DNA of 64,000 nucleotides from Escherichia phage FFH2: the sequence record KJ190158; one strand, given 5' to 3'. The position numbers and the translations under genes are program-made. A model generated the notes under the pieces. It was not told where the DNA came from, searched no databases, and saw nothing but the letters and a program-made list of their open reading frames with translations. This document shows positions 1 through 64,000 of the stretch, piece by piece. How positions within the stretch are numbered: position 1 is the stretch's first letter; each line of letters opens with the position of its first letter.

Positions 1-479
1 CTGCTGAGCGTATTGACTGGATCTGCAAACAGGTCAGATATTATATCCACACGCATCACGTTGACACCGTGGTTATGGAAGGGCTTTCCTTTGGATCACG
101 CGGGGATGCCACACGTGAACTGGCTGGGTTGTTTTACGGTCTTGAAATTATGCTTTGGGATGCCTTAGCTGATTGTGAAAATGACGGCCTGTTTAAGGTC
201 CACACAGTGACACCAACAACTGCCAAAAAGTTTGCTCGTAGTCATCTTCCTGAAGAACTTGCTTTTGAGGAGAAGAAAAAGCTTGACAAAAAGACAGGTA
301 AAGAGCATACTGTGAAGAAACCTGTTACAATGGATAAAAAGTTGATGGTTAAGGCCTGCGAAGTATCTGAACCTGGGTTCCTAGACGGGATCAATTTGGT
401 ACAAGGTAAGGCCGATCTCGCAGATGCTTATTGGATAGGCAGGGCTCATCTGGAGGGATTATCGCAAAGCGTAAAATAA
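1..479 (+). CDS. RuvC-like Holliday-junction resolvase, 5' end outside window
   Basis: The frame is open from nt 3 to the stop at 477-479. HHVDTVVMEGLSFGS resembles the RuvC catalytic Glu after a beta strand. The C-terminal GKADLADAYWIGRAH resembles the RuvC D-x-x-DA-x-x-IA motif. Confidence 0.6.
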   Translation, partial: AERIDWICKQVRYYIHTHHVDTVVMEGLSFGSRGDATRELAGLFYGLEIMLWDALADCENDGLFKVHTVTPTTAKKFARSHLPEELAFEEKKKLDKKTGKEHTVKKPVTMDKKLMVKACEVSEPGFLDGINLVQGKADLADAYWIGRAHLEGLSQSVK

Positions 480-1036
480 GAAAGAAAGCTGTCAAAGCCC
501 CAGTTCATAACGGGTGGTTAAAAGATTCTAAGGACATAGCCAACTTTCGAAAAGAATTGTCAGAGGAGCAGGATGGTCTTGATCCGATCTTGTGCGAGCC
601 ACTTCGTAAGCCTTGTTTAGATCATGATCATCTGACTGGTCGTTGCAGGGGTGTTTTGTCTCAATGCACTAATACCTTTGAGGGGTATGTGCTTAAATAC
701 TGGATGAAATACTGTAACGAGTATACAGATTGCAGTTTATCAGAGGCGTTGCGCCGGATGGCTGACTATTTGGAGAAAGACTACAGCGACTTCCCGCTCC
801 ACAAAAACTACAGAGATGATATGACAAAGTTCTTGAGGAGATGCTCTAAAGCTACGATTATTGCACGAGCAGAATCAGATCTCAATCTTGTCATTGATCC
901 GGAGTGCACCAAGCATGAGGCTATTGAGTTCTACATGCAAGAGTTTATAAAGAAAACTGAGGAGAGAGATTTCTATGGGGATGAAAAAGGTATTCAATCC
1001 TTGCGACTCGGTCCTGATCAGGATGAAATACCGTAA
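431..1036 (+). CDS. Endonuclease VII-family nuclease
   Basis: CLDHDHLTGRCRGVLSQCTNTFEG fits the DHDHxTGxxRGxLCxxCN signature of the T4 endonuclease VII family. There is no in-frame ATG before residue 92. The TTG at 431 overlaps the upstream gene by 49 nt, so the start is uncertain. Confidence 0.7.
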   Translation: MDRQGSSGGIIAKRKIRKKAVKAPVHNGWLKDSKDIANFRKELSEEQDGLDPILCEPLRKPCLDHDHLTGRCRGVLSQCTNTFEGYVLKYWMKYCNEYTDCSLSEALRRMADYLEKDYSDFPLHKNYRDDMTKFLRRCSKATIIARAESDLNLVIDPECTKHEAIEFYMQEFIKKTEERDFYGDEKGIQSLRLGPDQDEIP

Positions 1037-1196
1037 CTGGAAAGGTGTTGTTGCAGATCGCTGCGTTACTGAGCCTAATTTATGGTTTGGCTCTACAGAG
1101 TATCATAAAGAAGAGCAGTGGTTGATGCGTGCCTTCGATGTAGACAAGGGCGAATATCGTGACTTCGCTTTAAAAGACATTCTTCAGTTTTACTAA
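975..1196 (+). CDS. hypothetical protein (start uncertain: ATG 975, 981 or 1023)
   Basis: Co-oriented ORF filling the gap between neighbours. No recognisable motif. Confidence 0.4.
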   Translation: MGMKKVFNPCDSVLIRMKYRNWKGVVADRCVTEPNLWFGSTEYHKEEQWLMRAFDVDKGEYRDFALKDILQFY

Positions 1197-1208
1197 GGAA
1201 TCTTAACG

Positions 1209-2192
1209 ATGATGACAAAGTTAACTCTTGAGCAAATTTTAACACTAAAGCAACAGGGATACACTAATAGACAAATTGCTCGTGAATTTTTAGGCCGTGA
1301 GTCACGTGAGAGCTGGATCCGACTGCAGCTTAAACGTGCACAAGAGAATATGTCAGAGATTGTAGGAGAAGCAACGGAGCGCTTCCTTGAAGAGCACAAA
1401 GGTGCTAAAGTTTGGGTGTATGATACAGAGACATCTCCAACAAACGGCTGGTTCTTTGGGCACTATAAGACCAACATTCAAACCTGCGGTATTGAAATTA
1501 TGCCATATATGCTAACTTTCGCAGGTAAGTGGTTAGACAGTCCTAGTGTGGTTGACTGCGCTCTTCCTGATTATAAAATGTGGAGCGAAGATATTCACAA
1601 TGATCTTGAATTGATTCAGGACTTGTGGTATTATCTTGATAAATGCGATGTAGCAGTAGCCCACAATTCAGGTTTTGACTGTGGGTGGGCCAACCAACGA
1701 TTTGCATTTCACGGGTTGCCTCCAACAAGCTCCTACAAAGAGGTTGACACCCTTAAAATGATCAAGAAGGCATTCCGTTTGAATGCAAACACTTTAGAGT
1801 ATGCATGCAAATACTTCCAACTGGCCCGACAGAAACTGATTGACCACACATTTGAAATGTGGATCAAGTGTGTCCATGGCGATCTTGAGGCATTTAAACA
1901 GATGCGGGAGTATAATGTTGGTGATATCCTGTCTCTGGAAGGCTTGTATTTGCTGGCTCGCCCGTTTGCTAAGCAGCACCCAAACATGTCATTGTACTAC
2001 CAGGACGAGGAGCCAAAGGTTCGTTGCCCACGCTGTGGTGGAGAACACCTTCACGAGGAAGAAGCTTTGGCGTATACTCAGCTGAGTGCATTTAAAACAT
2101 ACCGCTGCGAAGGTTGTGGATCTGTTGTTCGTGATCGTAACAACATCCGTACCAGAGAAGAGATGAAAAACACCCTGATTCAGATAATCTAA
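1209..2192 (+). CDS. DEDD-family 3'-5' exonuclease (RNase H-like fold) with N-terminal HTH and C-terminal zinc ribbon
   Basis: VWVYDTETSP (ExoI DxE), VAHNSGFDCGW (ExoII) and YNVGDILSLEGLY (ExoIII Yx3D). The N-terminal QGYTNRQIAREF is HTH-like. The C terminus has CPRCGG...CEGCG. Confidence 0.7.
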   Translation: MMTKLTLEQILTLKQQGYTNRQIAREFLGRESRESWIRLQLKRAQENMSEIVGEATERFLEEHKGAKVWVYDTETSPTNGWFFGHYKTNIQTCGIEIMPYMLTFAGKWLDSPSVVDCALPDYKMWSEDIHNDLELIQDLWYYLDKCDVAVAHNSGFDCGWANQRFAFHGLPPTSSYKEVDTLKMIKKAFRLNANTLEYACKYFQLARQKLIDHTFEMWIKCVHGDLEAFKQMREYNVGDILSLEGLYLLARPFAKQHPNMSLYYQDEEPKVRCPRCGGEHLHEEEALAYTQLSAFKTYRCEGCGSVVRDRNNIRTREEMKNTLIQII

Positions 2193-2200
2193 CAAGTAGA

Positions 2201-2228
2201 GGGAGGCTTGCGCCTCCCTTTTCCTTTT
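2201..2228 (+). terminator. rho-independent terminator after the exonuclease gene
   Basis: GGGAGGC-ttgc-GCCTCCC stem-loop followed by TTTTCCTTTT. Confidence 0.7.
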
Positions 2229-2237
2229 GGAGGCACT

Positions 2238-3056
2238 TTGAGCAAGAAAGAGTCTAACGACAAATACTACACAAACCCTGAGTATGCAGAATATCTTGTT
2301 GGTAGAGTAAAAGACAAGTATGGGAATTGTGCATACGTTGAGCCTTCTGCTGGAAGGGGTTCTTTTTCAAAACTATTTTCAGAGATACTGTCGTACGATC
2401 TAGTACCAGATCCTGAATTTGAAGGACCAACACCGTGCATTCAGGCAAACTTCTTGGAGGTGCATCCCAAGGCAGATGTCTTCATAGGTAACCCACCATT
2501 TGGCAAGAATTCATCTTTAGCTTGCAAATTCTTTAACCATTGTGCATCGTTGCTAGATCTTGGCGGGGCTATAGCCTTCATCTTGCCACGGACATTTGAA
2601 AAAATATTTTTTGCAAACAAACTGGACATGTCTATGCACCTTGTCTACAGCGAAAGGTGCCCTAAGAACTCGTTTTTACTTAATGGCAAACCTTATGACG
2701 TGCCATGTGTTTTCCAAATTTGGGAGAAAAAGGCGTGCAATAGGGATCCTGTAGAGATTGGAGAGAATAGGTTATTTTCTTTTAGCACACCAGATGACTA
2801 CGACTTCTGTGTAAGACGTGTTGGGTATAATGCTGGAAAAGTATTGGGTGATGATGACCCAAAATCTAAAGAATCTACATATTTCATAAAATCTTTAGTT
2901 GACGGTGTTGACAGAGTGTTTGCTGAATGCTATTCTTCTTTTCAAGAAGAAGCAGGTAAGACTGCTGGAATGAAGAGTATAGGCAAGAAAGAACTACAAT
3001 ACATTTTGGAGACCCGGTATGATCAAAAGTATAGACTTGACCAAAGAACTTACTGA
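2238..3056 (+). CDS. DNA N6-adenine methyltransferase (motif I before motif IV, NPPF type)
   Basis: VEPSAGRGSF (SAM-binding motif I) followed by FIGNPPFG (motif IV). The start is placed at TTG 2238, with GGAGG 5 nt upstream, because the longer ORF start at 2208 lies inside the terminator hairpin. Confidence 0.75.
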   Translation: MSKKESNDKYYTNPEYAEYLVGRVKDKYGNCAYVEPSAGRGSFSKLFSEILSYDLVPDPEFEGPTPCIQANFLEVHPKADVFIGNPPFGKNSSLACKFFNHCASLLDLGGAIAFILPRTFEKIFFANKLDMSMHLVYSERCPKNSFLLNGKPYDVPCVFQIWEKKACNRDPVEIGENRLFSFSTPDDYDFCVRRVGYNAGKVLGDDDPKSKESTYFIKSLVDGVDRVFAECYSSFQEEAGKTAGMKSIGKKELQYILETRYDQKYRLDQRTY

Positions 3057-3477
3057 TGCAAAAGCTTTTGGTGAGACAGCAGTACAAAGGGGGCAGGCGA
3101 TGGGACTGGCACTACCTTTCGTCTTAAAAGAGCACTTTACAGATTTTCAACTTATCAAGGGTGATAAGGGAATGCTTATCCTGGAGCATAAGTTGAGTAA
3201 GAAACGCTATAAAGTTGTTTTTAATTCTAAAGCTCCAACAAAACTGGGATTCAGAACTTACAATCTTAACCCATCCTACACTAAGGGTGTTGGAAGGGTA
3301 GAACAACAGCATTTCAGTGCCAGAGCTTCTTTAGCCCCTTTGATGCTAAATTTCTCAGGGGTGGCTTTAGGATACCTTGATAAGAAAAGAGTTCTTCATG
3401 TCCGTTTCACAGACTTTGTAACGCTCTTAGCTAACAACGAGGTTGATGAAAAGGGACGTGTAAAAACAAACTTCTAA
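3019..3477 (+). CDS. hypothetical protein
   Basis: 152-aa ORF with GGAGA upstream of the ATG. It overlaps the methyltransferase 3' end. No recognisable motif. Confidence 0.55.
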   Translation: MIKSIDLTKELTDAKAFGETAVQRGQAMGLALPFVLKEHFTDFQLIKGDKGMLILEHKLSKKRYKVVFNSKAPTKLGFRTYNLNPSYTKGVGRVEQQHFSARASLAPLMLNFSGVALGYLDKKRVLHVRFTDFVTLLANNEVDEKGRVKTNF

Positions 3478-3504
3478 TAACGCATAGTATGATTGGAGAC
3501 CGAA

Positions 3505-3696
3505 ATGACACTAAAGTTAACAATTCCAGACAGCTTTTCAGAAAACTTTATCCCAGAAATGATGAGTAAGATGCGATCATTGCTTGATCAGATTGAGGAG
3601 GCTGTTTGGGAAGACGATGCTGTAGTGGCTAACGAGCTGGTAGATAAGTGTAAAAGTATTATTGATGCAGTTGAAGAATACCACGGAGGTTTTTGA
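3505..3696 (+). CDS. hypothetical acidic protein (63 aa)
   Basis: ATG 3505 is preceded by GGAGAC. The stop overlaps the next start (TGATG). Confidence 0.55.
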   Translation: MTLKLTIPDSFSENFIPEMMSKMRSLLDQIEEAVWEDDAVVANELVDKCKSIIDAVEEYHGGF

Positions 3697-4310
3697 TGGA
3701 TATTATTGTTCTTAACGCCCCACCCAGCAGTGGTAAGGATCACATTGCAGATCTCTTGTTGGAAGCTATTCCTAACTCACACCACCGCGAGGTTAAGGAG
3801 ATGCTCTTTAGTGTGGCAATTAAGGCAGCTGGTGTAACTCCTCAACTCTGGAATGCACTTTATGACCGCCACTACAAAGAAGAGCCTTGCCCTTTCTTAA
3901 TGATAGACGGCAAGCATGTTTCTCCGCGAGAATGGATGATCCATTGTAGTGAAAATCTGATTAAACCTATCTTTGGTGAAGATGCTTTCGGTAAAGCCGC
4001 AGTCGCATCTTTGAAGAAAGATTTCCCTAAAGGTAAAGGGGTTGTTGTTTACTCCGATGGTGGATTCAAAGAGGAGCTGGCATGCCTTAGCGAGTACGCA
4101 TACAGCACAGGTGGAGATCTGTTGTTGTTCCGTATTCACCGTGTCGGATATGACTGGGGAAATGATTCCAGAACCTATCTAAGTCTGGAAAAGAACGGAA
4201 TAAAAGGAATTGAGTTTGATGTTGTAAACCCTGAAGGTGCACCTTGGGAATGTGCATCGGAGATTGTGTGCAAGTATATTGATGCTAAAGAGGCCCAAGA
4301 AGAATGTTAA
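3696..4310 (+). CDS. P-loop kinase, probable deoxynucleoside monophosphate kinase
   Basis: The N-terminal IIVLNAPPSSGKDHIADLL P-loop is arranged as in T4 gp1 and T5 dNMP kinases. GGAGG SD upstream. The gene sits in the nucleotide-metabolism cluster. Confidence 0.5.
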   Translation: MDIIVLNAPPSSGKDHIADLLLEAIPNSHHREVKEMLFSVAIKAAGVTPQLWNALYDRHYKEEPCPFLMIDGKHVSPREWMIHCSENLIKPIFGEDAFGKAAVASLKKDFPKGKGVVVYSDGGFKEELACLSEYAYSTGGDLLLFRIHRVGYDWGNDSRTYLSLEKNGIKGIEFDVVNPEGAPWECASEIVCKYIDAKEAQEEC

Positions 4311-4897
4311 TCGGAATTGATGTAGATTTGACACTGGTAGATTCAGGAACAGCATGGTGGGAGTGGTTGGAGCGTTTGTATGGTCCAGCCAGTAAGACAG
4401 TCGCTAAACCTTCTAATGGACTGATGTATTACGATCTGTCAAAGTATTGGCCTGATCGCCCCAAAGAAAACATCATAGGGCCTTTTGATTTCTGGAGTGA
4501 CCCATTCCTCTACGACTTTCTTAAGCCTGAAGAGGGGGCTATTGAGGTTATGAAAGATTTGGTGGCTCGTGGTCACAAGCTTGCATTTATCTCGGTATGC
4601 AAGAAAGGTCACCTTGCATCTAAATCAAGGTTCTTAAAGCGTTGGACCAGTGATTTTATGGATCTGGACGATCACACCCAGGGTCACGGCTTCTACGCCA
4701 CACATTTCAAAGGAAATGTGGCTGTAGATGTTATAATTGACGACAGGCATGAATACCTTAACCAATTCGCTTCACGACCTGAAGTTATTAAAATCCTAAA
4801 AGATACGCCTTATGAGCAATTCGAGGAGTTAAAGGTCAGTGTTGACTATACCGCTAATAGTTGGTATAAAATAGGAAAGTTTTTAGAAGGTATTTGA
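4304..4897 (+). CDS. HAD-superfamily phosphatase, 5'(3')-deoxyribonucleotidase-like
   Basis: N-terminal GIDVDLTLVD (DxDxT nucleophile motif) and a later VIIDDRHEYL (DD motif). Size and context match phage deoxyribonucleotidases. Confidence 0.55.
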   Translation: MLIGIDVDLTLVDSGTAWWEWLERLYGPASKTVAKPSNGLMYYDLSKYWPDRPKENIIGPFDFWSDPFLYDFLKPEEGAIEVMKDLVARGHKLAFISVCKKGHLASKSRFLKRWTSDFMDLDDHTQGHGFYATHFKGNVAVDVIIDDRHEYLNQFASRPEVIKILKDTPYEQFEELKVSVDYTANSWYKIGKFLEGI

Positions 4898-4898
4898 A

Positions 4899-5099
4899 AT
4901 GGGCAGATGTTCTAAAGGTGGCGATCCTGTAGTCAGATACGGTGACTGGCTGGAGGTATATGATCTGGGGGGTAAGCTAGTGTATGCCTCCAGGATCACC
5001 CAAGATATGTGCTCTGATATGTTTAACAGATACCTTGCATTTAAGGCCAATATAAACCCAGACGAAATTTCCAAAATTAAAACAAGGAGAGCTAAATAA
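4899..5099 (+). CDS. hypothetical protein
   Basis: 66-aa ORF between two enzymes, with an AGAAGG SD. Its stop overlaps the thyX start. Confidence 0.5.
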   Translation: MGRCSKGGDPVVRYGDWLEVYDLGGKLVYASRITQDMCSDMFNRYLAFKANINPDEISKIKTRRAK

Positions 5100-6082
5100 T
5101 GCTAAAACTGTGCACTGCAAAGATCATTGCTGACAGCATTTCCGAGAAAGGTAAGCGTATCACCACTTTTGAACTAGAGTATCCTCGAATTATTCACTCA
5201 GAGCTTATGACGCACCGAGTATTCAGCCGAAACGCCATGTCTTCCCGTGCAGTGCCTGTCGGCAAGATGCTGCAGCAGATTGTGGAGAATCCGGCAATGC
5301 CAGTTCGCTTCGGTGTAAATAAGCGAGGGATGGAAGATGGTGGGGAACACGATCAAAAGATCCGTGTAGAGTACACTGACATGGAGCTAACCCCTGAAGA
5401 GTTTTGGAAAGAAGCTGCAAAAAACGCCGCTTGGCATGCAGAGAAGTTCGCCCTTGCTGGTTACCATAAACAAGTATGTAACCGCTTAGTGGAGCCGTTT
5501 CAGCGCATGAAAACAGTTGTAACAAGCACAGAGTGGAATAATTTTTTCCATCTCCGTTGCTGGCACGATGCGGATCCTACGATTCAGATGTTGGCTAATT
5601 GTATGTGGGAAGCTCTTGTGAATAGCACTCCTGAAATCCTTAAACCAGGTCAATGGCACACTCCATATGTAGAGCACGTTTATTTGGACGGAGAGTTTAA
5701 CTACGCTGTACGTGACACAGAAGGAAAGCTCTGCATTCTTGATACTAAAGAAGCTCTGTCTATTAGTGCTAGTTGCTGTGCACAAGTATCTTATCGAAAT
5801 ATTGACAGCACGTTTGAAAAGGCAGACAGTGTGGCTAAAAAATTGATTGGTGGGGATCGTATTCATGCAAGCCCTTACGAACACCAGGCAACACCTATGG
5901 ATCATGATAACGCAATGGAACGTTTAAACTACTACCTATCTTCATGTGAAATCACACAAGACATTAGTACTTGGCAGGAAGGTGTAACCCATCAAGACCG
6001 TGATGGTAAATTCTGGTCTGCCAACTTTTGTGGGTGGGTTCAGCACAGACAACTGCTTAATAACCACTTCGTGAAAGGTTAA
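5099..6082 (+). CDS. thyX: FAD-dependent thymidylate synthase ThyX
   Basis: HSELMTHRVFSRNAMSSRAVP matches the ThyX signature RHRxxSxxxxSxR. AAGGAG SD upstream. Confidence 0.9.
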   Translation: MLKLCTAKIIADSISEKGKRITTFELEYPRIIHSELMTHRVFSRNAMSSRAVPVGKMLQQIVENPAMPVRFGVNKRGMEDGGEHDQKIRVEYTDMELTPEEFWKEAAKNAAWHAEKFALAGYHKQVCNRLVEPFQRMKTVVTSTEWNNFFHLRCWHDADPTIQMLANCMWEALVNSTPEILKPGQWHTPYVEHVYLDGEFNYAVRDTEGKLCILDTKEALSISASCCAQVSYRNIDSTFEKADSVAKKLIGGDRIHASPYEHQATPMDHDNAMERLNYYLSSCEITQDISTWQEGVTHQDRDGKFWSANFCGWVQHRQLLNNHFVKG

Positions 6083-6111
6083 TCCTATCACAGCGATAGG
6101 TAACTTTTGTG

Positions 6112-6140
6112 TTGACTAATAGTATCAGATAATCTATAAT
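6112..6140 (+). promoter_or_regulatory. sigma70-type promoter
   Basis: TTGACT-17 nt-TATAAT. A GGCTCAC...GTGAGCC hairpin (6144-6164) follows, then an SD and ATG 6181. Confidence 0.7.
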
Positions 6141-6180
6141 AATGGCTCACTTTGTTGGTGAGCCAGAAATGGAGACAGAT

Positions 6181-6642
6181 ATGAGTAATGTTATGATTCC
6201 TAAAAAGACATTTATTTCAGTTACTTTAGATTTCCTAGCTACCGTCCCTGGGTTTAACGTTCGCACACGAAACGGTCTCCGAGCTGCACTCTTCGCCGTA
6301 GGGTTTGATTTAAAAAATATTGATGTTCTTCGTGGAAAAAACGTTAGATGCAAAAATAAGCCAACCCATTATCGAAAGGCAGATGTATTTGCTGGTGTCA
6401 TGCGTGCAGACTTTAGATACCCACAAATGTATAACGGTGTAGATATTTTAGATGTAGATAAAGCACCTGGTGAGGCAATGCTTGTTCAAGATCTTCCGTA
6501 TGATATCCCTGTAGAGGATCGTGTTAATGTAAGAAAGTATACAAAACAATCTGAAAAGGCTGAAGATATTCATATTGTTGATGAACCTTTCAATTTTGAA
6601 GATCTGCATCGCCTAGAAAAATTATTCGGTATTGAAAGCTAA
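6181..6642 (+). CDS. hypothetical protein
   Basis: The start is set at ATG 6181 (GGAGACAGAT upstream). The longer ORF from 6142 would begin at the predicted transcription start and run through the 5' hairpin. Confidence 0.55.
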   Translation: MSNVMIPKKTFISVTLDFLATVPGFNVRTRNGLRAALFAVGFDLKNIDVLRGKNVRCKNKPTHYRKADVFAGVMRADFRYPQMYNGVDILDVDKAPGEAMLVQDLPYDIPVEDRVNVRKYTKQSEKAEDIHIVDEPFNFEDLHRLEKLFGIES

Positions 6643-6652
6643 GGTGGTGAAG

Positions 6653-6883
6653 ATGAGTCATAACTCCAAGTGGAAGGATCTTGGTTTTGCAAGTCGGGCA
6701 GAATATGTTGGCTGGCTTTGGTTCAACGGCCTGACAAACGATATTAAAATGTATGATGATGTTTATTATGACGAGTATACAGGTAAAATTATAAATATCT
6801 CTGTAGAAGAGGATACCTTTGTCCAGCAAGATACTGATACCTGCCTTGATAAATACGTTAATGAAGCGGAGGAAGCAAATTGA
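6653..6883 (+). CDS. hypothetical protein
   Basis: ATG 6653 is preceded by AAGGTGGTGAAG. The stop overlaps the nrdA TTG start. Confidence 0.5.
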   Translation: MSHNSKWKDLGFASRAEYVGWLWFNGLTNDIKMYDDVYYDEYTGKIINISVEEDTFVQQDTDTCLDKYVNEAEEAN

Positions 6884-9195
6884 TCACCAAGGTAATTAAA
6901 AGCAACGGATGTGAAGTGGCATTCGATCCAGAACGTTTAAATAAGGCAGCTATTTTCGGTGACGACGGTAACGGCAATTGGTCACACATTGCACTGGATG
7001 CATACAAACGACTGTATGATGGATGTACAACCAAAGAAGTTAACCAAGCTATCATAGACTCCTGTGTTAGCCGTAAAGACGAAGCACATTCCCGTATGGC
7101 TGGTCGTGTTCTTATTGGTCAGATTTATAAAGAGGCTTTTGGAGGGTTTACAAAGATCCCTTCCTTACCATCATTCTACAATACCATGGTTGAGAAAGGG
7201 TATTGGGAGGATATGGGCTATAGCTTTACCGAGCTAAACACTTTAGACGCTGTTATTGACCACAGTAAAGATCTCGGTTATGGCTATGCAGTCCTTAAAC
7301 AGTTTCGCGACAAATACGGGATCAAGGATACTCTTAAAGACACCTTGTTTGAATCTCCCCAGATGATGTTTATGGGGATAGCAATGGCTGTCATGAAGAA
7401 TATGCCGAAAGAACGTCGTATCAACGATGTTGTAAAATTATACACTTATCTGTCCGACTTAAAGATCAATGCCCCGACACCGTACTTAAACGGGCTGCGC
7501 ACAGGTAAGACAGGGTATGCATCTTGTTGTGTAATAAAAGCTGATGATACAGCAAAATCTATTGGTGTGGCACGTGAAGTTGCGTACACAATGACGGTTA
7601 ACCAAGCAGGTATCGGCTACTATTTATCATCAAGATCTGCAGGCGATGGTGTTCGTGGTAACACTATTAAACACATGGGTAAGATTCCATATTATCGAGG
7701 TATTGATGCTGGGGTTAAGGAGAACAGACAACAATCACGTGGCGGTTCTGCAACAGTATCATTCCTTGCACTAGACCCGCAGATTGATGAGCTAATCCGT
7801 TTGAGAAACCCTATGACTGTTGCTTCAAAAAGAATCAACACCATGGACTACTCTATAGGTATTAATAGGTCGTTTATCAACCGTGTGGCTAAGAATTTAG
7901 ATTGGATGCTTGTTTCTTATAAGCACGCGCCTCAACTGCATGAAGGTATCTTCACCATGTCTATGGAGGAGTTTGATGCAGAGGTTGATCGTATCGCTAA
8001 AGATGACAGTATTCCTAAAACATGGATCCGAGCTAGAGATCTTGCTGTTGAACTGCTCACGCAGCGTATTGAGGTTGGAAGGCTGTTCGTATACTGGACA
8101 GACGAGATGAATAGACATACACCTTTTAAAGATGTGATCTATTCAAGTAACCTGTGTGCAGAAATAGCCCTCCCGACAAAAGGCTATTCAGATATGCGTA
8201 ATATCTTCAAGCACGATGTTGATGATGGCGAAGTTGCATTGTGCTTCCTGTCATCACTTGTAGCTGGAAGGGTTACCCCAGAGGAGTATGAGGATGTTGC
8301 ATATTACACGGTGCTTATGATTGACAATGTTATGGAAATCATGACATATCCGTATGAAAATATGGAGAGCACTGTTAAAAAACGCAGATCCATCGGAGTT
8401 GGCCTTACCAATGTTGCACATTTTATTGCCAGCCACAAGGTTACTTACGGATCTCCTGAAAGTAAACAGCTTGTTCACGATCTTGCAGAACTTCACAGCT
8501 ACAGCTTGCATAAGGCAAGTTTACGGTTGGCAAAAGAGCGTGGTGTCTGCGAGTGGATGCATAAAACAAAATATCCAGAAGGTTGGTTACCAATCGACAC
8601 CTATAACAAAGAGGTCGATAGCGTGGTGAAAGATCCTTCTCTTAAACAGGATTGGGAAGGGTTACGTAAAGAAATCATTGAAAATGGTGGGCTACGTAAT
8701 AGCGTTCTTGAAGCATATATGCCTAATGAAAGCTCTTCGCTGGCAACAAACACCACTAATGGGGTTTATCCTGTCCGTGAGCACATTATCTTTAAAAAAT
8801 CGCCACAAGGGCAGGTGCTGTTTATCGTTCCTGACTATGATGAGTTGAAAGAGTATTACACCTCGGCTTGGGACGTTGATACTAACGACATGATCGATAT
8901 GTATGCTGTGATTCAAAAATTCACAGGTCAGGCAATCAGCGCGGATTTATACATAGACTACACCAAGTTGAAAGATGGTAAAATTTCAATGAAGGAGCAG
9001 CTAGGGTATCTTATCCGTGCCACTAAATTCGGGATGAAGACATGGTATTATTTAAACTCCAGGGTTGGTGCTGGTGACTCCTTGGCAGAGGAACTTCATG
9101 CCAAGAAACAGGCTGAAGATGAAACCAGAAAGAACTATCCTTTGATTGCAGATAGTTCAGTTGAAGATCCGTATTGCGAAAGTTGTGCACTATAA
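6880..9195 (+). CDS. nrdA: Class Ia ribonucleotide reductase large subunit
   Basis: N-terminal ATP cone (VIKSNGCEVAFDPERLNKA), active-site SNLCAEIALPT, and a C-terminal redox tail CESCAL. TTG start with a GAGGAAG SD. Confidence 0.95.
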   Translation: MITKVIKSNGCEVAFDPERLNKAAIFGDDGNGNWSHIALDAYKRLYDGCTTKEVNQAIIDSCVSRKDEAHSRMAGRVLIGQIYKEAFGGFTKIPSLPSFYNTMVEKGYWEDMGYSFTELNTLDAVIDHSKDLGYGYAVLKQFRDKYGIKDTLKDTLFESPQMMFMGIAMAVMKNMPKERRINDVVKLYTYLSDLKINAPTPYLNGLRTGKTGYASCCVIKADDTAKSIGVAREVAYTMTVNQAGIGYYLSSRSAGDGVRGNTIKHMGKIPYYRGIDAGVKENRQQSRGGSATVSFLALDPQIDELIRLRNPMTVASKRINTMDYSIGINRSFINRVAKNLDWMLVSYKHAPQLHEGIFTMSMEEFDAEVDRIAKDDSIPKTWIRARDLAVELLTQRIEVGRLFVYWTDEMNRHTPFKDVIYSSNLCAEIALPTKGYSDMRNIFKHDVDDGEVALCFLSSLVAGRVTPEEYEDVAYYTVLMIDNVMEIMTYPYENMESTVKKRRSIGVGLTNVAHFIASHKVTYGSPESKQLVHDLAELHSYSLHKASLRLAKERGVCEWMHKTKYPEGWLPIDTYNKEVDSVVKDPSLKQDWEGLRKEIIENGGLRNSVLEAYMPNESSSLATNTTNGVYPVREHIIFKKSPQGQVLFIVPDYDELKEYYTSAWDVDTNDMIDMYAVIQKFTGQAISADLYIDYTKLKDGKISMKEQLGYLIRATKFGMKTWYYLNSRVGAGDSLAEELHAKKQAEDETRKNYPLIADSSVEDPYCESCAL

Positions 9196-9234
9196 TTTTA
9201 AAGGGGCTTCGGCCCCATTTTAGAGGTTAGAATA

Positions 9235-10323
9235 ATGGCTGTATTTAATGCTGAGAACACCGCTCATAAAACTGGTGACTATCCGCTGTTTCTAGGACAG
9301 CAAATGGGTATGTACGACTCTATCAACAAAAAATATCCACAACTGTTTGAACTATACAAAAAACAAAAAGAACAAGACTGGGCAGAGGATGAAGTGGATT
9401 TGTCGCAATCTATTTCAGATTTTGTAACATGCTCCAAGTCAACTTATGATGTGATGGTGCAGACCTTGATGTGGCAATGGGAGGCTGATAGCGTTGCGGC
9501 AAGATCGATCATCTGCCTCTTTTCACCATTCATCACTAATAGTGAGCTTTTCACTCTATTGATGAAACAGTCAGAGATTGAAGTTCTTCACGCACTAACT
9601 TACTCAGAGATTGTTAGACAATGCCTCCCCAATGCCCGTGAGATTATAGAAGAGATTCAGGAAAACCAAAACGTTCTGAGCAGATCTGGCGTTATTGTCA
9701 AATACATGCAAGAGCTTGAGGTTATTGGTGCAAAATACCGACTGGATCCTTCTAGTGTTAAAGAAGATATTGTGCGGAAATGCATTCTTAGAGCGCTTTT
9801 TGCACTTTTAGCCCTGGAAAGTATTGAGTTTATTGCAAGTTTTGCATGCACTTTCGCAGTAGCTGAACAGGGTATTTTTGTTCAGGTGGCGCAGCTTGTT
9901 CAAAAAATCATGCTTGACGAAATGCTACACTCGAAAGGTGATTTTGCCATCATTGATATCCTGCTTAATGATCCGGCATGGGAGAAAAGCTTCCTTGAGA
10001 TAAAAGGGGAGTTAAAAGAGATTCTTGATGAAGTACGAACCAAAGAGTACGGTTGGAGTGACTATATTTTCAGCGAAGGAAGAGCGATTATAGGTCTTAA
10101 CTCACCGTTGCTTAAAGAATGGGTTGACTATAACTGCTCACCAATTTATGATTACTATGGCATCGACAAAGACTTTGTGCCGCCAACAAAGGACCCTCTA
10201 CCGTTTATGCAGGTGTGGATGAAACCTTCATTGCAACAGACGGCGAACCAAGAAATGTCGAACACTGACTACCGCGTCAACACAACTGTTAACGACGCTG
10301 AAGAAGAAATTTGGGAGTTTTAA
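9235..10323 (+). CDS. nrdB: Class Ia ribonucleotide reductase small subunit
   Basis: Ferritin-like R2 with E-x-x-H iron-ligand motifs (EIEVLHALTYSE, LDEMLHSKGD). The acidic-aromatic C terminus EEEIWEF is typical of the R1-docking tail. Adjacent to nrdA. Confidence 0.9.
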   Translation: MAVFNAENTAHKTGDYPLFLGQQMGMYDSINKKYPQLFELYKKQKEQDWAEDEVDLSQSISDFVTCSKSTYDVMVQTLMWQWEADSVAARSIICLFSPFITNSELFTLLMKQSEIEVLHALTYSEIVRQCLPNAREIIEEIQENQNVLSRSGVIVKYMQELEVIGAKYRLDPSSVKEDIVRKCILRALFALLALESIEFIASFACTFAVAEQGIFVQVAQLVQKIMLDEMLHSKGDFAIIDILLNDPAWEKSFLEIKGELKEILDEVRTKEYGWSDYIFSEGRAIIGLNSPLLKEWVDYNCSPIYDYYGIDKDFVPPTKDPLPFMQVWMKPSLQQTANQEMSNTDYRVNTTVNDAEEEIWEF

Positions 10324-10326
10324 TAT

Positions 10327-10605
10327 ATGAGCTGTGAAAAATCTTTTTTCTTTATTATTTACGGTAAAGATAACTGCCCACATTGTGTAAGAGCAAAAGA
10401 ATTTGCAGTCAGTAAGGGTCTGCCTTTTGTATATAAGACACTTGGCGAGGGTTACACAAAAGAAGAGCTTATTGAGAAGTGCAGTCCAATCGTACCCAGA
10501 ACGTTGCCGCAGATCTTCTTAGAAAGTAATCTTGAAAGTGTCCATATAGGCGGTGCCGACGATTTCATCTCTTTTGTTAAAAATGGTTTTGGAGAGAAAA
10601 AGTGA
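10327..10605 (+). CDS. Glutaredoxin/NrdC-like redoxin
   Basis: YGKDNCPHCVRAKEF has a CPHC active site. TLPQIF...IGG is the glutaredoxin-fold cis-Pro and GG region. The gene sits between nrdB and nrdD. Confidence 0.8.
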   Translation: MSCEKSFFFIIYGKDNCPHCVRAKEFAVSKGLPFVYKTLGEGYTKEELIEKCSPIVPRTLPQIFLESNLESVHIGGADDFISFVKNGFGEKK

Positions 10606-11462
10606 AAGTTGTAAAACGGGACGGTAGAGAAGAGTTCTATAACGGAATTAAGGTGATCAAGGCGGCAGAGTCCGCCTTACTTGAGTCTGGACATACTGAA
10701 GAAGAAGCTTACCGGATCGCCTGCGCGGTTAATGAAGTTGTTGCTAACAATCTACCAACCGACCAGTGCACGATCTCTGTAAAAAATATCCATATCCTTG
10801 TTGAAGACGCTCTTATGGATATGGGTTTAAAATGTGCAGCCAGAGAATACATCCAGTATAGGCAGACAAGAGATAATAACAGAGAGGCAGGTGGAAAACT
10901 GCTTGCAGATATTAGTGGCTTCTTGGATCGCACTTGTGATGAATTTACAAAAGAAAACGCAAATAAGCCTACCAATCATGTACACACTCATCGTGACCTG
11001 CTTGCAGGCATCCTTAGCAAACACCTTGCATCAACACAGATCCTGACAGACCGTGTCTCAGAAGAGCACAATAAAGGCTTCATCCATGTGCATGATCTTG
11101 ACTACTTGATCAGTCCGTTAACAAACTGTTGTTTGGTAAATTATCCAGATATGTTGGAAAACGGATTCAACATTGGTAACGCCCATGTCAGTAAGCCGAA
11201 GTCAATAGGGGTTGCAACAACAATCCTTAGCCAAATCTCTAGTGCAGTAGCTAGTGCTCAATATGGAGGTCAGACTATGAGCCATATTGATCATTATCTG
11301 GCACAGTATGCTGAAGCGACCTATGAGAAGAACCTTAAATTTTGCCAGGAACATTGGTTGCCAGATGCTGAGACTGTTGCAATGCAAATGACAGATAAAG
11401 ACGTATTTGACAGCATGCAGACTTTGCTCTATCAAATCAATACGTTAACCTCTGTCAACGGT
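10602..11462 (+). CDS. nrdD: Anaerobic ribonucleoside-triphosphate reductase, exon 1
   Basis: ATP cone (KVVKRDGREEFYN) and colinearity with E. coli NrdD up to ...YQINTLTSVNG (E. coli ...YEVNTLHTANG). The frame hits a stop immediately after the proposed 5' splice site. Confidence 0.9.
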
Positions 11463-12260
11463 TAACAAACTGGCCGTTGTAAAACTCTCCTAACCTCATA
11501 AGAGGGGTCGGTAAATCCGGCTAACGGGGAACGCTAAGGCGAAAGCTATGCCAATCCCGTGACTAGTTCTTACAGGAGTTGGAACGGTTGTAACGACTAA
11601 CGAAAGGCAGAGATGCTTGACAAACATTTCTGAACCAAGTAGTGTAGAGGTTAGTTGAAATACTAACTTCGAAATGGAGAGGCTCTATGAAAAAGATCAT
11701 TCTTAATGGTGAAGAATCAAACTATGTGATTGATGAGGTTGGAAACGTATACGGAAAACGTGGAATGCTACACCCAATATTGTGGGGAGGTTATGGAAAA
11801 GGTAACAAGCATGTTAAACGCCGTTATATGTACTCTTTCAACCACAAAGGTAAAAAGATTCGAATCCAAACCTCAAGGATTGTTGCCTTGTATTGTTTGC
11901 CAGATGTCCCAGAAGACCCTGAAAACTGGGAAGTGAATCATAAAGACGGCAATACATTGAATGATCATCCGTCTAACCTAGAGTGGGTTTTGCCGGAAGA
12001 TAATAAGAGACATGCTTTCCGAACAGGGCTTTGCCCAGGCAAGTGCTATAGGAAAGTGCAGGCATACAAAGGGAAAACCTTGGTGGGTGAATATCCTTCA
12101 CTCTATGCCTGTGCAAAAGCCTTAAATTTGAACGTAGGTAACGTTCATAGGGCTATCGAAGGAAATGCCGAAGGTAAGCATCTCACAATAAAGGGTTATT
12201 ATCTTATTGAAGTAGAGTAAGAGATAGTCTGGCCCTGTGGAAACACAGGGGAGGAGACAG
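11463..12260 (+). mobile_element. Group I intron in nrdD carrying an HNH homing-endonuclease ORF
   Basis: The exon end CAACGGU can pair with the intron GCCGUUG (11475-11481) to form P1 with a U.G wobble at the splice site. The intron ends in G (12260). P7 candidates are GACUA (about 11565) and UAGUC (12225-12229). Joining 11462 to 12261 gives NTLTSVNG|QTPFITLSLGLDTS, matching E. coli NTLHTANGQTPFVTFGFGLGTS without a gap. Confidence 0.85.
11687..12220 (+). CDS. HNH homing endonuclease (intron-encoded)
   Basis: VNHKDGNTLNDHPSNLEWV is an HNH motif. A C-terminal NUMOD1-like HTH is present (YPSLYACAKALNLNVGNVHRAI). The ORF lies entirely inside the nrdD intron. Confidence 0.85.
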   Translation: MKKIILNGEESNYVIDEVGNVYGKRGMLHPILWGGYGKGNKHVKRRYMYSFNHKGKKIRIQTSRIVALYCLPDVPEDPENWEVNHKDGNTLNDHPSNLEWVLPEDNKRHAFRTGLCPGKCYRKVQAYKGKTLVGEYPSLYACAKALNLNVGNVHRAIEGNAEGKHLTIKGYYLIEVE

Positions 12261-13523
12261 CAGACTCCATTCATCACATTAAGTTTAGGACTGGATACCT
12301 CGGTCTTTGGTAGAATGATTACCAAAAATTACTTGAAAGTCCACAAAATGGGTCTTGGTGAAGAACGTATCACACCTGTGTTCCCTAAAGTGCTGTTCTT
12401 CCTAGAAGAGGGTGTCAACATGAACCCTGGAGATCCTAACTATGATTTGAAAAGATTGGCTCTGGAATGCTCTGCAGAGCGGATTTATCCTGACTTTGTT
12501 TCTGTTCCACTAAATCGTAAAGTGACAGGCTCGACAGATGGTAAAGTAACGAGCATGGGTTGCCGGAGTTTTCTTAGCAAATACAATGACTTGGAAACAG
12601 GCGAGGAGAAATACCTTGGCAGATTTAACTTAGGCGTTGTTAGCCTTAACCTGCCAATGATTGCGGCAAAAGCTAAAACGGAAGGTGTTGATTTCTTTGC
12701 AGTTCTTGACGAATACTTGGATCTTGCATACGAGGCTCACCTTGTAAGGGTTAACCGTCTAAAAGGAACAAAGGCAGGGCAGAACCCTATCATGTGGTGT
12801 GAAGGCGCTCTTGCTCGCCTGGATCCTGAAGAGAGTATTGATAAACTCTTCTATGACGGGTACGCTTCCATCAGTATTGGGTATATTGGTGTGTATGAAA
12901 CCTGTCAGATTTTGGGCAGAGAGGGTGACAAGGCTTTAGCTCTTGGAATCCTTCAGCACATGAAAGATGCTTGTGAGCGATATAAGAAGGAAAGTGGACT
13001 AGCATTTAGCTTGTACGGCACCCCTTCTGAGAGTTTATGCTATAAAGCTGCAACCTGTCTGGATCGTGAATATCCAGAAGTGTTGAAGCACGAGCATGAA
13101 TACCTCACCAACAGTTTCCATCAGCCAGTATGGATCAATAGTTCACCTTTTGATAAGTGGAAGTATGAAGAAGGTTTTGCTATGATCTCTTCTGGTGGCA
13201 ACATTGGATATATAGAGACACCTAACCTGAAAAACAACCTGGATGCTTTAGAGGCTCTTGTTGACTTCGGGTATAAACACATTATGTATTTTGGTATTAA
13301 CCAACCTGTGGATAAATGTCTCAAGTGTGGTTTCTCTGGTGAGTTCAGTGCAACAGCTAAAGGCTTTGTATGCCCAGAGTGTGGAAACCATGAAGAGGGA
13401 ACGATCAGTGTAATTCGACGTGTGTCCGGATACCTTTCCAGTCCTAACTCCCGTCCTTACAATAAAGGTAAGCAAGCGGAAGTTATCGAGCGAGTTAAGC
13501 ACTATGGAAGTTGTAGTTGCTGA
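12261..13523 (+). CDS. nrdD: Anaerobic ribonucleoside-triphosphate reductase, exon 2
   Basis: Colinear with the E. coli NrdD C-terminal half. It has a Zn ribbon (CLKCGFSGEF...CPECGN) and the glycyl-radical motif RRVSGYLS. Confidence 0.9.
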   Translation, partial: QTPFITLSLGLDTSVFGRMITKNYLKVHKMGLGEERITPVFPKVLFFLEEGVNMNPGDPNYDLKRLALECSAERIYPDFVSVPLNRKVTGSTDGKVTSMGCRSFLSKYNDLETGEEKYLGRFNLGVVSLNLPMIAAKAKTEGVDFFAVLDEYLDLAYEAHLVRVNRLKGTKAGQNPIMWCEGALARLDPEESIDKLFYDGYASISIGYIGVYETCQILGREGDKALALGILQHMKDACERYKKESGLAFSLYGTPSESLCYKAATCLDREYPEVLKHEHEYLTNSFHQPVWINSSPFDKWKYEEGFAMISSGGNIGYIETPNLKNNLDALEALVDFGYKHIMYFGINQPVDKCLKCGFSGEFSATAKGFVCPECGNHEEGTISVIRRVSGYLSSPNSRPYNKGKQAEVIERVKHYGSCSC

Positions 13524-13526
13524 TAC

Positions 13527-13556
13527 TTGACAAAAGCTACAAGGATGTGGCATATT
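13527..13556 (+). promoter_or_regulatory. sigma70-like promoter
   Basis: TTGACA-18 nt-CATATT immediately after the nrdD stop. Confidence 0.45.
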
Positions 13557-13586
13557 ATTGACACACAGTGAGCTAGGAGGTACAGT

Positions 13587-13703
13587 ATGTCTACAGGTAT
13601 TTATAAAATTTGCAAGTGTGGTTGTCGTTGCAATCTTCGTTGGTGCAAGGCACTGGACGATTTTATTTGGCATTGCCCTAAATGTGATGCGGAGTATCTA
13701 TGA
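13587..13703 (+). CDS. Cys-rich mini-protein (38 aa), zinc-ribbon-like
   Basis: MSTGIYKICKCGCRCNLRWCKALDDFIWHCPKCDAEYL. It has a strong SD (TAGGAGG) 7 nt upstream and is below the ORF-track cutoff. Its stop overlaps the nrdG start (ATGA). Confidence 0.5.
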   Translation: MSTGIYKICKCGCRCNLRWCKALDDFIWHCPKCDAEYL

Positions 13704-14173
13704 ACATTGCCGGATACACAGAAATATCTTACACCGAAGGACCAGGTATTAGAACTGCCTTATGGGTATCTGGGTGCCCACACGCTTGCCCTGGTTGCTT
13801 TAATCAGGCATTTTGGTCAAAAGATAAGGGGAGAGAGTTTACTGAAGAAGATTTGCAAAAAATCTTGTCAGATTTAGATAACCCGTCTGTGTGCGGTATC
13901 TCTCTGCTGGGTGGAGAACCATTAGCATACTATAATGAGCCAGATATTATTAGCCTGATGGAGAAAATTAAGGAAAAATTTGGTGACAAGAAAACTATTC
14001 TTGTATATACTGGGTTCACATTTGACCATATCTCTAGTGATGTTCTTAAACTGGCTGATATCATCATTGACGGTAAGTATGTAAAAGATTTACCAACCAA
14101 GAAACCGTTCCGAGGTAGCGATAACCAAAGAATGTTTAAAAAAGTAGCAGGCGGTTGGGTTCAGGTAGACTAG
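13700..14173 (+). CDS. nrdG: Anaerobic RNR activating enzyme (radical SAM)
   Basis: SGCPHACPGCFNQ is a CxxxCxxC cluster, and the protein is colinear with E. coli NrdG (GISLLGGEPL, IIIDGKYV, RGSDNQR). Confidence 0.9.
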   Translation: MNIAGYTEISYTEGPGIRTALWVSGCPHACPGCFNQAFWSKDKGREFTEEDLQKILSDLDNPSVCGISLLGGEPLAYYNEPDIISLMEKIKEKFGDKKTILVYTGFTFDHISSDVLKLADIIIDGKYVKDLPTKKPFRGSDNQRMFKKVAGGWVQVD

Positions 14174-14176
14174 TTG

Positions 14177-14206
14177 TTGACAAAGCTTTGTTTAGATAGG
14201 TATAAT
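14177..14206 (+). promoter_or_regulatory. sigma70-type promoter
   Basis: TTGACA-18 nt-TATAAT. Confidence 0.65.
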
Positions 14207-14237
14207 TATCGTAAAATGAAAGAAGAGGGGGTGCCAA

Positions 14238-14351
14238 ATGGCTAAAAAAGCCTTGAAGAAGGCGTACAAAAAAGAGATTGCGCTTGAGCTTAAGAAAAAA
14301 CACAAGCGTGAAAAGAAATATCATGAGGATGAAGAGGGGGTGCAACAGTGA
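14238..14351 (+). CDS. small highly basic protein (37 aa)
   Basis: MAKKALKKAYKKEIALELKKKHKREKKYHEDEEGVQQ with an AGAGGGGG SD. Below the ORF-track cutoff. Overlaps the next start. Confidence 0.4.
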   Translation: MAKKALKKAYKKEIALELKKKHKREKKYHEDEEGVQQ

Positions 14352-14698
14352 CACAAGAACGTATCGATTTGGCTAATAAGTTTGTAGATCTCATTTTGCC
14401 ACGGTTAGTTACTCAACATGCAGATGCTATTTCTACTAATCTTGATGGCTTACGTCTAATGCTGAATCGCACAGATGACCCTCGTATTCGGGCTGATTTA
14501 GAAGCCTCTGCCAACAAACTGGAAAAGTTCTTGCAAGTGGACACGCAAGAAGCCTTGCACAAGATCATGGTGGAAGGTTTCTCTAAAGAATTTACCGTTA
14601 AAGAGCTTAAGGAGCTGATCCACCAAGAAGAGATGAATATCCGAGTTCAGGCTGTTGCAAGCAGCATGGAAGCGGCTATTGAAAAACTGTTGCAGTAA
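14348..14698 (+). CDS. hypothetical protein
   Basis: 116-aa ORF with a GTG start preceded by the same GAAGAGGGGGTGC box as the upstream mini-ORF. Confidence 0.55.
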   Translation: MTQERIDLANKFVDLILPRLVTQHADAISTNLDGLRLMLNRTDDPRIRADLEASANKLEKFLQVDTQEALHKIMVEGFSKEFTVKELKELIHQEEMNIRVQAVASSMEAAIEKLLQ

Positions 14699-14736
14699 AA
14701 GTACTTGGCACATCTCAATCTGAAAGGAGTCCCAAC

Positions 14737-15525
14737 ATGGGTCGAGCTAAAGAAACAAAACGCATGCGTGATGAAGCTAGAGAGGCTCGCAAATCTGATC
14801 GCCTGCGTAAGGCTGCTGAGAAATTTGCTGACGAAAGAGAGCACACTGCTCCAGCTCTCCGACCAATGAATAAGAAGCAGCAAAAGTATCTTGATTATCT
14901 AGGGTCACGTAAGATTATTATTGTAAACGGTGTGTTTGGATCCGGTAAGACGTTCATGGCATCTGCATATGCAGGTGATCTTCTGCGTAAGAACGAGATT
15001 GATAAGATCATTGTTGCACGTCCTTACGTTCAGACAGGAAAGACTTCAGGATTTAAACCTGGAAATGCAATGCAGAAACTGTGGCCCTATCTTCGAAGCA
15101 TGATGGACACGATTTGTCGTCGTGTTGGCAAAGGTGCTTTTGCCGCAATGCTGGGAGACGGTCAGAACAGCCGTATCGAGATTTGTGAGGTTGAAAGCAT
15201 TCGTGGTCGTAGTTTCGATGAGCGATGCTTTGTCCTGATTGACGAGGCACAGCAAACTAACCCTGAAGAAATGTTGTCAATTATCACAAGGATCTCTGAT
15301 CAGGCCACCCTTGTAATTATGGGCGATAATAGCCAACGTGACATCCCTGGTAAATCTGGCCTTGCATGGGTGACGGATTTCTTTACTCGTCATCCAGATC
15401 CTGAGGTTGGAATGATCAGCTTTGATAGTCCAGACGATGTTGTTCGTTCCGGGTTGGGTCGTCAGATTGCACTCAATCTTATTGAGGATCGTGCAAATCA
15501 TATTTGGACCCCTGTTTCCGAGTAA
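14737..15525 (+). CDS. phoH: PhoH-like ATPase
   Basis: Walker A (VNGVFGSGKTFMA), Walker B (FVLIDEAQQT) and IMGDNSQRDIP, typical of the PhoH family. Confidence 0.9.
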   Translation: MGRAKETKRMRDEAREARKSDRLRKAAEKFADEREHTAPALRPMNKKQQKYLDYLGSRKIIIVNGVFGSGKTFMASAYAGDLLRKNEIDKIIVARPYVQTGKTSGFKPGNAMQKLWPYLRSMMDTICRRVGKGAFAAMLGDGQNSRIEICEVESIRGRSFDERCFVLIDEAQQTNPEEMLSIITRISDQATLVIMGDNSQRDIPGKSGLAWVTDFFTRHPDPEVGMISFDSPDDVVRSGLGRQIALNLIEDRANHIWTPVSE

Positions 15526-15569
15526 TACAGAAGGGTGGTTATTCCACCCTTAGATATCTAAAACAGCTG

Positions 15570-15598
15570 TTGACAAACAGGTAAGATTTAGATATTAT
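15570..15598 (+). promoter_or_regulatory. sigma70-type promoter
   Basis: TTGACA-17 nt-TATTAT. An AGGGTGG...CCACCCT hairpin precedes it, after phoH. Confidence 0.6.
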
Positions 15599-15628
15599 TA
15601 CCGGACAAGACAAGGAGAAGGAGATAGT

Positions 15629-15940
15629 ATGGCTACAATACAAGAGAGGCTGAATAAAATATACTGCCTGTTTGTCTATAACGGCGAGACAATTTTGGCA
15701 TATAAAGGATCCAAGAATGTATGGATCAAGGACAGTGGTGGTAATATAATCAACTTAGCGTTGCTACGTGAGCGCCGACACAGATTCTTTATCGAGTCTC
15801 GGATTATTGAAAGCAACACCTGCTACAGAACAGGCGATAAAGTGATTGTTGACAATGATACGTGGTATGTGGTAGACTGGCAATCATTGAGCTGTGATGC
15901 TTCTGACAATCGTAAGTATTCCCTAGTGATTGCTAAATAA
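15629..15940 (+). CDS. hypothetical protein
   Basis: 103-aa ORF with an AAGGAGAAGGAG SD. Confidence 0.6.
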   Translation: MATIQERLNKIYCLFVYNGETILAYKGSKNVWIKDSGGNIINLALLRERRHRFFIESRIIESNTCYRTGDKVIVDNDTWYVVDWQSLSCDASDNRKYSLVIAK

Positions 15941-16000
15941 AGGTAAATGTGAATCAGGTTTAAATAAATAGCTTTCAACTTCCAATATTAAGGATTTCTC

Positions 16001-17050
16001 ATGAATTTAACACCTCGCAGCACCATGGTACACGGCATGAAAGAAAAACAGAACGGTTTCGAACCTATGAGTAATAAAATGTTTGGTATGCCGGGTGGTA
16101 TTATGGAAACATACAGCTACCCAACACCTGTTGTTGACCACGTTCTTTATATCGACGATTTGGAAGACTTACAAGATCATATGTCTCGTCTGCAGACGAT
16201 CCGTATGGCTCAGCCGGAAGAAAGCATTCGGGTGATCATCAATAGCCCTGGGGGTTGCGTGCACATTGCAATGGCTTATCTGCAGGCATTCCGCGAGTCT
16301 CAGGCAAGCGTTGTTGCACATGCCGAAGGGATGTGTTGCTCTGCTGGAACAATCTTATGGCTTGGTTGCAAAGAACGTACTGTGGCTCCGGACACAGAAT
16401 TTATGTTCCACTACTATCAAGGTGGCACTTATGGTAACGGTGTGAACATGAATACTCAGGTCAGCTACTGGAAAAAACGTTTTGAACGCCTGATCGAAAA
16501 ATACTACGGTGGGGTGCTGACAGAAGATGAGATCGCATCCATCACAGCTGGTGGCGAAGTGTGGTTGGACGGAGAAGAGCTGGCAGCACGCACTGGAGCT
16601 ATTATTCTGGATGAAGGCAACATACAACGCATCCAGAACGGACAAAAACCGAAAAAGCTTCTGGCAAAAGGTGATGAGGAAGGCGTGTTAGGTGAAGCAG
16701 GTCTTCCGGAGATTCACCAGTGCACATCTTTAGATGAGTTAGTTCATGCTGTTGAATCTGCAAAAGCGGGCGGTTCGAAAGGTGATGTTCACACCGTGTT
16801 CCTGAACCTGCAGATGGAAAGTGGCGAGACCGTCAGAATTGCCCTGGGTGAAATTACTTCAGAAGATCTGCAGAGATTCTCTGTCGTTGAACTTCAGGAT
16901 ATTCTGTCTCAATTGAAGACTACTCTGAACGGCGGTGAAGAGGTTAAGGTGAAAGATAAGACTCGCAAGCGTCTGGTGGATAATATTATTAAAACAGCAA
17001 AAGAGCTCAATGAAAAAATCCTGGGTGCAGGAATTGTCGAAGAAGTTTAA
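16001..17050 (+). CDS. ClpP-family (S14) serine protease with a ~140-aa C-terminal extension
   Basis: VIINSPGGCV, GMCCSAGTILW (catalytic Ser context) and FMFHYYQGG (His) follow the ClpP order. The acidic, Lys-rich C-terminal region has no ClpP counterpart. Confidence 0.75.
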   Translation: MNLTPRSTMVHGMKEKQNGFEPMSNKMFGMPGGIMETYSYPTPVVDHVLYIDDLEDLQDHMSRLQTIRMAQPEESIRVIINSPGGCVHIAMAYLQAFRESQASVVAHAEGMCCSAGTILWLGCKERTVAPDTEFMFHYYQGGTYGNGVNMNTQVSYWKKRFERLIEKYYGGVLTEDEIASITAGGEVWLDGEELAARTGAIILDEGNIQRIQNGQKPKKLLAKGDEEGVLGEAGLPEIHQCTSLDELVHAVESAKAGGSKGDVHTVFLNLQMESGETVRIALGEITSEDLQRFSVVELQDILSQLKTTLNGGEEVKVKDKTRKRLVDNIIKTAKELNEKILGAGIVEEV

Positions 17051-17063
17051 ACATTAATTCTAA

Positions 17064-17086
17064 AGCCCTCTTCGGAGGGCTTTTAT
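17064..17086 (+). terminator. rho-independent terminator
   Basis: AGCCCTC-ttcg-GAGGGCT followed by TTT. Confidence 0.7.
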
Positions 17087-17101
17087 GATCTGGAGATTTG
17101 C

Positions 17102-17635
17102 ATGACTTGTGCTAGAAAACCTGATGAACAACGTAACGCCTACGATGAGTATGTGACACCGGAGTGGTGTGCAGAAGGGCTGTATGACCTTATTCCGTTC
17201 CCAGAAGACTGGACCTACTTAGAGCCTTGCAGGAATAGTGCCTCAGGTGTGTTCTACTCCCGTATGCCGTTAGGATCTGCATGGGGAGAAATCCAAGAAG
17301 GTGTTGACTATCTGAATACAGAATACAACCATGTTGACTGTATTATCACCAACCCACCATACAGCTTGGCTCGTGAGTTTGTAGACAAGGCGTTGAAAGA
17401 TGCTGACGTAGTTATTATGCTTTTACGTCTTAATTTTCTGGAAAGCAAAGCCAGATTTGAATGGTGGCTTGATAATGCACCTACCACTGTGATCACAATA
17501 TCTAAGCGTCCATCATTTCAATCAAATGGTAGAACTGACGGGCAAGCATATGCATATTTTGTATGGGACAAGAAAAACCGTCTAGACTTGCCGCCATTTA
17601 TGTGGTTGGCACCACCAGAGGCAGATTTGAAATGA
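17102..17635 (+). CDS. DNA N6-adenine methyltransferase (small, NPPY type)
   Basis: IITNPPYSLAREF is motif IV (NPPY). An upstream DEYVTPEW and LEPCRNSASGVF resemble the SAM pocket. Confidence 0.75.
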   Translation: MTCARKPDEQRNAYDEYVTPEWCAEGLYDLIPFPEDWTYLEPCRNSASGVFYSRMPLGSAWGEIQEGVDYLNTEYNHVDCIITNPPYSLAREFVDKALKDADVVIMLLRLNFLESKARFEWWLDNAPTTVITISKRPSFQSNGRTDGQAYAYFVWDKKNRLDLPPFMWLAPPEADLK

Positions 17636-17916
17636 AAATGAGTGCTAAGGACAAGTTGCACCAGTTAGCGCTAAAACGTCCTGTAACGCTCCCTGACGAG
17701 CTTAACTCCATTTATGATGCGATTGTAGGGGAGATACAAAATAAAGCGTTAGCAGGCTTTCTGGGATGCGGATTTTCGATAAATCTACCCTCGCATCTCT
17801 CAGATTACTTCCCGCACATTGTTGGGGATTTGAGGGCAGGAGGTCTGCAGGTGGATGTTGTTGGCATCTCTCCGGAGAAAAATAACACAGTTGCCTACTT
17901 GACAGTGACCTGGTAG
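17632..17916 (+). CDS. hypothetical protein
   Basis: The start is set at ATG 17632, overlapping the methyltransferase stop (ATGA). The longer ORF from 17563 would overlap the methyltransferase by 70 nt. Confidence 0.5.
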   Translation: MKMSAKDKLHQLALKRPVTLPDELNSIYDAIVGEIQNKALAGFLGCGFSINLPSHLSDYFPHIVGDLRAGGLQVDVVGISPEKNNTVAYLTVTW

Positions 17917-17951
17917 TAGTGTATTTTGTTTTCAACAAGAGGGGGTCATTT

Positions 17952-18191
17952 ATGTACAAGTCATTCTCAATCTACTCAAGACAGGCGAAACACTACACAG
18001 AGATCCTGATCACTCAGAAAAAGTCTGTAGAAGGTGAGTGGGAGTATCACCATAAAATGTTGCGTCCAGATTGGGTTTTTGATAGACTTATTGCTATGAT
18101 CCCTCTTGGAGAAGTATACCCTCTGACAGGTCATAGGGATGCTTGGGATTTAATTGATTACATAGATTCATTTAAGGAGCCCAGTGTATGA
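17952..18191 (+). CDS. hypothetical protein
   Basis: ATG 17952 is preceded by AAGAGGGGG. Confidence 0.5.
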   Translation: MYKSFSIYSRQAKHYTEILITQKKSVEGEWEYHHKMLRPDWVFDRLIAMIPLGEVYPLTGHRDAWDLIDYIDSFKEPSV

Positions 18192-18586
18192 AGATTGAGA
18201 TCACTAAAGAAGGTAAGAAAGTGTCTGGAGACTATGCAACAGTAATTCGAGATTTAATGTTTGAAACCACCAAGTTCGGCACATCTAAAGTTGGTCAAAC
18301 TGTTAGTGTGCAAGGCAATATCACCACAGGGGAGAAGATAATCATCGTGATCAAAGGACAAGATCCTGTGGAAGGAACAGTGGGCCGAGGAGGCTACCTG
18401 TGCATTTCTGAAGAACCGCGCATGCTGGTTGCTGATAACTCCACAGGTAAAAAGCGGGTATGTAACACGGACGAGGTGATGATTATCTATCCAGTCAATC
18501 CAGATGATCCGGCAACATGGATTGTGGGAAATGAAATCTTCTCTTTAGAAGAGTTATCCTTTCCAGCTCCGCGCTCTGTTCAGTAA
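18188..18586 (+). CDS. hypothetical protein
   Basis: 132-aa ORF whose start overlaps the upstream stop (ATGA). Confidence 0.55.
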   Translation: MKIEITKEGKKVSGDYATVIRDLMFETTKFGTSKVGQTVSVQGNITTGEKIIIVIKGQDPVEGTVGRGGYLCISEEPRMLVADNSTGKKRVCNTDEVMIIYPVNPDDPATWIVGNEIFSLEELSFPAPRSVQ

Positions 18587-18625
18587 TAATTTATCTTACC
18601 AGGGACGGTAGAAGTAGGAGGTAGC

Positions 18626-18859
18626 ATGAAAGTTAAATTTCTTACAGATTTAGGGTACCCTTCCTTGGTTGACTGCATTGGTAAAATTGTGGAAGCAAAA
18701 CGGCTATCTGCAAACGATAATGTTGTCATGGTTAAGGGAAAAGATTTATTAGCTGCAGGTGCAGAGTCTGGCAGGATCTCTCCTGACTATACATATTACT
18801 TATCTTTAAGTAATCTACCAGAACGAGGCGGCAAAGGCCTTGAAGTTGTGGAGGAGTGA
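18626..18859 (+). CDS. small paralogue family A member (MKVKxL...VEVVEE)
   Basis: MKVKFLTD...KGKDLLAAGAE...LEVVEE. It shares its N-terminal, central G-x-D-L-x-AAGA and C-terminal motifs with 22289-22513 and 22503-22757. Confidence 0.65.
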   Translation: MKVKFLTDLGYPSLVDCIGKIVEAKRLSANDNVVMVKGKDLLAAGAESGRISPDYTYYLSLSNLPERGGKGLEVVEE

Positions 18860-18864
18860 CAGGT

Positions 18865-19401
18865 ATGCTTCTGATTAACTGGGAAGACCTCTATGGGGAC
18901 AAAGACCCTGTTGCGTTTGTTGATCGTAGATGGAGATACACTGAAGAACAACTGGCTGCAAAAAATTTAACTGCGAAACGCAGAAAGATCATCCAGTGCA
19001 AGTACAAATACGCACAATTTGCTGCAAAAGTGTCTCCACAAATCGAGAGTTTTGTACTTAAATTGTATGACGAATACCTCAAGTTCAAATTGGATTTTGT
19101 ACAGGTGTACCGTGCACAGGTACGCCCAGATACCAACATATGTAGATGGAAGGTTGTTTGTGACGGTAAAGATTTGCCGCTCAGCTTGACAATTGAGTGG
19201 CGTTATGGGTATCATGAGTGTGGTCTGTATGATACTTGGGATGTCATTGTAGATCCTGCTAAGTACCTGAACACAGAGGAGCTGGAATATATCAATAAGG
19301 TTATTCTCGATATGTTTTTCAGATACACCCGTGAAAACTCTGAGAAAGAACGGGATGATTTTCTTGACACCATCAGCAACCATCTGCAGTATACAATTTA
19401 A
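18865..19401 (+). CDS. hypothetical protein
   Basis: ATG 18865 is preceded by GGAGGAG. Confidence 0.55.
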   Translation: MLLINWEDLYGDKDPVAFVDRRWRYTEEQLAAKNLTAKRRKIIQCKYKYAQFAAKVSPQIESFVLKLYDEYLKFKLDFVQVYRAQVRPDTNICRWKVVCDGKDLPLSLTIEWRYGYHECGLYDTWDVIVDPAKYLNTEELEYINKVILDMFFRYTRENSEKERDDFLDTISNHLQYTI

Positions 19402-19419
19402 CCTACAAAGGGAGGGCTA

Positions 19420-19644
19420 ATGAGTATAAATGTTGTGCTAATAGGCTACCTGGTAATAGCCGTTATAACAGCGGTATTCTTGACAGGTATATGCATCGTG
19501 TCTAGACGAAAGGTGAAGTTTGATGATTTTATCACCATCATCACTGCTGCACCTTTTTGGCCTATTGTTATCTTCATCGTAATAATGTGCCTAGTTGATT
19601 ACTACAAGAATATTCGTAAGGAGAAAAAGGAGAGTAGGGATTGA
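19420..19644 (+). CDS. small membrane protein (2 predicted TM helices)
   Basis: Two hydrophobic stretches (VVLIGYLVIAVITAVFLTGICIV and ITAAPFWPIVIFIVIMCLV). GGGAGGG SD. Confidence 0.6.
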   Translation: MSINVVLIGYLVIAVITAVFLTGICIVSRRKVKFDDFITIITAAPFWPIVIFIVIMCLVDYYKNIRKEKKESRD

Positions 19645-19875
19645 GACCGCACCTAAAACTGTTTATACTGTTCTTAAAGAGATTGCGTTCTACGCAGATC
19701 TTAGCCAGGCACCTTTATGGGAAAAGAGCATGTATTTAAAATGGTGCGTTAATTTAGGGAGACCTTCCAGTGTTTCAAGCCATGTTTATTGAGATGCTAT
19801 CTGGGGTATTGTTACTGGTAGCCATCTTAGGTGGTGCAGTTCTGATGTATAACTATCTTGAAAAAGGAGACAGCA

Positions 19876-20061
19876 ATGGCAAAAAATAAATCTTTAGAGC
19901 AGGCTGAAAACCTTCTCCACGAGCTGGTAAAGGAGTGGAAAGTTGAATACTCAGATTTTAATGCACGAGAGGGTGAAGATTATTGGCCTACGGAGCGCTC
20001 AGAGGGCGAATGGTATCAAGATTTTATAGAGTGGTTATATCAGACGTGCGATGAGGGGTGA
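19876..20061 (+). CDS. hypothetical acidic protein
   Basis: ATG 19876 is preceded by AAAGGAGA. Confidence 0.5.
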   Translation: MAKNKSLEQAENLLHELVKEWKVEYSDFNAREGEDYWPTERSEGEWYQDFIEWLYQTCDEG

Positions 20062-20063
20062 CG

Positions 20064-20519
20064 ATGTTTGTTAAATATGTAAAAACGTGCCTCAACAGTC
20101 TTGGCAGAGAGCATTGGTACACCTTACTTGAAAAAGGAGAAATTTTAACAAAATCTGGAAAGATAACTTTGATACCCTTGGACGATAAAGACCCGTCACT
20201 CCTTGTCATAGATGATTACGTTACAGGTGTGTCGTACGAGGTCTCTGTGGAGAGGTTAATACGCAGAGCTGGCGGCCCTTGTGATCAAAGAGAGTATGTT
20301 TTCGATTCCGTTACAGAGAGGGATCATCCGTCTTTAATGTTCAGGATGGTAATCAGGGATATGAGGTCATCTATAGATAGGATCGTAAAGGACATTAAGG
20401 AACCTTTTAGGGTAAAAGTTAAGAAGTTTTTTGATTCTAAGATTAACATACTTGCTGTTGTGCTAGGCGTAATTCAACTTCTGTTAATTTTGCACTATTT
20501 TGAACTGTTGTTTAAGTAG
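20064..20519 (+). CDS. hypothetical protein with C-terminal TM helix
   Basis: ATG 20064 is preceded by GAGGGG. The C terminus is hydrophobic (ILAVVLGVIQLLLILHYF). Confidence 0.55.
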   Translation: MFVKYVKTCLNSLGREHWYTLLEKGEILTKSGKITLIPLDDKDPSLLVIDDYVTGVSYEVSVERLIRRAGGPCDQREYVFDSVTERDHPSLMFRMVIRDMRSSIDRIVKDIKEPFRVKVKKFFDSKINILAVVLGVIQLLLILHYFELLFK

Positions 20520-20579
20520 TGTGCAACAAGGCACAAAGGATGTGCCATAATTAAACAAATTAAGAAAGAGGTAGAGAGA

Positions 20580-20927
20580 ATGTCAAAGATTAAATCGATA
20601 TTAATGTGGGTAGCTGTTGTGGCTTTTGTAGGATACTGGACTTGGGAAACTGAATTAAAAGATATCGGATATACCAGTCTTGAGAGCAAGGCATGCATTG
20701 GCATAACCGATGCATTCAGGCAAAATGCTATGGATCACGAATGTGTCGATGCAGATATAGATGAGAAACTGTCTAAGGACAAGGATTTTTACCATGGTCA
20801 TGCCTTGCTTGATAGTGGTGACACTGTAGAATTCTGGTCGTGGTTCCGTGAAGATGGAACAATAAAGACAGCAGTAAAGATTTCCAACAAAGAGTTAATG
20901 CTGTTGCAGCAGAAGGAGGTGCAATGA
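20580..20927 (+). CDS. hypothetical protein with N-terminal signal-anchor
   Basis: The N-terminal ILMWVAVVAFVGYW is hydrophobic. AGAGGTAGAGAG SD. Confidence 0.55.
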   Translation: MSKIKSILMWVAVVAFVGYWTWETELKDIGYTSLESKACIGITDAFRQNAMDHECVDADIDEKLSKDKDFYHGHALLDSGDTVEFWSWFREDGTIKTAVKISNKELMLLQQKEVQ

Positions 20928-21211
20928 TTTGGATATCCTACACTGATGGCACCATGCTGTATACTGCAGGTACTAGGTATGAAGTTCAGGAGGACGATAA
21001 AAAATTTATCGTAAAAACATTTGACAAGGACGACAACCTTTTGTTAGAATTGACTTACAAGGTTGGGGAGGTATCTAGCATCCAATTGGATTGCGGTCAT
21101 AAAGATAACCCGCTCAAGAAACCTGGGGTAGGTAAAGCTTCAGAAGAACGCCTGTCTCGTATTGCAGAAAGCGTTTCTGCACAAAAATCTAAGAAGAGGA
21201 TTAGAAAATGA
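20924..21211 (+). CDS. hypothetical protein
   Basis: The start overlaps the upstream stop. GGAGG SD. Confidence 0.55.
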   Translation: MIWISYTDGTMLYTAGTRYEVQEDDKKFIVKTFDKDDNLLLELTYKVGEVSSIQLDCGHKDNPLKKPGVGKASEERLSRIAESVSAQKSKKRIRK

Positions 21212-21408
21212 GTGACAAAATTCTTAAATTTAATACCTACTATGAGAATGATTTGAACGATCTGTATTATATAGTGCGTAGCGAAAACCCAAATGTAGTA
21301 CTGTTTTGCCGAGAACCTTTCAAAAAAGAGGAGATTGAATCTACCATGGATGTGGATCAGATTTCACACCTGCTGCTCCTTGGATCATTAAAAGAGGCAG
21401 TATTCTAA
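21208..21408 (+). CDS. hypothetical protein
   Basis: The start overlaps the upstream stop (ATGA). Confidence 0.5.
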   Translation: MSDKILKFNTYYENDLNDLYYIVRSENPNVVLFCREPFKKEEIESTMDVDQISHLLLLGSLKEAVF

Positions 21409-21427
21409 ACCAGGATGGAGGGTTTTT

Positions 21428-21613
21428 ATGAAGCACTATTGTCTGTCTGGTAGAATGGGTGCAGATTGTGATTGGGTTTTCTTAAAACTTGTCAGCATTC
21501 GAGAGTCCATTTCAGAGGAAGAGCAAGAAAGTGAGCTAATGTCCTGGATCAACCATTACGGTAACACTTTTCGGCATGTTAAGGTAGAAGAGTTGCCAAG
21601 TGAGGCTGATTGA
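21428..21613 (+). CDS. hypothetical protein
   Basis: 61-aa ORF with a GGATGGAGGG SD. Confidence 0.5.
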   Translation: MKHYCLSGRMGADCDWVFLKLVSIRESISEEEQESELMSWINHYGNTFRHVKVEELPSEAD

Positions 21614-21615
21614 CT

Positions 21616-21705
21616 ATGATTGCATCAATATTAACGTTTATGGGTGGCGTGGCATTCGGATTCATTGTTTGCCTGTTTATAGTGATTATGTCTATGCGAG
21701 GCTGA
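21616..21705 (+). CDS. hydrophobic micro-protein (29 aa)
   Basis: MIASILTFMGGVAFGFIVCLFIVIMSMRG exactly fills the gap between neighbours. Below the ORF-track cutoff. Confidence 0.4.
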   Translation: MIASILTFMGGVAFGFIVCLFIVIMSMRG

Positions 21706-21708
21706 ATT

Positions 21709-22005
21709 ATGAAACTTTTTGAGTGGTTTAAAAAGTTTAAATATAAAGCTGTAGCCATCGTGCCGTGGTCCATTCAGTGGGTTGATGAAGGTGGTCTACC
21801 AATACCTGGTGACAAAGATACTGGGTACTGGATTATGATGGAGAACGGGTTTGGAAAGCGAAAGTATACGTGCACAAACTCTACTCGATCTGCGCTTAAT
21901 AGAGTGCCTGGTTACAAACTTATGGTTGTGTGGAAAATGTCAGGCGTGCCTCCAGCTAATGCTCAATTTCTTACTGACAATCCGACCACGGTAGAGGAAG
22001 ATTGA
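21709..22005 (+). CDS. hypothetical protein
   Basis: 98-aa ORF in the co-oriented array. Confidence 0.55.
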   Translation: MKLFEWFKKFKYKAVAIVPWSIQWVDEGGLPIPGDKDTGYWIMMENGFGKRKYTCTNSTRSALNRVPGYKLMVVWKMSGVPPANAQFLTDNPTTVEED

Positions 22006-22007
22006 TA

Positions 22008-22289
22008 ATGAAAAAGATTAACAGTGGTGAAGTTGAGTTTAAACTTGTCGGGAAAGGCACTTACTGGGAAGTTCGTCAAAAGGTATATTTGTTCGGTCTT
22101 ATTCCCTATTGGTCTAAATTCTACTGGGGAGCTAACGAGTGGGGAAGATACGCCACCAAATCAATGGCACTTATTGGTATAGCAGAGTACATTGCAGCCA
22201 GAGATAGGGTTGGAGACACTTATTACTATACTGCGGACGATATTCGTAACAGTGTTTACGTCCCACAACCACCTGATGGAGACCGTTGA
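22008..22289 (+). CDS. hypothetical protein
   Basis: ATG 22008. The stop overlaps the next start. Confidence 0.55.
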   Translation: MKKINSGEVEFKLVGKGTYWEVRQKVYLFGLIPYWSKFYWGANEWGRYATKSMALIGIAEYIAARDRVGDTYYYTADDIRNSVYVPQPPDGDR

Positions 22290-22513
22290 TGAAAGTTAAA
22301 GTTTTAGATTCAAGCTTCTATATTGGTCAGGAGCCTTTAGTAGGAAAAGTGTTTACTGCTGTCCCTAACGAAGATTACCCTGACCTTTTAAAAATAAAAG
22401 GAGCAGATCTTATTGCCGCTGGTGCATCTCAGGAATGCTTTGACAGTCAGTGGACCTACAACTTTGCCCTAGGTGAGGATGTAGAGGTAGTGGAGGACGA
22501 TCATGAAGGTTAA
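22289..22513 (+). CDS. small paralogue family A member
   Basis: MKVKVLDSSFYIGQEPLVGKV...KGADLIAAGAS...GEDVEVVED. Confidence 0.65.
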   Translation: MKVKVLDSSFYIGQEPLVGKVFTAVPNEDYPDLLKIKGADLIAAGASQECFDSQWTYNFALGEDVEVVEDDHEG

Positions 22514-22757
22514 AATTCTTGATTCTAACGTCTACTTGGGACAATCCTTCCTGAATGGAAAGGTCGTTCCTGCGGTATACTTTGAAGGGTTGCCGTGGGA
22601 TGATCCTGTGCGGCAACATCACAGTTATGTAGGCCACAACGTGGTGTTTATCTTGGGATCAGACCTGATCACCGCTGGTGCACCTGAATATTATTTCGGG
22701 GAAGAGTCCTACTATGCCTTTGGGGTAGGGTCAGATGCAGATATTGTAGAGCTGTGA
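22503..22757 (+). CDS. small paralogue family A member
   Basis: MKVKILDSNVYLGQSFLNGKV...GSDLITAGAP...GVGSDADIVEL. Confidence 0.65.
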   Translation: MKVKILDSNVYLGQSFLNGKVVPAVYFEGLPWDDPVRQHHSYVGHNVVFILGSDLITAGAPEYYFGEESYYAFGVGSDADIVEL

Positions 22758-22769
22758 TGGGTAACCGTT

Positions 22770-23168
22770 GTGAAAAATAAACTGTTTAAAGTTACAATGA
22801 AAATTCGCGGGGCTTGGAGCGTAAAGCAAGGGCGTATTCCAGAATTTGAGAAAGACTTCTACGTAGTCTCCACCTCGGAGGAGGCTGCATGCTGGCAGGC
22901 TGGCTATGCCTATGCAAGAACCTGGTACGAAGGGTACCAGACTGGGGGCTATGACGGAGAAATTATCAGCAAGGGTGTAGAAGAAATTAATGTGTTGACA
23001 AGTGAAAAAGTTTTTGTTATAGTGCATCCAGATTCCAGAGTGAAGCATTACTGGAATGCCAGAACAAAAACTTGGACACCGTTTGCAGATTCTGCTACGC
23101 CACTTTTAAACCAGAAAGCTCTTGACTCTGCCCCAAGTTATGGGGTTGTTGAAGAAAAGCTAAACTGA
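22770..23168 (+). CDS. hypothetical protein, paralogue of 24975-25370
   Basis: It shares FV..HP.S....YW......WTP....AT.L with the 131-aa protein at 24975. The start is uncertain (GTG 22770 or ATG 22797). Confidence 0.55.
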   Translation: MKNKLFKVTMKIRGAWSVKQGRIPEFEKDFYVVSTSEEAACWQAGYAYARTWYEGYQTGGYDGEIISKGVEEINVLTSEKVFVIVHPDSRVKHYWNARTKTWTPFADSATPLLNQKALDSAPSYGVVEEKLN

Positions 23169-23185
23169 AACAGTGAGGTGTCACC

Positions 23186-23476
23186 ATGATGGATTTAATT
23201 CTAAATATTGATAACGCAGGAGAGTTTAAAGACGATGGTGTAACAAGCATGGACAAACCCTGCTCTGCTAAGGTTGACTCAAAATGGACCTACAAGTTTG
23301 ACGGAGAGATCTTCGCAAATGATGAGAAGGTTGTAGATGCTGCAGCCATTTTAAACGCTCTAGGGTACGACCCTGTGAATTCTTTGATCAAGGATCCTGT
23401 TGAGTTTGCAGAGTATGTTCGAAAAATGGCAGATCTTGCTGTGGATATTTTAAAAACTATCGACAACAAGCTGTAA
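23186..23476 (+). CDS. hypothetical acidic protein
   Basis: 96-aa ORF with a GTGAGGTG SD. Confidence 0.55.
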   Translation: MMDLILNIDNAGEFKDDGVTSMDKPCSAKVDSKWTYKFDGEIFANDEKVVDAAAILNALGYDPVNSLIKDPVEFAEYVRKMADLAVDILKTIDNKL

Positions 23477-23482
23477 AAACTG

Positions 23483-23511
23483 TTGACACAACGCTTCAGA
23501 TTTAGTATCAT
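23483..23511 (+). promoter_or_regulatory. sigma70-type promoter in front of the HPF-like gene
   Basis: TTGACA-17 nt-TATCAT, followed by an AGAGGG-tttggtt-CCCTCT hairpin (23521-23539) and an AAGGA SD. Confidence 0.65.
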
Positions 23512-23558
23512 TGTTTTCAAAGAGGGTTTGGTTCCCTCTTCTTTAAAAGGAACACGTT

Positions 23559-23876
23559 ATGCAAATTGAAATCACTGGCAACGTAGAAATCACTGAAGGT
23601 ATGGTGTCTTTCATTTCCCACAAAATGTCTAAGCTGGAGCGTTTGCACCCCTCTGCCAACTATGCACGTGTGAGTGTAAAAGTTGAAAATGATCACCAGG
23701 AAGTTATGGCGCTCATTTTTGACAATTCTGGAAAAGAAGTTATTGCCAGGGCTAAAGGTAGTGATGCTTACGAGGCAACTGACCGTATGGTAGATGTTGC
23801 AGCACGTCAGCTGGCTAAATGCGGTGGAAAGAAAGGTAAGGGGAAAGGCAAAGTAAAGATTGACTTTGGAGAATGA
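23559..23876 (+). CDS. hpf: Ribosome hibernation promoting factor / RaiA (S30EA) family protein
   Basis: MQIEITGNVEITEGMVSFISHKMSKLERL...VSVKVEN...GSDAYEATDRMVDVAARQLAK aligns along its length with E. coli HPF (MQLNITGNNVEITEALREFVTAKFAKLEQY...VVLKVEK...GQDMYAAIDGLIDKLARQLTK). It is the short form, with a basic KGKGKGK tail. Confidence 0.8.
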   Translation: MQIEITGNVEITEGMVSFISHKMSKLERLHPSANYARVSVKVENDHQEVMALIFDNSGKEVIARAKGSDAYEATDRMVDVAARQLAKCGGKKGKGKGKVKIDFGE

Positions 23877-23885
23877 GGTGCTACA

Positions 23886-23987
23886 ATGGGCGTGATTAAG
23901 AAACTAGTCCCAAATGTAGAGATTGCATGCTTTGAAATTATGTTTGCAATCGCAGTTGTAGTTAATGTGTTAGGTTACGGCTATTAA
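23886..23987 (+). CDS. hydrophobic micro-protein (33 aa)
   Basis: MGVIKKLVPNVEIACFEIMFAIAVVVNVLGYGY with a GAGGTG SD. Below the ORF-track cutoff. Confidence 0.4.
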   Translation: MGVIKKLVPNVEIACFEIMFAIAVVVNVLGYGY

Positions 23988-24013
23988 TATCAAATAATTG
24001 AGGAGACCTCTAA

Positions 24014-24283
24014 ATGAAAATTAAATTATTCAAAACTGAGCTGGCAGACAAAAACTGTGGACTGGTTGAAGGCATGATTGTCGAAGCACGACCAGTTGAC
24101 TATATGAAGGTGGTTCGTGATGCCCTGGGTGAAGGTTTTGATCTGATGGAGCCAGCTCTGCGAGAAGATGTTATCGAGATGGCTAAAAAGCACACACCTG
24201 AAGGAATGGTGGTGTTTGTTGCACCAGGTAACGGAGAAGAGTTGATTGTAACTCCGGATGTGTATGAGATTGTAGAGGAATAA
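24014..24283 (+). CDS. small paralogue family A-related protein
   Basis: MKIKLFKTE...VVFVAPGNGEELIVTPDVYEIVEE. GAGGAGA SD. Confidence 0.6.
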   Translation: MKIKLFKTELADKNCGLVEGMIVEARPVDYMKVVRDALGEGFDLMEPALREDVIEMAKKHTPEGMVVFVAPGNGEELIVTPDVYEIVEE

Positions 24284-24374
24284 TCCTGCTTGGATTAGCA
24301 TACTTCCTCGACAAGGAAGGTTTGTAATTATTTGTGGGAAAGGAATCCCAATCTCTTACCATAGGTGATACTAT

Positions 24375-24638
24375 ATGATTGTTTATTTTAAAACTTCAGG
24401 TGGATACCCTGATTCTCAAAGCTTGATCGGAAAAACGTGCACAGCATACTCACCTCTTGATGAGGAGGTAGGCGATATTCTACGAAATATGTATCGGATT
24501 GATCCCCAAGAAGCCTTTGATCAAAACCTTGTATTTGTCAAGGGCTCAGACATGAAGTCTTTGGGAGCATTCCCTGAAGCAGATGATGATGCCGTTTATT
24601 CGTTCATGACCCCTTTTGAAGCTATGGTTGTCGGGTGA
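24375..24638 (+). CDS. small paralogue family A member
   Basis: ...SLIGKTCTAY...LVFVKGSDMKSLGAFPE... Confidence 0.6.
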   Translation: MIVYFKTSGGYPDSQSLIGKTCTAYSPLDEEVGDILRNMYRIDPQEAFDQNLVFVKGSDMKSLGAFPEADDDAVYSFMTPFEAMVVG

Positions 24639-24642
24639 TAAT

Positions 24643-24975
24643 ATGAAAGTACGCTTTATTGGTGAAACAATTCCTGTGCATCTCCGGTCGCCTGAAGATT
24701 CTGCAGATCTTGCATCTCAGAAGGCGAGAGGTTATGATAAGAAAGTAATCTCAACCGATGTAGAACTTGAGGCTACTAGTCTACCTGACCCTGCTGCATT
24801 CTTTAATCATTATGGATACTATTTCAGCAATCTGATGAATATCGGTGAGCTTGTGTTTATTAGTGGTGGAGAAATTGTTAGCAAGCTTGGCGGCGATCCG
24901 GATGTCTTTCATGAAACCTGTCCTTTTGCATTTGTGGTAGGTTCAGATGTGGAAGTTATTGAGGAGGTGCGGTAA
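24643..24975 (+). CDS. small paralogue family A member
   Basis: MKVRFIGE...LVFISGGEIVSKLGGDP...FVVGSDVEVIEEVR. The start is set at ATG 24643, after the upstream stop. Confidence 0.6.
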   Translation: MKVRFIGETIPVHLRSPEDSADLASQKARGYDKKVISTDVELEATSLPDPAAFFNHYGYYFSNLMNIGELVFISGGEIVSKLGGDPDVFHETCPFAFVVGSDVEVIEEVR

Positions 24976-25370
24976 TGGTAAGCCTATACCGTGTTGAGTA
25001 TAGCTCAGATACTGTGTACAACGTAAGAAGCAAAGATCGCAGCGACAGAGTGCAAGAAATGTATGTTCTTGCCGACAGTCCGTTATCTGCAGCGTTCAAG
25101 GCAGGGGCTCTTGCATCTCGTTGGAAATTTGAAGGCGGATCTTTCTATGAAGAAACCCTTGAAGATTCTGTTGTTATTTCTTCTGTAGAGGTTTCAGATG
25201 ACTACGAAGGGAAAAAGTTCGTAATGCGGCACCCACACAGCAACATTGCGTACTACTGGGATGTTCTGAACAACGAGTGGACCCCAGATCTTCAGAAGGC
25301 TACTGTGCTAACACCGTTTTTGGCAGATAAGTTCCCACCAGAAGGTAATTTATCCGCACTGTTTCAGTAA
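24975..25370 (+). CDS. hypothetical protein, paralogue of 22770-23168
   Basis: FVMRHPHSNIAYYWDVLNNEWTPDLQKATVLTP compares with FVIVHPDSRVKHYWNARTKTWTPFADSATPLLN. Confidence 0.6.
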   Translation: MVSLYRVEYSSDTVYNVRSKDRSDRVQEMYVLADSPLSAAFKAGALASRWKFEGGSFYEETLEDSVVISSVEVSDDYEGKKFVMRHPHSNIAYYWDVLNNEWTPDLQKATVLTPFLADKFPPEGNLSALFQ

Positions 25371-25378
25371 TTTTCTTG

Positions 25379-25417
25379 CACACAGGTGTTGACAACACCA
25401 ACCCTGTGTGAAATAAT
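25379..25417 (+). promoter_or_regulatory. sigma70-like promoter with its -35 box inside an 8-bp inverted repeat
   Basis: CACACAGG-tgTTGACAacaccaac-CCTGTGTG, then AATAAT 17 nt after the -35 box. Confidence 0.5.
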
Positions 25418-25449
25418 ACCTTCATCTTAACAAGACGGGAGACTGATTG

Positions 25450-25707
25450 ATGAAGATTAAACTGAAAAACCTTGAAATGGCAGAGATTCAGGATGGTGTT
25501 GATTTCCGCTCTAAAGATGGTGACATCTTAGAGGTAAATCTTCCAACCTACGAGCTGATTAAAGGTTTTGGCAACGTTCAGGAAGAGGATATTCCAGAAA
25601 TTCTTATGATGTTGATTCTTGACGGAACTGTGTTTGTAGGTGAAGGTGAGAACGCTATTGCAATCCCAGGCCATTTTTATGAAGTAGTTGACGAAGAGGT
25701 GCTGTAA
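25450..25707 (+). CDS. small paralogue family A-related protein
   Basis: MKIKLKNLE...TVFVGEGENAIAIPGHFYEVVDEEVL. Confidence 0.6.
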   Translation: MKIKLKNLEMAEIQDGVDFRSKDGDILEVNLPTYELIKGFGNVQEEDIPEILMMLILDGTVFVGEGENAIAIPGHFYEVVDEEVL

Positions 25708-26058
25708 ATGAAAGTAGAAATTACCGGTTTTGATGTGAATGTGGTTCCGGAAGATATTTTAGCTAAACTTCCAGAAGGTTTTGGTAACGGCGTTGTGGTG
25801 GATGCTGTTCCTCCTACCAAAGACATTCTGCTGCAGTATGGTGTAGCAGAGGAAGATGTCGATAAAGTTCTTACAATGATGGCAATCGATCGTGTTGTCG
25901 TTGTTAAAGGTCTCGATAATTTTGAGAGTGATCCACTGATTATTCGTGGAGATGACTACAAAATCATCGATAATGAAGGCCAAGAGTTCTATGAGCCTTG
26001 TGCAGAAGATATTCTTAACTTATTACTGGAAGCAGGCACCGAAGAGGAGGACGAATAA
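25708..26058 (+). CDS. small paralogue family A-related protein
   Basis: MKVEITGFD...VVVVKGLDNFESDPLIIRGDDYKIIDNE... Confidence 0.6.
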   Translation: MKVEITGFDVNVVPEDILAKLPEGFGNGVVVDAVPPTKDILLQYGVAEEDVDKVLTMMAIDRVVVVKGLDNFESDPLIIRGDDYKIIDNEGQEFYEPCAEDILNLLLEAGTEEEDE

Positions 26059-26387
26059 TGAAGATTGACCCGTTACTGAAGGCTCGTGCAGAAAAAGCGT
26101 ACACCATTAAGTTGACCAACTTGGTTCCTACTTGTCATCCGGATGTAGGTTGGCCCGAAGGTTTGGTGGAGGGAACTGTAACAGCTGCATACCTTCCTAA
26201 CATCAAATACCTCATGGAAATCTTGGAGCTGGATGAGGAAACGGCAGAAGAGTTCCAGTTGGACATGAAACAAAGTGGGACTCTGGTTATTCACGGGTGG
26301 TATAATACTAAAGATGCAGAAGACCCTCTGGTAACTTCTAATCTGGCATATGAAATCTTAGGGCCTTTGAACCTGGAGGAAGACTAA
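26058..26387 (+). CDS. small paralogue family A-related protein
   Basis: ...TLVIHGWYNTKDAEDPLVTSNLAYEILGP... The start overlaps the upstream stop. Confidence 0.55.
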   Translation: MKIDPLLKARAEKAYTIKLTNLVPTCHPDVGWPEGLVEGTVTAAYLPNIKYLMEILELDEETAEEFQLDMKQSGTLVIHGWYNTKDAEDPLVTSNLAYEILGPLNLEED

Positions 26388-26674
26388 TGAAAGATCTGGT
26401 TAAGATTAAGATTAAAGATACCAATGGAGAACTCAGTCATTTTGGAATTAATGATGGTGACGAGCTGATCGCACACCTGCCTACCAAGGAGGTTGTAAGC
26501 AAAGCAGTTGCCGGAGAAGAAGCTGCAATGCAGGCTGCAGGTGTGGATGAAAACTATGTAGCTATGTGCATGTGCCGAGATCAGGTTGTTCTGTATAAAG
26601 CGTATCGACCAAACGGAGCCACGGAGTGGCTTGTATTCCGACCCGAAGGATATGAAATCTTAGAGGCACTATGA
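26387..26674 (+). CDS. small paralogue family A-related protein
   Basis: MKDLVKIKIKD...VVLYKAYRPNGATEWLVFRPEGYEILEAL. Confidence 0.55.
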   Translation: MKDLVKIKIKDTNGELSHFGINDGDELIAHLPTKEVVSKAVAGEEAAMQAAGVDENYVAMCMCRDQVVLYKAYRPNGATEWLVFRPEGYEILEAL

Positions 26675-26754
26675 TAAATCTTGCCAAGGTTGCAACGGCA
26701 CTGTTAATTATTTGCTGGTCAGTAACCTTAACACTGTGTCTTGTATTTCAGTGA
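26671..26754 (+). CDS. hydrophobic micro-protein (27 aa)
   Basis: MINLAKVATALLIICWSVTLTLCLVFQ. The start overlaps the upstream stop (ATGA). Below the ORF-track cutoff. Confidence 0.35.
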   Translation: MINLAKVATALLIICWSVTLTLCLVFQ

Positions 26755-26763
26755 GGTGCTTGT

Positions 26764-27027
26764 ATGAACATCCTGATGTGGGTTATAGCAGTGGCGTTTG
26801 TTGCATGTTTTTGCTGCTGGGTTGCGGTGAGGATTTCTGTAGCTACCCTTCGGAAGTTGGGGTTCTCAGAATGGGATATTAATATCCTTTCTTTTCGCAA
26901 TGAAACAATCTCAGCCGCCCTGCTTTGTAAGAAATTTAAGTGGGAACCTTGTGAGGTCATGAGCTATCTAAGAACAGGCGATATCCCTGAAAGATTTAAA
27001 AAAGTTCTTGACGGCAAGGATAAATGA
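26764..27027 (+). CDS. small membrane protein
   Basis: The N-terminal ILMWVIAVAFVACFCCWVAV is hydrophobic. GTGAGGTG SD. Confidence 0.55.
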   Translation: MNILMWVIAVAFVACFCCWVAVRISVATLRKLGFSEWDINILSFRNETISAALLCKKFKWEPCEVMSYLRTGDIPERFKKVLDGKDK

Positions 27028-27055
27028 CAGTATAGTGACTAACAAGAGGTGAGGG

Positions 27056-27196
27056 GTGACTGATTTTACTGAAGCTTTAATGATGGCCTTGTCTGTTTTA
27101 GCGCTATCGGTGTGTTTTGGGGCGTTATTCACATCTCTGGTTAAAGTTTTACATACAGTATTATTACCCAAGGAGCGCAGTAATGACGAAGATTGA
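27056..27196 (+). CDS. hydrophobic micro-protein (~46 aa, GTG start)
   Basis: GAGGTGAGGG sits upstream of the GTG. ALMMALSVLALSVCFGALFTSLV is a TM-like segment. The ORF overlaps the next start. Confidence 0.3.
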   Translation: MTDFTEALMMALSVLALSVCFGALFTSLVKVLHTVLLPKERSNDED

Positions 27197-27434
27197 CTTG
27201 AATGCTGGTGATCATGTTGTTGTCAAATGCATTGGAGATTATCTTGGATTCACAATCGGCAATACTTACGAGGCGGTAGTGGCGAAGGTTTATCATGATA
27301 AAGTCCTCAGTCTTGTATTTGACTGTGATGATGACGGAGATGACCGTTACGTCTGTGAGGTGCTGGCTCGTGACGATAGTGAAGACCAGAAATTCCTGGT
27401 TATTGAACTGAACGGTATTTTTGTAGAACGTTAA
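27183..27434 (+). CDS. hypothetical protein
   Basis: ATG 27183 is preceded by AAGGAG. The longer ORF from 27117 lacks an SD. Confidence 0.55.
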   Translation: MTKIDLNAGDHVVVKCIGDYLGFTIGNTYEAVVAKVYHDKVLSLVFDCDDDGDDRYVCEVLARDDSEDQKFLVIELNGIFVER

Positions 27435-27462
27435 TTTAAAACAACATAAGGAGACTCTTACT

Positions 27463-27768
27463 ATGGCTAAATCTAAAGTTGAACTGTTCACCTCTCTTCC
27501 TTCTGACACTGCAGAGCGTGATCGCCTTCGCAAAACAATCGAAGAACTGGTGGAACTCCAACTTCAGATTAAAGATCTGAAAGATGCCATTAAGGATATC
27601 ATTCTCGTTGAGAAGCAGGATCACCTGTATTCTCCTAAATTCATCAAATCTCTGGTTGCTACCGAGTTTGATATTCGCTATGAGGCTGAAAAACGTCGAG
27701 CTAAAATCGAAGAAGAGGTTGAGCACATGTCCGAGGCAGACATTCTGTTCAAACGCTCTGTAGAATAA
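27463..27768 (+). CDS. hypothetical coiled-coil protein
   Basis: 101-aa ORF with an AAGGAGA SD. The heptad-rich pattern weakly resembles GapR/DUF2312-type DNA-binding proteins, but I would not rely on that. Confidence 0.6.
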   Translation: MAKSKVELFTSLPSDTAERDRLRKTIEELVELQLQIKDLKDAIKDIILVEKQDHLYSPKFIKSLVATEFDIRYEAEKRRAKIEEEVEHMSEADILFKRSVE

Positions 27769-27774
27769 TGACAA

Positions 27775-27800
27775 AGAGGGGGGCTTGGGCCCCTCTTTTT
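27775..27800 (+). terminator. rho-independent terminator
   Basis: AGAGGGG...CCCCTCT stem followed by TTTTT. Confidence 0.75.
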
Positions 27801-27823
27801 ACTATCTATGGAGGAGATTTAAG

Positions 27824-28156
27824 ATGGGTATACCGATCACTGTAAAAGAATTGAATGAACGTGATGCAGGTGGTCTATGGCCTGCACGAAAAATACGCTG
27901 CATCCGTATGAAAGAGAACCTTGAGCATCTTGAGCAACAGAAACGGATTGAGGTTGGCGATATTTTCGAAGTATTTTATTCTGATCGCCGTAACTGGGAA
28001 ACCATTCAACCTTCCGGTTTTGTTCTTGCTAAGCTTGACACTGGAGAAGTGATTGTTCCTGGGTTGGATATTGTCTTCGAAATTATACAGGAGTGGGATC
28101 CGGACAAGATTAGATACGAAGAGCTATTCGGTGAAGGTATTATCAAACCTGTGTGA
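27824..28156 (+). CDS. hypothetical protein
   Basis: ATG 27824 is preceded by GGAGGAG. Confidence 0.55.
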   Translation: MGIPITVKELNERDAGGLWPARKIRCIRMKENLEHLEQQKRIEVGDIFEVFYSDRRNWETIQPSGFVLAKLDTGEVIVPGLDIVFEIIQEWDPDKIRYEELFGEGIIKPV

Positions 28157-28164
28157 GGTGGATT

Positions 28165-28464
28165 ATGTCTACAAAGGCGGCTAAATACTCCTATATGCCA
28201 TCAACCTCTGCAGAGGTAGACTTTAGTTTCGATGTGTTTCCACTGTTTGAGGTGGTTCTGGCATACCCAACAATACTATCTACTCCTGAATCACTTGTGC
28301 CTGTTAAGTTGCAGAACGCTATGCATTACATGCACTACAACAACAAATGTAGGCACAGATGGTGTCAGGACGAGGAAAAAGATTTGGATAGTTTGAGAGA
28401 TTTTGACAGTCACCTTTTGACACCTTTCAGCTACTCCAACCTTGATAAGCCCTCGTGGGTATAG
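28165..28464 (+). CDS. hypothetical protein
   Basis: ATG 28165 is preceded by GTGAGGTGG. Confidence 0.5.
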   Translation: MSTKAAKYSYMPSTSAEVDFSFDVFPLFEVVLAYPTILSTPESLVPVKLQNAMHYMHYNNKCRHRWCQDEEKDLDSLRDFDSHLLTPFSYSNLDKPSWV

Positions 28465-28488
28465 CAAAATATCAAATTTAAGACACCT

Positions 28489-28515
28489 AGGACGCTCTGT
28501 GGCGTCCTTTTCTTT
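28489..28515 (+). terminator. rho-independent terminator
   Basis: AGGACGC-tctgtg-GCGTCCT followed by TTTTCTTT. Confidence 0.75.
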
Positions 28516-28738
28516 ATCTGGTGCACGATTGCATACCTTGGGTAGTTAATCTCATTACAGAGCGTTTAAGAGCTCCCTACAAACAACTCCATATTTCGAG
28601 CGTAGCGAGAACGCACGTCCGTTTTGACCCAAATCACCATACGCTCGGATTTTAACCAAACCCTCGCGGCGTTTCTGTGGACACATTACCGATCCAGTGA
28701 TAGTATCCACACATAGTTTGTAGAATATGGAGTACACA

Positions 28739-28828
28739 ATGAGAACATTGTCCGAAGTTTTAGTGGTGATCCTGATGATCATTACGTCCATAGCGGCTGT
28801 TGCCGGAATACTCACGGGTGGAACATGA
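28739..28828 (+). CDS. hydrophobic micro-protein (29 aa)
   Basis: MRTLSEVLVVILMIITSIAAVAGILTGGT. The stop overlaps the next start (ATGA). Below the ORF-track cutoff. Confidence 0.4.
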   Translation: MRTLSEVLVVILMIITSIAAVAGILTGGT

Positions 28829-29037
28829 TCAACACACATGCATCTGAAGAGACATCCGAAGGAGTTACCATCTGTCCCTTGGCTGAGCCAGTGAAAGAGG
28901 AAAACTTCGATTCTGAAGATTATCCATCTCCGTCCCAGGTAGATCCTGAGGCTGATGACCTAACGTGGGAAGACATCGTAGATATCTGGTTCTCTATTAT
29001 GCCTGAGCACGAAGAGTTCAGGGGTGGTAGACTATGA
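28825..29037 (+). CDS. hypothetical very acidic protein (70 aa)
   Basis: Rich in D and E (EENFDSEDYPSPSQVDPEADDLTWEDIVD). Confidence 0.5.
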   Translation: MINTHASEETSEGVTICPLAEPVKEENFDSEDYPSPSQVDPEADDLTWEDIVDIWFSIMPEHEEFRGGRL

Positions 29038-29156
29038 AGCACCGAGCCCACACAGGTTCCTCATACTAAAGCATGGCCTGAAGAGGCAAACGTGCATAAT
29101 TCCTGCGCATTTGGACGTATAATCCTGTTCACACTCTCATTTCCAGAGGAGATTTT

Positions 29157-29372
29157 ATGAAGATAGAAATATTTGGTGGAGCTGACAACACTCGTGGCCT
29201 GATTTACCTTGAATTTGATGAATCATACCTGCCAGAGGTGTTAAATATAGACTCTGTTGCTGAGGCTTTGGGAGTAAACCCTAAAGAACTCCACTCTTGT
29301 GCTGAGATCGATGGTTGGGAAGAGACCATGAACATTGATTTCAGTGAAGTAGAGGATGAACCGCTGGACTGA
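29157..29372 (+). CDS. hypothetical acidic protein, last plus-strand gene
   Basis: MKIEIFGG...EVEDEPLD with an AGAGGAGA SD. Confidence 0.55.
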   Translation: MKIEIFGGADNTRGLIYLEFDESYLPEVLNIDSVAEALGVNPKELHSCAEIDGWEETMNIDFSEVEDEPLD

Positions 29373-29499
29373 CACACAATTAGCTGCCCGGCTAAAGTGC
29401 TGGAAGCACCTATAACACATCTTTCAACTAAATTTCCTACCACCACAATCACTTACCTCCCACACATGACTGTTTGCTTGTTTAGTGAGCAGTCATGCC

Positions 29500-29527
29500 T
29501 TGACATTCTTGCCTATCCTGATAAAAT
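29500..29527 (+). promoter_or_regulatory. sigma70-like promoter firing into the ORF-free region
   Basis: TTGACA-16 nt-TAAAAT, just after a CATGACTG...CAGTCATG hairpin (29465-29497). There is no ORF downstream for about 2.3 kb. Confidence 0.5.
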
Positions 29528-30842
29528 TAAGTTCTTCTCTTTTCTTTTACCGAGTAATTCGGGTTTTCTGTTCTCTTCGGTTTGAAGGGGTATAGAGATA
29601 CACCTGAGTGAACAGGGTGAACAACCGAACATTTGGCTATGGCATTAGCATGGCGAAGCGGACGGGTGACGAAAGAGGGGCCGGAGGACACCAGTCACTG
29701 CCATATGATATATGGGTGATAACCTGAAGAGTCTGAATAAGTGTTTAAGTACCAGTCAGAGGAAAAGGTGAATGGTAGCCGAAGGGGGAGGGGGGTTTCT
29801 TGTATCTTTAATTTGTATATTATGTATACACTTGTAAACCAATCTCATCTGAATTTGTTTACCACACAAAGTGGATAGGGACAAATATTACCTATTAAAC
29901 TTGAATTATTTATAGAAATACCACAACACCACTTAAGTCTTTGATTTTACACACAAATCCTACAGATATTCACCCTCCATATTTAACATACCTGTAACAT
30001 ATTCCATACCCTACCTGACCGATCAATTCACCCAACTACATCCCCATATTTTCCCTGTCTGTACTACCCCTGCCCCGCCGGGAGTCCCGTCATATCTGGC
30101 TTTCCAGCAAATATCACACCCACAAATATCATTGCCTGAAGAGGGTTTCATCCCATAATACATGCCTTACCTGAAGAGCGCTTCATACACCACGTAAATT
30201 TTTTAATTGACCCCCTCCCCGCCGCCGGAGAGGTTGGCTTTTCCCACACAGACCTGAAGAGTCAGCCAGAAATATCTGAACAGGTCCAGCTATGCCACGA
30301 TTTTGTGCTTGTCCTACAGGAGTGCCTCCCTGTCAGGAGCCGGTAGCGACTGGAGTGCTGCCAGGCGGACGAAATGGGAATCATTCTCATTCTTATAACA
30401 ATTCTCAAATATCGAGGCAGTGAGGCAAATTAATAGGTGAGGCCGTTCACACAATGGCACAACATTTGCAACCTATCTTGTGGGAGTGAATGAGAATACC
30501 TATCATTGTGAGAATAGTTATCATTACGGGCAATTTAACATAATACCCATTATGCGCACCACTGGCGATCCATACAGGGATTGATAACATGGGTTACTGT
30601 TTACACACATAACAATTATATTTCTTACTATTTGTGTGGGATATAGTTAGCAGCCGATAGATTAGATATTGACCTGTAGACTTCCAACCGTCCAGACGTC
30701 TAAACGCCCACACAACAAGGGTTATACATACACAACTGAATGTAAACAGGGCCGCAAAAATGCTACCATACAAGCTTGTAAATTTTTCATGCAGCACTTG
30801 ACAAAGAGGAGGAAAACTTGTCTGACACTTTAGACACAATAG

Positions 30843-31168
30843 TGACATAATATGACATAATGGTGACACTGAACATAATTGACATGCCTGACTGTTTACA
30901 TAGCTAACTATTCATACAGAAATGATAAGCCATGCCATTCGTTTGCATGATAATAATTAACTTGTTTACAATAGATGACATAATATAAAAGCAGGGCAAC
31001 TATTAGAAGATCTATAGTTGCCTTGCTTGTTATGTCATGATTAACTAAATACAAGGCAACTATGATCTGATTAATAGTTTGCAGACAAACTATCACGGGG
31101 GTGATGGTTACTGCTTTTATATTATGTCGCGACTCCGTCGCGCCATGCCATTCGTTTGCATAGTTGCC
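30843..31168. repeat. cluster of three short repeat families (TGACATAAT, GGCAACTAT half-sites, 20-mer GCCATGCCATTCGTTTGCAT)
   Basis: TGACATAAT at 30843, 30853 and 30976, plus inverted near-copies at 31029 and 31121. GGCAACTAT/ATAGTTGCC at 30995, 31014, 31055, 31074, 31086 and 31160. The 20-mer at 30929-30948 and 31142-31161. Confidence 0.8.
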
Positions 31169-31778
31169 TTATTGTTACAGATAAAATAATTGTATTGTTA
31201 ATTATTTCTTATCTTTCTCTTAGTCATCTAATGATTCCAGTCAGTATAGTAATGTACAGTAAACATTAGACGACTAAAGATTTCTCTGTTTATTATAACT
31301 TACCGTGACAATTTCAGGCTGTTTACGAAAAATGTTGACACCTGGGCCGATTTATGTTATGCAGTTTACACGAATAATTATTTTATGCAGGTATTGACTA
31401 TTCCGTTATTCTATGGTTGGAATAAATACTTAGCAGACTATAGAATGGTGAGCGTACGTAAATTCTGAGATCTGGCGGCTATAGTTATACTCGATTTTTC
31501 ACGTAGAACACGCTTTTGTTAGTGTGTAAGTGTATGACTTATAAAGATTTTTAGTTGTTGACAAGATATTGAAGATGTGCATCAGGTTAAATTTTGTGCA
31601 ATAGCGGCATTACGTGCAATTTTGAGAGAGAAAACGGGTAAAAATGGCCTTGCTATCACACAATGAAAAATTATGCAATAGTTATTTTACATGTATGTTT
31701 GTACAGTGTGTGGGATTGATGGCTAGTCAATTATTCCACTTGCCAGGCTGGGCCGTTTGTGGTAGGAGAAATACAGAC

Positions 31779-31806
31779 AAAAAGAAAGGGGCCTTTTAAA
31801 GCCCCT
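31779..31806 (-). terminator. rho-independent terminator ending the minus-strand small-gene block
   Basis: Minus strand: GGGGC-tttaaaag-GCCCC followed by TTTCTTTTT. Confidence 0.75.
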
Positions 31807-31824
31807 GATAGTTTAGTTAAGAAA

Positions 31825-32244
31825 TTATAATGATTCGTATATTTCATAGATTCGATTTGCCAGGTCGTTACGGTAGCGGAATTTTTCCTCACGTTTGATC
31901 ATCAGATCTTTAAAGCCATATTCTTTAAGCACTTCATTAACTTTATGGCGGCATACCTTCATATTATCCTGTGCGTCACCAATAAACCTGTTGCTATGGT
32001 GCATGGCTTTAATTTCTTCTTCCAGGACCAGAGCAACTATGCGGACCGGATCAAGCTGATAGGCGGTAACATCCATGCGGCATTGTAAACGACTTTTTAC
32101 GTCTGCCACCGGATATACTGCAACCTCTTCCCCGTCAACATTGACAATAATTAGTTTACCATCGATTTCGAATCCTTTCGCCGCCGGACCGTGACAAAAA
32201 GCGTTATCAAAGCTATATGCCGGATTATTAGATTTAATGTTCAT
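31825..32244 (-). CDS. hypothetical protein
   Basis: 139-aa ORF with an AAGAGGTAAAA SD and its own promoter upstream. Confidence 0.6.
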   Translation of the reverse strand: MNIKSNNPAYSFDNAFCHGPAAKGFEIDGKLIIVNVDGEEVAVYPVADVKSRLQCRMDVTAYQLDPVRIVALVLEEEIKAMHHSNRFIGDAQDNMKVCRHKVNEVLKEYGFKDLMIKREEKFRYRNDLANRIYEIYESL

Positions 32245-32293
32245 GGTGTTTTTACCTCTTAGTTAATTTTCTTACAACTTCCCTTCAAAAAAG

Positions 32294-32322
32294 AATATAG
32301 CAAAACTGCCGATCCTTGTCAA
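32294..32322 (-). promoter_or_regulatory. sigma70-type promoter
   Basis: Minus strand: TTGACA-17 nt-TATATT. Confidence 0.65.
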
Positions 32323-32390
32323 CCAAGGATAGCATAATTTTTATGTGATCAAGGGGCTTTATTGCCCCCCTGATCGTGCAACTTGTTGTA

Positions 32391-32654
32391 TTATTTGTTG
32401 CTCATCCAGTTTTCCCAAGCTGCCTGATAATCTGCCTCACTGCGGCGGATCTCTTCTTGTTCTTCAAGCCGGATCTCTTCTTCCAGGTACCCCAGGATAT
32501 CGGCTTTTTTGGTCTGGCGTAACATCCAATCATCTTTTTTACGAGTAAAGATCTTATAAGCTTTCTCGCAAACCTCTTTTTTGCTACCTTTTTGGACTTC
32601 AAGAACACGATAAGCCATATATTGAACTAGTTTGAGCTGGTCAAGACGTTTCAT
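32391..32654 (-). CDS. hypothetical protein
   Basis: 87-aa ORF with an AAAGAGGAAAA SD preceded by a GGGCC-aaaa-GGCCC hairpin. Confidence 0.6.
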   Translation of the reverse strand: MKRLDQLKLVQYMAYRVLEVQKGSKKEVCEKAYKIFTRKKDDWMLRQTKKADILGYLEEEIRLEEQEEIRRSEADYQAAWENWMSNK

Positions 32655-32714
32655 AGTGTTTTCCTCTTTGTGCGGTTCTGATTAGTGGGCCTTTTGGCCC
32701 GTGTCATTATCTTA

Positions 32715-32987
32715 TTACTTATGGCGGCAGAATTCAAGCGTTTTTAATTGATAATCTTCCTCAGCCTGGAGTACTACCGCCTCGATCATTTCGTTGGCAT
32801 TGTTAAAGCCATAACCTTTAGCGAACTCATCCGCGCCACCTTCGTGATCATGTTCTGCGTTCATCGCTTCCACAAAATGGAATTCCAAATTGTTGAGGTA
32901 GGGGCTTGATGTTCCGTCCTCTTTTTCGATGAGATCCCAGATAGCATTAAAACGTGATTCGACTTCTTGATTAATCCAGCTTGACAT
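32715..32987 (-). CDS. hypothetical acidic protein
   Basis: 90-aa ORF with a GAGAGGAAAA SD preceded by a GGGCA...TGCCC hairpin and a TTGACA-17-TAACAT promoter. Confidence 0.6.
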   Translation of the reverse strand: MSSWINQEVESRFNAIWDLIEKEDGTSSPYLNNLEFHFVEAMNAEHDHEGGADEFAKGYGFNNANEMIEAVVLQAEEDYQLKTLEFCRHK

Positions 32988-33095
32988 AATGTTTTCCTCT
33001 CTTCTGGTTGTTGTGTGGGCACTTTTGCCCCTTCAAGATAAATGTTACCCCACCCCCTGGCAGATGTCAACGGTTTTTATAGTTCTTATATGACA

Positions 33096-33138
33096 GGCAG
33101 GCCCGGTGATTGTCTCCCCCCGTCGCCAGGTGCCTGCC
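33096..33138 (-). repeat. GC-rich structured element, copy 3 (see 42421 and 42556)
   Basis: Minus strand: GGCAGGCacctggcgacgGGGGGAGACAATCACCGGGCCTGCC. The outer arms GGCAGGC and GCCTGCC are complementary. The core GGGAGACAAYCACCGGG is shared with the 42.4-kb copies. Confidence 0.7.
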
Positions 33139-33151
33139 GTTGAATAAGTAT

Positions 33152-33184
33152 AACAAAAAACAGGACCATTGCAAGCCCTGTTTT
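33152..33184 (-). terminator. rho-independent terminator
   Basis: Minus strand: AACAGG-gcttgcaatggt-CCTGTT followed by TTTTGTT. Confidence 0.65.
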
Positions 33185-33198
33185 CTAGTCAATAAGGA

Positions 33199-33390
33199 TT
33201 ATATTTTTTCGCCTATGTAGTCCGGTCGGTTTTTCTCTGTCATGCGCTTTAGCAATTCTTGCATGTTACTTATGGCTTGTAGTGTATCCCCTTCCAGGCT
33301 TGAATCAACATAATCAGGATCGTCTATGACCTTTCTATGATTATGATAACGCAGTACCGCTAATACCTTTCTAACTTGTTCGATATTCAT
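33199..33390 (-). CDS. hypothetical protein
   Basis: 63-aa ORF, last gene of a 4-gene mini-operon (33824 to 33199). Confidence 0.5.
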   Translation of the reverse strand: MNIEQVRKVLAVLRYHNHRKVIDDPDYVDSSLEGDTLQAISNMQELLKRMTEKNRPDYIGEKI

Positions 33391-33402
33391 TTTTACCGCT
33401 CT

Positions 33403-33537
33403 TTAAAACAAGGTGCCAACCGTTTCCAATAGATCACTGACTACCAGGACAATACTGATCAGCACATACCTAACCATAAGGGGAAAGAGCGCCAGCGATC
33501 CCGCCACAATCCCCAAGGTGATGATTATCTTTCTCAT
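33403..33537 (-). CDS. hydrophobic micro-protein (44 aa)
   Basis: MRKIIITLGIVAGSLALFPLMVRYVLISIVLVVSDLLETVGTLF exactly fills the gap between neighbours. Below the ORF-track cutoff. Confidence 0.45.
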   Translation of the reverse strand: MRKIIITLGIVAGSLALFPLMVRYVLISIVLVVSDLLETVGTLF

Positions 33538-33539
33538 GG

Positions 33540-33824
33540 TTAACGGTTTACGTAAGCTTTACCGTTTACGGTGATGGGCAGATCTTCCAGGTCTGGATCT
33601 TCCTTAAGGTCGCGAGCAAGCTCACCGCACCGGATACCCTCGAATCCGTAGTACTCTGTCGTGCCGTCCTGGAAAGTTTTAGCGGCAAGGCATAAGCGAT
33701 AAGTAACCCCGATTTGATTGACGGCATGAATATCCGTTAGATTAACCTCTTTTGCCAGCTCTTTAGCCATTACAGGCGCATTAAGTCCAACAACCAGGGC
33801 AACCACTGCGATCATCTTTTTCAT
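33540..33824 (-). CDS. secreted/periplasmic small protein
   Basis: The N-terminal MKKMIAVVALVVGLNAPVMA looks like a Sec signal peptide with an AxA-type cleavage site. Confidence 0.6.
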   Translation of the reverse strand: MKKMIAVVALVVGLNAPVMAKELAKEVNLTDIHAVNQIGVTYRLCLAAKTFQDGTTEYYGFEGIRCGELARDLKEDPDLEDLPITVNGKAYVNR

Positions 33825-33915
33825 TGTGTCTATCCTCTTTCTGCTACGTTTAAGGCGGCGGTAACCGCCTGTTTATGCTTTGTTGGTTAATTTTCGGGTA
33901 TCGGTATAAATTAAA

Positions 33916-34131
33916 CTATGCTGTACGCTCAACTATAACAACGGTTTGGGGGATCTCCCCTTCCACCACTAGTAAGGCCTTTTTCTGCGTGATAGATATC
34001 TTTACCCGTTGCAGCGTGGCGGTGAAGTCTTTCATTTCGTCACGTGGTGTTTTAGTGCAATGCCAGATTTCAGGCTTGCCGATCTGTAAGTTGCGTAAAA
34101 ATTCTGTTTTTCCTGTTTTGTTAGTGATCAT
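33916..34131 (-). CDS. hypothetical protein
   Basis: 71-aa ORF on the same strand as all supported neighbours. The overlapping plus-strand ORF 33875-34267 lacks an SD. Confidence 0.5.
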   Translation of the reverse strand: MITNKTGKTEFLRNLQIGKPEIWHCTKTPRDEMKDFTATLQRVKISITQKKALLVVEGEIPQTVVIVERTA

Positions 34132-34140
34132 TTGTCAACC

Positions 34141-34245
34141 TCACCCGATACCGTTGGAAGACAAGATCACATTAGCCATGGTTGCAATCAGGCCAATACC
34201 TAAGGCAATAACCAGGATCACAGCATCAATTAATTTTTGTTTCAT
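34141..34245 (-). CDS. hydrophobic micro-protein (34 aa)
   Basis: MKQKLIDAVILVIALGIGLIATMANVILSSNGIG with an AGAAGAGAATAAA SD after a GGGGCCG...CGGCCCC hairpin. Confidence 0.4.
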   Translation of the reverse strand: MKQKLIDAVILVIALGIGLIATMANVILSSNGIG

Positions 34246-34322
34246 GGTGTTTATTCTCTTCTGTTAGTAACCTTATTCATGGGGCCGTAGCAGCGGCCCC
34301 AGGGTAAGGCGGCTATATGCTT

Positions 34323-34568
34323 TTAGTGTTTCATTCCAACCATCGCGGCACGGATCGCCGTAGTGCTGTACTTGAAGCCGTCCGGGGTCTTATCTTGTCC
34401 GGTTAGCTCCAGAAAAAGCATCATATCCCGCGCCGCATCATTACGATTAGCATTGGCGTTAATAAAGCCTTGGGCCAACCGGTACAATGACTCATCGTTA
34501 TTAATCCAAAGGCTTACATTCCAATGAGTTTTGTTTTTGTAACCGTTATAACCTTTATTGCTTTTCAT
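34323..34568 (-). CDS. hypothetical protein
   Basis: 81 aa, YNGYKNKTHWNVSLWINNDESLY... I recall this N-terminal pattern as recurrent in phage and plasmid proteins of unknown function, but that is unverified. Confidence 0.6.
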   Translation of the reverse strand: MKSNKGYNGYKNKTHWNVSLWINNDESLYRLAQGFINANANRNDAARDMMLFLELTGQDKTPDGFKYSTTAIRAAMVGMKH

Positions 34569-34659
34569 GGTGTTTACCTCTTCTTTGTTCCAGGTGGCGG
34601 ATCATTCTACCACCTTATGTATTATGCTTTGTTAGATGGTTGTTTGTTGTCAAACTATT

Positions 34660-34839
34660 TTAACGATAATCATCATATGCTTTATTGACCTGGCGAATAT
34701 AACATTCAAAAGCTAGATCAATAGATTTATATTCACGGATATATTCACCGTAGGAAACCACATACATTTCTATAGCTTCCTCATATGCGAGTAGAATAGA
34801 ATCTAAGCCTACGATCTCAGTCTTTGCAATAATAGCCAT
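34660..34839 (-). CDS. hypothetical protein (59 aa)
   Basis: MAIIAKTEIVGLDSILLAYEEAIEMYVVSYGEYIREYKSIDLAFECYIRQVNKAYDDYR with an AAAGAGGATAAAA SD. A TTGACA-16-TAATAT promoter and a GGGGC...GCCCC hairpin lie upstream. One residue under the ORF-track cutoff. Confidence 0.55.
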   Translation of the reverse strand: MAIIAKTEIVGLDSILLAYEEAIEMYVVSYGEYIREYKSIDLAFECYIRQVNKAYDDYR

Positions 34840-34914
34840 GATTTTTATCCTCTTTGTGGTTGGTGGGGCTTGTTGCCCCCTTTGATTTATATATTACAGT
34901 CTTATATGGTCATG

Positions 34915-35148
34915 TCAACTATTTTCAAAAAATTTTTCTGCTGTGATATTCTTCCCGGTAGGGTTCGCTACTTTCAAAATTTTATCATGCACTGGACGCC
35001 CAAAAGAATAAGCGCCGTACACAGTAAACCAATAATCGCCGTCAGGTTGTACTATTACCGCCGCATATGGTACGCCTTTTTCGTTTTTGCTGACAAAATA
35101 GATCACATTGCCATTAATAGCCTCAGCGCGTTTAATTTGTTCCATCAT
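34915..35148 (-). CDS. hypothetical protein
   Basis: 77-aa ORF with an AAGAGAGGTAAA SD after a GGGGCC-gaaaa-GGCCCC hairpin. Confidence 0.55.
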   Translation of the reverse strand: MMEQIKRAEAINGNVIYFVSKNEKGVPYAAVIVQPDGDYWFTVYGAYSFGRPVHDKILKVANPTGKNITAEKFFENS

Positions 35149-35202
35149 GATGATTTACCTCTCTTTATTTTCATAATTGGGGCCTTTTCGGCCCCGCCAG
35201 GT

Positions 35203-35487
35203 TTATTTATTGATAGCGTGCAGTGGGAAAGGTACGCCAGGTTGATAAATAACCTTTACAACCTCATCAGGACAAAAGAAGTTGCAGAACTCACCGCAAT
35301 ATGCCTCATCCTCTTTCAACTCTTCATCAACATACTCAAAAAAGTAGTCGATGCTTGGATAATCCTGGCCGGGATTATAGTCAACCATCGTTAATAATAA
35401 CTCTTGATCATTCCGTAGGATGTGCATACCCGCTTTTAAGTATTTTGCTTCCATTTCTACTACATCGCCAGCGGTAACAATAGCCAT
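35203..35487 (-). CDS. hypothetical acidic protein
   Basis: 94-aa ORF with a TAGGAG SD. Confidence 0.55.
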   Translation of the reverse strand: MAIVTAGDVVEMEAKYLKAGMHILRNDQELLLTMVDYNPGQDYPSIDYFFEYVDEELKEDEAYCGEFCNFFCPDEVVKVIYQPGVPFPLHAINK

Positions 35488-35620
35488 GATTTTAACTCCT
35501 ATCTATCTGGTCAACGATTGGGGGCCTCCCCCTCGACAACTCTTATTATCCATATTGTCGGGAATGATGCAAGTACTTCTTTAAAAATTTTTTAAGCGCC
35601 CCGTATGCCGTTGTAACGCC

Positions 35621-35654
35621 AAAATAATAAAGGCCATGCGGTTGCATGGCCTTT
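35621..35654 (-). terminator. rho-independent terminator
   Basis: Minus strand: AAAGGCCATGC-aacc-GCATGGCCTTT followed by ATTATTTT. Confidence 0.75.
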
Positions 35655-35689
35655 ATGTGATTATATTGCTGCAGGCCCTGCTAGGGGCC

Positions 35690-36040
35690 TTATTTTGCAT
35701 TCTTGCCTGTATTGCCGCCACGGTACCAGCGTCTGCGGTGAAAATGGTAATAATCACCCTCGGCATTAAACATCAGATGATTTTCAATAACCAGCTTACG
35801 AAGGTAGGCCGGATCTTGTTCCATTCTTGCCAGATTCCAGCGGCTGTTACGTAAGCGTATAAATTCCATATTCAGGCCGTTGATTGCAGTATGGATGTCA
35901 AAGTAACCACCTTTGAGACGTTCACGCATGGCGTTAAGCTCAACACAATATACAGATTTCTCACAAATCAAGGTATTAGCTATGGCGCGGACCTGGGCAA
36001 GGGGGTTAAGCTCATTAAGGTAATATAGTTTTATTTTCAT
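35690..36040 (-). CDS. hypothetical protein
   Basis: 116-aa ORF translationally coupled to the upstream gene. Confidence 0.55.
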   Translation of the reverse strand: MKIKLYYLNELNPLAQVRAIANTLICEKSVYCVELNAMRERLKGGYFDIHTAINGLNMEFIRLRNSRWNLARMEQDPAYLRKLVIENHLMFNAEGDYYHFHRRRWYRGGNTGKNAK

Positions 36041-36057
36041 AAAATCACCTGCTGAAA

Positions 36058-36366
36058 TTAGTTTGAGAAAACATCGTTCACAATAGCGATCACAATGCCG
36101 CCCACCTTGTCACGGTCAACAACGCACAAATCACCATAGATCATGCGGTAGTCTGGATGATCTTTCACAGAATAGTCAATAAGTGTTTTCTTGTCGTCCA
36201 GCTTCGTAACTTCCATTCTCATAACGATATGAGAATCATCAAAGGCATTATTCCGAAAAGTCATAGCCTGACCGCCAGGGCACCCGGTGATCTCCACTTC
36301 CACACCATCTACGATCTGACCATCAAAGAAATAAAGATTATTAGCCTGGATAAACATGTCTATCAC
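36058..36366 (-). CDS. hypothetical protein
   Basis: 102-aa ORF with an AAGGAG SD, downstream of promoter cassette copy 1. Confidence 0.55.
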   Translation of the reverse strand: MIDMFIQANNLYFFDGQIVDGVEVEITGCPGGQAMTFRNNAFDDSHIVMRMEVTKLDDKKTLIDYSVKDHPDYRMIYGDLCVVDRDKVGGIVIAIVNDVFSN

Positions 36367-36403
36367 TCCTTGTTAACTGCGTGGTCTTTTAACAGGGTTT
36401 AAA

Positions 36404-36450
36404 TTTACTTTATTGATGGCCCTGAAGTCAAGGCCATCTAAAAATAAATT
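36404..36450 (-). promoter_or_regulatory. 47-bp promoter cassette, copy 1 (-35 box inside a 7-bp inverted repeat)
   Basis: Minus strand: AAATTTATTTTTA-GATGGCC-TTGACTTCA-GGGCCATC-AATAAAG-TAAATT. It begins right after the upstream stop codon. Near-identical copies lie at 40146 and 40765. Confidence 0.7.
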
Positions 36451-36651
36451 TTACAGGCCTACAATCTCTTTGATTCGTTTAACCGCCGCCTCAGCGCCTT
36501 GGGGGTAAAAATTATGGTAACCAATCACGCGAGTGATACTAATCGCCGTTTGATGATCTTCATAGTCGCCCTTGAAGATTTCTTGACCGTCAATCAGCAC
36601 GGCAATTTTTTCTTCTTTTTTGAAGTTAATAACGCGGATATTGTTGCTCAT
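36451..36651 (-). CDS. hypothetical protein
   Basis: 66-aa ORF with an AAAGGAGAAA SD after a GGGGAaacaTCCCC hairpin. A TTGCAA-17-ATAATA promoter lies upstream. Confidence 0.55.
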   Translation of the reverse strand: MSNNIRVINFKKEEKIAVLIDGQEIFKGDYEDHQTAISITRVIGYHNFYPQGAEAAVKRIKEIVGL

Positions 36652-36893
36652 TTTTGTTTCTCCTTTCTGGTTTTTGTGTTGGTGGGGATGTTTCCCCGTT
36701 GATTGTTATTATCCATATTGCGGACCAGATTGCAACACCCTGGAAGAAAAATTTTTTGAAAAAGTTAAGCCCCCATGATCGGGGGCGTTATCAGTTACTT
36801 ATAGCAATAAAGTACATTCCTACCCCTAACAATATTTCAAGGGCGATGATCTCAAGCCATACCATAACACGGCGCACCTTATCAGCGCATGGC

Positions 36894-37019
36894 TTATCCT
36901 TGGTTGTCATCGTCTCCCCCTTCCCTCCTGTTAGTAGTGACGTGGTTTACAATGGCCCCCAGGAGTCCTATCACCACGCACACCACAAGAAAAATTATCT
37001 CCGCTGTTGTTCGATCCAT
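36894..37019 (-). CDS. hydrophobic micro-protein (41 aa)
   Basis: MDRTTAEIIFLVVCVVIGLLGAIVNHVTTNRREGGDDDNQG with GAGGA 11 nt upstream. It overlaps the 3' end of 36931-37152 in another frame. Confidence 0.4.
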   Translation of the reverse strand: MDRTTAEIIFLVVCVVIGLLGAIVNHVTTNRREGGDDDNQG

Positions 37020-37152
37020 TGTTATAAAATTCCTCAAGATCAGGCCTGAAAATAAAGCGTTCGTTATTGAATCCGTCACGCCAGGCGGCTGGCTTCAAAT
37101 CTTCACTAAAGGGATTAATTAACGTGACGTTATTTAAACGGCTGGTCCACAT
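36931..37152 (-). CDS. hypothetical protein (3' part doubtful)
   Basis: ATG 37152 is preceded by GAGAGGAATAGAAAAT. The last ~29 codons overlap a better-looking TM ORF and read as low-complexity sequence. Confidence 0.4.
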   Translation of the reverse strand: MWTSRLNNVTLINPFSEDLKPAAWRDGFNNERFIFRPDLEEFYNNGSNNSGDNFSCGVRGDRTPGGHCKPRHY

Positions 37153-37501
37153 ATTTTCTATTCCTCTCAAATAGGCGATCCGCCTCAGTTAAACATATCT
37201 CATGGGCTTGGTCTCTGGTTTTAGCCTCATCAAAAACCTGTTGTGCCAGGCTGCAGCGTAGGGAGACTGGAAGATCACTATAATAGGCGTTGACAAACGT
37301 TTGTGCGTCATACAGGTCGGAAAACACTTTACCCTTTCTATTATCGCCCTTGTCAACAATTGCAAGGATAACCAATACAATAGTTGCAACCACTCCCAGG
37401 AAAATAGATATAACAAACCATAGAAAAGCGGATCTACCTATCTTGCCAGCGATCCAGGCGTTGAACAAGGCAACTACTACAGCCAAAATAATAAATTCCA
37501 T
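37130..37501 (-). CDS. membrane protein (2 TM helices plus soluble C-terminal domain)
   Basis: The start is set at the internal ATG 37501 (AAAGAGGTACATAGA upstream, after a GGCGGC...GCCGCC hairpin). MEFIILAVVVALFNAWIAGKIGRSAFLWFVISIFLGVVATIVLVILAIV. Confidence 0.6.
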   Translation of the reverse strand: MEFIILAVVVALFNAWIAGKIGRSAFLWFVISIFLGVVATIVLVILAIVDKGDNRKGKVFSDLYDAQTFVNAYYSDLPVSLRCSLAQQVFDEAKTRDQAHEICLTEADRLFERNRKYVDQPFK

Positions 37502-37565
37502 TCTATGTACCTCTTTTGCAGTTCTGTTTAACAATAAGGCGGCAAATATGCCGCCTGTTACCTGA

Positions 37566-37946
37566 TTAAAAATTATCGCCGTAAATCTTTCCGCTTTCTG
37601 CCCACACCACCACGCGGGGCATGTTATCCCATACATCTTGTTTCAGATTTAACGCGTGCAATTCTTCGGTGGTGCTCATACCAGGCACGGGCTGATTGTA
37701 TACTGCAAAACGACCACCTGCATAATCATAGGCCAGGGTTAAATCACACTGAATCATCTTTTTGATCATGGCGTTGAGCATAGCGTTAGCCGCATACTGG
37801 TCACGTTTTAAAGGCAACTCTTTGATTAGTTTGCGATAGTTTTCAATGTGATCGCACACTGTTTCACGTGGAAGATCTTTCATATCCTCGCGAAAGGTAA
37901 CCAGGTTAAACATAACGGTGTCAATAGCTTTAGTAGTGTTTTTCAT
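37566..37946 (-). CDS. hypothetical protein
   Basis: 126-aa ORF. Upstream are a TTGCAA-17-TATATT promoter, a GGGGGCAAGACGTTTGCCCC hairpin and an AAAGAGGAAAA SD. Confidence 0.6.
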   Translation of the reverse strand: MKNTTKAIDTVMFNLVTFREDMKDLPRETVCDHIENYRKLIKELPLKRDQYAANAMLNAMIKKMIQCDLTLAYDYAGGRFAVYNQPVPGMSTTEELHALNLKQDVWDNMPRVVVWAESGKIYGDNF

Positions 37947-38035
37947 AATGTTTTCCTCTTTGTTTTGTGTGGGGCAAACGTCTTGCCCCCTTGAGTTTTA
38001 ATATAGCAGGTTTTTAGATTATTGCAACACTTTAT

Positions 38036-38659
38036 TTATGAAAAACTCATCTCTCCATATTCATCTACATCAAACCGCCAATCATTGGCCTCAATAAGGC
38101 CGATCAGGTTTTCGGTAGTGAACTGCTCTAGATAGGCCTCCTCCAGGTCTACGTAAACCTTGCGGGATAGCTCCCGTACCGTCTCGGTGATCAGCTCTTC
38201 CAGGTCTTCCACTTTGTTTTCTTGTTTGGCGGTCAGATCTAGCCAGGTGGTATCAATGTATCCGCTTACAGTGTTTTCATGGCTGTAATGGCTGTACTTG
38301 TCGCGTTCAATACTGGCTGATAACTCGCCATCGTGCATTGTGCCGAACAAGTGACGAATTGATCGGAACTTGGTCAGGGCCTTTACTTTACGCAAGAATT
38401 TTTCTAAATCCACGTTTTCAGCACTGATTGACGCGCCGTCACCCTGGCACCAAAAGCCGGACCAATGTACATCGGTATCTTCAAGGCCGTACTCTGGAAA
38501 AACTTGTTCTTTATAATATTCAATTACACTTTCTGCGAAAAAATCCTCTCCGCTGTGTTCTTCTCTTTCGCGGACCATTTCAATAGCTTTTTCTTTTTGT
38601 TCGTCGGTCAGCACGTCGAAAGATAAATTGCAACCTGTGGTAATGTTAACGGTGGTCAT
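38036..38659 (-). CDS. hypothetical acidic protein (207 aa)
   Basis: Contains HWSGFWCQGDGASI and YSHYSHENTV motifs. It has its own promoter, hairpin and SD. Function unknown. Confidence 0.6.
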   Translation of the reverse strand: MTTVNITTGCNLSFDVLTDEQKEKAIEMVREREEHSGEDFFAESVIEYYKEQVFPEYGLEDTDVHWSGFWCQGDGASISAENVDLEKFLRKVKALTKFRSIRHLFGTMHDGELSASIERDKYSHYSHENTVSGYIDTTWLDLTAKQENKVEDLEELITETVRELSRKVYVDLEEAYLEQFTTENLIGLIEANDWRFDVDEYGEMSFS

Positions 38660-38716
38660 GATATTTTCTCCTGTTTTCTTTGTTAGTGGCGGGAAGTTTT
38701 CCCGCCTGTGTGTTTA

Positions 38717-38744
38717 ATTATACTTATTGAGATTTACTTGTCAA
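38717..38744 (-). promoter_or_regulatory. sigma70-type promoter
   Basis: Minus strand: TTGACA-16 nt-TATAAT, followed 10 nt later by the hairpin GGCGGGAAaactTTCCCGCC (38688-38706). Confidence 0.7.
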
Positions 38745-38994
38745 CACTATTTTTTAAATTATTGTGGCGCAAAATGTTTAAAATCTCTTCAACGTCATCA
38801 ACACGGCGGCAATTTTTAAACGCTACCAATTGCCCCATGATTTTAATCACTGGGCGGCCTTGCCAGTGCCCCTGGAGAAAGCGCGCCTTGACTTTATCGG
38901 TGGGACTATCACGCCACCAAATGGCCTTGTTATTGCAGTAGTAAAAATTATTCAGGACAATATCAACTTTATCAAAATTTTTTAATTTACGCAT
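38734..38994 (-). CDS. hypothetical protein
   Basis: 86-aa ORF with an AAGGAAGGAG SD and a TTGACA-17-TATACT promoter upstream. Confidence 0.55.
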   Translation of the reverse strand: MRKLKNFDKVDIVLNNFYYCNNKAIWWRDSPTDKVKARFLQGHWQGRPVIKIMGQLVAFKNCRRVDDVEEILNILRHNNLKNSVDK

Positions 38995-39204
38995 AGTGTT
39001 TACTCCTTCCTTCTTGCTTTGATGTGGTTAGTATATCCGGACTATTCCAAGGTGTCAAGCTTTAAATAAAATCACTGTCAATGATATTTTTAACACCATA
39101 AAACGGCCCTAGGCGATGTTTTCAGGTTAATAAAGGGGATTGCATAGGTAGGGGCTTTTGTGGCGTTTGTGGGGCCAACCAGGGGCGCTATTCGTAGGAT
39201 AGAA

Positions 39205-39231
39205 ATAAAAAGCCCCGCACAATGGCGGGGC
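39205..39231 (-). terminator. rho-independent terminator
   Basis: Minus strand: GCCCCGC-cattgt-GCGGGGC followed by TTTTTATTT. Confidence 0.75.
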
Positions 39232-39239
39232 GTTGGTTG

Positions 39240-39437
39240 CTATTTGTCTTTGTGGCGGTATCGTTCCGCCTGTCGTTCACGTTCCAAAAGCAGGCCCGGT
39301 AATTTGCGATCATAGTGATTTCTCCAGATCTTCCCGAACCTTTTCGGTTTATTCAGTTTATTGTTACGCTGGCGGCGTTCCGGCAGCTCTTCGGAATCGT
39401 GGGGGCGCTTTACAATTTTTTCGAAATTAATTTTCAT
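39240..39437 (-). CDS. small basic protein (65 aa)
   Basis: ATG 39437 is preceded by AAAGGGGG. Rich in Arg and Lys. Confidence 0.5.
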   Translation of the reverse strand: MKINFEKIVKRPHDSEELPERRQRNNKLNKPKRFGKIWRNHYDRKLPGLLLERERQAERYRHKDK

Positions 39438-39798
39438 AAACGCCCCCTTTACTGATCTCAATATTTGCCTGAATCGCCCGGATACGACGTTTTATAGTCT
39501 CCTGATCCTTGCAATCATATCCCCAAAAGTCTACGATTTTTGCGCCGCCAGCCTTTAAGCGGTATAATGTTTCTTGCATCTTGTAAGCTGGGATCGGTCT
39601 CGGTGTTACCTGGTCCCCTTTCCCATCCTTGTACTTGATAATGTAGTCTTCGTTGTCGTTGAATACCCAAAATGGGTATTCTGTAAGCGCGTTGCTCTCT
39701 TTTTCGTTTTTGGATTGGATCTTGTTTACAATTAAAGCCGTAGCAATAGCGCCAATAATAAAACTTGCCCCGCTGATCATGTTACTTTCTCCTTTCAT
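39427..39798 (-). CDS. membrane-anchored protein
   Basis: The N-terminal ISGASFIIGAIATALIV looks like a TM anchor, followed by a soluble domain. Confidence 0.55.
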   Translation of the reverse strand: MKGESNMISGASFIIGAIATALIVNKIQSKNEKESNALTEYPFWVFNDNEDYIIKYKDGKGDQVTPRPIPAYKMQETLYRLKAGGAKIVDFWGYDCKDQETIKRRIRAIQANIEISKGGVYEN

Positions 39799-39856
39799 TG
39801 TGCTGATAAACTATCTTTATAGATGGCCCTGCCACCAGGACCACCGAAAAAACAGT

Positions 39857-40102
39857 TTATTTGACGATACCGACAAAACAGATCCCGCCTTCCCCTATAT
39901 AGGCAATATCGGTAATTTTATAATTTGTCAAGATCCGCGTGTTCAGATCATTAATAAAATCGGTCATCGCGTTGGTGTAGTTGTCTTCCGTGTCTAAGGC
40001 ATAATCCCAGGTGTAAACCTTTTTACGTCCGAAGCCTTTTACCATGATACGGGCGCTTTTGGTGTTGGTAGGGGCATAATATTTGGTAATTAGTGCGGCC
40101 AT
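39857..40102 (-). CDS. hypothetical protein
   Basis: 81-aa ORF with a TAGAGGAG SD, downstream of promoter cassette copy 2. Confidence 0.55.
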   Translation of the reverse strand: MAALITKYYAPTNTKSARIMVKGFGRKKVYTWDYALDTEDNYTNAMTDFINDLNTRILTNYKITDIAYIGEGGICFVGIVK

Positions 40103-40145
40103 TGTTTTAACTCCTCTATATTAGTTCAGTGTTAACAGTGTAAAG

Positions 40146-40192
40146 TTTACTTTATTGATGGCCCTGGAGTCAAGGCCATCTAAAAATAAATT
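40146..40192 (-). promoter_or_regulatory. 47-bp promoter cassette, copy 2
   Basis: Minus strand: AAATTTATTTTTA-GATGGCC-TTGACTCCA-GGGCCATC-AATAAAG-TAAACT. Confidence 0.7.
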
Positions 40193-40533
40193 TACTCGTT
40201 TTCTTCCAGTTCTGCAAGCTCTTCTTTCACTTCTTCAAGCTCTGTCTGTAATTCTTGGTATTCTTCATCGTCCTCAATATCCAGGCTGTCGATGTAGTCG
40301 CTAAATCCGCAGCGGTAAGCGATAGGATCTAGCTCCTTGAGGATACGCGACGGAAGAAAAGAAATGTTTCCGATCATAATTTCGCCGTAGATCTCGTCTA
40401 ACCATTCATCATAGTTTTCGTCGTACTTGTCCTCGTCGATTTCAAAGTTATCGATCTTATTCTCAAGGTCTGCGATCTGTTTTTTCAGCGCGGCGATCTG
40501 CATGGCTTTTTCTGCGGCGGTCATAGTAGTCAT
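40192..40533 (-). CDS. highly acidic coiled-coil protein (113 aa)
   Basis: About one third of residues are D or E (IDEDKYDENYDEWLDE..., DIEDDEEYQELQTELEEVKEELAELEENE). It has its own TTGACA-16-TATACT promoter and hairpin. Confidence 0.6.
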   Translation of the reverse strand: MTTMTAAEKAMQIAALKKQIADLENKIDNFEIDEDKYDENYDEWLDEIYGEIMIGNISFLPSRILKELDPIAYRCGFSDYIDSLDIEDDEEYQELQTELEEVKEELAELEENE

Positions 40534-40611
40534 GGTGTTTTCTCCTTTTGTGTGTTCTGGGAAGTTTTCCCGTTTATGTGTTTAGTATACTGATCTAAGT
40601 TAGCTTGTCAA

Positions 40612-40731
40612 TTAAAAGTTTAAGAAAAATTTTGCGATACCGTTGGCGCTACCCATCAACATTTGCGCCAGGATGTAACCAATGATGCAAACGATAATAG
40701 TTACCTTTGTGTGCTGGCGTGTAGTACTCAT
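40612..40731 (-). CDS. hydrophobic micro-protein (39 aa)
   Basis: MSTTRQHTKVTIIVCIIGYILAQMLMGSANGIAKFFLNF with an AAAGGAGG SD, downstream of promoter cassette copy 3. Confidence 0.45.
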   Translation of the reverse strand: MSTTRQHTKVTIIVCIIGYILAQMLMGSANGIAKFFLNF

Positions 40732-40764
40732 CTTCAAGCCTCCTTTTAGCTTAACTGGGATTAG

Positions 40765-40810
40765 TTTACTTTATTGATGGCCCTGGCGTCAAGACCATCT
40801 AAAAATAAAC
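40765..40810 (-). promoter_or_regulatory. 47-bp promoter cassette, copy 3
   Basis: Minus strand: AAGTTTATTTTTA-GATGGTC-TTGACGCCA-GGGCCATC-AATAAAG-TAAACT. Confidence 0.65.
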
Positions 40811-41206
40811 TTAGTAAGTTTTCAGTACTTTCCCGTCCAATCTGTCAAGCTGGATCTCGATAGCTGCAGAAAACCTATTATAAACCACATCGCCCATGGA
40901 GTCCAGCCAATCTATGACGTTATACACCTGCTCTTTATTCTTGCAAGTCCGGATCCGTTTCATTACGTAAGACGGATCAATATTAGTGCTCTCGTTGTTG
41001 TGGTCATGCGCCTGGCCTGCTGCATTAGTTATAGATTTTACAACCACCTGAAAGGGCTTTAAGGTGCCTTTTGCGTTCATCTCACGCGCTTTTGCGGCGC
41101 GGTTGTTATATGTTACACAACGGCGGCAAATGTTGACCAAATGCATATCAATAATTTTTTCATCGTTTGCCAGTTCGTTCATGATGCGGCGTACGTTCTT
41201 ATTCAT
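40811..41206 (-). CDS. hypothetical protein
   Basis: 131-aa ORF. Upstream are a TTGACA-TAAACT promoter and the hairpin GGCGGGAATGTTTCCCGCC (41225-41243). Confidence 0.6.
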   Translation of the reverse strand: MNKNVRRIMNELANDEKIIDMHLVNICRRCVTYNNRAAKAREMNAKGTLKPFQVVVKSITNAAGQAHDHNNESTNIDPSYVMKRIRTCKNKEQVYNVIDWLDSMGDVVYNRFSAAIEIQLDRLDGKVLKTY

Positions 41207-41292
41207 GATCTTTTTCCTTTGTGTTGGCGGGAAACATTCCCGCCTTTTGTGCCCAGTTTACTTTAATTTTGCAGCGTGTCAATAATTTTTTT

Positions 41293-41691
41293 TTATTCGT
41301 GGGCGCATGTCACAATGTGCTTTTTATACCCCAGGTGGGCAGCAAGTGCTGACAAAAACTCATCTTCATAGATCCAGCCGTTGGCAGTGATCCCCATAGC
41401 ATTTAACGCGCTTTCAAGTGCTGCATTGGCCTTATCATAACCGTGACCGCTCGCCTTGCCACCAGTATAACCGTACTTGTTGTTCTTGCTGTCGTGCATC
41501 CAAAAGACGCAATAATGAGTGTTACCGCTGGAGGCGGCATAGTACCGGATCTCCGCTACTTCGTGCAAATTATTATCATCGTCCAGGCCAACCAGATTAT
41601 AAGCCTTGTAAAATCCACGATCACGGCGGCAGTTCTTGACATCAGAAAAAGAGAAGTCGGCATTGTCAAAATTAAAGGTTGTGGTTTTCAT
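41293..41691 (-). CDS. hypothetical protein
   Basis: 132 aa, containing GGKASGHGYDKANAALESAL. A TTGACA-17-TATACT promoter lies upstream. Confidence 0.6.
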   Translation of the reverse strand: MKTTTFNFDNADFSFSDVKNCRRDRGFYKAYNLVGLDDDNNLHEVAEIRYYAASSGNTHYCVFWMHDSKNNKYGYTGGKASGHGYDKANAALESALNAMGITANGWIYEDEFLSALAAHLGYKKHIVTCAHE

Positions 41692-41755
41692 GATTTTATC
41701 CTCTTAGTGTCTTTTGTGATTTCAGTATATTTTGTGTCGGGGCGTATGTCAATAC

Positions 41756-41953
41756 TTATTTTTTATTAAACCAGTGATTGATCTGACCTTTTGTCAGGGC
41801 GCAACGATTAAGTTGGTGCCGGGTATAGCTCTGACCGCGACGGAATTTATAAAGGCCTTGCCCGTTGTTGATGGTTACGTCCACCTGGCAAACCATTTGA
41901 TCGGTGACCACCTGGCGAGCGTTGCGACGTACTTTGATTCCGTAGGCGTTCAT
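41756..41953 (-). CDS. small basic protein
   Basis: 65-aa ORF with an AGAGAGGATAAAA SD and a TTGACA-17-TATTCT promoter. Confidence 0.5.
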   Translation of the reverse strand: MNAYGIKVRRNARQVVTDQMVCQVDVTINNGQGLYKFRRGQSYTRHQLNRCALTKGQINHWFNKK

Positions 41954-42038
41954 GATTTTTTATCCTCTCTGTTAATTAGTGTGGTGTTGTTCACCTTGCG
42001 AGGATAAGAATAACAAGAACTGTCCGAGCTGTCAACTA

Positions 42039-42215
42039 TTAGTTAAAATTATTTTTTGGGCGGAATTCTCCAGCCGCCGCCCCTGCCAGGTTAACCATCA
42101 TTTTTTCGTACTCTTCTTTATATTCCAACGCTCCCGCTATAGCCTTTTCAACCAGGGCGATAGCCTCAGCGTCATTAATAGCTACATTTTCCAGGGGGAT
42201 CATATTACCTTTCAT
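42039..42215 (-). CDS. hypothetical protein (58 aa)
   Basis: MKGNMIPLENVAINDAEAIALVEKAIAGALEYKEEYEKMMVNLAGAAAGEFRPKNNFN with a strong SD (GAAGAGGAGG). Below the ORF-track cutoff. It is the first gene of the small-gene island. Confidence 0.55.
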   Translation of the reverse strand: MKGNMIPLENVAINDAEAIALVEKAIAGALEYKEEYEKMMVNLAGAAAGEFRPKNNFN

Positions 42216-42374
42216 TTTTGTACCTCCTCTTCAATTGTTACCTATCCTATAGCATAGGCCCACCAGGTTTACAAGCCTTCATTCTCTCCTACCTGGTCAG
42301 TTAGGTCCTGCCAGGCTGGCCCCACTAGGTTGCAGCGGTTAGTGCATCAGGTTAGAAAAATTTTTTGAAAAGTG

Positions 42375-42403
42375 TTGACAGCGGCCCCGCCAGGTGGCAC
42401 AAT
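42375..42403 (+). promoter_or_regulatory. plus-strand sigma70-like promoter P1 in the ORF-free island
   Basis: GAAAAATTTTTTGAAAA (UP-like), then TTGACA-17 nt-CACAAT. It is oriented opposite to all flanking genes. Confidence 0.5.
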
Positions 42404-42420
42404 ATACCTATCGAAAGGAC

Positions 42421-42493
42421 GGCAGGCACCGGTGACGGGGGAGACAACCACCGGGGATGGGCGCTGCATAAAATGAGAACGGTTATCATTATC
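42421..42493 (+). repeat. GC-rich structured element copy 1 plus Fur-box-like motif
   Basis: GGCAGGCACCGGTGACGGGGGAGACAACCACCGGGG... contains the CCGGTG/CACCGG stem. It is followed by GAGAACGGTTATCATTATC (42475-42493). Confidence 0.7.
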
Positions 42494-42518
42494 ATTTAAA
42501 AATTTATGCAAAAAATCC

Positions 42519-42546
42519 TTGCTTTCTTTGTCCTGTGTGATACTAT
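42519..42546 (+). promoter_or_regulatory. plus-strand sigma70-like promoter P2 (extended -10)
   Basis: TTGCTT-16 nt-TGaTACTAT. Confidence 0.45.
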
Positions 42547-42555
42547 AATAACAAG

Positions 42556-42629
42556 CCGGGGCAACAGGGGCCGGGAGACAATCACCGGGCCTGCCCGTTA
42601 TTCTGCAAACGAGAATGATTATCATTCAA
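42556..42629 (+). repeat. GC-rich structured element copy 2 plus Fur-box-like motif
   Basis: CCGGGGCAACAGGGGCCGGGAGACAATCACCGGGCCTGCCCG followed by GAGAATGATTATCATTCAA (42611-42629). Confidence 0.7.
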
Positions 42630-42742
42630 AATTCTAAATGAGAACTCCTCGCATTTAATAAATTTAATTAGCACGCTAATTACACTCCGTAACAATTTAC
42701 TATAAAATAGTATCCACTAAAATATTCCCATATAGAAATTTT

Positions 42743-43200
42743 AAAAATCCATTTCTGAAAACGAAAAATCGATTTCGTCCCTAAAAATTTCAGGCCTAGA
42801 TCCGGAACGATTTCCAGAAAATCCGATTCAGAAAACGAAAAACAGATCGAGTACTGAGAAATTTATCGAGAAAAATTTTCAGAAAATCCAAGCCCTGAAA
42901 TGAAAAGTAGATCGAGTACCTGGAAAGCTGCACCGCAACTTCAAGATAGTGGTTAGATTGTTACCATAGAAGGTCAAGGGTAAGTGGAGGAAGTTCTAGT
43001 AGAGGGAGGTTAGCATGTGTGGGAAATCTATAATGGTGGCCTGGAATATAGTGCAAACGATAGGATGAGTTATTCAGCTTGTCGCGCCTACTCTGAAAAA
43101 TCCATTTTAGTTTTCGATCCATTTTCTGATTTTCTAAGAATTTTAAAATATCCGGCCCGGTGAAATATCAAAAGGAGGAAATCCATTTTAGAAATCCCCC
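42743..43200. repeat. A/T-rich iteron field: three tandem ~65-73-nt units plus inverted copies of (A/G)GAAAATCC
   Basis: Units start at 42743, 42816 and 42881 (AGAAAATCCnnTTCnGAAAAYGAAAAnnAGATCGAGTAC...). Further AAATCCATTTT copies lie at 43095, 43177 and 43190, with inverted copies at 43115-43135. Confidence 0.75.
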
Positions 43201-43231
43201 TTATACTTGATATGCCAGGAATTTTCAAGTA

Positions 43232-43561
43232 TCAGCTGTCTTTGTTTTTAGGTTTGTACATGCGCAGAGGTATGGTCTTTGTAACATTCCATTTCCTCAA
43301 CCCTTCCCAGCTCCAGTTGTGGGCGTGATACCCGGTTATGCATGCACTGCTGGCGTGATCATAAGCATAAGAGAACGCTATGTGCACCAGGTGGGGCCAG
43401 TCCTTCCACGGCTGTGGACCGTAAGCCTTTCTCCAACACCGACACAAACTAATTGTCTCAAGAATAGGGAGAATAACAATTCCATATACCACCACCAGAA
43501 TGGTCAGTGCAATGATTGTCAGGAACACATACCCTGCAGTTGAAATGATGATCTCTGTCAT
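43232..43561 (-). CDS. membrane protein
   Basis: The N-terminal IIISTAGYVFLTIIALTILVVVYGIVILPIL is hydrophobic. Last gene of the 64-to-43-kb minus-strand block. Confidence 0.55.
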   Translation of the reverse strand: MTEIIISTAGYVFLTIIALTILVVVYGIVILPILETISLCRCWRKAYGPQPWKDWPHLVHIAFSYAYDHASSACITGYHAHNWSWEGLRKWNVTKTIPLRMYKPKNKDS

Positions 43562-43761
43562 TTGTCGTCCCCTTTCTTACGAATATAGATGTGAGAGCCT
43601 GCCTGTATATAAATTTCTCGACCATCCTCTGCAAAGATATGAAATACACGATCACCTTCGTACTCGATACGAGATATCTTCATAATGGTCTTTCCACCTG
43701 GGATACGGATCTCGTCCCCCACAGCGATGTTCCATGCAGATTTAAGCTTAAACATCTGCAC
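43558..43761 (-). CDS. hypothetical protein
   Basis: 67-aa ORF overlapping its neighbours by a few nt, consistent with translational coupling. Confidence 0.5.
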   Translation of the reverse strand: MQMFKLKSAWNIAVGDEIRIPGGKTIMKISRIEYEGDRVFHIFAEDGREIYIQAGSHIYIRKKGDDK

Positions 43762-43993
43762 CCTCCTTTGGGAACTTGAACTCTGGCATAGCCATATACG
43801 CTACAACAGGGTTGTGATCAAAGTAGAACTGACCGTTAATTATCCCGGTTTTGTCCACATAGTTACCAGATCCTGCAAGAACAACCTCGCAAGCTCCGAA
43901 ATCCACATTGCCATTCTCATCTGCCATGGCTACAATATACTTTCCTAGAGGCATGTTTTTAACGCCGTCTACAAATGTCCACCCTTTGTTCAT
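43748..43993 (-). CDS. hypothetical protein
   Basis: 81-aa ORF with an AGGAGA SD. Confidence 0.55.
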   Translation of the reverse strand: MNKGWTFVDGVKNMPLGKYIVAMADENGNVDFGACEVVLAGSGNYVDKTGIINGQFYFDHNPVVAYMAMPEFKFPKEGADV

Positions 43994-44014
43994 AACTTTA
44001 TCTCCTGGACTTTC

Positions 44015-44347
44015 TTAAGGTAACCAGTAAACAATTTCGCCTTTCAGTTCCATGTCGTTACCGACATAGATTTTCCAGCCATCCATTTTAGCCACTGCAG
44101 GAGTGAAGTCCGAAGAACCACTAACCTCTTTCCAAGTCCCGTAGTCAGGTTGCCAGATATAGAATCCACCTTCCTTGTCCCATGCTCCATATACCACATC
44201 GAGCAGGTTGCCCATTGCAACAATAGTAGGCCGTGGGAACAATGCATCTACAGATGCGCCACAATATCTAGTATCTTTTAAATTGCACTCCCAAAAGATG
44301 TCTGCCAGTGTGGCGGCGATAGCTTTACGTCTTTCTAATGTTACCAT
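44015..44347 (-). CDS. hypothetical protein
   Basis: 110-aa ORF in the co-oriented array. Confidence 0.55.
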   Translation of the reverse strand: MVTLERRKAIAATLADIFWECNLKDTRYCGASVDALFPRPTIVAMGNLLDVVYGAWDKEGGFYIWQPDYGTWKEVSGSSDFTPAVAKMDGWKIYVGNDMELKGEIVYWLP

Positions 44348-44354
44348 ATCATAC

Positions 44355-44546
44355 TCACTTGTTGTTGATAAGTTCTAAAACTTTCTGTCTTACTTTGTCA
44401 AGGTCTGTGGATTCAAAAACTGTACGATATCCCCAACTTTGCCCATAGGAGTGACTGCAATCCCCGTAGCACCATTGCTCAATTTGATAGTATTCAAGGA
44501 ACGGGTGCTGTCTAACTATGATACCATCCCGGTTAAAAATTACCAT
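44355..44546 (-). CDS. hypothetical protein
   Basis: 63-aa ORF in the co-oriented array. Confidence 0.5.
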   Translation of the reverse strand: MVIFNRDGIIVRQHPFLEYYQIEQWCYGDCSHSYGQSWGYRTVFESTDLDKVRQKVLELINNK

Positions 44547-44609
44547 AATACATCACTCTCTGTTAGTTTATGCATATATTATACACTGCAGTTTTCAGAT
44601 GTCAATCTT

Positions 44610-44804
44610 TTACAGGTTACTCCAGTATAATCGGCATTTACATTTTGGGCAATAAGGTTCTTTTATGTAATAACCATCAGTCTTTGGAACACTTTTTGGT
44701 GCAGTTTTAAGATTGTACCTGGTAAAACATCGGAAGCAGGTTACCTCTCCCACCTGTTGATCGTTGATCCACTCACCAGAGTAAAGCTCTTTCTTGTTTC
44801 TCAT
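44610..44804 (-). CDS. zinc-ribbon protein (64 aa)
   Basis: ATG 44804 is preceded by GGGAGAG. CFRCFTRY...CPKCKC form two Cys pairs. Confidence 0.5.
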   Translation of the reverse strand: MRNKKELYSGEWINDQQVGEVTCFRCFTRYNLKTAPKSVPKTDGYYIKEPYCPKCKCRLYWSNL

Positions 44805-44830
44805 AATTCTCTCCCAAATCCTCTGCAATC

Positions 44831-45001
44831 TTATACCAAAATCTCCAGCCAGAAAGCACACGGGAACACTTTGAGGATTGAATCTTTACTTGGCTCGGAA
44901 GTTCTTTTTCCGTATGGTAGGTAGAAATACCCTCCTGCAGACTCTAACACAGCCCCTTCGGTTGTATCTATCACAGCCAGAATTAAGATTTTAGTCTCCA
45001 T
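44831..45001 (-). CDS. hypothetical protein (56 aa)
   Basis: METKILILAVIDTTEGAVLESAGGYFYLPYGKRTSEPSKDSILKVFPCAFWLEILV with a GAGAGAGGGAG SD. The TTGACA-17-TATAGT promoter (45024-45057) overlaps the macro gene stop. Below the ORF-track cutoff. Confidence 0.5.
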   Translation of the reverse strand: METKILILAVIDTTEGAVLESAGGYFYLPYGKRTSEPSKDSILKVFPCAFWLEILV

Positions 45002-45054
45002 AGTGCTCCCTCTCTCAATCGTTGTGGTGACTATACCATCTCAAAAACCAGCTG

Positions 45055-45513
45055 TCAACACTTTTTGTACTCCACCACGATAATATCCATATCAAAAGTG
45101 GCAAGGTTAATAACGTCCTCTACGTGCTCCCACTTCAAACCGCCTATGCCGCACCCGATCTTAGGGATGTAGAATGGTAAAGTCGATCCACTGAATACCT
45201 CATTGACTAGCTCAAAGCCTTTCAGGATTGAGAAATATTCAGCATTAGGTCCTGGGTAGAACTGAGTATACAGATTGATTCCGTAGACAATACCTCTCGG
45301 AGATAAGTGCTCCCATCGGGAGAACGCACCCAGTTTACTTAGGCAACCATGTCTGGTCTCTTTGTCAGCTGCCAATGCTTGAGGGAACTCACGGGCAATC
45401 TGTTTTGCTATCCCCTTGCCCATTGTGTGGAAGCAGTTACAACCGTGGATCAGGTGACCAGCACCACTCTTAAAAAGGGAGATTAAATCTCCCTCTACAG
45501 TATCAATAATCAC
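45055..45513 (-). CDS. Macro domain (ADP-ribose binding / ADP-ribosylhydrolase) protein
   Basis: VEGDLISLFKSGAGHLIHGCNCFHTMGKGIAKQIAREFP and PKIGCGIGGLKWEHV match the macrodomain GD...N...G.GIA and IG.G.GG motifs. The start is set at GTG 45513 (GAGGAG 11 nt upstream). Confidence 0.75.
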   Translation of the reverse strand: MIIDTVEGDLISLFKSGAGHLIHGCNCFHTMGKGIAKQIAREFPQALAADKETRHGCLSKLGAFSRWEHLSPRGIVYGINLYTQFYPGPNAEYFSILKGFELVNEVFSGSTLPFYIPKIGCGIGGLKWEHVEDVINLATFDMDIIVVEYKKC

Positions 45514-45928
45514 GGTATGCCAGCTCCTCTTCCACAATTTCAAAAAACTCATCCCAACCTTGTGGCATATTTGAGTTACCGAAGTGGCTTTCATAGTAAA
45601 GGTTCTTACCGCTAGGAAGGTAGAAATCTGTTACCTCATAAAATCCACAATCGTCGCACTCACCTTCTTCAAACTTGGCCTTAACCTTAATACCGAGGAA
45701 GGTGAAAAGTTTATGGACATCTTCAGTTTCGAACTCCCAGGGAATGTTGTTTTCCGCATCGGTGTAGAACTGGATCAGCAGACCATTGTCCAGTTTACCA
45801 AAATACTCTGTGAAGTAACTTCCTTCCCAGAAATCTTTATGACAAATAATATCCATGCGTTTGCCCATAATAATGGTGTGAGCGTTTTGGGCATCGTCAC
45901 GAATCAGTTTTGGCATTTCATAGATCAT
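45503..45928 (-). CDS. hypothetical protein
   Basis: 141-aa ORF that overlaps the macro gene start by 11 nt. Confidence 0.55.
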   Translation of the reverse strand: MIYEMPKLIRDDAQNAHTIIMGKRMDIICHKDFWEGSYFTEYFGKLDNGLLIQFYTDAENNIPWEFETEDVHKLFTFLGIKVKAKFEEGECDDCGFYEVTDFYLPSGKNLYYESHFGNSNMPQGWDEFFEIVEEELAYRDY

Positions 45929-45996
45929 CTTAGTTCTCCGGGTTCAACAGGTGGTGGCGCTACAGGAAGATCATAAAACATAGCTATCACAGTCTC

Positions 45997-46194
45997 TTAC
46001 ACAGGAATTGCTTCAAACAGGCCGTTATCTATACCGTCCTTCAGATAGAGATTATATTCTATGTCGGTATCTGTGTAAAGGGCAGCATCCAGCATTCTAT
46101 CTGTGAGTCCATCCATTGGGTGGAGAAACCACCACCCACGCCAGTCAAAGTAACAGCCTGGTGCATCTTCTCTTACACGGATTCGATAAATCAT
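45997..46194 (-). CDS. hypothetical protein
   Basis: 65-aa ORF with a CAGGAGG SD. Confidence 0.5.
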   Translation of the reverse strand: MIYRIRVREDAPGCYFDWRGWWFLHPMDGLTDRMLDAALYTDTDIEYNLYLKDGIDNGLFEAIPV

Positions 46195-46290
46195 GGGCAG
46201 TGGCCTCCTGTTAGTTATACATCCCAGTTTTCTTCGTTCATCACGTCCTCCCGTTCTATGAAGTTATAATTGCACACCTTTCAACCTGTG

Positions 46291-46707
46291 TCAACAGAAA
46301 ACTTCAACAAATTCTTCCACAGTTTTAATGTCGTGGGAAAAAGGTTTACGGCTATAACGGGCAATAGCACTATCAACCACCGCCCGGTACTCTAAATCTT
46401 CAGAGTATTTCATGAAGCATTGTAGCGTCTCTGGACAGATAGCTAAATAGCTCCACCACCCCTCTTCAGATTGGTAGTCGAATCCCATACTCTCCAACCA
46501 TGAAGCGTACACACCTGCACCCTCTAGCCAGTGGGTATTTTCATCAAGAAATTTATTCACCGACATGTGTGCTTCCAGGCACTCGTCAAGCTCTTTTCCG
46601 TTAACCAGCCATGCACTGACTGTGGCGCATCCGAGGTCTACAGATTGAGTTGACAGGTTGTATTGGTCATAGTTCTCAGGTTTAACAATGATATCTTCTA
46701 ATGTCAT
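46291..46707 (-). CDS. hypothetical protein
   Basis: 138-aa ORF with an AAGGAGA SD right after a terminator. Confidence 0.55.
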   Translation of the reverse strand: MTLEDIIVKPENYDQYNLSTQSVDLGCATVSAWLVNGKELDECLEAHMSVNKFLDENTHWLEGAGVYASWLESMGFDYQSEEGWWSYLAICPETLQCFMKYSEDLEYRAVVDSAIARYSRKPFSHDIKTVEEFVEVFC

Positions 46708-46723
46708 TTTTCAGATCTCCTTA

Positions 46724-46754
46724 TACAAAAATGCCCCACCCTTTCGGGCAGGGC
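46724..46754 (-). terminator. rho-independent terminator (same 22-nt stem-loop as at 58453)
   Basis: Minus strand: GCCCTGCCC-gaaa-GGGTGGGGC followed by ATTTTT. Confidence 0.75.
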
Positions 46755-46769
46755 TATGTTAACTAGATG

Positions 46770-47996
46770 TTAAAACGGTATGTCATCATCAAAGGCGTAC
46801 TGTGCTGGATTCTGATCCATCGGGTCATCTTCCTCATCATTTACAGGAGGAGCGTCTACAGTGTTTTGCTGTGGAGCTGCTTCCTGTTTGGCAGCCTGAG
46901 GTTCTTGATGGTCAGTTGACCCAGCACCGTTCTTGATCCAATCGTACAACGGCTCAGCCAGATTAGTCAAGACATCTTTTGCTTCTGCAGTAATTGCCAC
47001 TGCAAAATCATCAACTTTCGTTTTCTTGTCAATACGGCGACAAGCGTTCAACACCGCATTACCGACACTGGCACCTACTTCATCTTCAGTTCGGTTGGTG
47101 GCTTGAGCATACTCTTTCTTAAGCTCAATGGTGACTACGTGCAGTGTTTTAGCCACTCCCAGTGGGTCGTCTACCTTAAACCCGCGATCCAGGATGATCT
47201 GCAACGCATTGATGCTATGCCCCGTTTCCACACCGATAGGGTCGTAAGAGGATTTACGCTTGCCACCAGATCCTTGAGTGCCGTTCTCTGCCTTAGGGGG
47301 ATAGGCCTTGAAACCACTGATAATGTTTCCGGTGTCTTTGTCAACAATGGCTGCAACACGACCACCTACCACCAGGTCTTTAAGCTGCTCATCAGTTACA
47401 ACCATAGCACCTTCGCCAATCTTGTGGTCATTAACAGTAACCACGTTGCCAACAATCTGAGTCACATCACCATAGATGCGTAAAACGTCCTGATTGGCAT
47501 TCTGCTGAGGTTTCTGCTTCTGGCCTTGTGATTGTGCACCTTGTTGCTGTTTTTGCTGCTGAGTCGCTGCTGGAGCCTCTCCTGCACCCAGCTTAACCAT
47601 CTTAGCCAGTGAGCCCTTGTAATAGGTCTTACCGTTATGCTCGTTTGCCTTCAAAGGGATATTTACGATCCATCCTGGCGTTACGGTTTCCCACTTGTCA
47701 TCAATCTTAACAGAGACAGAGTCTTGATGACCTGGTTTAAGCAGCTTATCACCCATGCTGATCCAGACTTCTTCACCACCTTGAAGCAGGTTATCAGAGG
47801 AATCCAGTTCAGAAATCAGTAAAGAGATGGTGTGGCTGGATTCAATTTTCTTACCTTGCCACACAGTGGTTTTAATACCTGTTGTAGGATCAGCACCTTT
47901 AATAGGCTTGATGCTAACACGTTTAATCATGCCGTGAGCTAGTAAAACAGTTTCACGCGGATTCATTGGGTTAGCGAATTGTTGAATAACGCTCAT
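46770..47996 (-). CDS. single-stranded DNA-binding protein (atypical, 408 aa)
   Basis: The C terminus ...AQYAFDDDIPF has the same last six residues as E. coli SSB. A Gln/Gly-rich linker (QQQKQQQGAQSQGQKQKPQQ) separates beta-rich domains. The gene lies in the replication module. Confidence 0.7.
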   Translation of the reverse strand: MSVIQQFANPMNPRETVLLAHGMIKRVSIKPIKGADPTTGIKTTVWQGKKIESSHTISLLISELDSSDNLLQGGEEVWISMGDKLLKPGHQDSVSVKIDDKWETVTPGWIVNIPLKANEHNGKTYYKGSLAKMVKLGAGEAPAATQQQKQQQGAQSQGQKQKPQQNANQDVLRIYGDVTQIVGNVVTVNDHKIGEGAMVVTDEQLKDLVVGGRVAAIVDKDTGNIISGFKAYPPKAENGTQGSGGKRKSSYDPIGVETGHSINALQIILDRGFKVDDPLGVAKTLHVVTIELKKEYAQATNRTEDEVGASVGNAVLNACRRIDKKTKVDDFAVAITAEAKDVLTNLAEPLYDWIKNGAGSTDHQEPQAAKQEAAPQQNTVDAPPVNDEEDDPMDQNPAQYAFDDDIPF

Positions 47997-48361
47997 TATT
48001 TGTCTCCTTGTTCTTCGTTAGTGCTTGCCGTGTGTGCGAACCCTGCTTGAATTAATTTGTCCTGAACTTGAGCCAACAGGCCCATTGCAAAACTTGTGGT
48101 CCCAGAGAGGGCCATCAGCATATCCCGTTGTTGAGCTACCCAACCTAAGGCATAGTCCAAACGACGATATTTTTCTTCTTCACGCAGAGCCTGAAATAAT
48201 TGTTCAGCCTCCGGTTGTTGTGTGAGCTCCTGAAGTCTTCCCATGAAAGAAGAAAGCACTAGCAAAAGAGACACTTGATCTTTACTTAACCCTAAGAAAA
48301 ATTCTTGAGGTTGTTCTTGCTCGTTCATCGCAACCGACTCTTGATCGTTCATTTGTTCCAT
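47996..48361 (-). CDS. hypothetical protein
   Basis: 121-aa ORF whose stop overlaps the SSB start. Confidence 0.55.
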   Translation of the reverse strand: MEQMNDQESVAMNEQEQPQEFFLGLSKDQVSLLLVLSSFMGRLQELTQQPEAEQLFQALREEEKYRRLDYALGWVAQQRDMLMALSGTTSFAMGLLAQVQDKLIQAGFAHTASTNEEQGDK

Positions 48362-48444
48362 TATGGAATCTCCGATTTTATTTGAACAACATAGAAGGAG
48401 ACACTATTTTAGCATCCCCTTCTGTAAATTACAATAGGTATTTG

Positions 48445-48690
48445 TTAGCCAATCACTTCGAAAGTTCCCCAATTCCCGTCCAGCAGGCAGGTGATCGGAT
48501 CCCCATCGTCGTCAAAGATTTCAAAGTTTTCAGCATCCAGGATGTGGCCCTCGAACACAATACTTTCGTCGCCACCACCAGAGATAACAGCGTATTCCTT
48601 ACCTTGAGTCAAGTTTTGACACCCTTTGCCACCAAAACCTACTTCAACACAACGTACTTTCTGTCCTGCGCGAGCAACTACTTCAGTCAT
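48445..48690 (-). CDS. hypothetical protein
   Basis: 81-aa ORF with an AGGAGA SD. Confidence 0.55.
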   Translation of the reverse strand: MTEVVARAGQKVRCVEVGFGGKGCQNLTQGKEYAVISGGGDESIVFEGHILDAENFEIFDDDGDPITCLLDGNWGTFEVIG

Positions 48691-48707
48691 CTTAAGGTCT
48701 CCTGATA

Positions 48708-49028
48708 TTAATCGTCAAGTTCAAAATAGATTTTAACAGCTTCATCGAAGATTGGAATCCCGATGTTGTTGATAAGCTGCCAAACTACCATATCTTTACC
48801 TGGATCTGGGAGAATGTCAACCTTTCTCCATGCGCTGTATACCCAGTTCGGACCGCCTTCTGCACTAACTGGCAGATTTTCACCAGCCTCCTGTAGATAC
48901 TTATACAGCAAAAGATATTCTGGATACTCCAGAACACTGTCCTCTGTAGTATATAGCAGTTCACGGTATACTTTTAAGAACCCTGCTGGGGTGATGTTTT
49001 CAGTCTTCATTTGCTGCTTCTCCTGCAT
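48708..49028 (-). CDS. hypothetical protein
   Basis: 106-aa ORF in the co-oriented array. Confidence 0.55.
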   Translation of the reverse strand: MQEKQQMKTENITPAGFLKVYRELLYTTEDSVLEYPEYLLLYKYLQEAGENLPVSAEGGPNWVYSAWRKVDILPDPGKDMVVWQLINNIGIPIFDEAVKIYFELDD

Positions 49029-49389
49029 TCATCAGATCTGCCATAGCGTCACCCACGAAGAGAACAACCACATCGTTTACCGCGTCAGCATCATCTTTGT
49101 TGACGTTGCTGAATTTAGGACACACAGCAATAATCATATAGACACCGTTACCCACCTGAACTGTCCGTGTGGTGCACATCATGGCGGTATTTGTGCCTTC
49201 TTTGAAGGCGAAGCCTTGAAGACGCTCCTCTAGAGTGTTACCGGTAGACTTCAGAAGCGCCAGCTCGTCCAAGGCATAGATGATATCTCCGGAAGTTAGT
49301 GTTGCCTTGCCATCAGACACCATAATCACTCCATCAGCACCGTCAAGCTTAGAGGCTTCAAAGATATCAATATCCCAAATATTTTTCAT
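49000..49389 (-). CDS. hypothetical protein
   Basis: 129-aa ORF whose start overlaps the upstream stop. Confidence 0.55.
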   Translation of the reverse strand: MKNIWDIDIFEASKLDGADGVIMVSDGKATLTSGDIIYALDELALLKSTGNTLEERLQGFAFKEGTNTAMMCTTRTVQVGNGVYMIIAVCPKFSNVNKDDADAVNDVVVLFVGDAMADLMNAGEAANED

Positions 49390-49661
49390 TACGCTTCCTC
49401 GTCGTCTAAGTAATCATCAAGAGAGGTGAAGATTTCACCGAAGTATTCTAAGATTTCTAGCTCACGTGTGGTGCAGCAAACATAATCGCCTTGGTCGTCC
49501 TTAATAGTGGCCTCTTTACCCAGAATATCTACTTCAAGTTCATCGTTCAACAGGACGGCCCCTGTGTAAACTTTGTCAGCTGTGCAGTCCCGAAAAGCAG
49601 AGTCCTTCTCCAGATAGTCTGGCTTAACCTTGGCTTTAATTCGTTGGTATTGTTTGGTCAT
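49389..49661 (-). CDS. hypothetical protein, paralogue of 49725-49979
   Basis: ATG 49661 is preceded by AAAGGGGA. KVKPDYLEKDSAFRDCTADKVY...KDDQGDYVCCT compares with LKPECVANDRAFKDCTVGAIY...KDDEGDSVWCT. Confidence 0.55.
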   Translation of the reverse strand: MTKQYQRIKAKVKPDYLEKDSAFRDCTADKVYTGAVLLNDELEVDILGKEATIKDDQGDYVCCTTRELEILEYFGEIFTSLDDYLDDEEA

Positions 49662-49683
49662 TGTTGTGGTCCCCTTTCGTTTT

Positions 49684-49721
49684 GATAGGACCATTGTATT
49701 AGGTCCTATCGCTGTTGTCAA
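49684..49721 (-). promoter_or_regulatory. sigma70-type promoter with its -10 box in the loop of a 9-bp inverted repeat
   Basis: Minus strand: TTGACA-acagc-GATAGGACC-taaTACAAT-GGTCCTATC. The spacer is 17 nt. Confidence 0.6.
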
Positions 49722-49724
49722 GTA

Positions 49725-49979
49725 TTAATGTTCAGGTTTTACAAAAACGACTTCATTAACAGTGCACCAGACAGAGTCTCCTTCATCATCTTTAAAGGTA
49801 AGGCACTGTGCTGAGTTTTCCAGCTCATCGATCTCTTCTTGTGATAAAGGGGCCCCTTCTTCCAGAAGGGCTTTTACCAGAGGGTTCTCACAAAACTCTG
49901 CTTCATAAATTGCACCGACTGTGCAATCTTTAAAAGCTCGGTCATTTGCAACGCATTCTGGCTTCAAAGTAATTTTCAT
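49725..49979 (-). CDS. hypothetical protein
   Basis: 84-aa ORF with an AAGGAGA SD. Confidence 0.55.
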   Translation of the reverse strand: MKITLKPECVANDRAFKDCTVGAIYEAEFCENPLVKALLEEGAPLSQEEIDELENSAQCLTFKDDEGDSVWCTVNEVVFVKPEH

Positions 49980-50055
49980 CTTGGCAGTCTCCTTAGTTAT
50001 TTAAAAATCACCGATCTGTTTGTGTGAAGCATCTTATATCTAATCTTACTTCTTG

Positions 50056-50427
50056 TCAATGGCTATTTTCAATCAGCCACACAGGGTCGAGGTAAATTTG
50101 TTGGCGTGTTGCCCAATGACAAACTTCATTGTACATCTGAATCTCTTTGTCCGTCAGTTCACGAATAGGCTCATCTATACCCTCATTTTTGTGGTAATCC
50201 CAGTCGGCATCGATTTCCCACAGCCATGACTTGTTGTCACCACGCTTACGCACACAGAAGTCACCGGGACGGCCTGCCAATGCATTTAAGAACTCGTTCT
50301 CCGCTCGCTCTTGGAGAATACTAAGGAGCAAAACGTTAGAACATGACCGTAGAATATGCTTCAGCTCACAATCATCAATCTCAACTTCAATACGTTGTTT
50401 GACTGTGTGGGTACCTTTTACTAACAT
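50056..50427 (-). CDS. hypothetical protein
   Basis: ATG 50427 is preceded by TAGAGGAGGTAGG. Confidence 0.55.
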   Translation of the reverse strand: MLVKGTHTVKQRIEVEIDDCELKHILRSCSNVLLLSILQERAENEFLNALAGRPGDFCVRKRGDNKSWLWEIDADWDYHKNEGIDEPIRELTDKEIQMYNEVCHWATRQQIYLDPVWLIENSH

Positions 50428-50437
50428 CCTACCTCCT

Positions 50438-50632
50438 CTAAACGAACTCTGCAAGGGTTGTGTTGTTCACTGCACCGCAGTAAATGGAGTATCCCAGCCC
50501 ATTAGAGTGCAGAAACCACGGCGTTCCGAAATTATCTTTCACGTAGACATCGCCGTTGCTTGTAAAGGGCCAATATTCTTCGCCAAGGGTAAAATACCTA
50601 CTCATACCTTCAGCAAGATACTTTACTTTCAT
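50438..50632 (-). CDS. small paralogue family B member
   Basis: ...GEEYWPFTSNGDVYVKDNFGTPWFLHSNG... shares the G..Y....(I/V)KD..G..W(F/Y)L pattern with the next two genes. Confidence 0.55.
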   Translation of the reverse strand: MKVKYLAEGMSRYFTLGEEYWPFTSNGDVYVKDNFGTPWFLHSNGLGYSIYCGAVNNTTLAEFV

Positions 50633-50856
50633 AGGTCCTCTTCTACAGCTACAAACTTGGCAAGCAGGGTGGTTCCGTAGATATGATACTCACCGTTTGC
50701 CAGATGGGAGATAAACCAGGCAATCCCTTCCTCGTCTTTAATCATCTTGTTTGCACGATTTTTATCGTAATAAACCTCGTAGGTCTTTCCTTCTTTAAAG
50801 AATGACAGGTCTGTCATCTTTTCTTCTACAAAAGTAGCTTTAACCAAAGTTGTCAT
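50629..50856 (-). CDS. small paralogue family B member
   Basis: ...EGKTYEVYYDKNRANKMIKDEEGIAWFISHLANG... Confidence 0.55.
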   Translation of the reverse strand: MTTLVKATFVEEKMTDLSFFKEGKTYEVYYDKNRANKMIKDEEGIAWFISHLANGEYHIYGTTLLAKFVAVEEDL

Positions 50857-51137
50857 TGATCGGTCTCCTTCTTGTTAAGTCTGAATACTGCAATAATAAC
50901 ATTCCCAAGGTGCAGTGTCAAATCATTTCCAAGATACCACAACATTCCACGGTCATCTTTGATGAAAGGGTAACAATCTGGTGCCTTCCAGACATTGTAC
51001 ACTTTCCCAACCTGAAAGAAATCAGGCCCTGTTGGGATTTTGGTACCAGGCCACACTTGAGATACCTGAACACACTCCACCTGCATAATAACAGGGATAG
51101 TCATAGATGTAAATGTTTTTGTTGGTTCTACTACCAT
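50853..51137 (-). CDS. small paralogue family B member
   Basis: ATG 51137 is preceded by AAAGAGGAGA. ...VGKVYNVWKAPDCYPFIKDDRGMLWYLGNDL... Confidence 0.5.
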   Translation of the reverse strand: MVVEPTKTFTSMTIPVIMQVECVQVSQVWPGTKIPTGPDFFQVGKVYNVWKAPDCYPFIKDDRGMLWYLGNDLTLHLGNVIIAVFRLNKKETDQ

Positions 51138-51186
51138 AAAAGTCTCCTCTTTGCTCAACAACACTTCCATGTGTTGATAGTTTACA

Positions 51187-51540
51187 TTAGTGACAATCAC
51201 CCCAATTACGACCACACAAGTATTCACCTGTGATCTGGAACGGGACTCCCATCATTTTAGAAGCTTGCCAGAAGCAATGTACCACCATTTCGCCCACAGG
51301 ACTCCAGATAAGTTCAAGCTTTCCGTCATCGTTCAAGATAGGATCGTACACCGTGTTTCCGTCTCTGTCAACCACTTCGTTTCCGTCCTCATCCTTGCGT
51401 GCCTTTTTGTACTTATGACCGTCGAACACATGAAGTTTGGCCTCCTGCTCTGCCTTAAATGCTTCCAGTTCTTCGATTGTGTCGAAGGTGTACACAGTCT
51501 TATACTTCGGTGTGTCAGGGACTTGAAGCTGATATTCATC
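51187..51540 (-). CDS. DNA polymerase (family A, T7 gp5-like), exon 2
   Basis: It begins DEYQLQV..., completing motif C (YYH|DE). It ends ...GRNWGDCH, like the T7 polymerase C terminus ...GPNWAICH. Confidence 0.85.
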   Translation of the reverse strand, partial: DEYQLQVPDTPKYKTVYTFDTIEELEAFKAEQEAKLHVFDGHKYKKARKDEDGNEVVDRDGNTVYDPILNDDGKLELIWSPVGEMVVHCFWQASKMMGVPFQITGEYLCGRNWGDCH

Positions 51541-52383
51541 CATCTGTTCAGGTAGGTCGTTAAGCTACCCCGCACCATTACGTGCATAGCCATACAGTTT
51601 CCTGTATGGATCGGACTACCTCACTGCCTTGGTAACAAGGCACCTCCCATTTCGACCGCACTTGCTGGCCTACTCTACTCGCTTCTTCACACCAACCTAT
51701 GTTGGAGCTATGCTTTCGATAGTCTCTGAACGTTACTACCAGGTGTAGTTTTTAGAGATATGTTTCCACTGTCTTCTTTGCTTTATAGCCCTGACGGTCT
51801 CATAAGGATATCCAAGATCCCTAATCTCGCATTGTCGTAGACCACTCTGCAACAGTTCGCAAATCTCTATTACCTCATCTTCTGTCAGCACAGCGTTAGC
51901 ATTATACTCACCAACTGGCCTTACTCTGAGGTCATTATCATAGGCGTGCTTGATATTTCCACCAGGGGTGGTCCATTCTAGGTTCCAGTATGCATTGTTG
52001 TACTTATTCCCATCCTTATGGTTCACCCATGTGAGTCTTTCAGGATCTGGGTTTGATACAAAGCATTCAGCAACCAGGTGGTGGACACCTTTTGTGCACT
52101 GCTTCCCCTCGATTAGCATGGTTACGCAAAGGTAACCTCTACCATTATCAAAACAAAACATTGTTGTATGATCACGTTTCGATAAAGGTATTGTTCCATC
52201 ATCAAACACGGTATACCCGTGATAATCAGCTGTTCTAGCCATTTTAACTACACCCCTTTAGTCTTCGCTGCGGATTAGCATATTGAGCTTTTACCATACT
52301 CAGGTGTAAAAGTCAACTTAGCTTCCCCGTCAATTAAAGAGGTTATTCGACATAGATTACTCTATGAAGCCACAATGTTATTT
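51541..52383 (-). mobile_element. Group I intron in the DNA polymerase gene carrying an HNH ORF
   Basis: Minus strand: exon 1 ends ...UACCAU, which can pair with the intron UGUGG (U.G at the splice site). The intron ends ...ACAGAUG. P7 candidates are GACUA (5' part) and UAGUC (3' part). About 135 nt and 195 nt of GC-rich noncoding flanks surround the HNH ORF. Splicing restores the HDE of pol A motif C. Confidence 0.8.
51736..52242 (-). CDS. HNH homing endonuclease (intron-encoded)
   Basis: WVNHKDGNKYNNAYWNLEWTT is an HNH motif. The C terminus has an HTH-like region (LRQCEIRDLGYPYETVRAIKQRR). Confidence 0.85.
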   Translation of the reverse strand: MARTADYHGYTVFDDGTIPLSKRDHTTMFCFDNGRGYLCVTMLIEGKQCTKGVHHLVAECFVSNPDPERLTWVNHKDGNKYNNAYWNLEWTTPGGNIKHAYDNDLRVRPVGEYNANAVLTEDEVIEICELLQSGLRQCEIRDLGYPYETVRAIKQRRQWKHISKNYTW

Positions 52384-54807
52384 ATGGTAATAAATAATAC
52401 GACGAACACCTTCATCGTACCACCCACGCTTCACCATTTGGTGGTGCATGAGTATCCCAACTAAGTCACACAACGATGCACCACCATTTTGTTGGTATGC
52501 ATTAAGTAAAGAGTGTTTAGATCGGGTCCAGATGGCATGACCATCAAAAGAGTAGATAAACTTCTTACCCGTTGCTTCCCAGAATTTCTCCAGATCCTCT
52601 TTACGGCCCTTAAGACCAGGGTTGGCATCCCAAAGCGCATCGATTACCCTTTGTCCCAACTCTGGAGAGATGTCCAGCATATCTGCAACTTTATCTTTTT
52701 GTGCCCCGTACATAACCCCATACGTGATAGGTTTACCGTCGTTACGGGACACCTCTCTGCCTGCTACTTTTGTATATGCCTCAGCATTGTTTTGGTGTGC
52801 GTCTCCGTTACTTACAACATCATAATACAAGCCGTTGTCGAACTCAAAGGCACCCCAAGCCCCGATAAGCTGCTCTAAGTTGGACCCGTCAATACCGATC
52901 TCAAAGTATCCAGGAGGAACACCCCACAGACTACGCATCTCTTTACCCATAACCACTTTAGGAGATGGTTTAGGCATGTTTGCACAAATACTGTGTTTCT
53001 GTCTGGAAGTGTTTGTTAATCCAGAGCTTTTAGCAGGAAGCTTATGGTCAATCTTCAAACGTGGGTGATTAAGAAGACCAGTGTCAACCTTATCCTCCTT
53101 GATTGGATCAAGTACCGATCTGCGGTTTCGCAATGATAACCATAAGACGATATCTTTAGCCATCTCTCCGTTCAATTTTTCAAGATTCGGACACAGGTGT
53201 CCAAACGTATCTTTCAGTTGCGGAGAAGTAATAAGTGCCCTAGCTTTTCTACGTATTTTCCCGAATACTTCCTTTTTAATCCTTTCGGAGTTAGGAAAGC
53301 TTCGGAACTTGTGCACTGTTGTCTGAAACTTAGCATCAGTTTTGTTCCAGAAGTTGATAATTAGGTCACAATACTCTGACTCTAAAAGCTCGTCCATGTA
53401 TGCATATACTCGTGCATCAACATCTGCATCAGGTAGAGCTTTCTTCTTGCTGTCTTTAGTTACATCCTTAGTTCTCCACATTGTCGGAAGCCAACCAGCA
53501 CTGATCAGGTATCGCTTAATGTCGTCCTGATTGCTGATTTTCATAGGTATCTTGCAGTCAGGCATTCGCTTCTGCTGCAGATCGCTTATTGCCTGATCCA
53601 TCAGCTCTTTAGGCAAAGGTTGTGGTGTGGAGGTGCCCTTAATATAGCCTCTCAAGAAATCAGCCATCTTATCGTGGTCTTTGCAGCCCATCTCTTCACA
53701 CCATTTTATCCCCATTTTACTGACATCTCCTGTGGAGGTAAATGCTCGCTTAGGTGGGGCTTTGAACTCTAAAGCGCTCATGTCTACAGGATAGCCAAGC
53801 TTATCTTTTAACCATTTCCAACCATTATTGGAGATTGTCCCATCTTGGTTAAACGGCTTTTCAGGGAACTTGGGCCGCTGAGACATTGACAGCTCTTTTA
53901 AAGGTAGTTGTGGTTCAACACGATCAGCTATTTCTTTCATCCACGCATCGCAACGGTCACGTAAAGCAATAGCCCCGTCTATGTCGAAATACACACCCTG
54001 ACGGGCCTGCAGCTCCATCAGGAAGTGCTGCAGCATGCCTCGACGTAGTGCGTTCTTCCAGGTGATCTTCTTGAACCCTTTCGGCTTCTCTTTGGCTGGA
54101 TCGTACATAAAGTTCTGCATGTCAGATTTGCCGTAGAATACACCTTTTGATTCCGCTACCAGCTCTTTCCAGAGCAGCTCCTGGATGATAACGTCCTCGA
54201 ATACACGATCCACATACTTCCACAACGGAAGATCGCGCCAGTCATCAATTTGAACTTTCTGGTTACCAAGGGCGTAGCCCCATGCCATAAGGCCGTGAGG
54301 ACCAACAGGCTGCATTTTCTTAGTAACCGGGTTGAATACAGAGTCCGGACAACCTTTTGGTAAAGGGCGATCAGGCCACAAGATTCGGCTCATCGCCAAC
54401 GTATCAAACAGGTTAACCTGGTGGTCGTTGATAGTCCCCATACATTTAGGATCACGGAACATATCAAAATGAATACCGGATAATCTCTCCATCAGCATAA
54501 AGTCATAACTGTAGCAGTTATGGCAGTTCAAAGCTGTTGGTGACCAGTCGGAATTGCCTGTAAGCCAACCCTCCAACTCCGAAAAATCTGCTATGCGAAC
54601 TTCAAAATCCTTATAAAGAGTTTTCTTTGCCAGAATAAAGTTCTTAGCCTTCTCTATATCCTCCTCGGAGTAGTGTGTGCGGTCATTTAGAGGAAGGAAC
54701 AGCATAAAACGGTTCTTATTCAGCTCTTTAAACAGGCCGCAATGATAATAAAGATCTGGGTCTTCCAAAAGCCCTGAGGCCTCCAGATCGAAGCACCAAT
54801 TACTCAT
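52384..54807 (-). CDS. DNA polymerase (family A, T7 gp5-like), exon 1
   Basis: N-terminal 3'-5' exonuclease motif WCFDLEASGL (DxE). Polymerase motifs follow (DGSNLEQL region, KPITYGVMYG motif B-like). As a plain ORF it stops one codon after ...IIYYH, inside motif C. Confidence 0.9.
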
Positions 54808-55538
54808 ACTGTCTCCTCCTGTGTCTTCTCAGCATTCTTTCTTGCAGCTATTGCATCGTCCCTGTTCTTGAAATACCCAAGGCATTTCCTTTTACCATCT
54901 ACATGAATTCTGGCTACCCATCTTTCATGGGTTTTATCCCAATTCACCCCTGAGCAACCGCTGGTGTTATTATACTGCACGGCTCTTCCACTCTTGTGCG
55001 AAAAACCATTATCTTCGAAGAACTTTCTTGCCCACTCTGCCTCTTCAAAAGTTCTGTACTGGCCTAGCCAGACCCTTTCACCTACAGAGTCTGTGCCTTG
55101 AGCTACCCATGCCCCTCTTTCTTCAGAATAGTGCACCCCGACCCTGCCAGATTTGTTGTTGCTACGAGGTATCTTGCAACTTTTCTTTTTGTTATCTGTA
55201 GGTTCGAGTAGTTGCAAATTATGAATACTGTTGTCAGCCACACCACCTGTTTCCCTTATCTCCTTGATGTGGTCAACCTCATACCCTTCCGGTACAGGAC
55301 CGTTAAACATTTCCCAGATTATAACGTGGGCACCTTTAGTGCAATGCTTTCCTAGACTAACCACAGGCCTGCCATCAGCATCTTGCCCCTTGTCAGCTCT
55401 GGAGCCTGCTGAAGTTTTAACATATCCTACACCGCTGCCTGCCAGAATGTCTATCTTCCAAAAAAGATTTTGACCGTCATACTCCAATATTTCTGACCAC
55501 AAGTGATTAGCTACACAGTGATCTCTGAACTCGTTCAT
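54804..55538 (-). CDS. free-standing HNH endonuclease with two AP2 DNA-binding domains
   Basis: EVDHIKEI...NSIHNLQLLEPTDNKKKS is an HNH motif. Two AP2-like repeats follow (SGRVGVHYSEERGAWVAQ...LGQYRTFEEAEWARK and SGCSGVNWDKTHERWVARI...LGYFKNRDDAIAARK). Confidence 0.8.
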   Translation of the reverse strand: MNEFRDHCVANHLWSEILEYDGQNLFWKIDILAGSGVGYVKTSAGSRADKGQDADGRPVVSLGKHCTKGAHVIIWEMFNGPVPEGYEVDHIKEIRETGGVADNSIHNLQLLEPTDNKKKSCKIPRSNNKSGRVGVHYSEERGAWVAQGTDSVGERVWLGQYRTFEEAEWARKFFEDNGFSHKSGRAVQYNNTSGCSGVNWDKTHERWVARIHVDGKRKCLGYFKNRDDAIAARKNAEKTQEETV

Positions 55539-55596
55539 AAAGTGTTCTCCTTAAAGGGGAGGCGGTTGTACTACCCCTCCCACTCTTTGTTAAACA

Positions 55597-57675
55597 TTAA
55601 AAAGGTGTTTCATCATCCTCAAAACCAGGGACCGGATCAGAGGATGGATCATCGTATTGGAGGTCTTCCTGCGTGTCAATAGGCTTGACAGTGGGTGTTA
55701 CAACCTTATCAGCCACAACCTTGCCCATAGGTGTTTCTACAACTGCATGCTCTTGATCCTCAAACATAGCCTGAGGTCTCCAAACAACCTCCCCACCTTC
55801 TCCGTCTGTAAACATTTGCATTTCTTTGTCCCAGTACCAATTACTGGCATCATGGAACTTACCTGTGTGCGGGTCCATAACTAAAGTGTCAGCAATACCT
55901 AAAGTTTTTGCTGGACGGTTCTTAAGACCTACCAGACGGACACGTCCACGAGAACGATCCACCATTTCTTCGGCCTCGACACCTATGACTACCCAACTCA
56001 ACTGTTCAAGCCCAGCCGATCCTCGCAAATTCTCTTTTCGCACAGGATACCAGAAAGGTAACGGGTTACCATCTTTGTCCTTAGGAGGCACAATCTCTGT
56101 ACGTTTGAGGTGAGCGATCACCAAGATAAACACGTTAAACTGCTTACAAAACGCAGCCAGTTGGGTCATAGCCATGTCCAGTTCTTTTCGCTCATCCTTA
56201 ACATTAAGCCCTGAAATTACCATGGACAGGTGATCCAGCACAATATAACGACAATAGTACAGGCAAACCATTTGCTTAAGCTTGGTAATCAACTCGTCCA
56301 CCGGAATAGACCCGAAATGTTTGAACACTTTGATTTTTCCAGCTTTTGCCCATGATTGGTGAATCTCTGCGTGTTCTTGATCAGTTAAAAACTGGCTAGG
56401 ATCTTCAACAAACTCTTTAACATCAAACCCTAACTGGTTTGCATACAAGGAGTTAATTGCTTCCTCTGGATCCTCCTCAAGATGGATCATGCATAGACGA
56501 TCATCCTCTTCATAGTCATCGGCCTTCGGGCATGTCGGGTCCATTAAGTATCTTGCAATACAGTGTTCCAGTTTTTTAGCCACGGTTGTTTTACCGCCGC
56601 CTGATGGACCTGTAAGCATTACGAGTGTCCCTTTGTGCAAGCCTTTTAGCATTTTTTGCAGTTTTGGGAACTCTGCACTGATATCTACCCCGTTGGAAGT
56701 CTTTTTCCGCAAAGACTCGATAGAGAAGTCTTCTAAATCCGACACAGCATCAGGCACATATTTAACAGGGTGCCGGAACATGTTGACAATATCTTCCAGC
56801 TTTTTAGCCTTCAGCATGTCTCGGATATCTTTTACACCGTCAGGGTCATTTACTTCACCAGGGTATTCTACGTGGTAAACGTTATCAGCCATCAAAAATG
56901 CTGCGATATTGTGCGTGGCCTCAACACCTTTAATGACGTGTTTTTGCTTCTCTACCTCGTTAGCTGCATCGTTATCCATTGCCAGCACAACTGTTCCATA
57001 GCTACGGATAAACTTCTCATTGTTTGCAAAAGTATCTACTGCGTTTGCACATCCACAGTTAATTCCAACAAAAGGCAGGCAGGGTTTTCCTGCCAGATCA
57101 CCACCGTTGATAACTGCGTCGATCCCGTCCTGGACCTCTTTAGCCCACTGCTTCACCTTTGCCGGGGCTTTAGCGTTGGTGAGAATCCCTTTTACTTGTA
57201 TCTGATATGCAGCCTGCCATGCTGCAATAACATCACCTTCTCCCTCACAAACGTTAATCTGCTTACGGTTGTTGGAAGATGCACACAGCTTTTGACCAAA
57301 CATCTGGGAGTTGGCCTTTACGATGCCAACAACGGAGAAATGGCCCCTTTGCTCTTTAGGAATAGTCCAGTCACGCTTTTTGAAACCAGACAGATTTCCG
57401 TAGCGGTCGTAATATGGGAAATATGTTGCAGTGACTGTCACACCGTCTTCTTGGGACAATGCTGATCGCACACCAAAATATTGTGCAGCCATCAGACCGA
57501 TATTTTGTTGTGGGACAGGGACAATTTTAGTATTTTCTAAAACAGTCTCTACAGTTTCAACTTCTTTTTCATCACGATAGTCTCGTTTCACACTTCCCCC
57601 ACTTTTATACTTAGTTGCTTTCGGGTTTGGCTCACCGAAACGGTTGTATGCAGATGCCATAAATTTACTTCCCAT
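55597..57675 (-). CDS. bifunctional primase-helicase (T7 gp4-like) without an N-terminal zinc ribbon
   Basis: TOPRIM (NVCEGEGDVIAA ... VLAMDNDAAN), Walker A (LTGPSGGGKTT) and Walker B (YIVLDHLS). Acidic C-terminal tail ...GFEDDETPF. There is no Cys in the first ~128 residues. Confidence 0.9.
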   Translation of the reverse strand: MGSKFMASAYNRFGEPNPKATKYKSGGSVKRDYRDEKEVETVETVLENTKIVPVPQQNIGLMAAQYFGVRSALSQEDGVTVTATYFPYYDRYGNLSGFKKRDWTIPKEQRGHFSVVGIVKANSQMFGQKLCASSNNRKQINVCEGEGDVIAAWQAAYQIQVKGILTNAKAPAKVKQWAKEVQDGIDAVINGGDLAGKPCLPFVGINCGCANAVDTFANNEKFIRSYGTVVLAMDNDAANEVEKQKHVIKGVEATHNIAAFLMADNVYHVEYPGEVNDPDGVKDIRDMLKAKKLEDIVNMFRHPVKYVPDAVSDLEDFSIESLRKKTSNGVDISAEFPKLQKMLKGLHKGTLVMLTGPSGGGKTTVAKKLEHCIARYLMDPTCPKADDYEEDDRLCMIHLEEDPEEAINSLYANQLGFDVKEFVEDPSQFLTDQEHAEIHQSWAKAGKIKVFKHFGSIPVDELITKLKQMVCLYYCRYIVLDHLSMVISGLNVKDERKELDMAMTQLAAFCKQFNVFILVIAHLKRTEIVPPKDKDGNPLPFWYPVRKENLRGSAGLEQLSWVVIGVEAEEMVDRSRGRVRLVGLKNRPAKTLGIADTLVMDPHTGKFHDASNWYWDKEMQMFTDGEGGEVVWRPQAMFEDQEHAVVETPMGKVVADKVVTPTVKPIDTQEDLQYDDPSSDPVPGFEDDETPF

Positions 57676-58429
57676 TAATTCTGCTCCTTACTACAGGCTC
57701 GTTTGCTAAGAATACGGCTTTTGCCCAGCCACGTGGTGTGAGGCTTCGGATCATCTTCGTTCTTGCACTCTTTCCACCCAGCTTGGCGTGTTGCATGGAA
57801 TACCCGCTAACCGCGTCAACTATTTGCGGGACAGGTTTTGTGGCCGGGATTATAAATCCATTACCTATCCAGCCGCAAGTTATTTTTGGATAGGCATCAC
57901 GTGGAGCTATAAATTCAGGAAACCAGGGGTTTACATCATCCTCCGGTAAATACCCGCCATAGTCAGAAGGGTGAAAACGGTAATCAGGTTTGCGCCACAG
58001 TGTGGACATAACACCCACAGGATTCTCTACATGCCACGGGCAATCGTAAATCTCTCCCAACTCTTCTGCAACCCGAGCATCCTTTACAGCATTAATCTGG
58101 ATCAGCGGGTCCTTAGCCAGCTTCTTCTTAAAGTGTGCAGCACCTGACACCGCTAAGTGGGTGCACGGAGGAAATGCAAGAACAAAGTCCGGAGCGGGGT
58201 ACATGCAGAAAGTTTCCTGAGGGAACCATGGATCAATCCAATAATCTACATAGTGAATATTTGGATGATCGGTGATCACCTCTGCATAACTGCCGTGGTC
58301 AGCACCTTCTGCATTAAAGCACAGGCACAGGTACCCAGCTTTTGCCCAGTCAATAACTGCACCACCAGACCCGTCAAATAGGCTCCACACAACACCTTTG
58401 TGGTAGTGTTCTTTGTAGATGAATTTCAA
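57665..58429 (-). CDS. DNA (cytosine-5) methyltransferase-like enzyme
   Basis: LFDGSGG (motif I FxGxG), FPPCTHLAVSG (motif IV PC), HVENPVG (motif VI ENV-like) and IRSLTPRGWAKAV (R-x-L-T-P-R). The start is set at TTG 58429 (AGGAGA upstream) because the longer ORF starts inside the terminator. Confidence 0.7.
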   Translation of the reverse strand: MKFIYKEHYHKGVVWSLFDGSGGAVIDWAKAGYLCLCFNAEGADHGSYAEVITDHPNIHYVDYWIDPWFPQETFCMYPAPDFVLAFPPCTHLAVSGAAHFKKKLAKDPLIQINAVKDARVAEELGEIYDCPWHVENPVGVMSTLWRKPDYRFHPSDYGGYLPEDDVNPWFPEFIAPRDAYPKITCGWIGNGFIIPATKPVPQIVDAVSGYSMQHAKLGGKSARTKMIRSLTPRGWAKAVFLANEPVVRSRINGK

Positions 58430-58445
58430 TTTGCTGTCTCCTAAT

Positions 58446-58474
58446 GCAAAAAGCCCCACCCTTTCGGGCAGGGC
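58446..58474 (-). terminator. rho-independent terminator (same stem-loop as at 46733)
   Basis: Minus strand: GCCCTGCCC-gaaa-GGGTGGGGC followed by TTTTT. Confidence 0.75.
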
Positions 58475-58480
58475 CTAATG

Positions 58481-58963
58481 TTAAACCCGGATACCTATTG
58501 TATACTCGGTGGATACCAATGTCAAATCTAAATTTAAAATTTCTTGCATCTCATAGTATGCGTCCAGGGTGAGATACATTTCCCCATCCTTTTCTACATA
58601 TTTGTCCAAGTGCTTGAGGCATTTCGGATAACTATCAAGTGCAGCTTTCAGGCACTCAAACTCTGTGCTGTTGATGAACCCTTCCATCTTGGCTACCCGT
58701 TCTGGGGTAACGATAGCACTGTAGTGAGATTTAGCTTCCTGAATGCAATGCGTCCAAGCATCAACCTTCTCTTCGAAAAGCCCGAAGAACTTCTTTTTGG
58801 TGAGCTTCAGATTCTTCAAGTGCTTAAGCACTCGGTTGCCGATTACAGCCACATCACGAAACTTAAGGATCACCTTGTCGATATCCTCGCGGCCTATTTT
58901 CACAAAGCAGGCTTCGCACATTTCAGGGGCTGCGTAACCTACTTTCCACATAAAATCTGACAT
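58481..58963 (-). CDS. hypothetical protein
   Basis: 160-aa ORF with an AAGGAGAAGG SD. Confidence 0.6.
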   Translation of the reverse strand: MSDFMWKVGYAAPEMCEACFVKIGREDIDKVILKFRDVAVIGNRVLKHLKNLKLTKKKFFGLFEEKVDAWTHCIQEAKSHYSAIVTPERVAKMEGFINSTEFECLKAALDSYPKCLKHLDKYVEKDGEMYLTLDAYYEMQEILNLDLTLVSTEYTIGIRV

Positions 58964-58975
58964 ACCGCCTTCTCC

Positions 58976-59371
58976 TTATTCCTTAAAAGCTATGATATCA
59001 TAGGAACTTGCAGATGATTCTGGTGAAGAATGACTCCAGTCCAGGTCATCAGAATAGTCAGCGTACTGTGCGCCACTACGCAGTTTGTATTTTACCCACT
59101 TACCTGGTGCAGGGTTTTCACCACCTTCCCATACTTCCCAGCCTTCTGGCAGGCCGTCCTGAGCGTAGTCATCCACCTCACTAATGATCTTAGGGTTTGG
59201 CACCAAGATCCCCGCAGGCTCTTCCTTCCGGATAAGTGTCCACACAGCGTAGGTGTCTGAGCAGGCGCATGATAGTAAAGTATATCCACTATTCAGAACT
59301 TCTGCAAGCTCTTTTTCAGCATCTTCCAATTTGGTTAAGTGGTATTGGATAATCTTCACACCTGTAATCAT
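58976..59371 (-). CDS. hypothetical protein
   Basis: 131-aa ORF whose start overlaps the upstream stop. Confidence 0.55.
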   Translation of the reverse strand: MITGVKIIQYHLTKLEDAEKELAEVLNSGYTLLSCACSDTYAVWTLIRKEEPAGILVPNPKIISEVDDYAQDGLPEGWEVWEGGENPAPGKWVKYKLRSGAQYADYSDDLDWSHSSPESSASSYDIIAFKE

Positions 59372-59676
59372 CAGAAACCTCCCACTTCTTCAGCAAATGC
59401 AGCTGCTGTCGTCGCTGCATCCAGATATGACTCTAGTTCACGGGCTGCACGTTTGTAAATTGAGTGGCGCATATCGTTTGGCAGTTGGTGGAAGTCCACC
59501 TCTTCACCGTTGTGGTAAACATGCACATCAGTGATTTGTCTAAATCCATAATAGTCAACATCAGAATCACGGCACTCTGGGTCTGGCAACTGGACAACTG
59601 CCTGAGCTTCCACAGTGAACATATCGTCAAGTTCGAAATCGATTTCAAAAGTGTATGGTTTATAACGTTTCATCAT
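59371..59676 (-). CDS. hypothetical protein
   Basis: 101-aa ORF in the co-oriented array. Confidence 0.55.
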   Translation of the reverse strand: MMKRYKPYTFEIDFELDDMFTVEAQAVVQLPDPECRDSDVDYYGFRQITDVHVYHNGEEVDFHQLPNDMRHSIYKRAARELESYLDAATTAAAFAEEVGGF

Positions 59677-59689
59677 TTGATTGTACTCT

Positions 59690-61015
59690 TTATTGATCAG
59701 ACTTATCTTTCGTAATTAAGGTCGGAGTAAGTTTGTAATAGCGGAAGCCACCACCACCTTGCCAGTTTACAGACTTAGAAATACCCCCTTGATCTTCACC
59801 ATCGATCACTTTTTCCAAGCGCGGAATAATATGGGTATGACAATGATCACCTAGCTCGATTGAGATCCAACGTCTTTTCATCTTGTGAGCTACAGCAGCA
59901 GTAGTTCCCGAACCACCGAATGAATCCAATACCAAATCGCCTTCTAGCGTACACATTTCGAAAATCCGCTTCAAAAGAGCTTCTGGTTTTTTCCCATTTT
60001 TGAAACTAACGCCGCCTTCATTTGCTATTCCATTCCAACTAATGTCTGTCCAAACATCAGTTATTAGTTCTGCAGGTTGCATCTCACCGTCAATTTCCAA
60101 AAGTCTATTGGAGTAAAAGACCATTTGCCTACCATTTGCGATATAAAATCCTTCAACATCCTCATTTGGATGTACATAAACCTTATTCCTATCTCTCTTT
60201 GACTTCTCGATAGTTTCTTTTCTCTTTATTTTAGCTCCACCACCAATTGCAACAGATTGAAATACACGTTCTGCATTATCAATTGCGAATTGTGCTAATT
60301 CATCATCGAATGTATCAGGCAGTTTTTTCTTGGCTTCTTTTGCATCTTTATAGCCATTGGCCTTTGCAAACGCATCGGCAATACCGCACCACGTCCAATT
60401 TTTATAATGGTCGTCCGGGTTTAATAAGTATTTGTTATACCCTGTATCATACCCTTTAGGTATATAGATTTTGTTAAGCGGTTTCTGGGTGCGATCTTTT
60501 GCATATACAAGCAAAAAGTTTGCTGTGGAGAAAACTGTAGCTCCTGTTGCCTTAAATCCTGAAGGGGAGTTTGTGGTCATCGATATGGTATTTAACTGAT
60601 TTGCACGACCAAAAATCTCGTCCATCAAAACTTTTAAATACGCCATTTCGCAATCATCTAAGTGAACGAATATTACCCCATCATCACTTAGAAGATTACG
60701 AATTATTTCTAACCTATCCCTCATTAAGCCCAGCCAAATGGAATGCTCCAGGCTATCATCGTAGTGCTCAAAAGCCCTTCCGGTATTGAATGGTGGGTCG
60801 ATGTAAACACACTTCACTTTGCCTGTATACTCTTGCTCTAGCGCCTTCAATGCTAATAAGTTATCTCCAAAAATCAGTTTATTATCAAAAATATCGTTTT
60901 CGGTCACTTTCTGGCTGCGGTAAGACTTGCTCGAATCTTCTAACAAAATGTGCGGCTCTAGCTTTTTGCGCTCGTTTTTACCTATCCAGGTAAGTTCTAA
61001 TTTAGTTTTGCTCAT
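59690..61015 (-). CDS. DNA methyltransferase, N6/N4 class (beta-type, type III Mod-like), orphan
   Basis: VKCVYIDPPFNTG (motif IV DPPF) lies upstream of VLDSFGGSGTTAAVAHKMKRRWISIE (motif I). No Res or other endonuclease partner is nearby. Confidence 0.85.
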   Translation of the reverse strand: MSKTKLELTWIGKNERKKLEPHILLEDSSKSYRSQKVTENDIFDNKLIFGDNLLALKALEQEYTGKVKCVYIDPPFNTGRAFEHYDDSLEHSIWLGLMRDRLEIIRNLLSDDGVIFVHLDDCEMAYLKVLMDEIFGRANQLNTISMTTNSPSGFKATGATVFSTANFLLVYAKDRTQKPLNKIYIPKGYDTGYNKYLLNPDDHYKNWTWCGIADAFAKANGYKDAKEAKKKLPDTFDDELAQFAIDNAERVFQSVAIGGGAKIKRKETIEKSKRDRNKVYVHPNEDVEGFYIANGRQMVFYSNRLLEIDGEMQPAELITDVWTDISWNGIANEGGVSFKNGKKPEALLKRIFEMCTLEGDLVLDSFGGSGTTAAVAHKMKRRWISIELGDHCHTHIIPRLEKVIDGEDQGGISKSVNWQGGGGFRYYKLTPTLITKDKSDQ

Positions 61016-61076
61016 CGTTTGGTGCTCTCCTTAGTTTTTGTGGGGAGGAGTGCCTCCCCTTTATACTCACATCTTA

Positions 61077-61418
61077 CTACTCAAGGTCTTCAGAGTCAAG
61101 CTCAAAAAGAATCAAACTGTGCATGCCTGCAGAGAGATCAACACACCCTGCAACAATAAGGGTCTGATAGTAAGGTTCAGCACCCTCAATGTCTTCGTTA
61201 AAATCTACAACAAGATAGTCACCTTTGTTAAAGGTGTATTTGTCCGATGTAAACGCAAAACCTGCCCAGTCCCCGACTGCAGGATCTTTATCAGTCACCT
61301 TTGTTAGCAGCAGGTCTTTTTCACGAGATCTTTTAGTAAAATCGTGAATCACAACATCCTTCTCTTCAGGAGTTGGATTGCCACACACGTAGTTAACTAT
61401 ATTTCTCCACAAACTCAT
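61077..61418 (-). CDS. hypothetical protein
   Basis: 113-aa ORF whose start overlaps the helicase stop. Confidence 0.55.
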   Translation of the reverse strand: MSLWRNIVNYVCGNPTPEEKDVVIHDFTKRSREKDLLLTKVTDKDPAVGDWAGFAFTSDKYTFNKGDYLVVDFNEDIEGAEPYYQTLIVAGCVDLSAGMHSLILFELDSEDLE

Positions 61419-62785
61419 ACGTCCCCCTCTTCTGCTCTGGTTTCAAAATCTTTCCTGACAATTTTGTCTAAGTCAGGGAATGTTGTATTGTAAAACTCTA
61501 CGACTCGCGGGTCAACAATAATGTCAACTTCTCTTAGTGGACGCAACAAGTTTATTCCTTGTATTGTCTTAACTCTACTCAAAGCGACATACGTCATCCC
61601 AGGAGAGAAAGCTCCGTTCTTTCCAAGGTCTAGGTTGTAACAATCTAGCGTAAGTCCTTGACTTTTATGAGATGTTACGGCGTACCCAGATTTCAGAGGA
61701 AGTTGCTTGTATGACCCAATCACTACCCTCTCTATAAACTTCTCCATCTTCCTTTCTGCAATGTTGTATCTTTGAGAGGGCTTATACTCGTTATTCTCCC
61801 ACAACCTCTGCTCTATGTCAACCTGTGTTCCATCTTCAAGCTCTACCACCACCGCCTTGTTCTTAAATTTAACAATTGTGGCACGTGTTCCGTTAACATA
61901 ATAAGGTACTTTGTGCGTCGGGTCAACATCGTTGGCGGTTATCATAACTTTCATGCCAATTTTCAACTTCATCTCCTGCTCAACTGGCAGGGTGGAGGGA
62001 AACTTACCCTTCATTTCACCAGTGTATACCTTCTCTGGGGCGTTGATGGCATCATAGAACCTTCTGTTTACTTCCTCTGCTTGTTTGTTGGTGGCGCAAA
62101 TTGTGAGAGCATCTGTTGGTACACCACCTTTGTAACAGCGAGCATTAAGTTCTGCTACAACCTCTTTTATGCGACGACCCTCACGAACACAGTTGAGCAT
62201 TGTGGCAAATCGAATAGACTCCTGTCGGAACTGATCTATTAGGGCTATGTTGTGGAGGTCAAGCTCTTTCCAAGATTCGGTGTAGCAACACAGGTCCGTA
62301 TGGTAGAAGTTGAAGTAGGCTTCCTTCTCCATAGAAGAGACAACAGGAGGTGCCTGGTAAAAATCGCCAAACAATATGACCTGTATGCCTCCGAAAGGTT
62401 TGTCATTTTTTCGAAGGAAGCGGAGTTTCCTATCCATCTCTATAAACTTATCAGCACGGATCATAGAGATTTCATCGATAATTAGGATGGTAAATGCCTT
62501 GCTTTTCAAAGGCTTTGCTGTTTTTGCCCTTATTGCGGTCCAGTCCGACTCCATGCTCACACCTGCTGCAAGATCGAATGTTCGGTGTGCTGTTGCTCCA
62601 TTAACGTTTAAAGCGGCTACCCCTGTCGGGGCAACCGTTATGCAAGAGTCTCCATACATTGACTGGATCATGTTGATGAGATACGTCTTCCCACAACCTG
62701 CAGGTCCTGAAACGAAGACATTCTCACCGCTCATGATTGCAATGAGGGCAGCATCTGTGCCTACGTCATACTGCCCTTTTTCCAT
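61415..62785 (-). CDS. SF1B helicase (Pif1/RecD/Dda-like)
   Basis: Walker A (VSGPAGCGKTYL), Walker B (ILIIDEISMI), and the C-terminal TSHKSQGLT and YVALSRVK motifs typical of the Pif1/RecD family. Confidence 0.85.
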   Translation of the reverse strand: MEKGQYDVGTDAALIAIMSGENVFVSGPAGCGKTYLINMIQSMYGDSCITVAPTGVAALNVNGATAHRTFDLAAGVSMESDWTAIRAKTAKPLKSKAFTILIIDEISMIRADKFIEMDRKLRFLRKNDKPFGGIQVILFGDFYQAPPVVSSMEKEAYFNFYHTDLCCYTESWKELDLHNIALIDQFRQESIRFATMLNCVREGRRIKEVVAELNARCYKGGVPTDALTICATNKQAEEVNRRFYDAINAPEKVYTGEMKGKFPSTLPVEQEMKLKIGMKVMITANDVDPTHKVPYYVNGTRATIVKFKNKAVVVELEDGTQVDIEQRLWENNEYKPSQRYNIAERKMEKFIERVVIGSYKQLPLKSGYAVTSHKSQGLTLDCYNLDLGKNGAFSPGMTYVALSRVKTIQGINLLRPLREVDIIVDPRVVEFYNTTFPDLDKIVRKDFETRAEEGDV

Positions 62786-63990
62786 TACGCCTCCTCGTAG
62801 ATAATGTCGATGATGTTACCATCACGGTCAACTACGTATTCAATCGGATCGCCATCTTTGCGTGATTCCGGTGCTGCTACGATTTCGTAGCGGCATGCAC
62901 GGCACTTAGCACTGTTGTGTTGGTATGGCACACTAACCACATCCGCAGGGTCAACCATAACCATCATTACAGTGCCATAGCCCGCTGCATACTCTTTGCT
63001 GGCGCAGTGCAGGCCATAAGAACACGCAGCTTCCGGATCATCTTCTACAAAGTTACGAGGCATGGACACAAAAGCACCCTGGTATTGTGGAACTTTACCG
63101 CTGTGCCAATCCACCCACCTGCTCCCGTTAAACTGAACCCCCTTATAGCAAATGATTCGACCATCTTCTGCAACCTGGATGTCATTAGCCTGCATGAAAT
63201 CGTAGAGCATGTTCACAGATTTTGCAGACGGGTTGCGTAGCAGACGGACAAGGAATTTAACATATCGGTCGTCCAGTGTTCCATCTACATAATCTTCCTC
63301 AATTTTCTTTGCAATGGTGGATCGCATCTCTACACCGTAGTAGTAGAGCTTACCATCTTTCATGATCAGGTTGTCTGCAAGTGTGGTGAACTCATTCTTG
63401 CGTTCCAGCCAGACAAGGATTTCACCAATTGCCTCGTCATATTCCTGAACAGAGATATGATCGAAGACTTTCTGGTAAACTTCCTCACTTTCGCTGCGGC
63501 GAATTTCAAAAATGCCTTCGTTGCAGGTGATCTGGAGGAGTTCCCCGCAAATAACTACCAAAGGCTCGATGCTTCGAGTCTGTTGCTGAGACACACTGCT
63601 CACCACCTCCAGCACCGGATCTTTGACTTCTACTAAAGGTTCTTCTGACTTGATTGCCACTCCAGTGAACCCCACACCGTGAACAACACACAGTGGGTAT
63701 ACCACACCCCAACGTTTAACGGAACCTTCCCCTAAGTCTAAGATCATGGCGTACTTACCGTTATCTTCCAGCCCATATCGAAATAAACGGGCCTCTTCAC
63801 GGGTTTCAAAATCCTCACGGGTGTAGCAGACGCTGTCACGGTCAGGATCGAACAGCTCTGGGGCACCTACTGCCAGTGTCCAGGTTGTGTCACCTTTCTC
63901 AATGGCACATGTGAAACCCTTCTTCTCAAGTTCTGCACGGCGGTCGCGTGCTTCTTTACGAGTTTTGAAATGTTCGTAGATGAAAATCAT
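62785..63990 (-). CDS. hypothetical protein (401 aa)
   Basis: GGAGA SD. Two N-terminal repeats (REEARDRRAELEKKGFTCAIEKG... and REEARLFRYGLEDNGKYAMILDLG...). The C-terminal region has CSYGLHCAS and KCRACRYEIV. Function unknown. Confidence 0.6.
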   Translation of the reverse strand: MIFIYEHFKTRKEARDRRAELEKKGFTCAIEKGDTTWTLAVGAPELFDPDRDSVCYTREDFETREEARLFRYGLEDNGKYAMILDLGEGSVKRWGVVYPLCVVHGVGFTGVAIKSEEPLVEVKDPVLEVVSSVSQQQTRSIEPLVVICGELLQITCNEGIFEIRRSESEEVYQKVFDHISVQEYDEAIGEILVWLERKNEFTTLADNLIMKDGKLYYYGVEMRSTIAKKIEEDYVDGTLDDRYVKFLVRLLRNPSAKSVNMLYDFMQANDIQVAEDGRIICYKGVQFNGSRWVDWHSGKVPQYQGAFVSMPRNFVEDDPEAACSYGLHCASKEYAAGYGTVMMVMVDPADVVSVPYQHNSAKCRACRYEIVAAPESRKDGDPIEYVVDRDGNIIDIIYEEA

Positions 63991-64000
63991 CTTGGTCTCC

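What the first reader, a model, noticed from the sequence alone, without database searches (positions are those of the whole stretch)
44610..45928. Macrodomain protein in a small operon: candidate counter-defence against ADP-ribosylation
The protein encoded at 45055-45513 carries the macrodomain motifs GDL...HGCNC...GKGIAKQI and IGCGIGGL. Macrodomains bind or hydrolyse ADP-ribose adducts.

In a lytic phage, plausible roles are reversing host ADP-ribosylating defences (DarT-type DNA toxins, or RNA and protein ADP-ribosyltransferases) or degrading ADP-ribose-derived signals.

The gene overlaps an unknown 141-aa gene upstream. Downstream are a promoter overlapping its stop codon, a 56-aa gene and a zinc-ribbon gene.
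Basis: partly seen in the sequence, partly recalled or inferred. Interest (0 to 1): 0.6.

Follow-up and report, generated by a model that had tools for sequence, protein, structure and literature searches.

The report
Phage macrodomain, T4 Tk.4/AdfM-type
This rV5-like E. coli phage carries an intact early gene for a small macrodomain enzyme, a clear relative of phage T4 Tk.4 (AdfM), which lets T4 escape the bacterial DarTG2 defence that ADP-ribosylates DNA; it is a real but already recognised kind of anti-defence gene.

Summary
All four genes lie on the minus strand of a Vequintavirus (rV5-like) genome. The gene at 45055-45513 has a GTG start and encodes 152 aa. It is a high-confidence macrodomain of the ALC1-like/TARG1/DarG/Poa1p class (AlphaFold pLDDT 96.9).

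It is 39% identical over its full length to T4 Tk.4 (E 2e-40). It is 68% identical to the Krischvirus protein that sits at the tk.4 position. A 2025 preprint showed that deleting tk.4 sensitises T4 to DarTG2 and named the gene adfM.

In a 58-member family alignment, Asn26 and Gln84 are invariant. Gln84 occupies the position of the catalytic Lys in DarG, TARG1 and PhiKZ AdfM. It matches Gln85 of Streptomyces SCO6735, which is essential there for cleaving thymidine-linked ADP-ribose from DNA.

The most likely function is early-expressed removal of DarT2 ADP-ribose marks from phage ssDNA.

The "operon" claim is weaker. The 141-aa partner overlaps the macro gene by 11 nt, but its Krischvirus homologues are not linked to a macro gene. 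The 56-aa and zinc-ribbon genes have their own conserved promoter.

The gene is already annotated as a macro domain protein in many GenBank records. It is a new member of a known kind, of modest interest.

The parts
45055..45513 (-). Macrodomain gene: 152 aa, GTG start, Tk.4/AdfM family, Gln-type ALC1-like class
   Evidence: ORF. Pfam Macro, NCBIfam DarG 1.5e-12, PADLOC DarG, PHROG 335 2e-59. 39% identity, E 2e-40, to T4 Tk.4. AF2 pLDDT 96.9. Foldseek to TARG1, Poa1p and DarG and to phage tk.4 proteins. Invariant N26 and Q84. dN/dS 0.11 against the Murica allele.
45503..45928 (-). 141-aa gene of unknown function; its stop overlaps the macro GTG start by 11 nt, so translational coupling is possible
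   Evidence: PHROG 8157 4.8e-82, function unknown. No Pfam, NCBIfam, PADLOC or PDB match. AF2 model unusable, pLDDT 42. Found in 175 phage records; the Krischvirus copies lie next to dam, not next to a macro gene. The syntenic gene bas54_0091 is non-essential.
45030..45058 (-). Sigma70-like promoter (TTGACA, 17 nt, extended -10 TGgTATAGT); the -35 hexamer overlaps the macro stop codon. It drives the 56-aa and zinc-ribbon genes.
   Evidence: 11 of 12 matches, TG present. Position conserved in both allele types despite a diverged spacer.
44831..45001 (-). 56-aa gene of unknown function
   Evidence: PHROG 15268 1.9e-42. SD GGGAG upstream. Size varies among relatives: 38, 56 or 66 aa.
44610..44804 (-). 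Zinc-ribbon gene (64 aa from ATG 44804; the 83-aa GTG ORF to 44861 is probably an over-extension)
   Evidence: Pfam PF23903 Phage_zn_bind_2 1.4e-21. The PHROG 4864 match starts at residue 20 of the 83-aa ORF. Annotated as a 195-nt CDS in Bas48, Bas50 and Bas58. SD GGGAGAG.
44578..44605 (-). Perfect-consensus sigma70 promoter (TTGACA-16-TATAAT) just after the zinc-ribbon stop; it starts the next unit
   Evidence: 12 of 12 matches.
46051..46079 (-). Promoter-like site (TTTACA-17-TATAAT) inside the upstream 65-aa gene; the nearest candidate promoter for the 141-aa and macro gene pair
   Evidence: 11 of 12 matches. No terminator lies between it and the macro gene. The nearest strong terminator upstream is at 46754-46733. 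The assignment is an inference.

Best explanation
The gene encodes a stand-alone, orphan-antitoxin-like ADP-ribosyl glycohydrolase of the T4 Tk.4/AdfM family.

Proposed mechanism:
1. It is transcribed, probably early, by host RNA polymerase from consensus sigma70 promoters (timing inferred).
2. It binds ADP-ribose attached to thymine in single-stranded phage DNA. This mark is written by host DarT2 toxins of DarTG2 defence systems and blocks replication.
3. It hydrolyses the ribose-base bond, releasing ADP-ribose and restoring the DNA.

Catalysis is predicted to follow the SCO6735 type rather than the DarG type. Invariant Gln84, held by invariant Asn26, would position the distal ribose in place of the catalytic lysine of DarG and TARG1. 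The Gly-rich loop 119-IGCGIGG-125 would bind the diphosphate.

What is shown and what is inferred:
- Shown here: fold, class, family membership, residue conservation, purifying selection and promoter context.
- Shown elsewhere for homologues: T4 tk.4 is needed to resist DarTG2, and SCO6735 Gln85 and Asn27 are essential for cleaving thymidine-ADP-ribose.
- Inferred: that this Vequintavirus protein has the same substrate and role.
For: Family membership:
- 39% identity over the full length to T4 Tk.4, E 2e-40.
- 68% identity to the GEC-3S protein located between vs and tk, the tk.4 position.
- Foldseek BFVD: the second-ranked hit is a phage tk.4 protein, TM 0.89.

Function of homologues:
- T4 tk.4 deletion sensitises T4 to DarTG2; the gene was named adfM.
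- The closest curated profiles are DarG.
- The best PDB matches are Mtb DarG, BT1257, SCO6735, TARG1 and Poa1p.

Active site:
- Q84 and N26 are invariant in 58 family members.
- Q84 aligns with SCO6735 Gln85 and with DarG, TARG1 and PhiKZ Lys.
- SCO6735 Q85A and N27S mutants lose thymidine-ADPr DNA hydrolase activity, and SCO6735 protects against DarT.

Selection and dispensability:
- dN/dS is 0.11 across a deeply diverged allele (dS about 1), with all key residues kept.
- The syntenic Bas54 gene is non-essential in the laboratory (31 of 31 TA sites hit), as expected for an accessory anti-defence gene.

Expression:
- The gene sits in an array of consensus sigma70 promoters, all on the coding strand.
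Against: - No experiment exists on any Vequintavirus macrodomain. The Bas54 transposon library was not challenged with DarTG2.
- The T4 evidence is genetic only, with no biochemistry, and comes from a preprint.
- The catalytic lysine of DarG is absent, so the mechanism rests on analogy with SCO6735, which is only about 23% identical in the structural alignment.
- ALC1-like macrodomains are promiscuous. TARG1 and SCO6735 also act on protein-linked ADP-ribose and on uracil-ADP-ribose in RNA. Poa1p acts on ADP-ribose-1''-phosphate.
- Lys33, which aligns with SCO6735 Lys34, is Ala in the family consensus, and SCO6735 Lys89 has no counterpart.
Confidence: 0.7

Rival explanations
1. It processes small ADP-ribose metabolites or signals. 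Candidates are ADP-ribose-1''-phosphate (the historical 'A1pp phosphatase' annotation, Poa1p-like), O-acetyl-ADP-ribose, and ADP-ribose-derived immune signals or toxins from TIR, Thoeris or RES-type systems. On this view it does not act on DNA adducts.
For: - PHROG 335 and many GenBank records call it a 'phosphatase', 'Poa1p-like' or 'O-acetyl-ADP-ribose deacetylase'.
- Poa1p is among the top structural matches, and the IH(G/S)CNC motif is shared.
- In some Vibrio phages the homologue lies next to a ribose-phosphate pyrophosphokinase gene.
Against: - The only phenotype known for a family member (T4 tk.4) is sensitivity to DarTG2.
- The invariant Gln/Asn pair matches the DNA-active SCO6735, not a feature specific to Poa1p.
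- The annotations are transfers by homology, not tests.
Confidence: 0.12
2. Its main substrate is ADP-ribosylated RNA (uracil-linked or phosphate-linked) or protein (Glu/Asp-linked). It would protect the phage from other host ADP-ribosyltransferase toxins, or tune ADP-ribosylation during infection. DarT2 reversal would be only a side activity.
For: - TARG1, DarG and SCO6735 all remove uracil-ADPr from RNA (PMC13036486).
- SCO6735 also removes protein ADPr.
- The family occurs in 2781 of 50,697 phage records across many hosts. This seems broader than one defence system would require, which is an inference.
Against: - No bacterial uracil-directed RNA ADP-ribosyltransferase defence is cited in the papers read.
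- SCO6735 was reported inactive on 5'-phosphate- and 2'-OH-linked RNA ADPr in the results of PMC11833690.
- T-even phages that carry Tk.4 remain sensitive to the adenine-directed mRNA ART CmdT (abstract of PMC11618068).
Confidence: 0.12
3. It acts mainly without catalysis, either by binding and inhibiting DarT-like toxins directly or by sequestering ADP-ribose ligands.
For: Catalytically dead SCO6735 Q85A still inhibited DarT in vitro by interaction. The protein lacks the catalytic Lys of DarG.
Against: - The Gln, Asn and Gly-loop positions needed for SCO6735 catalysis are invariant across a family with only 27% mean column identity. That pattern points to an enzyme.
- The DarT-binding C-terminal domain of DarG is absent: the match covers profile positions 3-141 of 338.
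Confidence: 0.05

Closest known systems
Phage T4 Tk.4 = AdfM (anti-DarT factor Macrodomain; HIDEN-SEQ preprint, bioRxiv 10.1101/2025.11.20.689424)
   Same: Same family. 39% identity over the whole length, similar size (152 vs 155 aa). Same invariant residues, including NLYTQ with Gln at the 'catalytic Lys' position and HGCNC. Stand-alone small gene among early genes. Dispensable in the laboratory.
   Different: Different genomic neighbourhood: between vs and tk.3 in T4, and after a 141-aa unknown gene here. Different phage lineage (Vequintavirinae vs Straboviridae). Anti-DarTG2 activity has not been tested for this protein.
Chimallivirus AdfM (PhiKZ gp104; Cell Rep 2026, PMC13309987)
   Same: Phage-encoded orphan macrodomain of the same ALC1-like class. 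It removes DarT2 ADP-ribose from DNA and protects the phage from DarTG2.
   Different: Only 21% identical (hhalign probability 97.5). PhiKZ gp104 keeps the DarG-type catalytic Lys78 (FPTK), where this protein has Gln84 (LYTQ). It is imported into the phage nucleus. It is a separate lineage and probably an independent acquisition.
DarG2 antitoxin macrodomain (T. aquaticus and M. tuberculosis; PDB 5M31, 5M3E, 5M3I)
   Same: Best curated profile match and the top single-sequence PDB match. Same fold. Conserved Asn (DarG N22 = N26) and the Gly-rich phosphate loop.
   Different: No catalytic Lys80. No C-terminal DarT-binding domain. No adjacent darT gene. NCBIfam score is 47.5 against a cut-off of 250.
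Streptomyces coelicolor SCO6735 (PDB 5E3B) and Bacteroides BT1257 (PDB 2FG1, 2AFC)
   Same: Stand-alone ALC1-like macrodomains with Gln in place of the catalytic Lys, plus the His and Asn of the H-x-C-N motif. SCO6735 cleaves thymidine-ADPr DNA and protects against DarT. They are among the best profile matches, 8.5e-17 to 5.8e-16.
   Different: They are cellular proteins. Identity is about 21-23% in structural alignments. SCO6735 has a longer mobile loop with Lys89 that is absent here.
Human TARG1 and yeast Poa1p
   Same: Top Foldseek hits (TM 0.7-0.85). Same macrodomain class.
   Different: The TARG1 catalytic dyad Lys84/Asp125 is absent here (Gln84, and Gly at the Asp position). The Poa1p substrate, ADP-ribose-1''-phosphate, has no known role in infection by this phage.

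Membership tests
T4 Tk.4/AdfM family of phage macrodomains | Full-length sequence homology to T4 Tk.4 | tested here: met
   BLASTP gives 39% identity over 153 columns, E 2e-40. tblastn hits fall on genes annotated tk.4 in T-even phages. A BFVD structural hit is labelled tk.4, TM 0.89.
T4 Tk.4/AdfM family of phage macrodomains | Family-invariant residues (G24, N26, G34, A36, N80, Q84, P117, G120) | tested here: met
   All are present in the window protein. They are invariant in alignment A1 with T4 Tk.4 (59 sequences) and in A2 without it (58 sequences).
T4 Tk.4/AdfM family of phage macrodomains | Protects the phage against DarTG2 | not testable with these tools
   Shown only for T4 tk.4. Needs plaque assays.
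DarG2 antitoxin (NCBIfam NF048014) | Score above the equivalog cut-off; two-domain architecture with a C-terminal DarT-binding domain | tested here: not met
   47.5 bits against a cut-off of 250. Only profile positions 3-141 of 338 are matched, and the protein is 152 aa.
DarG2 antitoxin (NCBIfam NF048014) | Catalytic lysine (Taq DarG K80) | tested here: not met
   The position is Gln84 in alignments to 5M3I, to TARG1 and to PhiKZ gp104.
DarG2 antitoxin (NCBIfam NF048014) | Adjacent darT toxin gene | tested here: not met
   The neighbouring genes have no ART, DarT, Pfam or PADLOC match. The phage is virulent and has no match in E. coli genomes.
ALC1-like / TARG1-like macrodomain class | Macrodomain fold closest to TARG1, DarG, Poa1p and SCO6735 rather than to the MacroD, PARG or viral Mac1 types | tested here: met
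   Foldseek PDB ranks 1-25 are TARG1, Poa1p, DarG, BT1257, TTHA0132 (2dx6) and SCO6735, interspersed with designed hydrolases, at 4e-10 to 1e-6. Coronavirus and alphavirus macrodomains and macroH2A rank lower, at about 2e-6 to 2e-5. The profile search of PDB gives the same set.
SCO6735-type (Gln-type) thymidine-ADPr hydrolases | Gln at the catalytic-Lys position, stabilised by the Asn of the H-x-C-N motif | tested here: met
   Alignment to 5E3B: H23/N26/Q84 correspond to H24/N27/Q85. The functional importance of these residues in SCO6735 comes from PMC9411070. The three-dimensional contact between Q84 and N26 in the model could not be inspected with these tools.
SCO6735-type (Gln-type) thymidine-ADPr hydrolases | Hydrolysis of thymidine-linked ADP-ribose on ssDNA | not testable with these tools
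   Needs an in vitro assay.
Poa1p-like ADP-ribose-1''-phosphate phosphatase | Sequence and structure similarity to yeast Poa1p, including the IHxCNC His | tested here: inconclusive
   By phmmer, Poa1p aligns only in two segments (6-47 and 115-146). The profile E-value is 3e-14, weaker than for BT1257, DarG or SCO6735. Foldseek gives 1.5e-9 but rmsd above 4 A. Phosphatase activity is untested.

The most novel reading that the evidence does not exclude
Phage 'AdfM' may be two mechanistically different inventions. One is a Lys-type, DarG2-derived enzyme in nucleus-forming jumbo phages. The other is a much more widespread Gln-type (SCO6735-like) enzyme in T4-like, rV5-like and many other virulent phages. 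The Gln-type may have a different chemistry and a broader substrate range, covering thymine-ADPr DNA and uracil-ADPr RNA. In Vequintaviruses the translationally coupled 141-aa protein could be an accessory factor for it. The deep allele swap confined to this gene (dS about 1 within 99-100% identical flanks) would then reflect exchange of variants matched to different host toxins.
Probability: 0.2. Interest if true: 0.5.

Novelty: new member of a known kind. Interest (0 to 1): 0.3.

Why it matters
The result gives a specific, testable function to a gene that most Vequintavirus records label 'hypothetical protein' or, misleadingly, 'phosphatase'. That function is anti-DarTG2 DNA de-ADP-ribosylation. 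rV5-like phages are used in E. coli O157 biocontrol and phage therapy, so knowing which host defences they can neutralise helps predict host range.

The Gln-for-Lys substitution, invariant across the Tk.4 family, also shows that the two published phage 'AdfM' proteins (T4 and PhiKZ) belong to different catalytic lineages. Anyone designing catalytic-dead controls or inhibitors needs to account for this.

Tried and rejected
- Alternative start: the 179-aa ATG-initiated ORF (to 45594) was rejected in favour of the GTG at 45513. Reasons: the homologue N-termini, the annotated CDSs and the SD.
- 141-aa partner: no Pfam, NCBIfam, PADLOC or PDB match. Only 3 full-length homologue clusters turned up in the large protein search. 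The AlphaFold model was unusable (pLDDT 42), so no fold search was run. Its Krischvirus homologues lie next to dam, which argues against obligate linkage with the macro gene.
- Membership of DarG proper was rejected: no Lys, no C-terminal domain, no darT gene.
- MacroD, PARG and viral Mac1-type assignment was rejected because those structures rank lower.
- Prophage or host origin was rejected: no match in 5,426 E. coli genomes.
- Bas54: I could not identify its GenBank record. Orthology of bas54_0092 rests on identical gene lengths, gene order and the 11-nt overlap in the preprint's gene table. Bas48, Bas50 and Bas58 were checked directly.
- The LeRoux 2022 DarTG paper is not held in the library, so the sensitivity of Vequintavirinae to DarTG2 could not be looked up.
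- The CmdTAC paper contains no test of macrodomains.
Full report
**What the window is**

The 1.8-kb region around the finding is 91-97% identical to more than 110 complete genomes of rV5-like E. coli myoviruses (Vequintavirus, about 136 kb). It has no match in 5,426 complete E. coli genomes. This fits a strictly virulent phage.

All genes of the finding are on the minus strand.

**Checking the observation**

The macro ORF ends at 45055.
It gives a 152-aa protein, (M)IIDTVEGDL...
- This is the CDS annotated in relatives, and it aligns from residue 1 with T4 Tk.4.
- The longer ATG ORF (179 aa) listed mechanically is not supported.

The quoted motifs are all present: GDL, HGCNC, GKGIAKQI and IGCGIGGL.

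The neighbouring features are as described, with one correction.
- The upstream 141-aa gene (45503-45928) overlaps the GTG start by 11 nt.
- A sigma70-like promoter, TTGACA-17 nt-TGgTATAGT at 45058->45030, has its -35 hexamer across the TGA stop codon.
- This promoter is retained at the same place in a strongly diverged allele: TTGACG...TGaTATAGT in Murica and Bas50.
- Downstream are a 56-aa gene (44831-45001; PHROG 15268, 1.9e-42) and a zinc-ribbon gene (Pfam PF23903, 1.4e-21).
- The zinc-ribbon gene most likely starts at ATG 44804 (64 aa), not at the GTG of the 83-aa ORF.

**What the protein is**

Sequence evidence:
- Pfam recognises only the N-terminal third as Macro (28.3 bits, cut-off 22).
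- The DarG antitoxin profiles of NCBIfam (1.5e-12, residues 5-144) and PADLOC (7.6e-14) cover the whole domain.

Structure evidence:
- An AlphaFold2 model built on 58 homologues is very confident (pLDDT 96.9, pTM 0.91).
- Its best PDB matches are TARG1, Poa1p, DarG (T. aquaticus and M. tuberculosis), BT1257 and SCO6735.
- Coronavirus and alphavirus macrodomains and macroH2A rank lower.
- A profile search of PDB sequences gives the same set at 1e-14 to 1e-17.

The protein therefore belongs to the ALC1-like/TARG1-like class of macrodomains.

**Family membership**

- The protein is 39% identical over its whole length to phage T4 Tk.4 (E 2e-40).
- It is 68% identical to the Krischvirus GEC-3S protein encoded between vs and tk, the tk.4 position.
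- tblastn finds homologues in 2781 of 50,697 phage records. Hosts include Escherichia, Klebsiella, Salmonella, Pseudomonas, Vibrio, Acinetobacter and Aeromonas. The phage groups include T-even phages, Krischviruses and Vequintaviruses, plus roughly 85-kb and roughly 155-kb enterobacterial phages that were not classified here.
- In the BFVD viral structure library, the second-ranked hit is annotated tk.4 (TM 0.89).

**What is known about that family**

A 2025 preprint (HIDEN-SEQ, bioRxiv 10.1101/2025.11.20.689424) screened a T4 transposon library on a DarTG2 host.
- tk.4 was the single conditionally essential gene.
- A clean tk.4 deletion sensitised T4 to DarTG2.
- The authors named the gene adfM, for anti-DarT factor Macrodomain.

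Independently, a 2026 Cell Reports paper (PMC13309987) named the PhiKZ gp104 macrodomain AdfM. It showed that this protein removes DarT2 ADP-ribose from DNA.

**Catalytic residues**

In a 58-sequence alignment with only 27% mean column identity:
- The invariant positions are G24, N26, G34, A36, N80, Q84, P117 and G120.
- Nearly invariant are H23, C27, Y82, T83, G122 and G125.

N26 corresponds to DarG N22 and SCO6735 N27.

Q84 (motif NLYTQ) occupies the position of the catalytic lysine:
- M. tuberculosis DarG has FPTK at this position.
- TARG1 has ITKK.
- PhiKZ gp104 has FPTK, Lys78.

The same position is Gln in BT1257 and SCO6735 (MIGQ).

For SCO6735, PMC9411070 reports the following:
- Gln85 is equivalent to DarG Lys80 and TARG1 Lys84.
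- Q85A and Q85E mutants abolish hydrolysis of thymidine-linked ADP-ribose on DNA, and N27S almost abolishes it.
- The enzyme protects against DarT.

So the DarG-type lysine is absent, but the alternative and experimentally validated Gln/Asn arrangement is present and invariant. T4 Tk.4, which works genetically against DarTG2, has the same Gln.

It follows that the two published phage 'AdfM' proteins belong to different catalytic lineages. They are 21% identical. PhiKZ is Lys-type; T4 and this phage are Gln-type.

**Evidence that the gene is functional and accessory**

Compared with phage Murica:
- The flanks are 99-100% identical, but identity falls to 70-85% exactly across the macro ORF.
- Within the ORF, dS is about 1.0 and dN/dS is 0.11. 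All 24 amino-acid differences lie outside the invariant positions.

This pattern indicates replacement by an anciently diverged allele under strong purifying selection. It does not indicate decay.

In the HIDEN-SEQ supplementary tables, phage Bas54 shows the same gene lengths, order and 11-nt overlap as the window: 417, 198, 426, 459, 171, 195, 192 and 333 nt.
- The 459-nt gene bas54_0092 is non-essential (31 of 31 TA sites hit).
- The 141-aa, 56-aa and zinc-ribbon counterparts are also non-essential.
- Orthology here is inferred from synteny. Bas48, Bas50 and Bas58 were verified directly.
- The Bas54 library was not challenged with DarTG2.

**Context and the 'operon' claim**

The gene sits downstream, in the direction of transcription, of the replication genes. 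These are a DnaB-like helicase, an HNH endonuclease and a family A DNA polymerase.

It lies in a long run of small minus-strand genes.
- All thirteen best sigma70-like promoter matches in 36-56 kb are on the minus strand.
- There are 67 promoter-like sites, against 38.7 +/- 6.3 in shuffled sequence.
- This fits host-RNA-polymerase, and therefore probably early, transcription.

The nearest candidate promoter for the 141-aa and macro pair is at 46079->46051. The 56-aa and zinc-ribbon genes have the promoter at 45058. A perfect-consensus promoter at 44605 starts the next unit.

The 141-aa protein:
- It has no detectable domain.
- Only 3 full-length homologue clusters turned up in the large protein search, and its model failed.
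- Its Krischvirus homologues lie next to dam rather than next to the Tk.4 gene.

The overlap may give translational coupling. Even so, there is no evidence of a functional module. The four genes are neighbours rather than an operon with a shared role.

**Mechanism proposed**

1. Host RNA polymerase transcribes the gene, probably early in infection (timing inferred).
2. If the host carries DarTG2, released DarT2 ADP-ribosylates thymines in phage ssDNA. This blocks replication (established for DarTG).
3. The macrodomain binds the ADP-ribose moiety through the GxG and IGCGIGG loops.
4. Gln84, held by Asn26, positions the distal ribose. The N-glycosidic bond to thymine is hydrolysed by the water-mediated route proposed for SCO6735.
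5. Intact DNA is regenerated.

Steps 3-5 are inferred by homology. My confidence that this is the principal role is about 0.7.

**Rival explanations**

- Metabolite or signal processing. This covers the old 'A1pp phosphatase / Poa1p-like / OAADPr deacetylase' annotations and the argument of PMC9503650 that phage macrodomains mostly target soluble ADPr derivatives.
- RNA or protein de-ADP-ribosylation as the main role. TARG1-like enzymes including SCO6735 also cleave uracil-ADPr RNA.
- Non-catalytic inhibition of DarT. Catalytically dead SCO6735 Q85A still inhibits DarT.

None of these has family-specific evidence. CmdTAC is unlikely to be a target, because T-even phages carrying Tk.4 are robustly restricted by it (abstract of PMC11618068).

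**Novelty and verdict**

The macrodomain is already annotated as such in many GenBank Vequintavirus records. Its family has a published anti-defence function.

What this analysis adds:
- The explicit link of the Vequintavirus gene to Tk.4/AdfM.
- The assignment to the Gln-type (SCO6735-like) catalytic subclass, as distinct from DarG and chimallivirus AdfM.
- The allele-swap and purifying-selection signature.
- A corrected gene and promoter map.

It is a new member of a known kind, of modest interest (0.3).

Noticed in passing
window 46770-47996 (minus strand): A 408-aa protein with no Pfam or PDB match (PHROG 4477, unknown function) ends in ...AFDDDIPF. From memory, this matches the C-terminal tip of E. 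coli SSB that recruits host replication and repair proteins. The protein has Gln/Gly-rich linkers. Its syntenic Bas54 gene (bas54_0087) scores as essential in HIDEN-SEQ. It is a candidate phage SSB or SSB-tail mimic that goes unannotated in most records. A strong intrinsic terminator follows at 46754-46733.
   Followed up: partly
window 45055-45480, and also 43950-44350 and 46500-46640: Mosaic divergence against phage Murica: identity drops to 70-85% in sharply bounded blocks within flanks that are 99-100% identical. For the macro gene, dS is about 1.0 and dN/dS is 0.11. This points to allele replacement by recombination with a deeply diverged variant. The 110-aa gene (44015-44347) and part of the 138-aa gene show similar blocks.
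   Followed up: partly
GenBank MG0656xx records (hits H12, H24, H25, H132-H134 and others): Sixteen unannotated records named 'Campylobacter phage' (host Campylobacter jejuni, 128-143 kb) match this region; the twelve that match the macro gene are 91-99% identical to it. The host or name is probably wrong, or the phages were propagated on or contaminated from E. coli.
   Followed up: no
window 36000-56000: The thirteen best sigma70 consensus promoter matches, including two perfect TTGACA-16-TATAAT sites at 44605 and 38744, are all on the minus strand. Several have a -35 hexamer that overlaps or directly abuts the stop codon of the preceding small gene (45058, 44605, 46294). This looks like a compact cassette organisation of the early region.
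   Followed up: partly
Vibrio phages Ceto, Thalassa and VPMCC14 (hits H79, H81, H85): In these phages the Tk.4-like macrodomain gene lies beside a ribose-phosphate pyrophosphokinase gene. This hints at a link with NAD+/ADP-ribose salvage in some lineages.
   Followed up: no
BFVD hit A0A481YV05: The best viral structural match (TM 0.93, 39% identity) is a Marseillevirus protein annotated as SNF2 subfamily. A Tk.4-like macrodomain therefore also occurs in a giant eukaryotic virus, reminiscent of the ALC1 macro-SNF2 architecture.
   Followed up: no
window 54804-55538 and 51736-52242 (minus strand): HNH endonuclease genes (HNH_3 plus an AP2 domain) are inserted beside the DnaB-like helicase (55597-57675) and the family A DNA polymerase (52378-54807) genes. 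They are likely homing endonucleases in the replication module.
   Followed up: no

Follow-up and report, generated by a model that had tools for sequence, protein, structure and literature searches.

How Escherichia phage FFH2, which is rV5-like, could make a complete DNA polymerase is not obvious from its open reading frames. In the 64,000-nt stretch of sequence record KJ190158 that we analyzed, called the window below, the ORF list has on the minus strand an 809-aa frame (54807..52378) that ends in ...RRIIYYHK and a stop codon, and a 118-aa frame (51543..51187) that starts with MDEYQLQV and ends with GRNWGDCH. A first-pass annotation, made from the sequence alone, had read these as parts of one polymerase gene separated by a group I intron with an HNH gene of its own; the ORFs and coordinates it listed were all present on that strand, where every feature described below also lies. 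Judged from its sequence, the polymerase gene is interrupted exactly at the catalytic His/Asp-Glu motif by an 843-nt group I intron, and the locus as a whole is very probably best explained by a spliced group I intron that carries a homing HNH gene.

Exon 1 (52384..54807) comprises 808 codons, the last of which is the CAU of ...YYH, and was recognized by a Pfam DNA_pol_A match and by alignment with T7 gp5. Exon 2 (51187..51540) comprises 117 codons and a stop; its first residues are the catalytic Asp-Glu of motif C, and it ends in GRNWGDCH. Exon 2 alone gave no polymerase match among PDB sequences and matched the C-terminal part of the phrog_8888 DNA polymerase profile (E 1.3e-58). When position 52384 is joined to 51540, exactly 843 nt are lost and the resulting 925-aa product reads ...IIYYH/DEYQLQV.... 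This junction between CAU and GAU, proposed earlier as the one that restores HDE, was confirmed by the intron-less allele of phage JES2013, in which exons 1 and 2 are contiguous, the junction TATTACCAT/GACGAATAT is identical to the predicted one, and the polymerase CDS is 925 aa long. Since a shift of one base in either direction fails to reproduce the JES2013 sequence, the junction is exact to the base. Intron-less alleles of sister phages read ...TATTACCAT/GAYGAATAT..., with no bases between, and encode a 925-aa polymerase. The spliced mRNA would thus contain ...UAUUACCAU/GAUGAAUAU... (also written TATTACCAT/GATGAATAT), with IIYYHDEYQLQVPDTPK as the predicted junction peptide region.

The alignment of the spliced protein to T7 gp5 runs through the junction (RRIIYYHDEYQL versus AYMAWVHDEIQV), with YYHDEYQL facing T7 WVHDEIQV (E 5e-16). 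The C termini also matched end to end in a pairwise BLASTP with the C-terminal 104 aa of gp5, GRNWGDCH against GPNWAICH, which bears out the resemblance noted in the first-pass annotation. Only after splicing is the HDE of motif C continuous with the palm domain and with the C-terminal His, as in family A polymerases. Moreover, the Pfam DNA_pol_A match was extended from profile positions 137-261 in the unspliced to 137-348 in the spliced product, the latter with a score of 31.8 bits, below the curated cut-off of 34.3.

The boundaries of the intron (51541..52383) are those of an exact indel relative to intron-less alleles; its fold was derived from Rfam, from a model built on homologues (R1), and from covariation among 17 same-site introns. 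At the 5' splice site, exon CCAU (52384..52387) pairs with intron GUGG (52373-52370) in P1, U52384 forming the U·G pair with G52373, and the pairs CG, CG, AU, and UG were found in 17/17 related introns. GUGG is part of the internal guide sequence CAUUGUGG (52370..52377), the CAUU of which pairs with exon 2 GAUG (51537..51540) in P10; 4/4 of these pairs are present in 14/17 introns. A terminal G (omega-G, 51541) marks the 3' splice site and ends 18/18 extracted same-site introns. Pairing of the last U of the 5' exon with the intron UGUGG and an intron-final G, both claimed earlier, were therefore upheld.

Downstream of P1, we placed the P2 hairpin (52351..52366; compensatory changes in 6/6 pairs) and the 5' strand of P3, CCUCUU (52337..52342), whose partner GGGAGG (51643..51648) was taken from the covariation alignment, with compensatory changes in 5/6 pairs. 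The P4 to P5/P5a/P5b domain (52269..52332) follows the Rfam alignment, with the P5 extension (52323-52277) coming from the MFE fold; P4 (52332-52326 with 52274-52269) was recovered, when its two strand regions were folded as a duplex, in 16/17 introns and in at least five sequence variants. The 5' strands of P6 (52268-52266) and P6a (52263-52247) together span 52247..52268, and the 3' strands of P6a (51749-51735) and P6 (51732-51730) span 51730..51749. P8 (51625..51642) showed compensatory changes in 6/7 pairs, and the P9 (with a GAAA loop), P9.1, and P9.2 hairpins (51551..51609) showed changes on both sides in 5/8, 2/4, and 4/5 pairs, respectively.

P7 had been proposed earlier to consist of a GACUA and a UAGUC that flank the HNH ORF. 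This arrangement had to be revised, as both P7 strands, GACUA (51720..51724) and UAGUC (51614..51618, from the covariation alignment), lie 3' of the ORF. The 5' strand was assigned to the GACUA at 51724-51720 because this copy aligns with P7 of ORF-less introns and covaries with UAGUC; the upstream GACUA (52263-52259) pairs in P6a instead. In P7, 100% of cells were paired and 3/5 pairs were compensatory (for example, GGCCA/UGGUC, GGCUA/UAGCC, and GAUCA/UGAUC). The region 51654..51719 holds P7.1 (51719-51679), a GUA-containing linker, and P7.2 (51670-51654). P7.2 showed 4/5 compensatory pairs and the GUAG linker was seen, and P7.1 was placed only from the MFE fold and from short GNRA-capped hairpins in relatives. 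P7.1 and P7.2 are peripheral elements typical of subgroup IA, and this architecture, together with the GUA linker and the fold, suggests an IA2-type intron.

The fold was then evaluated quantitatively. Across the 17 same-site introns, 95.2% of cells were paired, compared to 35-41% with slid partners, and changes on both sides were found in 39/58 pairs. The covariation score was 0.565, whereas slid partners scored no higher than 0.124 and 0/500 shuffles reached 0.565; RNAalifold counted 34/50 pairs as compensatory. For this alignment the ORFs were manually trimmed. P4 and P7.1 came out of MAFFT misaligned, their columns being offset by a bulged A and length variation; both were checked separately, and P7.1 was left unscored. 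RNAalifold was unable to draw the P3/P7 pseudoknot, and the GUCC pairing with the 3' exon that it gave for the full alignment (columns 311-314 with 387-390) was invariant and spurious and was replaced by the manual P7.

R1 is a covariance model of the 17 homologues from which the window was left out. In the 64-kb window it matched 51730..51538, covering the intron 3' half, at 147.3 bits (E 4.5e-34), with a runner-up at 23.8 bits; no R1 match was obtained in intron-less JES2013 or in T7. Rfam Intron_gpI (RF00028) gave no match in the whole window at the gathering cut-off, since the 507-nt ORF separates the ribozyme halves and keeps the intron below the gathering score as one piece. A permissive search returned the intron 5' part only (26.8 bits, E 1.5e-4), and ORF-less orthologues scored 64.7 bits (rV5, 276 nt) and 73.7 bits (JEP1, 328 nt) against the cut-off of 50. 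The R1 match and the fold evidence are far beyond chance, and the P1 U·G pair, the terminal G with P10, and a covarying core with the P3/P7 pseudoknot place the element in group I.

The HNH ORF (51736..52242) encodes 168 aa and lies in the P6a loop. It matched the phrog_59 HNH endonuclease (E 1.5e-36) and I-HmuI (PDB 1U3E; E 3e-5), which is the closest solved structure and with which the H..N..N motif was aligned (vHHLVAecF...vNHKDGNKyNN..wNLEW, intact). Together with covariation and R1, the phrog_59 match supports the proposal of a group I intron with an HNH gene inside. The P6a stem that closes the ORF loop (GACU..GGGGUGUAGU / ACUACACCUGGUAGU) includes in its 5' strand the upstream GACUA and AAAGGGG, the Shine-Dalgarno-like sequence of the HNH ORF, and its 3' strand overlaps the ORF stop codon. 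The duplex of this 5' strand with the 3' flank was calculated at -17.7 kcal/mol (RNAduplex). Equivalent stems of differing sequences were observed in 8/8 ORF-bearing introns, and ORF-less introns have a short hairpin in the place of P6a.

These features are consistent with the following course of events. The polymerase gene would be transcribed into a single pre-mRNA, with the intron between the His (CAU) and Asp (GAU) codons of family A motif C and folded into a P1 to P9.2 core with a P3/P7 pseudoknot and P7.1/P7.2 extensions. Free guanosine would attack after U52384, held as a U·G pair with the guide GUGG; the guide bases CAUU would hold exon 2 GAUG in P10, and exchange at the terminal G51541 would be followed by exon ligation. 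Translation would then give a 925-aa T7-like polymerase with HDE intact and ...CH at the C terminus, which we take to be the true product of the gene after RNA splicing. The HNH endonuclease has its entire ORF in the P6a loop, and the pairing of its ribosome-binding region and stop codon in the P6a stem may dampen its translation. The most likely role of the protein is to nick or cut, near the insertion site, the intron-less polymerase alleles of coinfecting relatives, and repair from the intron-bearing copy would spread the intron by homing.

The distribution of the intron bears on this last step. Three natural allelic states were found: among 29 close relatives sampled at even spacing, the site was empty in 17, held an ORF-less intron in 7, and held an intron with the HNH gene in 5. 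In Mangalyan and JEP1, the polymerase gene additionally has an in-frame insert that resembles an intein at another place. The first codon of exon 2, with a synonymous marker at +3, was GAU in 17/18 intron-bearing and GAC in 5/5 intron-less alleles, and GAU completes P10. Empty alleles could thus be endonuclease resistant, or GAU could be selected by splicing or be coconverted by homing. We considered whether the ribozyme splices while the HNH protein is no longer active in homing, the intron being a vertically inherited passenger of the lineage. The weak Pfam HNH_3 match (17.7 bits, with a cut-off of 24.8) and the frequency of ORF-less derivatives in close relatives (7/29), a pattern expected at the decay stage of a homing cycle, are in line with such inactivity. 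However, the HNH ORF is full length, its translation shows 95-100% identity across 27 phage records, and its I-HmuI-type motif (HKDGNKYNN...NLEW) is intact. The intron is also patchily distributed among phages that are 92-98% identical, and the tracking of intron presence by the GAU/GAC marker fits ongoing gene conversion. An inactive HNH protein thus appears unlikely, and an endonuclease still active in homing is the preferred reading.

The element as such was already known: near-identical phages carry it as an annotated feature, and splicing has been demonstrated for related copies. In Vequintavirus relatives (WalterGehring, LL12, ECML-10, phiWec189, C12, and others), the same element occupies the same site, with 94-99% identical introns. 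WalterGehring (MZ501111; 96% identical to FFH2) has a joined polymerase CDS and shares with FFH2 the upstream free-standing HNH gene, and LL12 (MH491969) has a joined CDS annotated as an "intron-interrupted gene" (PMC6658697). The polymerase intron was thus not overlooked. In LL12 and rV5 it has an ORF-less form of 276 nt, compared with the ORF-bearing 843 nt of FFH2. Same-site introns were found in four Vequintavirinae genera, Vibrio phages, Aeromonas Plateaulakevirus, Pseudomonas Pakpunavirus, metagenomic contigs, and the T7-like phage K1F.

The second polymerase intron of the Certrevirus phages CB7 and phiTE has the identical insertion site (...IIYYH/DEYQLE...). About 60 nt at the ribozyme 5' end and about 150 nt at the 3' end of the CB7 intron are homologous to FFH2 (R1, 164 bits), and in both phages, as in FFH2, the polymerase is preceded on its 5' side by a free-standing HNH gene. 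They differ from FFH2 in the P5-P6 region, in having another, shorter HNH gene (384 nt), and in a further intron upstream in the polymerase gene that is absent from the FFH2 window. RT-PCR and Sanger sequencing demonstrated splicing of the CB7 intron with CB7_50, between CB7_51 and CB7_49 (PMC7344957). Splicing appears probable in FFH2 itself, this same-site CB7 homologue being the only one for which it is known experimentally.

Splicing in CB7 also speaks against a homing-endonuclease insertion that does not splice and leaves the polymerase as two separately translated chains of 809 and 118 aa. In FFH2, AAA UAA follows exon 1 directly in frame, and the intron of this variant ends in an AUG that is in frame with exon 2, so that separate translation of exon 2 is formally possible. 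Furthermore, one HNH insertion in CB7, CB7_245, did not splice (PMC7344957). However, the AUG is not preceded by a Shine-Dalgarno sequence (...CCUACCUGAACAGAUG), and no start codon is conserved in the in-frame triplet before exon 2, which is UUG or GUG in many introns and UAG, AAG, and AGG in the homologues L014, L018, and L021, respectively. A split would part His from Asp-Glu within the catalytic motif, and a complete ribozyme core kept by compensatory changes is not expected of a nonfunctional spacer. ORF-less versions would likewise have no reason to persist except splicing. In Aeromonas phage Aeh1, NrdA is split by mobE and reportedly works as two chains without splicing. As in FFH2, an HNH gene there splits an essential replication or nucleotide-metabolism gene, but no ribozyme is present, whereas the FFH2 ORF is flanked by a complete covarying group I core. 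We thus regard two separate chains as very improbable and retain the spliced intron. An intein, or readthrough by frameshifting or stop-codon suppression, has a negligible chance despite the intein-like inserts of Mangalyan and JEP1, as the insert is not in-frame and stop-free (UAA lies two codons into it, and the exon frame contains many more stops), the HNH ORF begins at a separate start codon, and the 843-nt length and RNA structure suffice without recoding.

Introns at polymerase catalytic motifs of T7-like phages had been cited as a precedent, and this precedent proved stronger than claimed, since a related intron interrupts K1F at the identical H/DE site. As summarized in PMC3428280 (citing Bonocora & Shub 2004), the T7-like phages PhiI and W31 have an IA2 intron at Pol I site 881, with an HNH ORF in P6a. 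K1F is interrupted at the same codon boundary (...AWVH/DELQ..., corresponding to H881/D882 in Pol I numbering), with nucleotide junctions GTGCAT/TAACATC...AAAG/GATGAG and an HNH ORF before GUAGAGACUA. FFH2 shares the His/Asp insertion and the HNH ORF upstream of P7, in a matching subgroup-type architecture, and the K1F core was detectably homologous by R1 (32.3 bits, E 2.8e-7). The T7-like case differs in that the host is a podovirus with a 704-aa polymerase, the sequence is far more divergent, and the HNH protein and P9 region are unlike those of FFH2. The polymerase introns of SPO1, SP82, Bastille, and Pf-WMP3 (I-HmuI, I-HmuII, I-BasI, and I-PfoP3I) are likewise group I introns in family A polymerase genes with nicking HNH enzymes, but are located at site 674 (Pol I numbering), in the fingers subdomain and not in motif C (PMC3428280).

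The misannotation that the first-pass annotation expected was found. The rV5 record (DQ832317) lists a 775-aa polymerase and "hypothetical proteins", and the rV5 genome paper gives the 775-aa polymerase and mentions introns only for the terminase gene; split polymerases are listed for ECML-10, phiWec189, APECc02, Mangalyan, and others. The main value of the finding is thus in annotation, as a truncated polymerase and orphan ORFs are given for many deposited rV5-like genomes, that of the type phage rV5 among them. The locus leaves the current understanding of group I introns unchanged; it indicates that widely differing groups of phages were colonized by one intron family at one and the same catalytic codon boundary. 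The Vequintavirus polymerase locus might, we tentatively suggest, be a live example of homing through all stages of its cycle, in E. coli K-12 phages that are easy to handle; cleavage specificity, coconversion, and intron loss would then be directly measurable. Closely related E. coli phages with empty, ORF-less, and ORF-bearing alleles form a convenient set for such homing experiments.

The DNA polymerase gene is encoded on the minus strand; a primase/helicase gene (55597-57675) and a free-standing HNH gene (54804-55538) lie upstream of it. Over 3.8 kb, the region has 96-98% identity to rV5-like E. coli myophages (genus Vequintavirus), WalterGehring, ECML-10, and phiWec189 among them. The first-pass annotation had proposed a polymerase split by an intron, and its three ORFs all matched the ORF list exactly: a polymerase exon 1 ORF (54807..52378, minus strand; 809 aa, ending in RRIIYYHK and a stop), an HNH ORF (52242..51736, minus; 168 aa), and an exon 2 ORF (51543..51187, minus; 118 aa, from MDEYQLQV to GRNWGDCH). 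Removal of the 843 nt at 52383..51541 joins CAU to GAU and yields a 925-aa product reading IIYYH/DEYQLQV. The sister phage JES2013 carries a 925-aa polymerase coding sequence without interruption; its DNA aligned with the window without gaps but for the 843-nt block, reading TATTACCAT followed directly by GACGAATAT at the junction, and four more intron-less alleles gave the same reading. Since a one-base shift of the boundary to either side fails to give the JES2013 sequence, the junction is set to a single nucleotide, exactly where it had been placed.

The joined exons restore the HDE of motif C. Indeed, the alignment of the spliced polymerase with T7 gp5 ran across the junction (RRIIYYHDEYQL versus AYMAWVHDEIQV; E 5e-16), and coverage of the Pfam DNA_pol_A profile grew from 137-261 unspliced to 137-348 spliced. 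Exon 2 alone resembled the C-terminal part of the phage polymerase family phrog_8888 (E 1.3e-58). The claimed T7-like C terminus was also found, the last eight residues, GRNWGDCH, matching T7 GPNWAICH end to end.

A search of the window with Rfam at the curated threshold found nothing, and a permissive search placed Intron_gpI on the 5' part of the intron (P1, P2, P3, and P4-P6; 26.8 bits, E 1.5e-4). This result is weak because the 507-nt ORF splits the ribozyme into two halves. ORF-less orthologous introns at the same site scored above the Rfam threshold in rV5 (276 nt, 64.7 bits) and JEP1 (328 nt, 73.7 bits) and aligned base for base to the window intron at its two ends. For the 3' half, we also derived a covariance model, R1, which extends from P7 to the 3' splice site and is based on 17 homologues with the window left out. 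Over the full length of the model, R1 matched the window at 51730..51538 (147.3 bits, E 4.5e-34) and gave no match to the intron-less JES2013 locus or to T7. Together with the covariation described below, these sequence comparisons identify the insert at motif C as a group I intron, as proposed, and splicing in FFH2 is predicted.

Introns at the same site were gathered from four Vequintavirinae genera (Vequintavirus, Avunavirus, Seunavirus, and Certrevirus), one Vibrio phage, one Aeromonas Plateaulakevirus, one Pseudomonas Pakpunavirus, and six metagenomic viral contigs; all were sited 3' of CAU in YH/DE. In an alignment of 17 sequences with ORFs trimmed, RNAalifold reported compensatory changes in 34 of 50 pairs. 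A manual structure comprising P1, P2, P3, P6, P6a, P7 (pseudoknot), P7.2, P8, P9, P9.1, and P9.2 was then scored: 95.2% of cells held standard pairs (35-41% with slid partners), 39 of 58 pairs had changed on both sides (10-17 with slid partners), and the covariation score was 0.565, against at most 0.124 for slid partners and a shuffled mean of 0.209, with 0 of 500 shuffles as high. P1, with its U·G pair at the splice site, did not vary. P4 formed in 16 of the 17 sequences, with at least five sequence variants, the exception (L021) having been misaligned by MAFFT. The guide CAUU-GUGG forms one uninterrupted duplex with the ligated exons CCAU/GAUG, consisting of P1 plus a 4-bp P10. P7.1/P7.2 and a GUA-containing linker would group the window intron with phage introns of the subgroup IA2 type; P7.2 shows covariation, and P7.1 is predicted by folding only.

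One structural proposal did not hold, namely, that the HNH ORF lies between the two strands of P7: in ORF-less introns, its place is taken by the P6a hairpin. The ORF flanks pair with each other (GACUAAAGGGGUGUAGU, 52263-52247, with ACUACACCUGGUAGU, 51749-51735; -17.7 kcal/mol), and all eight ORF-bearing relatives have an equivalent stem of quite different sequence. Thus, the GACUA upstream of the ORF belongs to P6a and was rejected as a P7 strand. P7 takes its 5' strand from the GACUA at 51724-51720, which covaries with UAGUC at 51618-51614 (GGCCA/UGGUC, GGCUA/UAGCC, and GAUCA/UGAUC among relatives). The P6a stem spans the purine-rich ribosome-binding region and the stop codon of the HNH ORF, suggesting that intron folding may limit endonuclease translation.

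The 168-aa product indeed resembles phage HNH endonucleases (phrog_59, E 1.5e-36), and its nearest solved structure is I-HmuI (1U3E, E 3e-5), with the HKDGNK..NN...NLEW motif aligned. I-HmuI is a nicking endonuclease encoded by the polymerase intron of SPO1. The translated ORF is 95-100% identical across 27 phage records; the protein may still be active or may have lost its activity.

A two-chain polymerase made without splicing is formally allowed, in that a UAA follows exon 1 and the window's intron variant has an AUG at its 3' end. However, no Shine-Dalgarno sequence precedes this AUG, the in-frame triplet 5' of exon 2 is UAG, AAG, or AGG in some relatives, and the break would split the catalytic HDE motif. 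Moreover, the retention of a complete, covarying ribozyme and the persistence of ORF-less intron copies argue for RNA splicing. In-frame stop codons in the insert exclude an intein or recoding.

At the motif-C Asp codon (51538-51540), the synonymous third position tracks intron state, with GAC in 5/5 intron-less alleles (L001 and L034-L037) and GAU in 17/18 intron-bearing ones, these sequences being related rather than independent samples. The U of GAU gives the U-A pair that completes P10. Selection for P10, co-conversion as the intron homes, or empty sites that resist the endonuclease would each fit the pattern.

Other mobile elements were observed in the window and its relatives. The free-standing gene at 54804-55538 (minus), between the primase/helicase and polymerase genes, encodes a 244-aa HNH and AP2-domain endonuclease, with a 4-nt overlap between its stop and the polymerase ATG. 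WalterGehring and JES2013 have this gene and rV5 lacks it, so that it is a separately mobile element; in CB7, a comparable HNH gene that is not spliced lies 5' of the polymerase (PMC7344957). A second HNH-bearing group I intron appears, from sequence matches, to split the anaerobic ribonucleotide reductase gene nrdD at 10602-13523 (plus): a 5' ORF (10602-11465; ATP-cone and NRDD profile positions 1-154), an HNH ORF (11687-12220; HNH_3/I-HmuI NUMOD-like), and a 3' ORF (12237-13523; NRDD 155-562 and glycyl-radical domain), all on the plus strand, accompany matches to Intron_gpI (11963-12250; 27.7 bits, E 3.8e-4) and R1 (12144-12291; 23.8 bits). A weak R1 match slightly upstream of this HNH ORF (11619-11730, plus; 14.6 bits, E 0.057) is probably a piece of the nrdD intron or chance. 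In Mangalyan (L031, 1779-5177, minus) and JEP1 (L003), exon 1 is longer (1132 versus 808 codons): VSNGDAH (window residue 671) is followed by an in-frame 323-aa insert (CYSGDTQIL to VAVCGN, then Cys) that resembles an intein; the window has no such insert. Certrevirus, Avunavirus, and Seunavirus polymerase genes (CB7, L033 2818-2969; L004, L005, L006, and L008) carry an extra upstream HNH-bearing intron whose 3' half is akin to the motif-C intron (90 bits with R1 in CB7); the window polymerase has no such second intron.

Among 29 close relatives sampled at even spacing, we counted 17 empty sites, 7 ORF-less inserts (~276-329 nt), and 5 inserts of ~843 nt. The polymerase of WalterGehring (96% identical, with the same two HNH genes) is annotated as a two-piece joined coding sequence with a "putative homing endonuclease" inside, and the LL12 record has an "intron-interrupted gene," as its announcement also describes (PMC6658697). 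For Certrevirus CB7, RT-PCR and Sanger sequencing have demonstrated splicing of the polymerase pieces CB7_51/CB7_49 around an intron with HNH gene CB7_50 (PMC7344957). This CB7 intron sits at the same codon boundary as the window's, read directly in its phiTE counterpart (92.5% identical), and its 3' half scored 164 bits with R1. For the T7-like phages PhiI and W31, IA2 introns that hold an HNH ORF in P6a are stated to lie at Pol I site 881 (PMC3428280). The suggested T7-like precedent was borne out by K1F, in which the joined polymerase coding sequence, checked directly, breaks between GTGCAT and GATGAG (WVH/DE) and the intron core shows detectable kinship to the window's (R1, 32.3 bits, E 2.8e-7). 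Misannotation, also anticipated, is seen in the type phage rV5: its polymerase gene carries the 276-nt ORF-less intron (L002, 2901-3176), yet its record (DQ832317) gives a 775-aa polymerase and hypothetical ORFs 225-227. Since the genome paper, which reports the 775-aa polymerase, lists introns in the terminase gene only (PMC3606486), it leaves the polymerase intron unrecorded. The gene is also split in many other records.

Thus, the first-pass observation is confirmed and its interpretation supported, with the one structural correction. The window intron, ordinary and annotated already, belongs to a known mobile group I family that targets motif C of phage family-A polymerases, and its practical value lies in annotation correction and in a convenient homing system.
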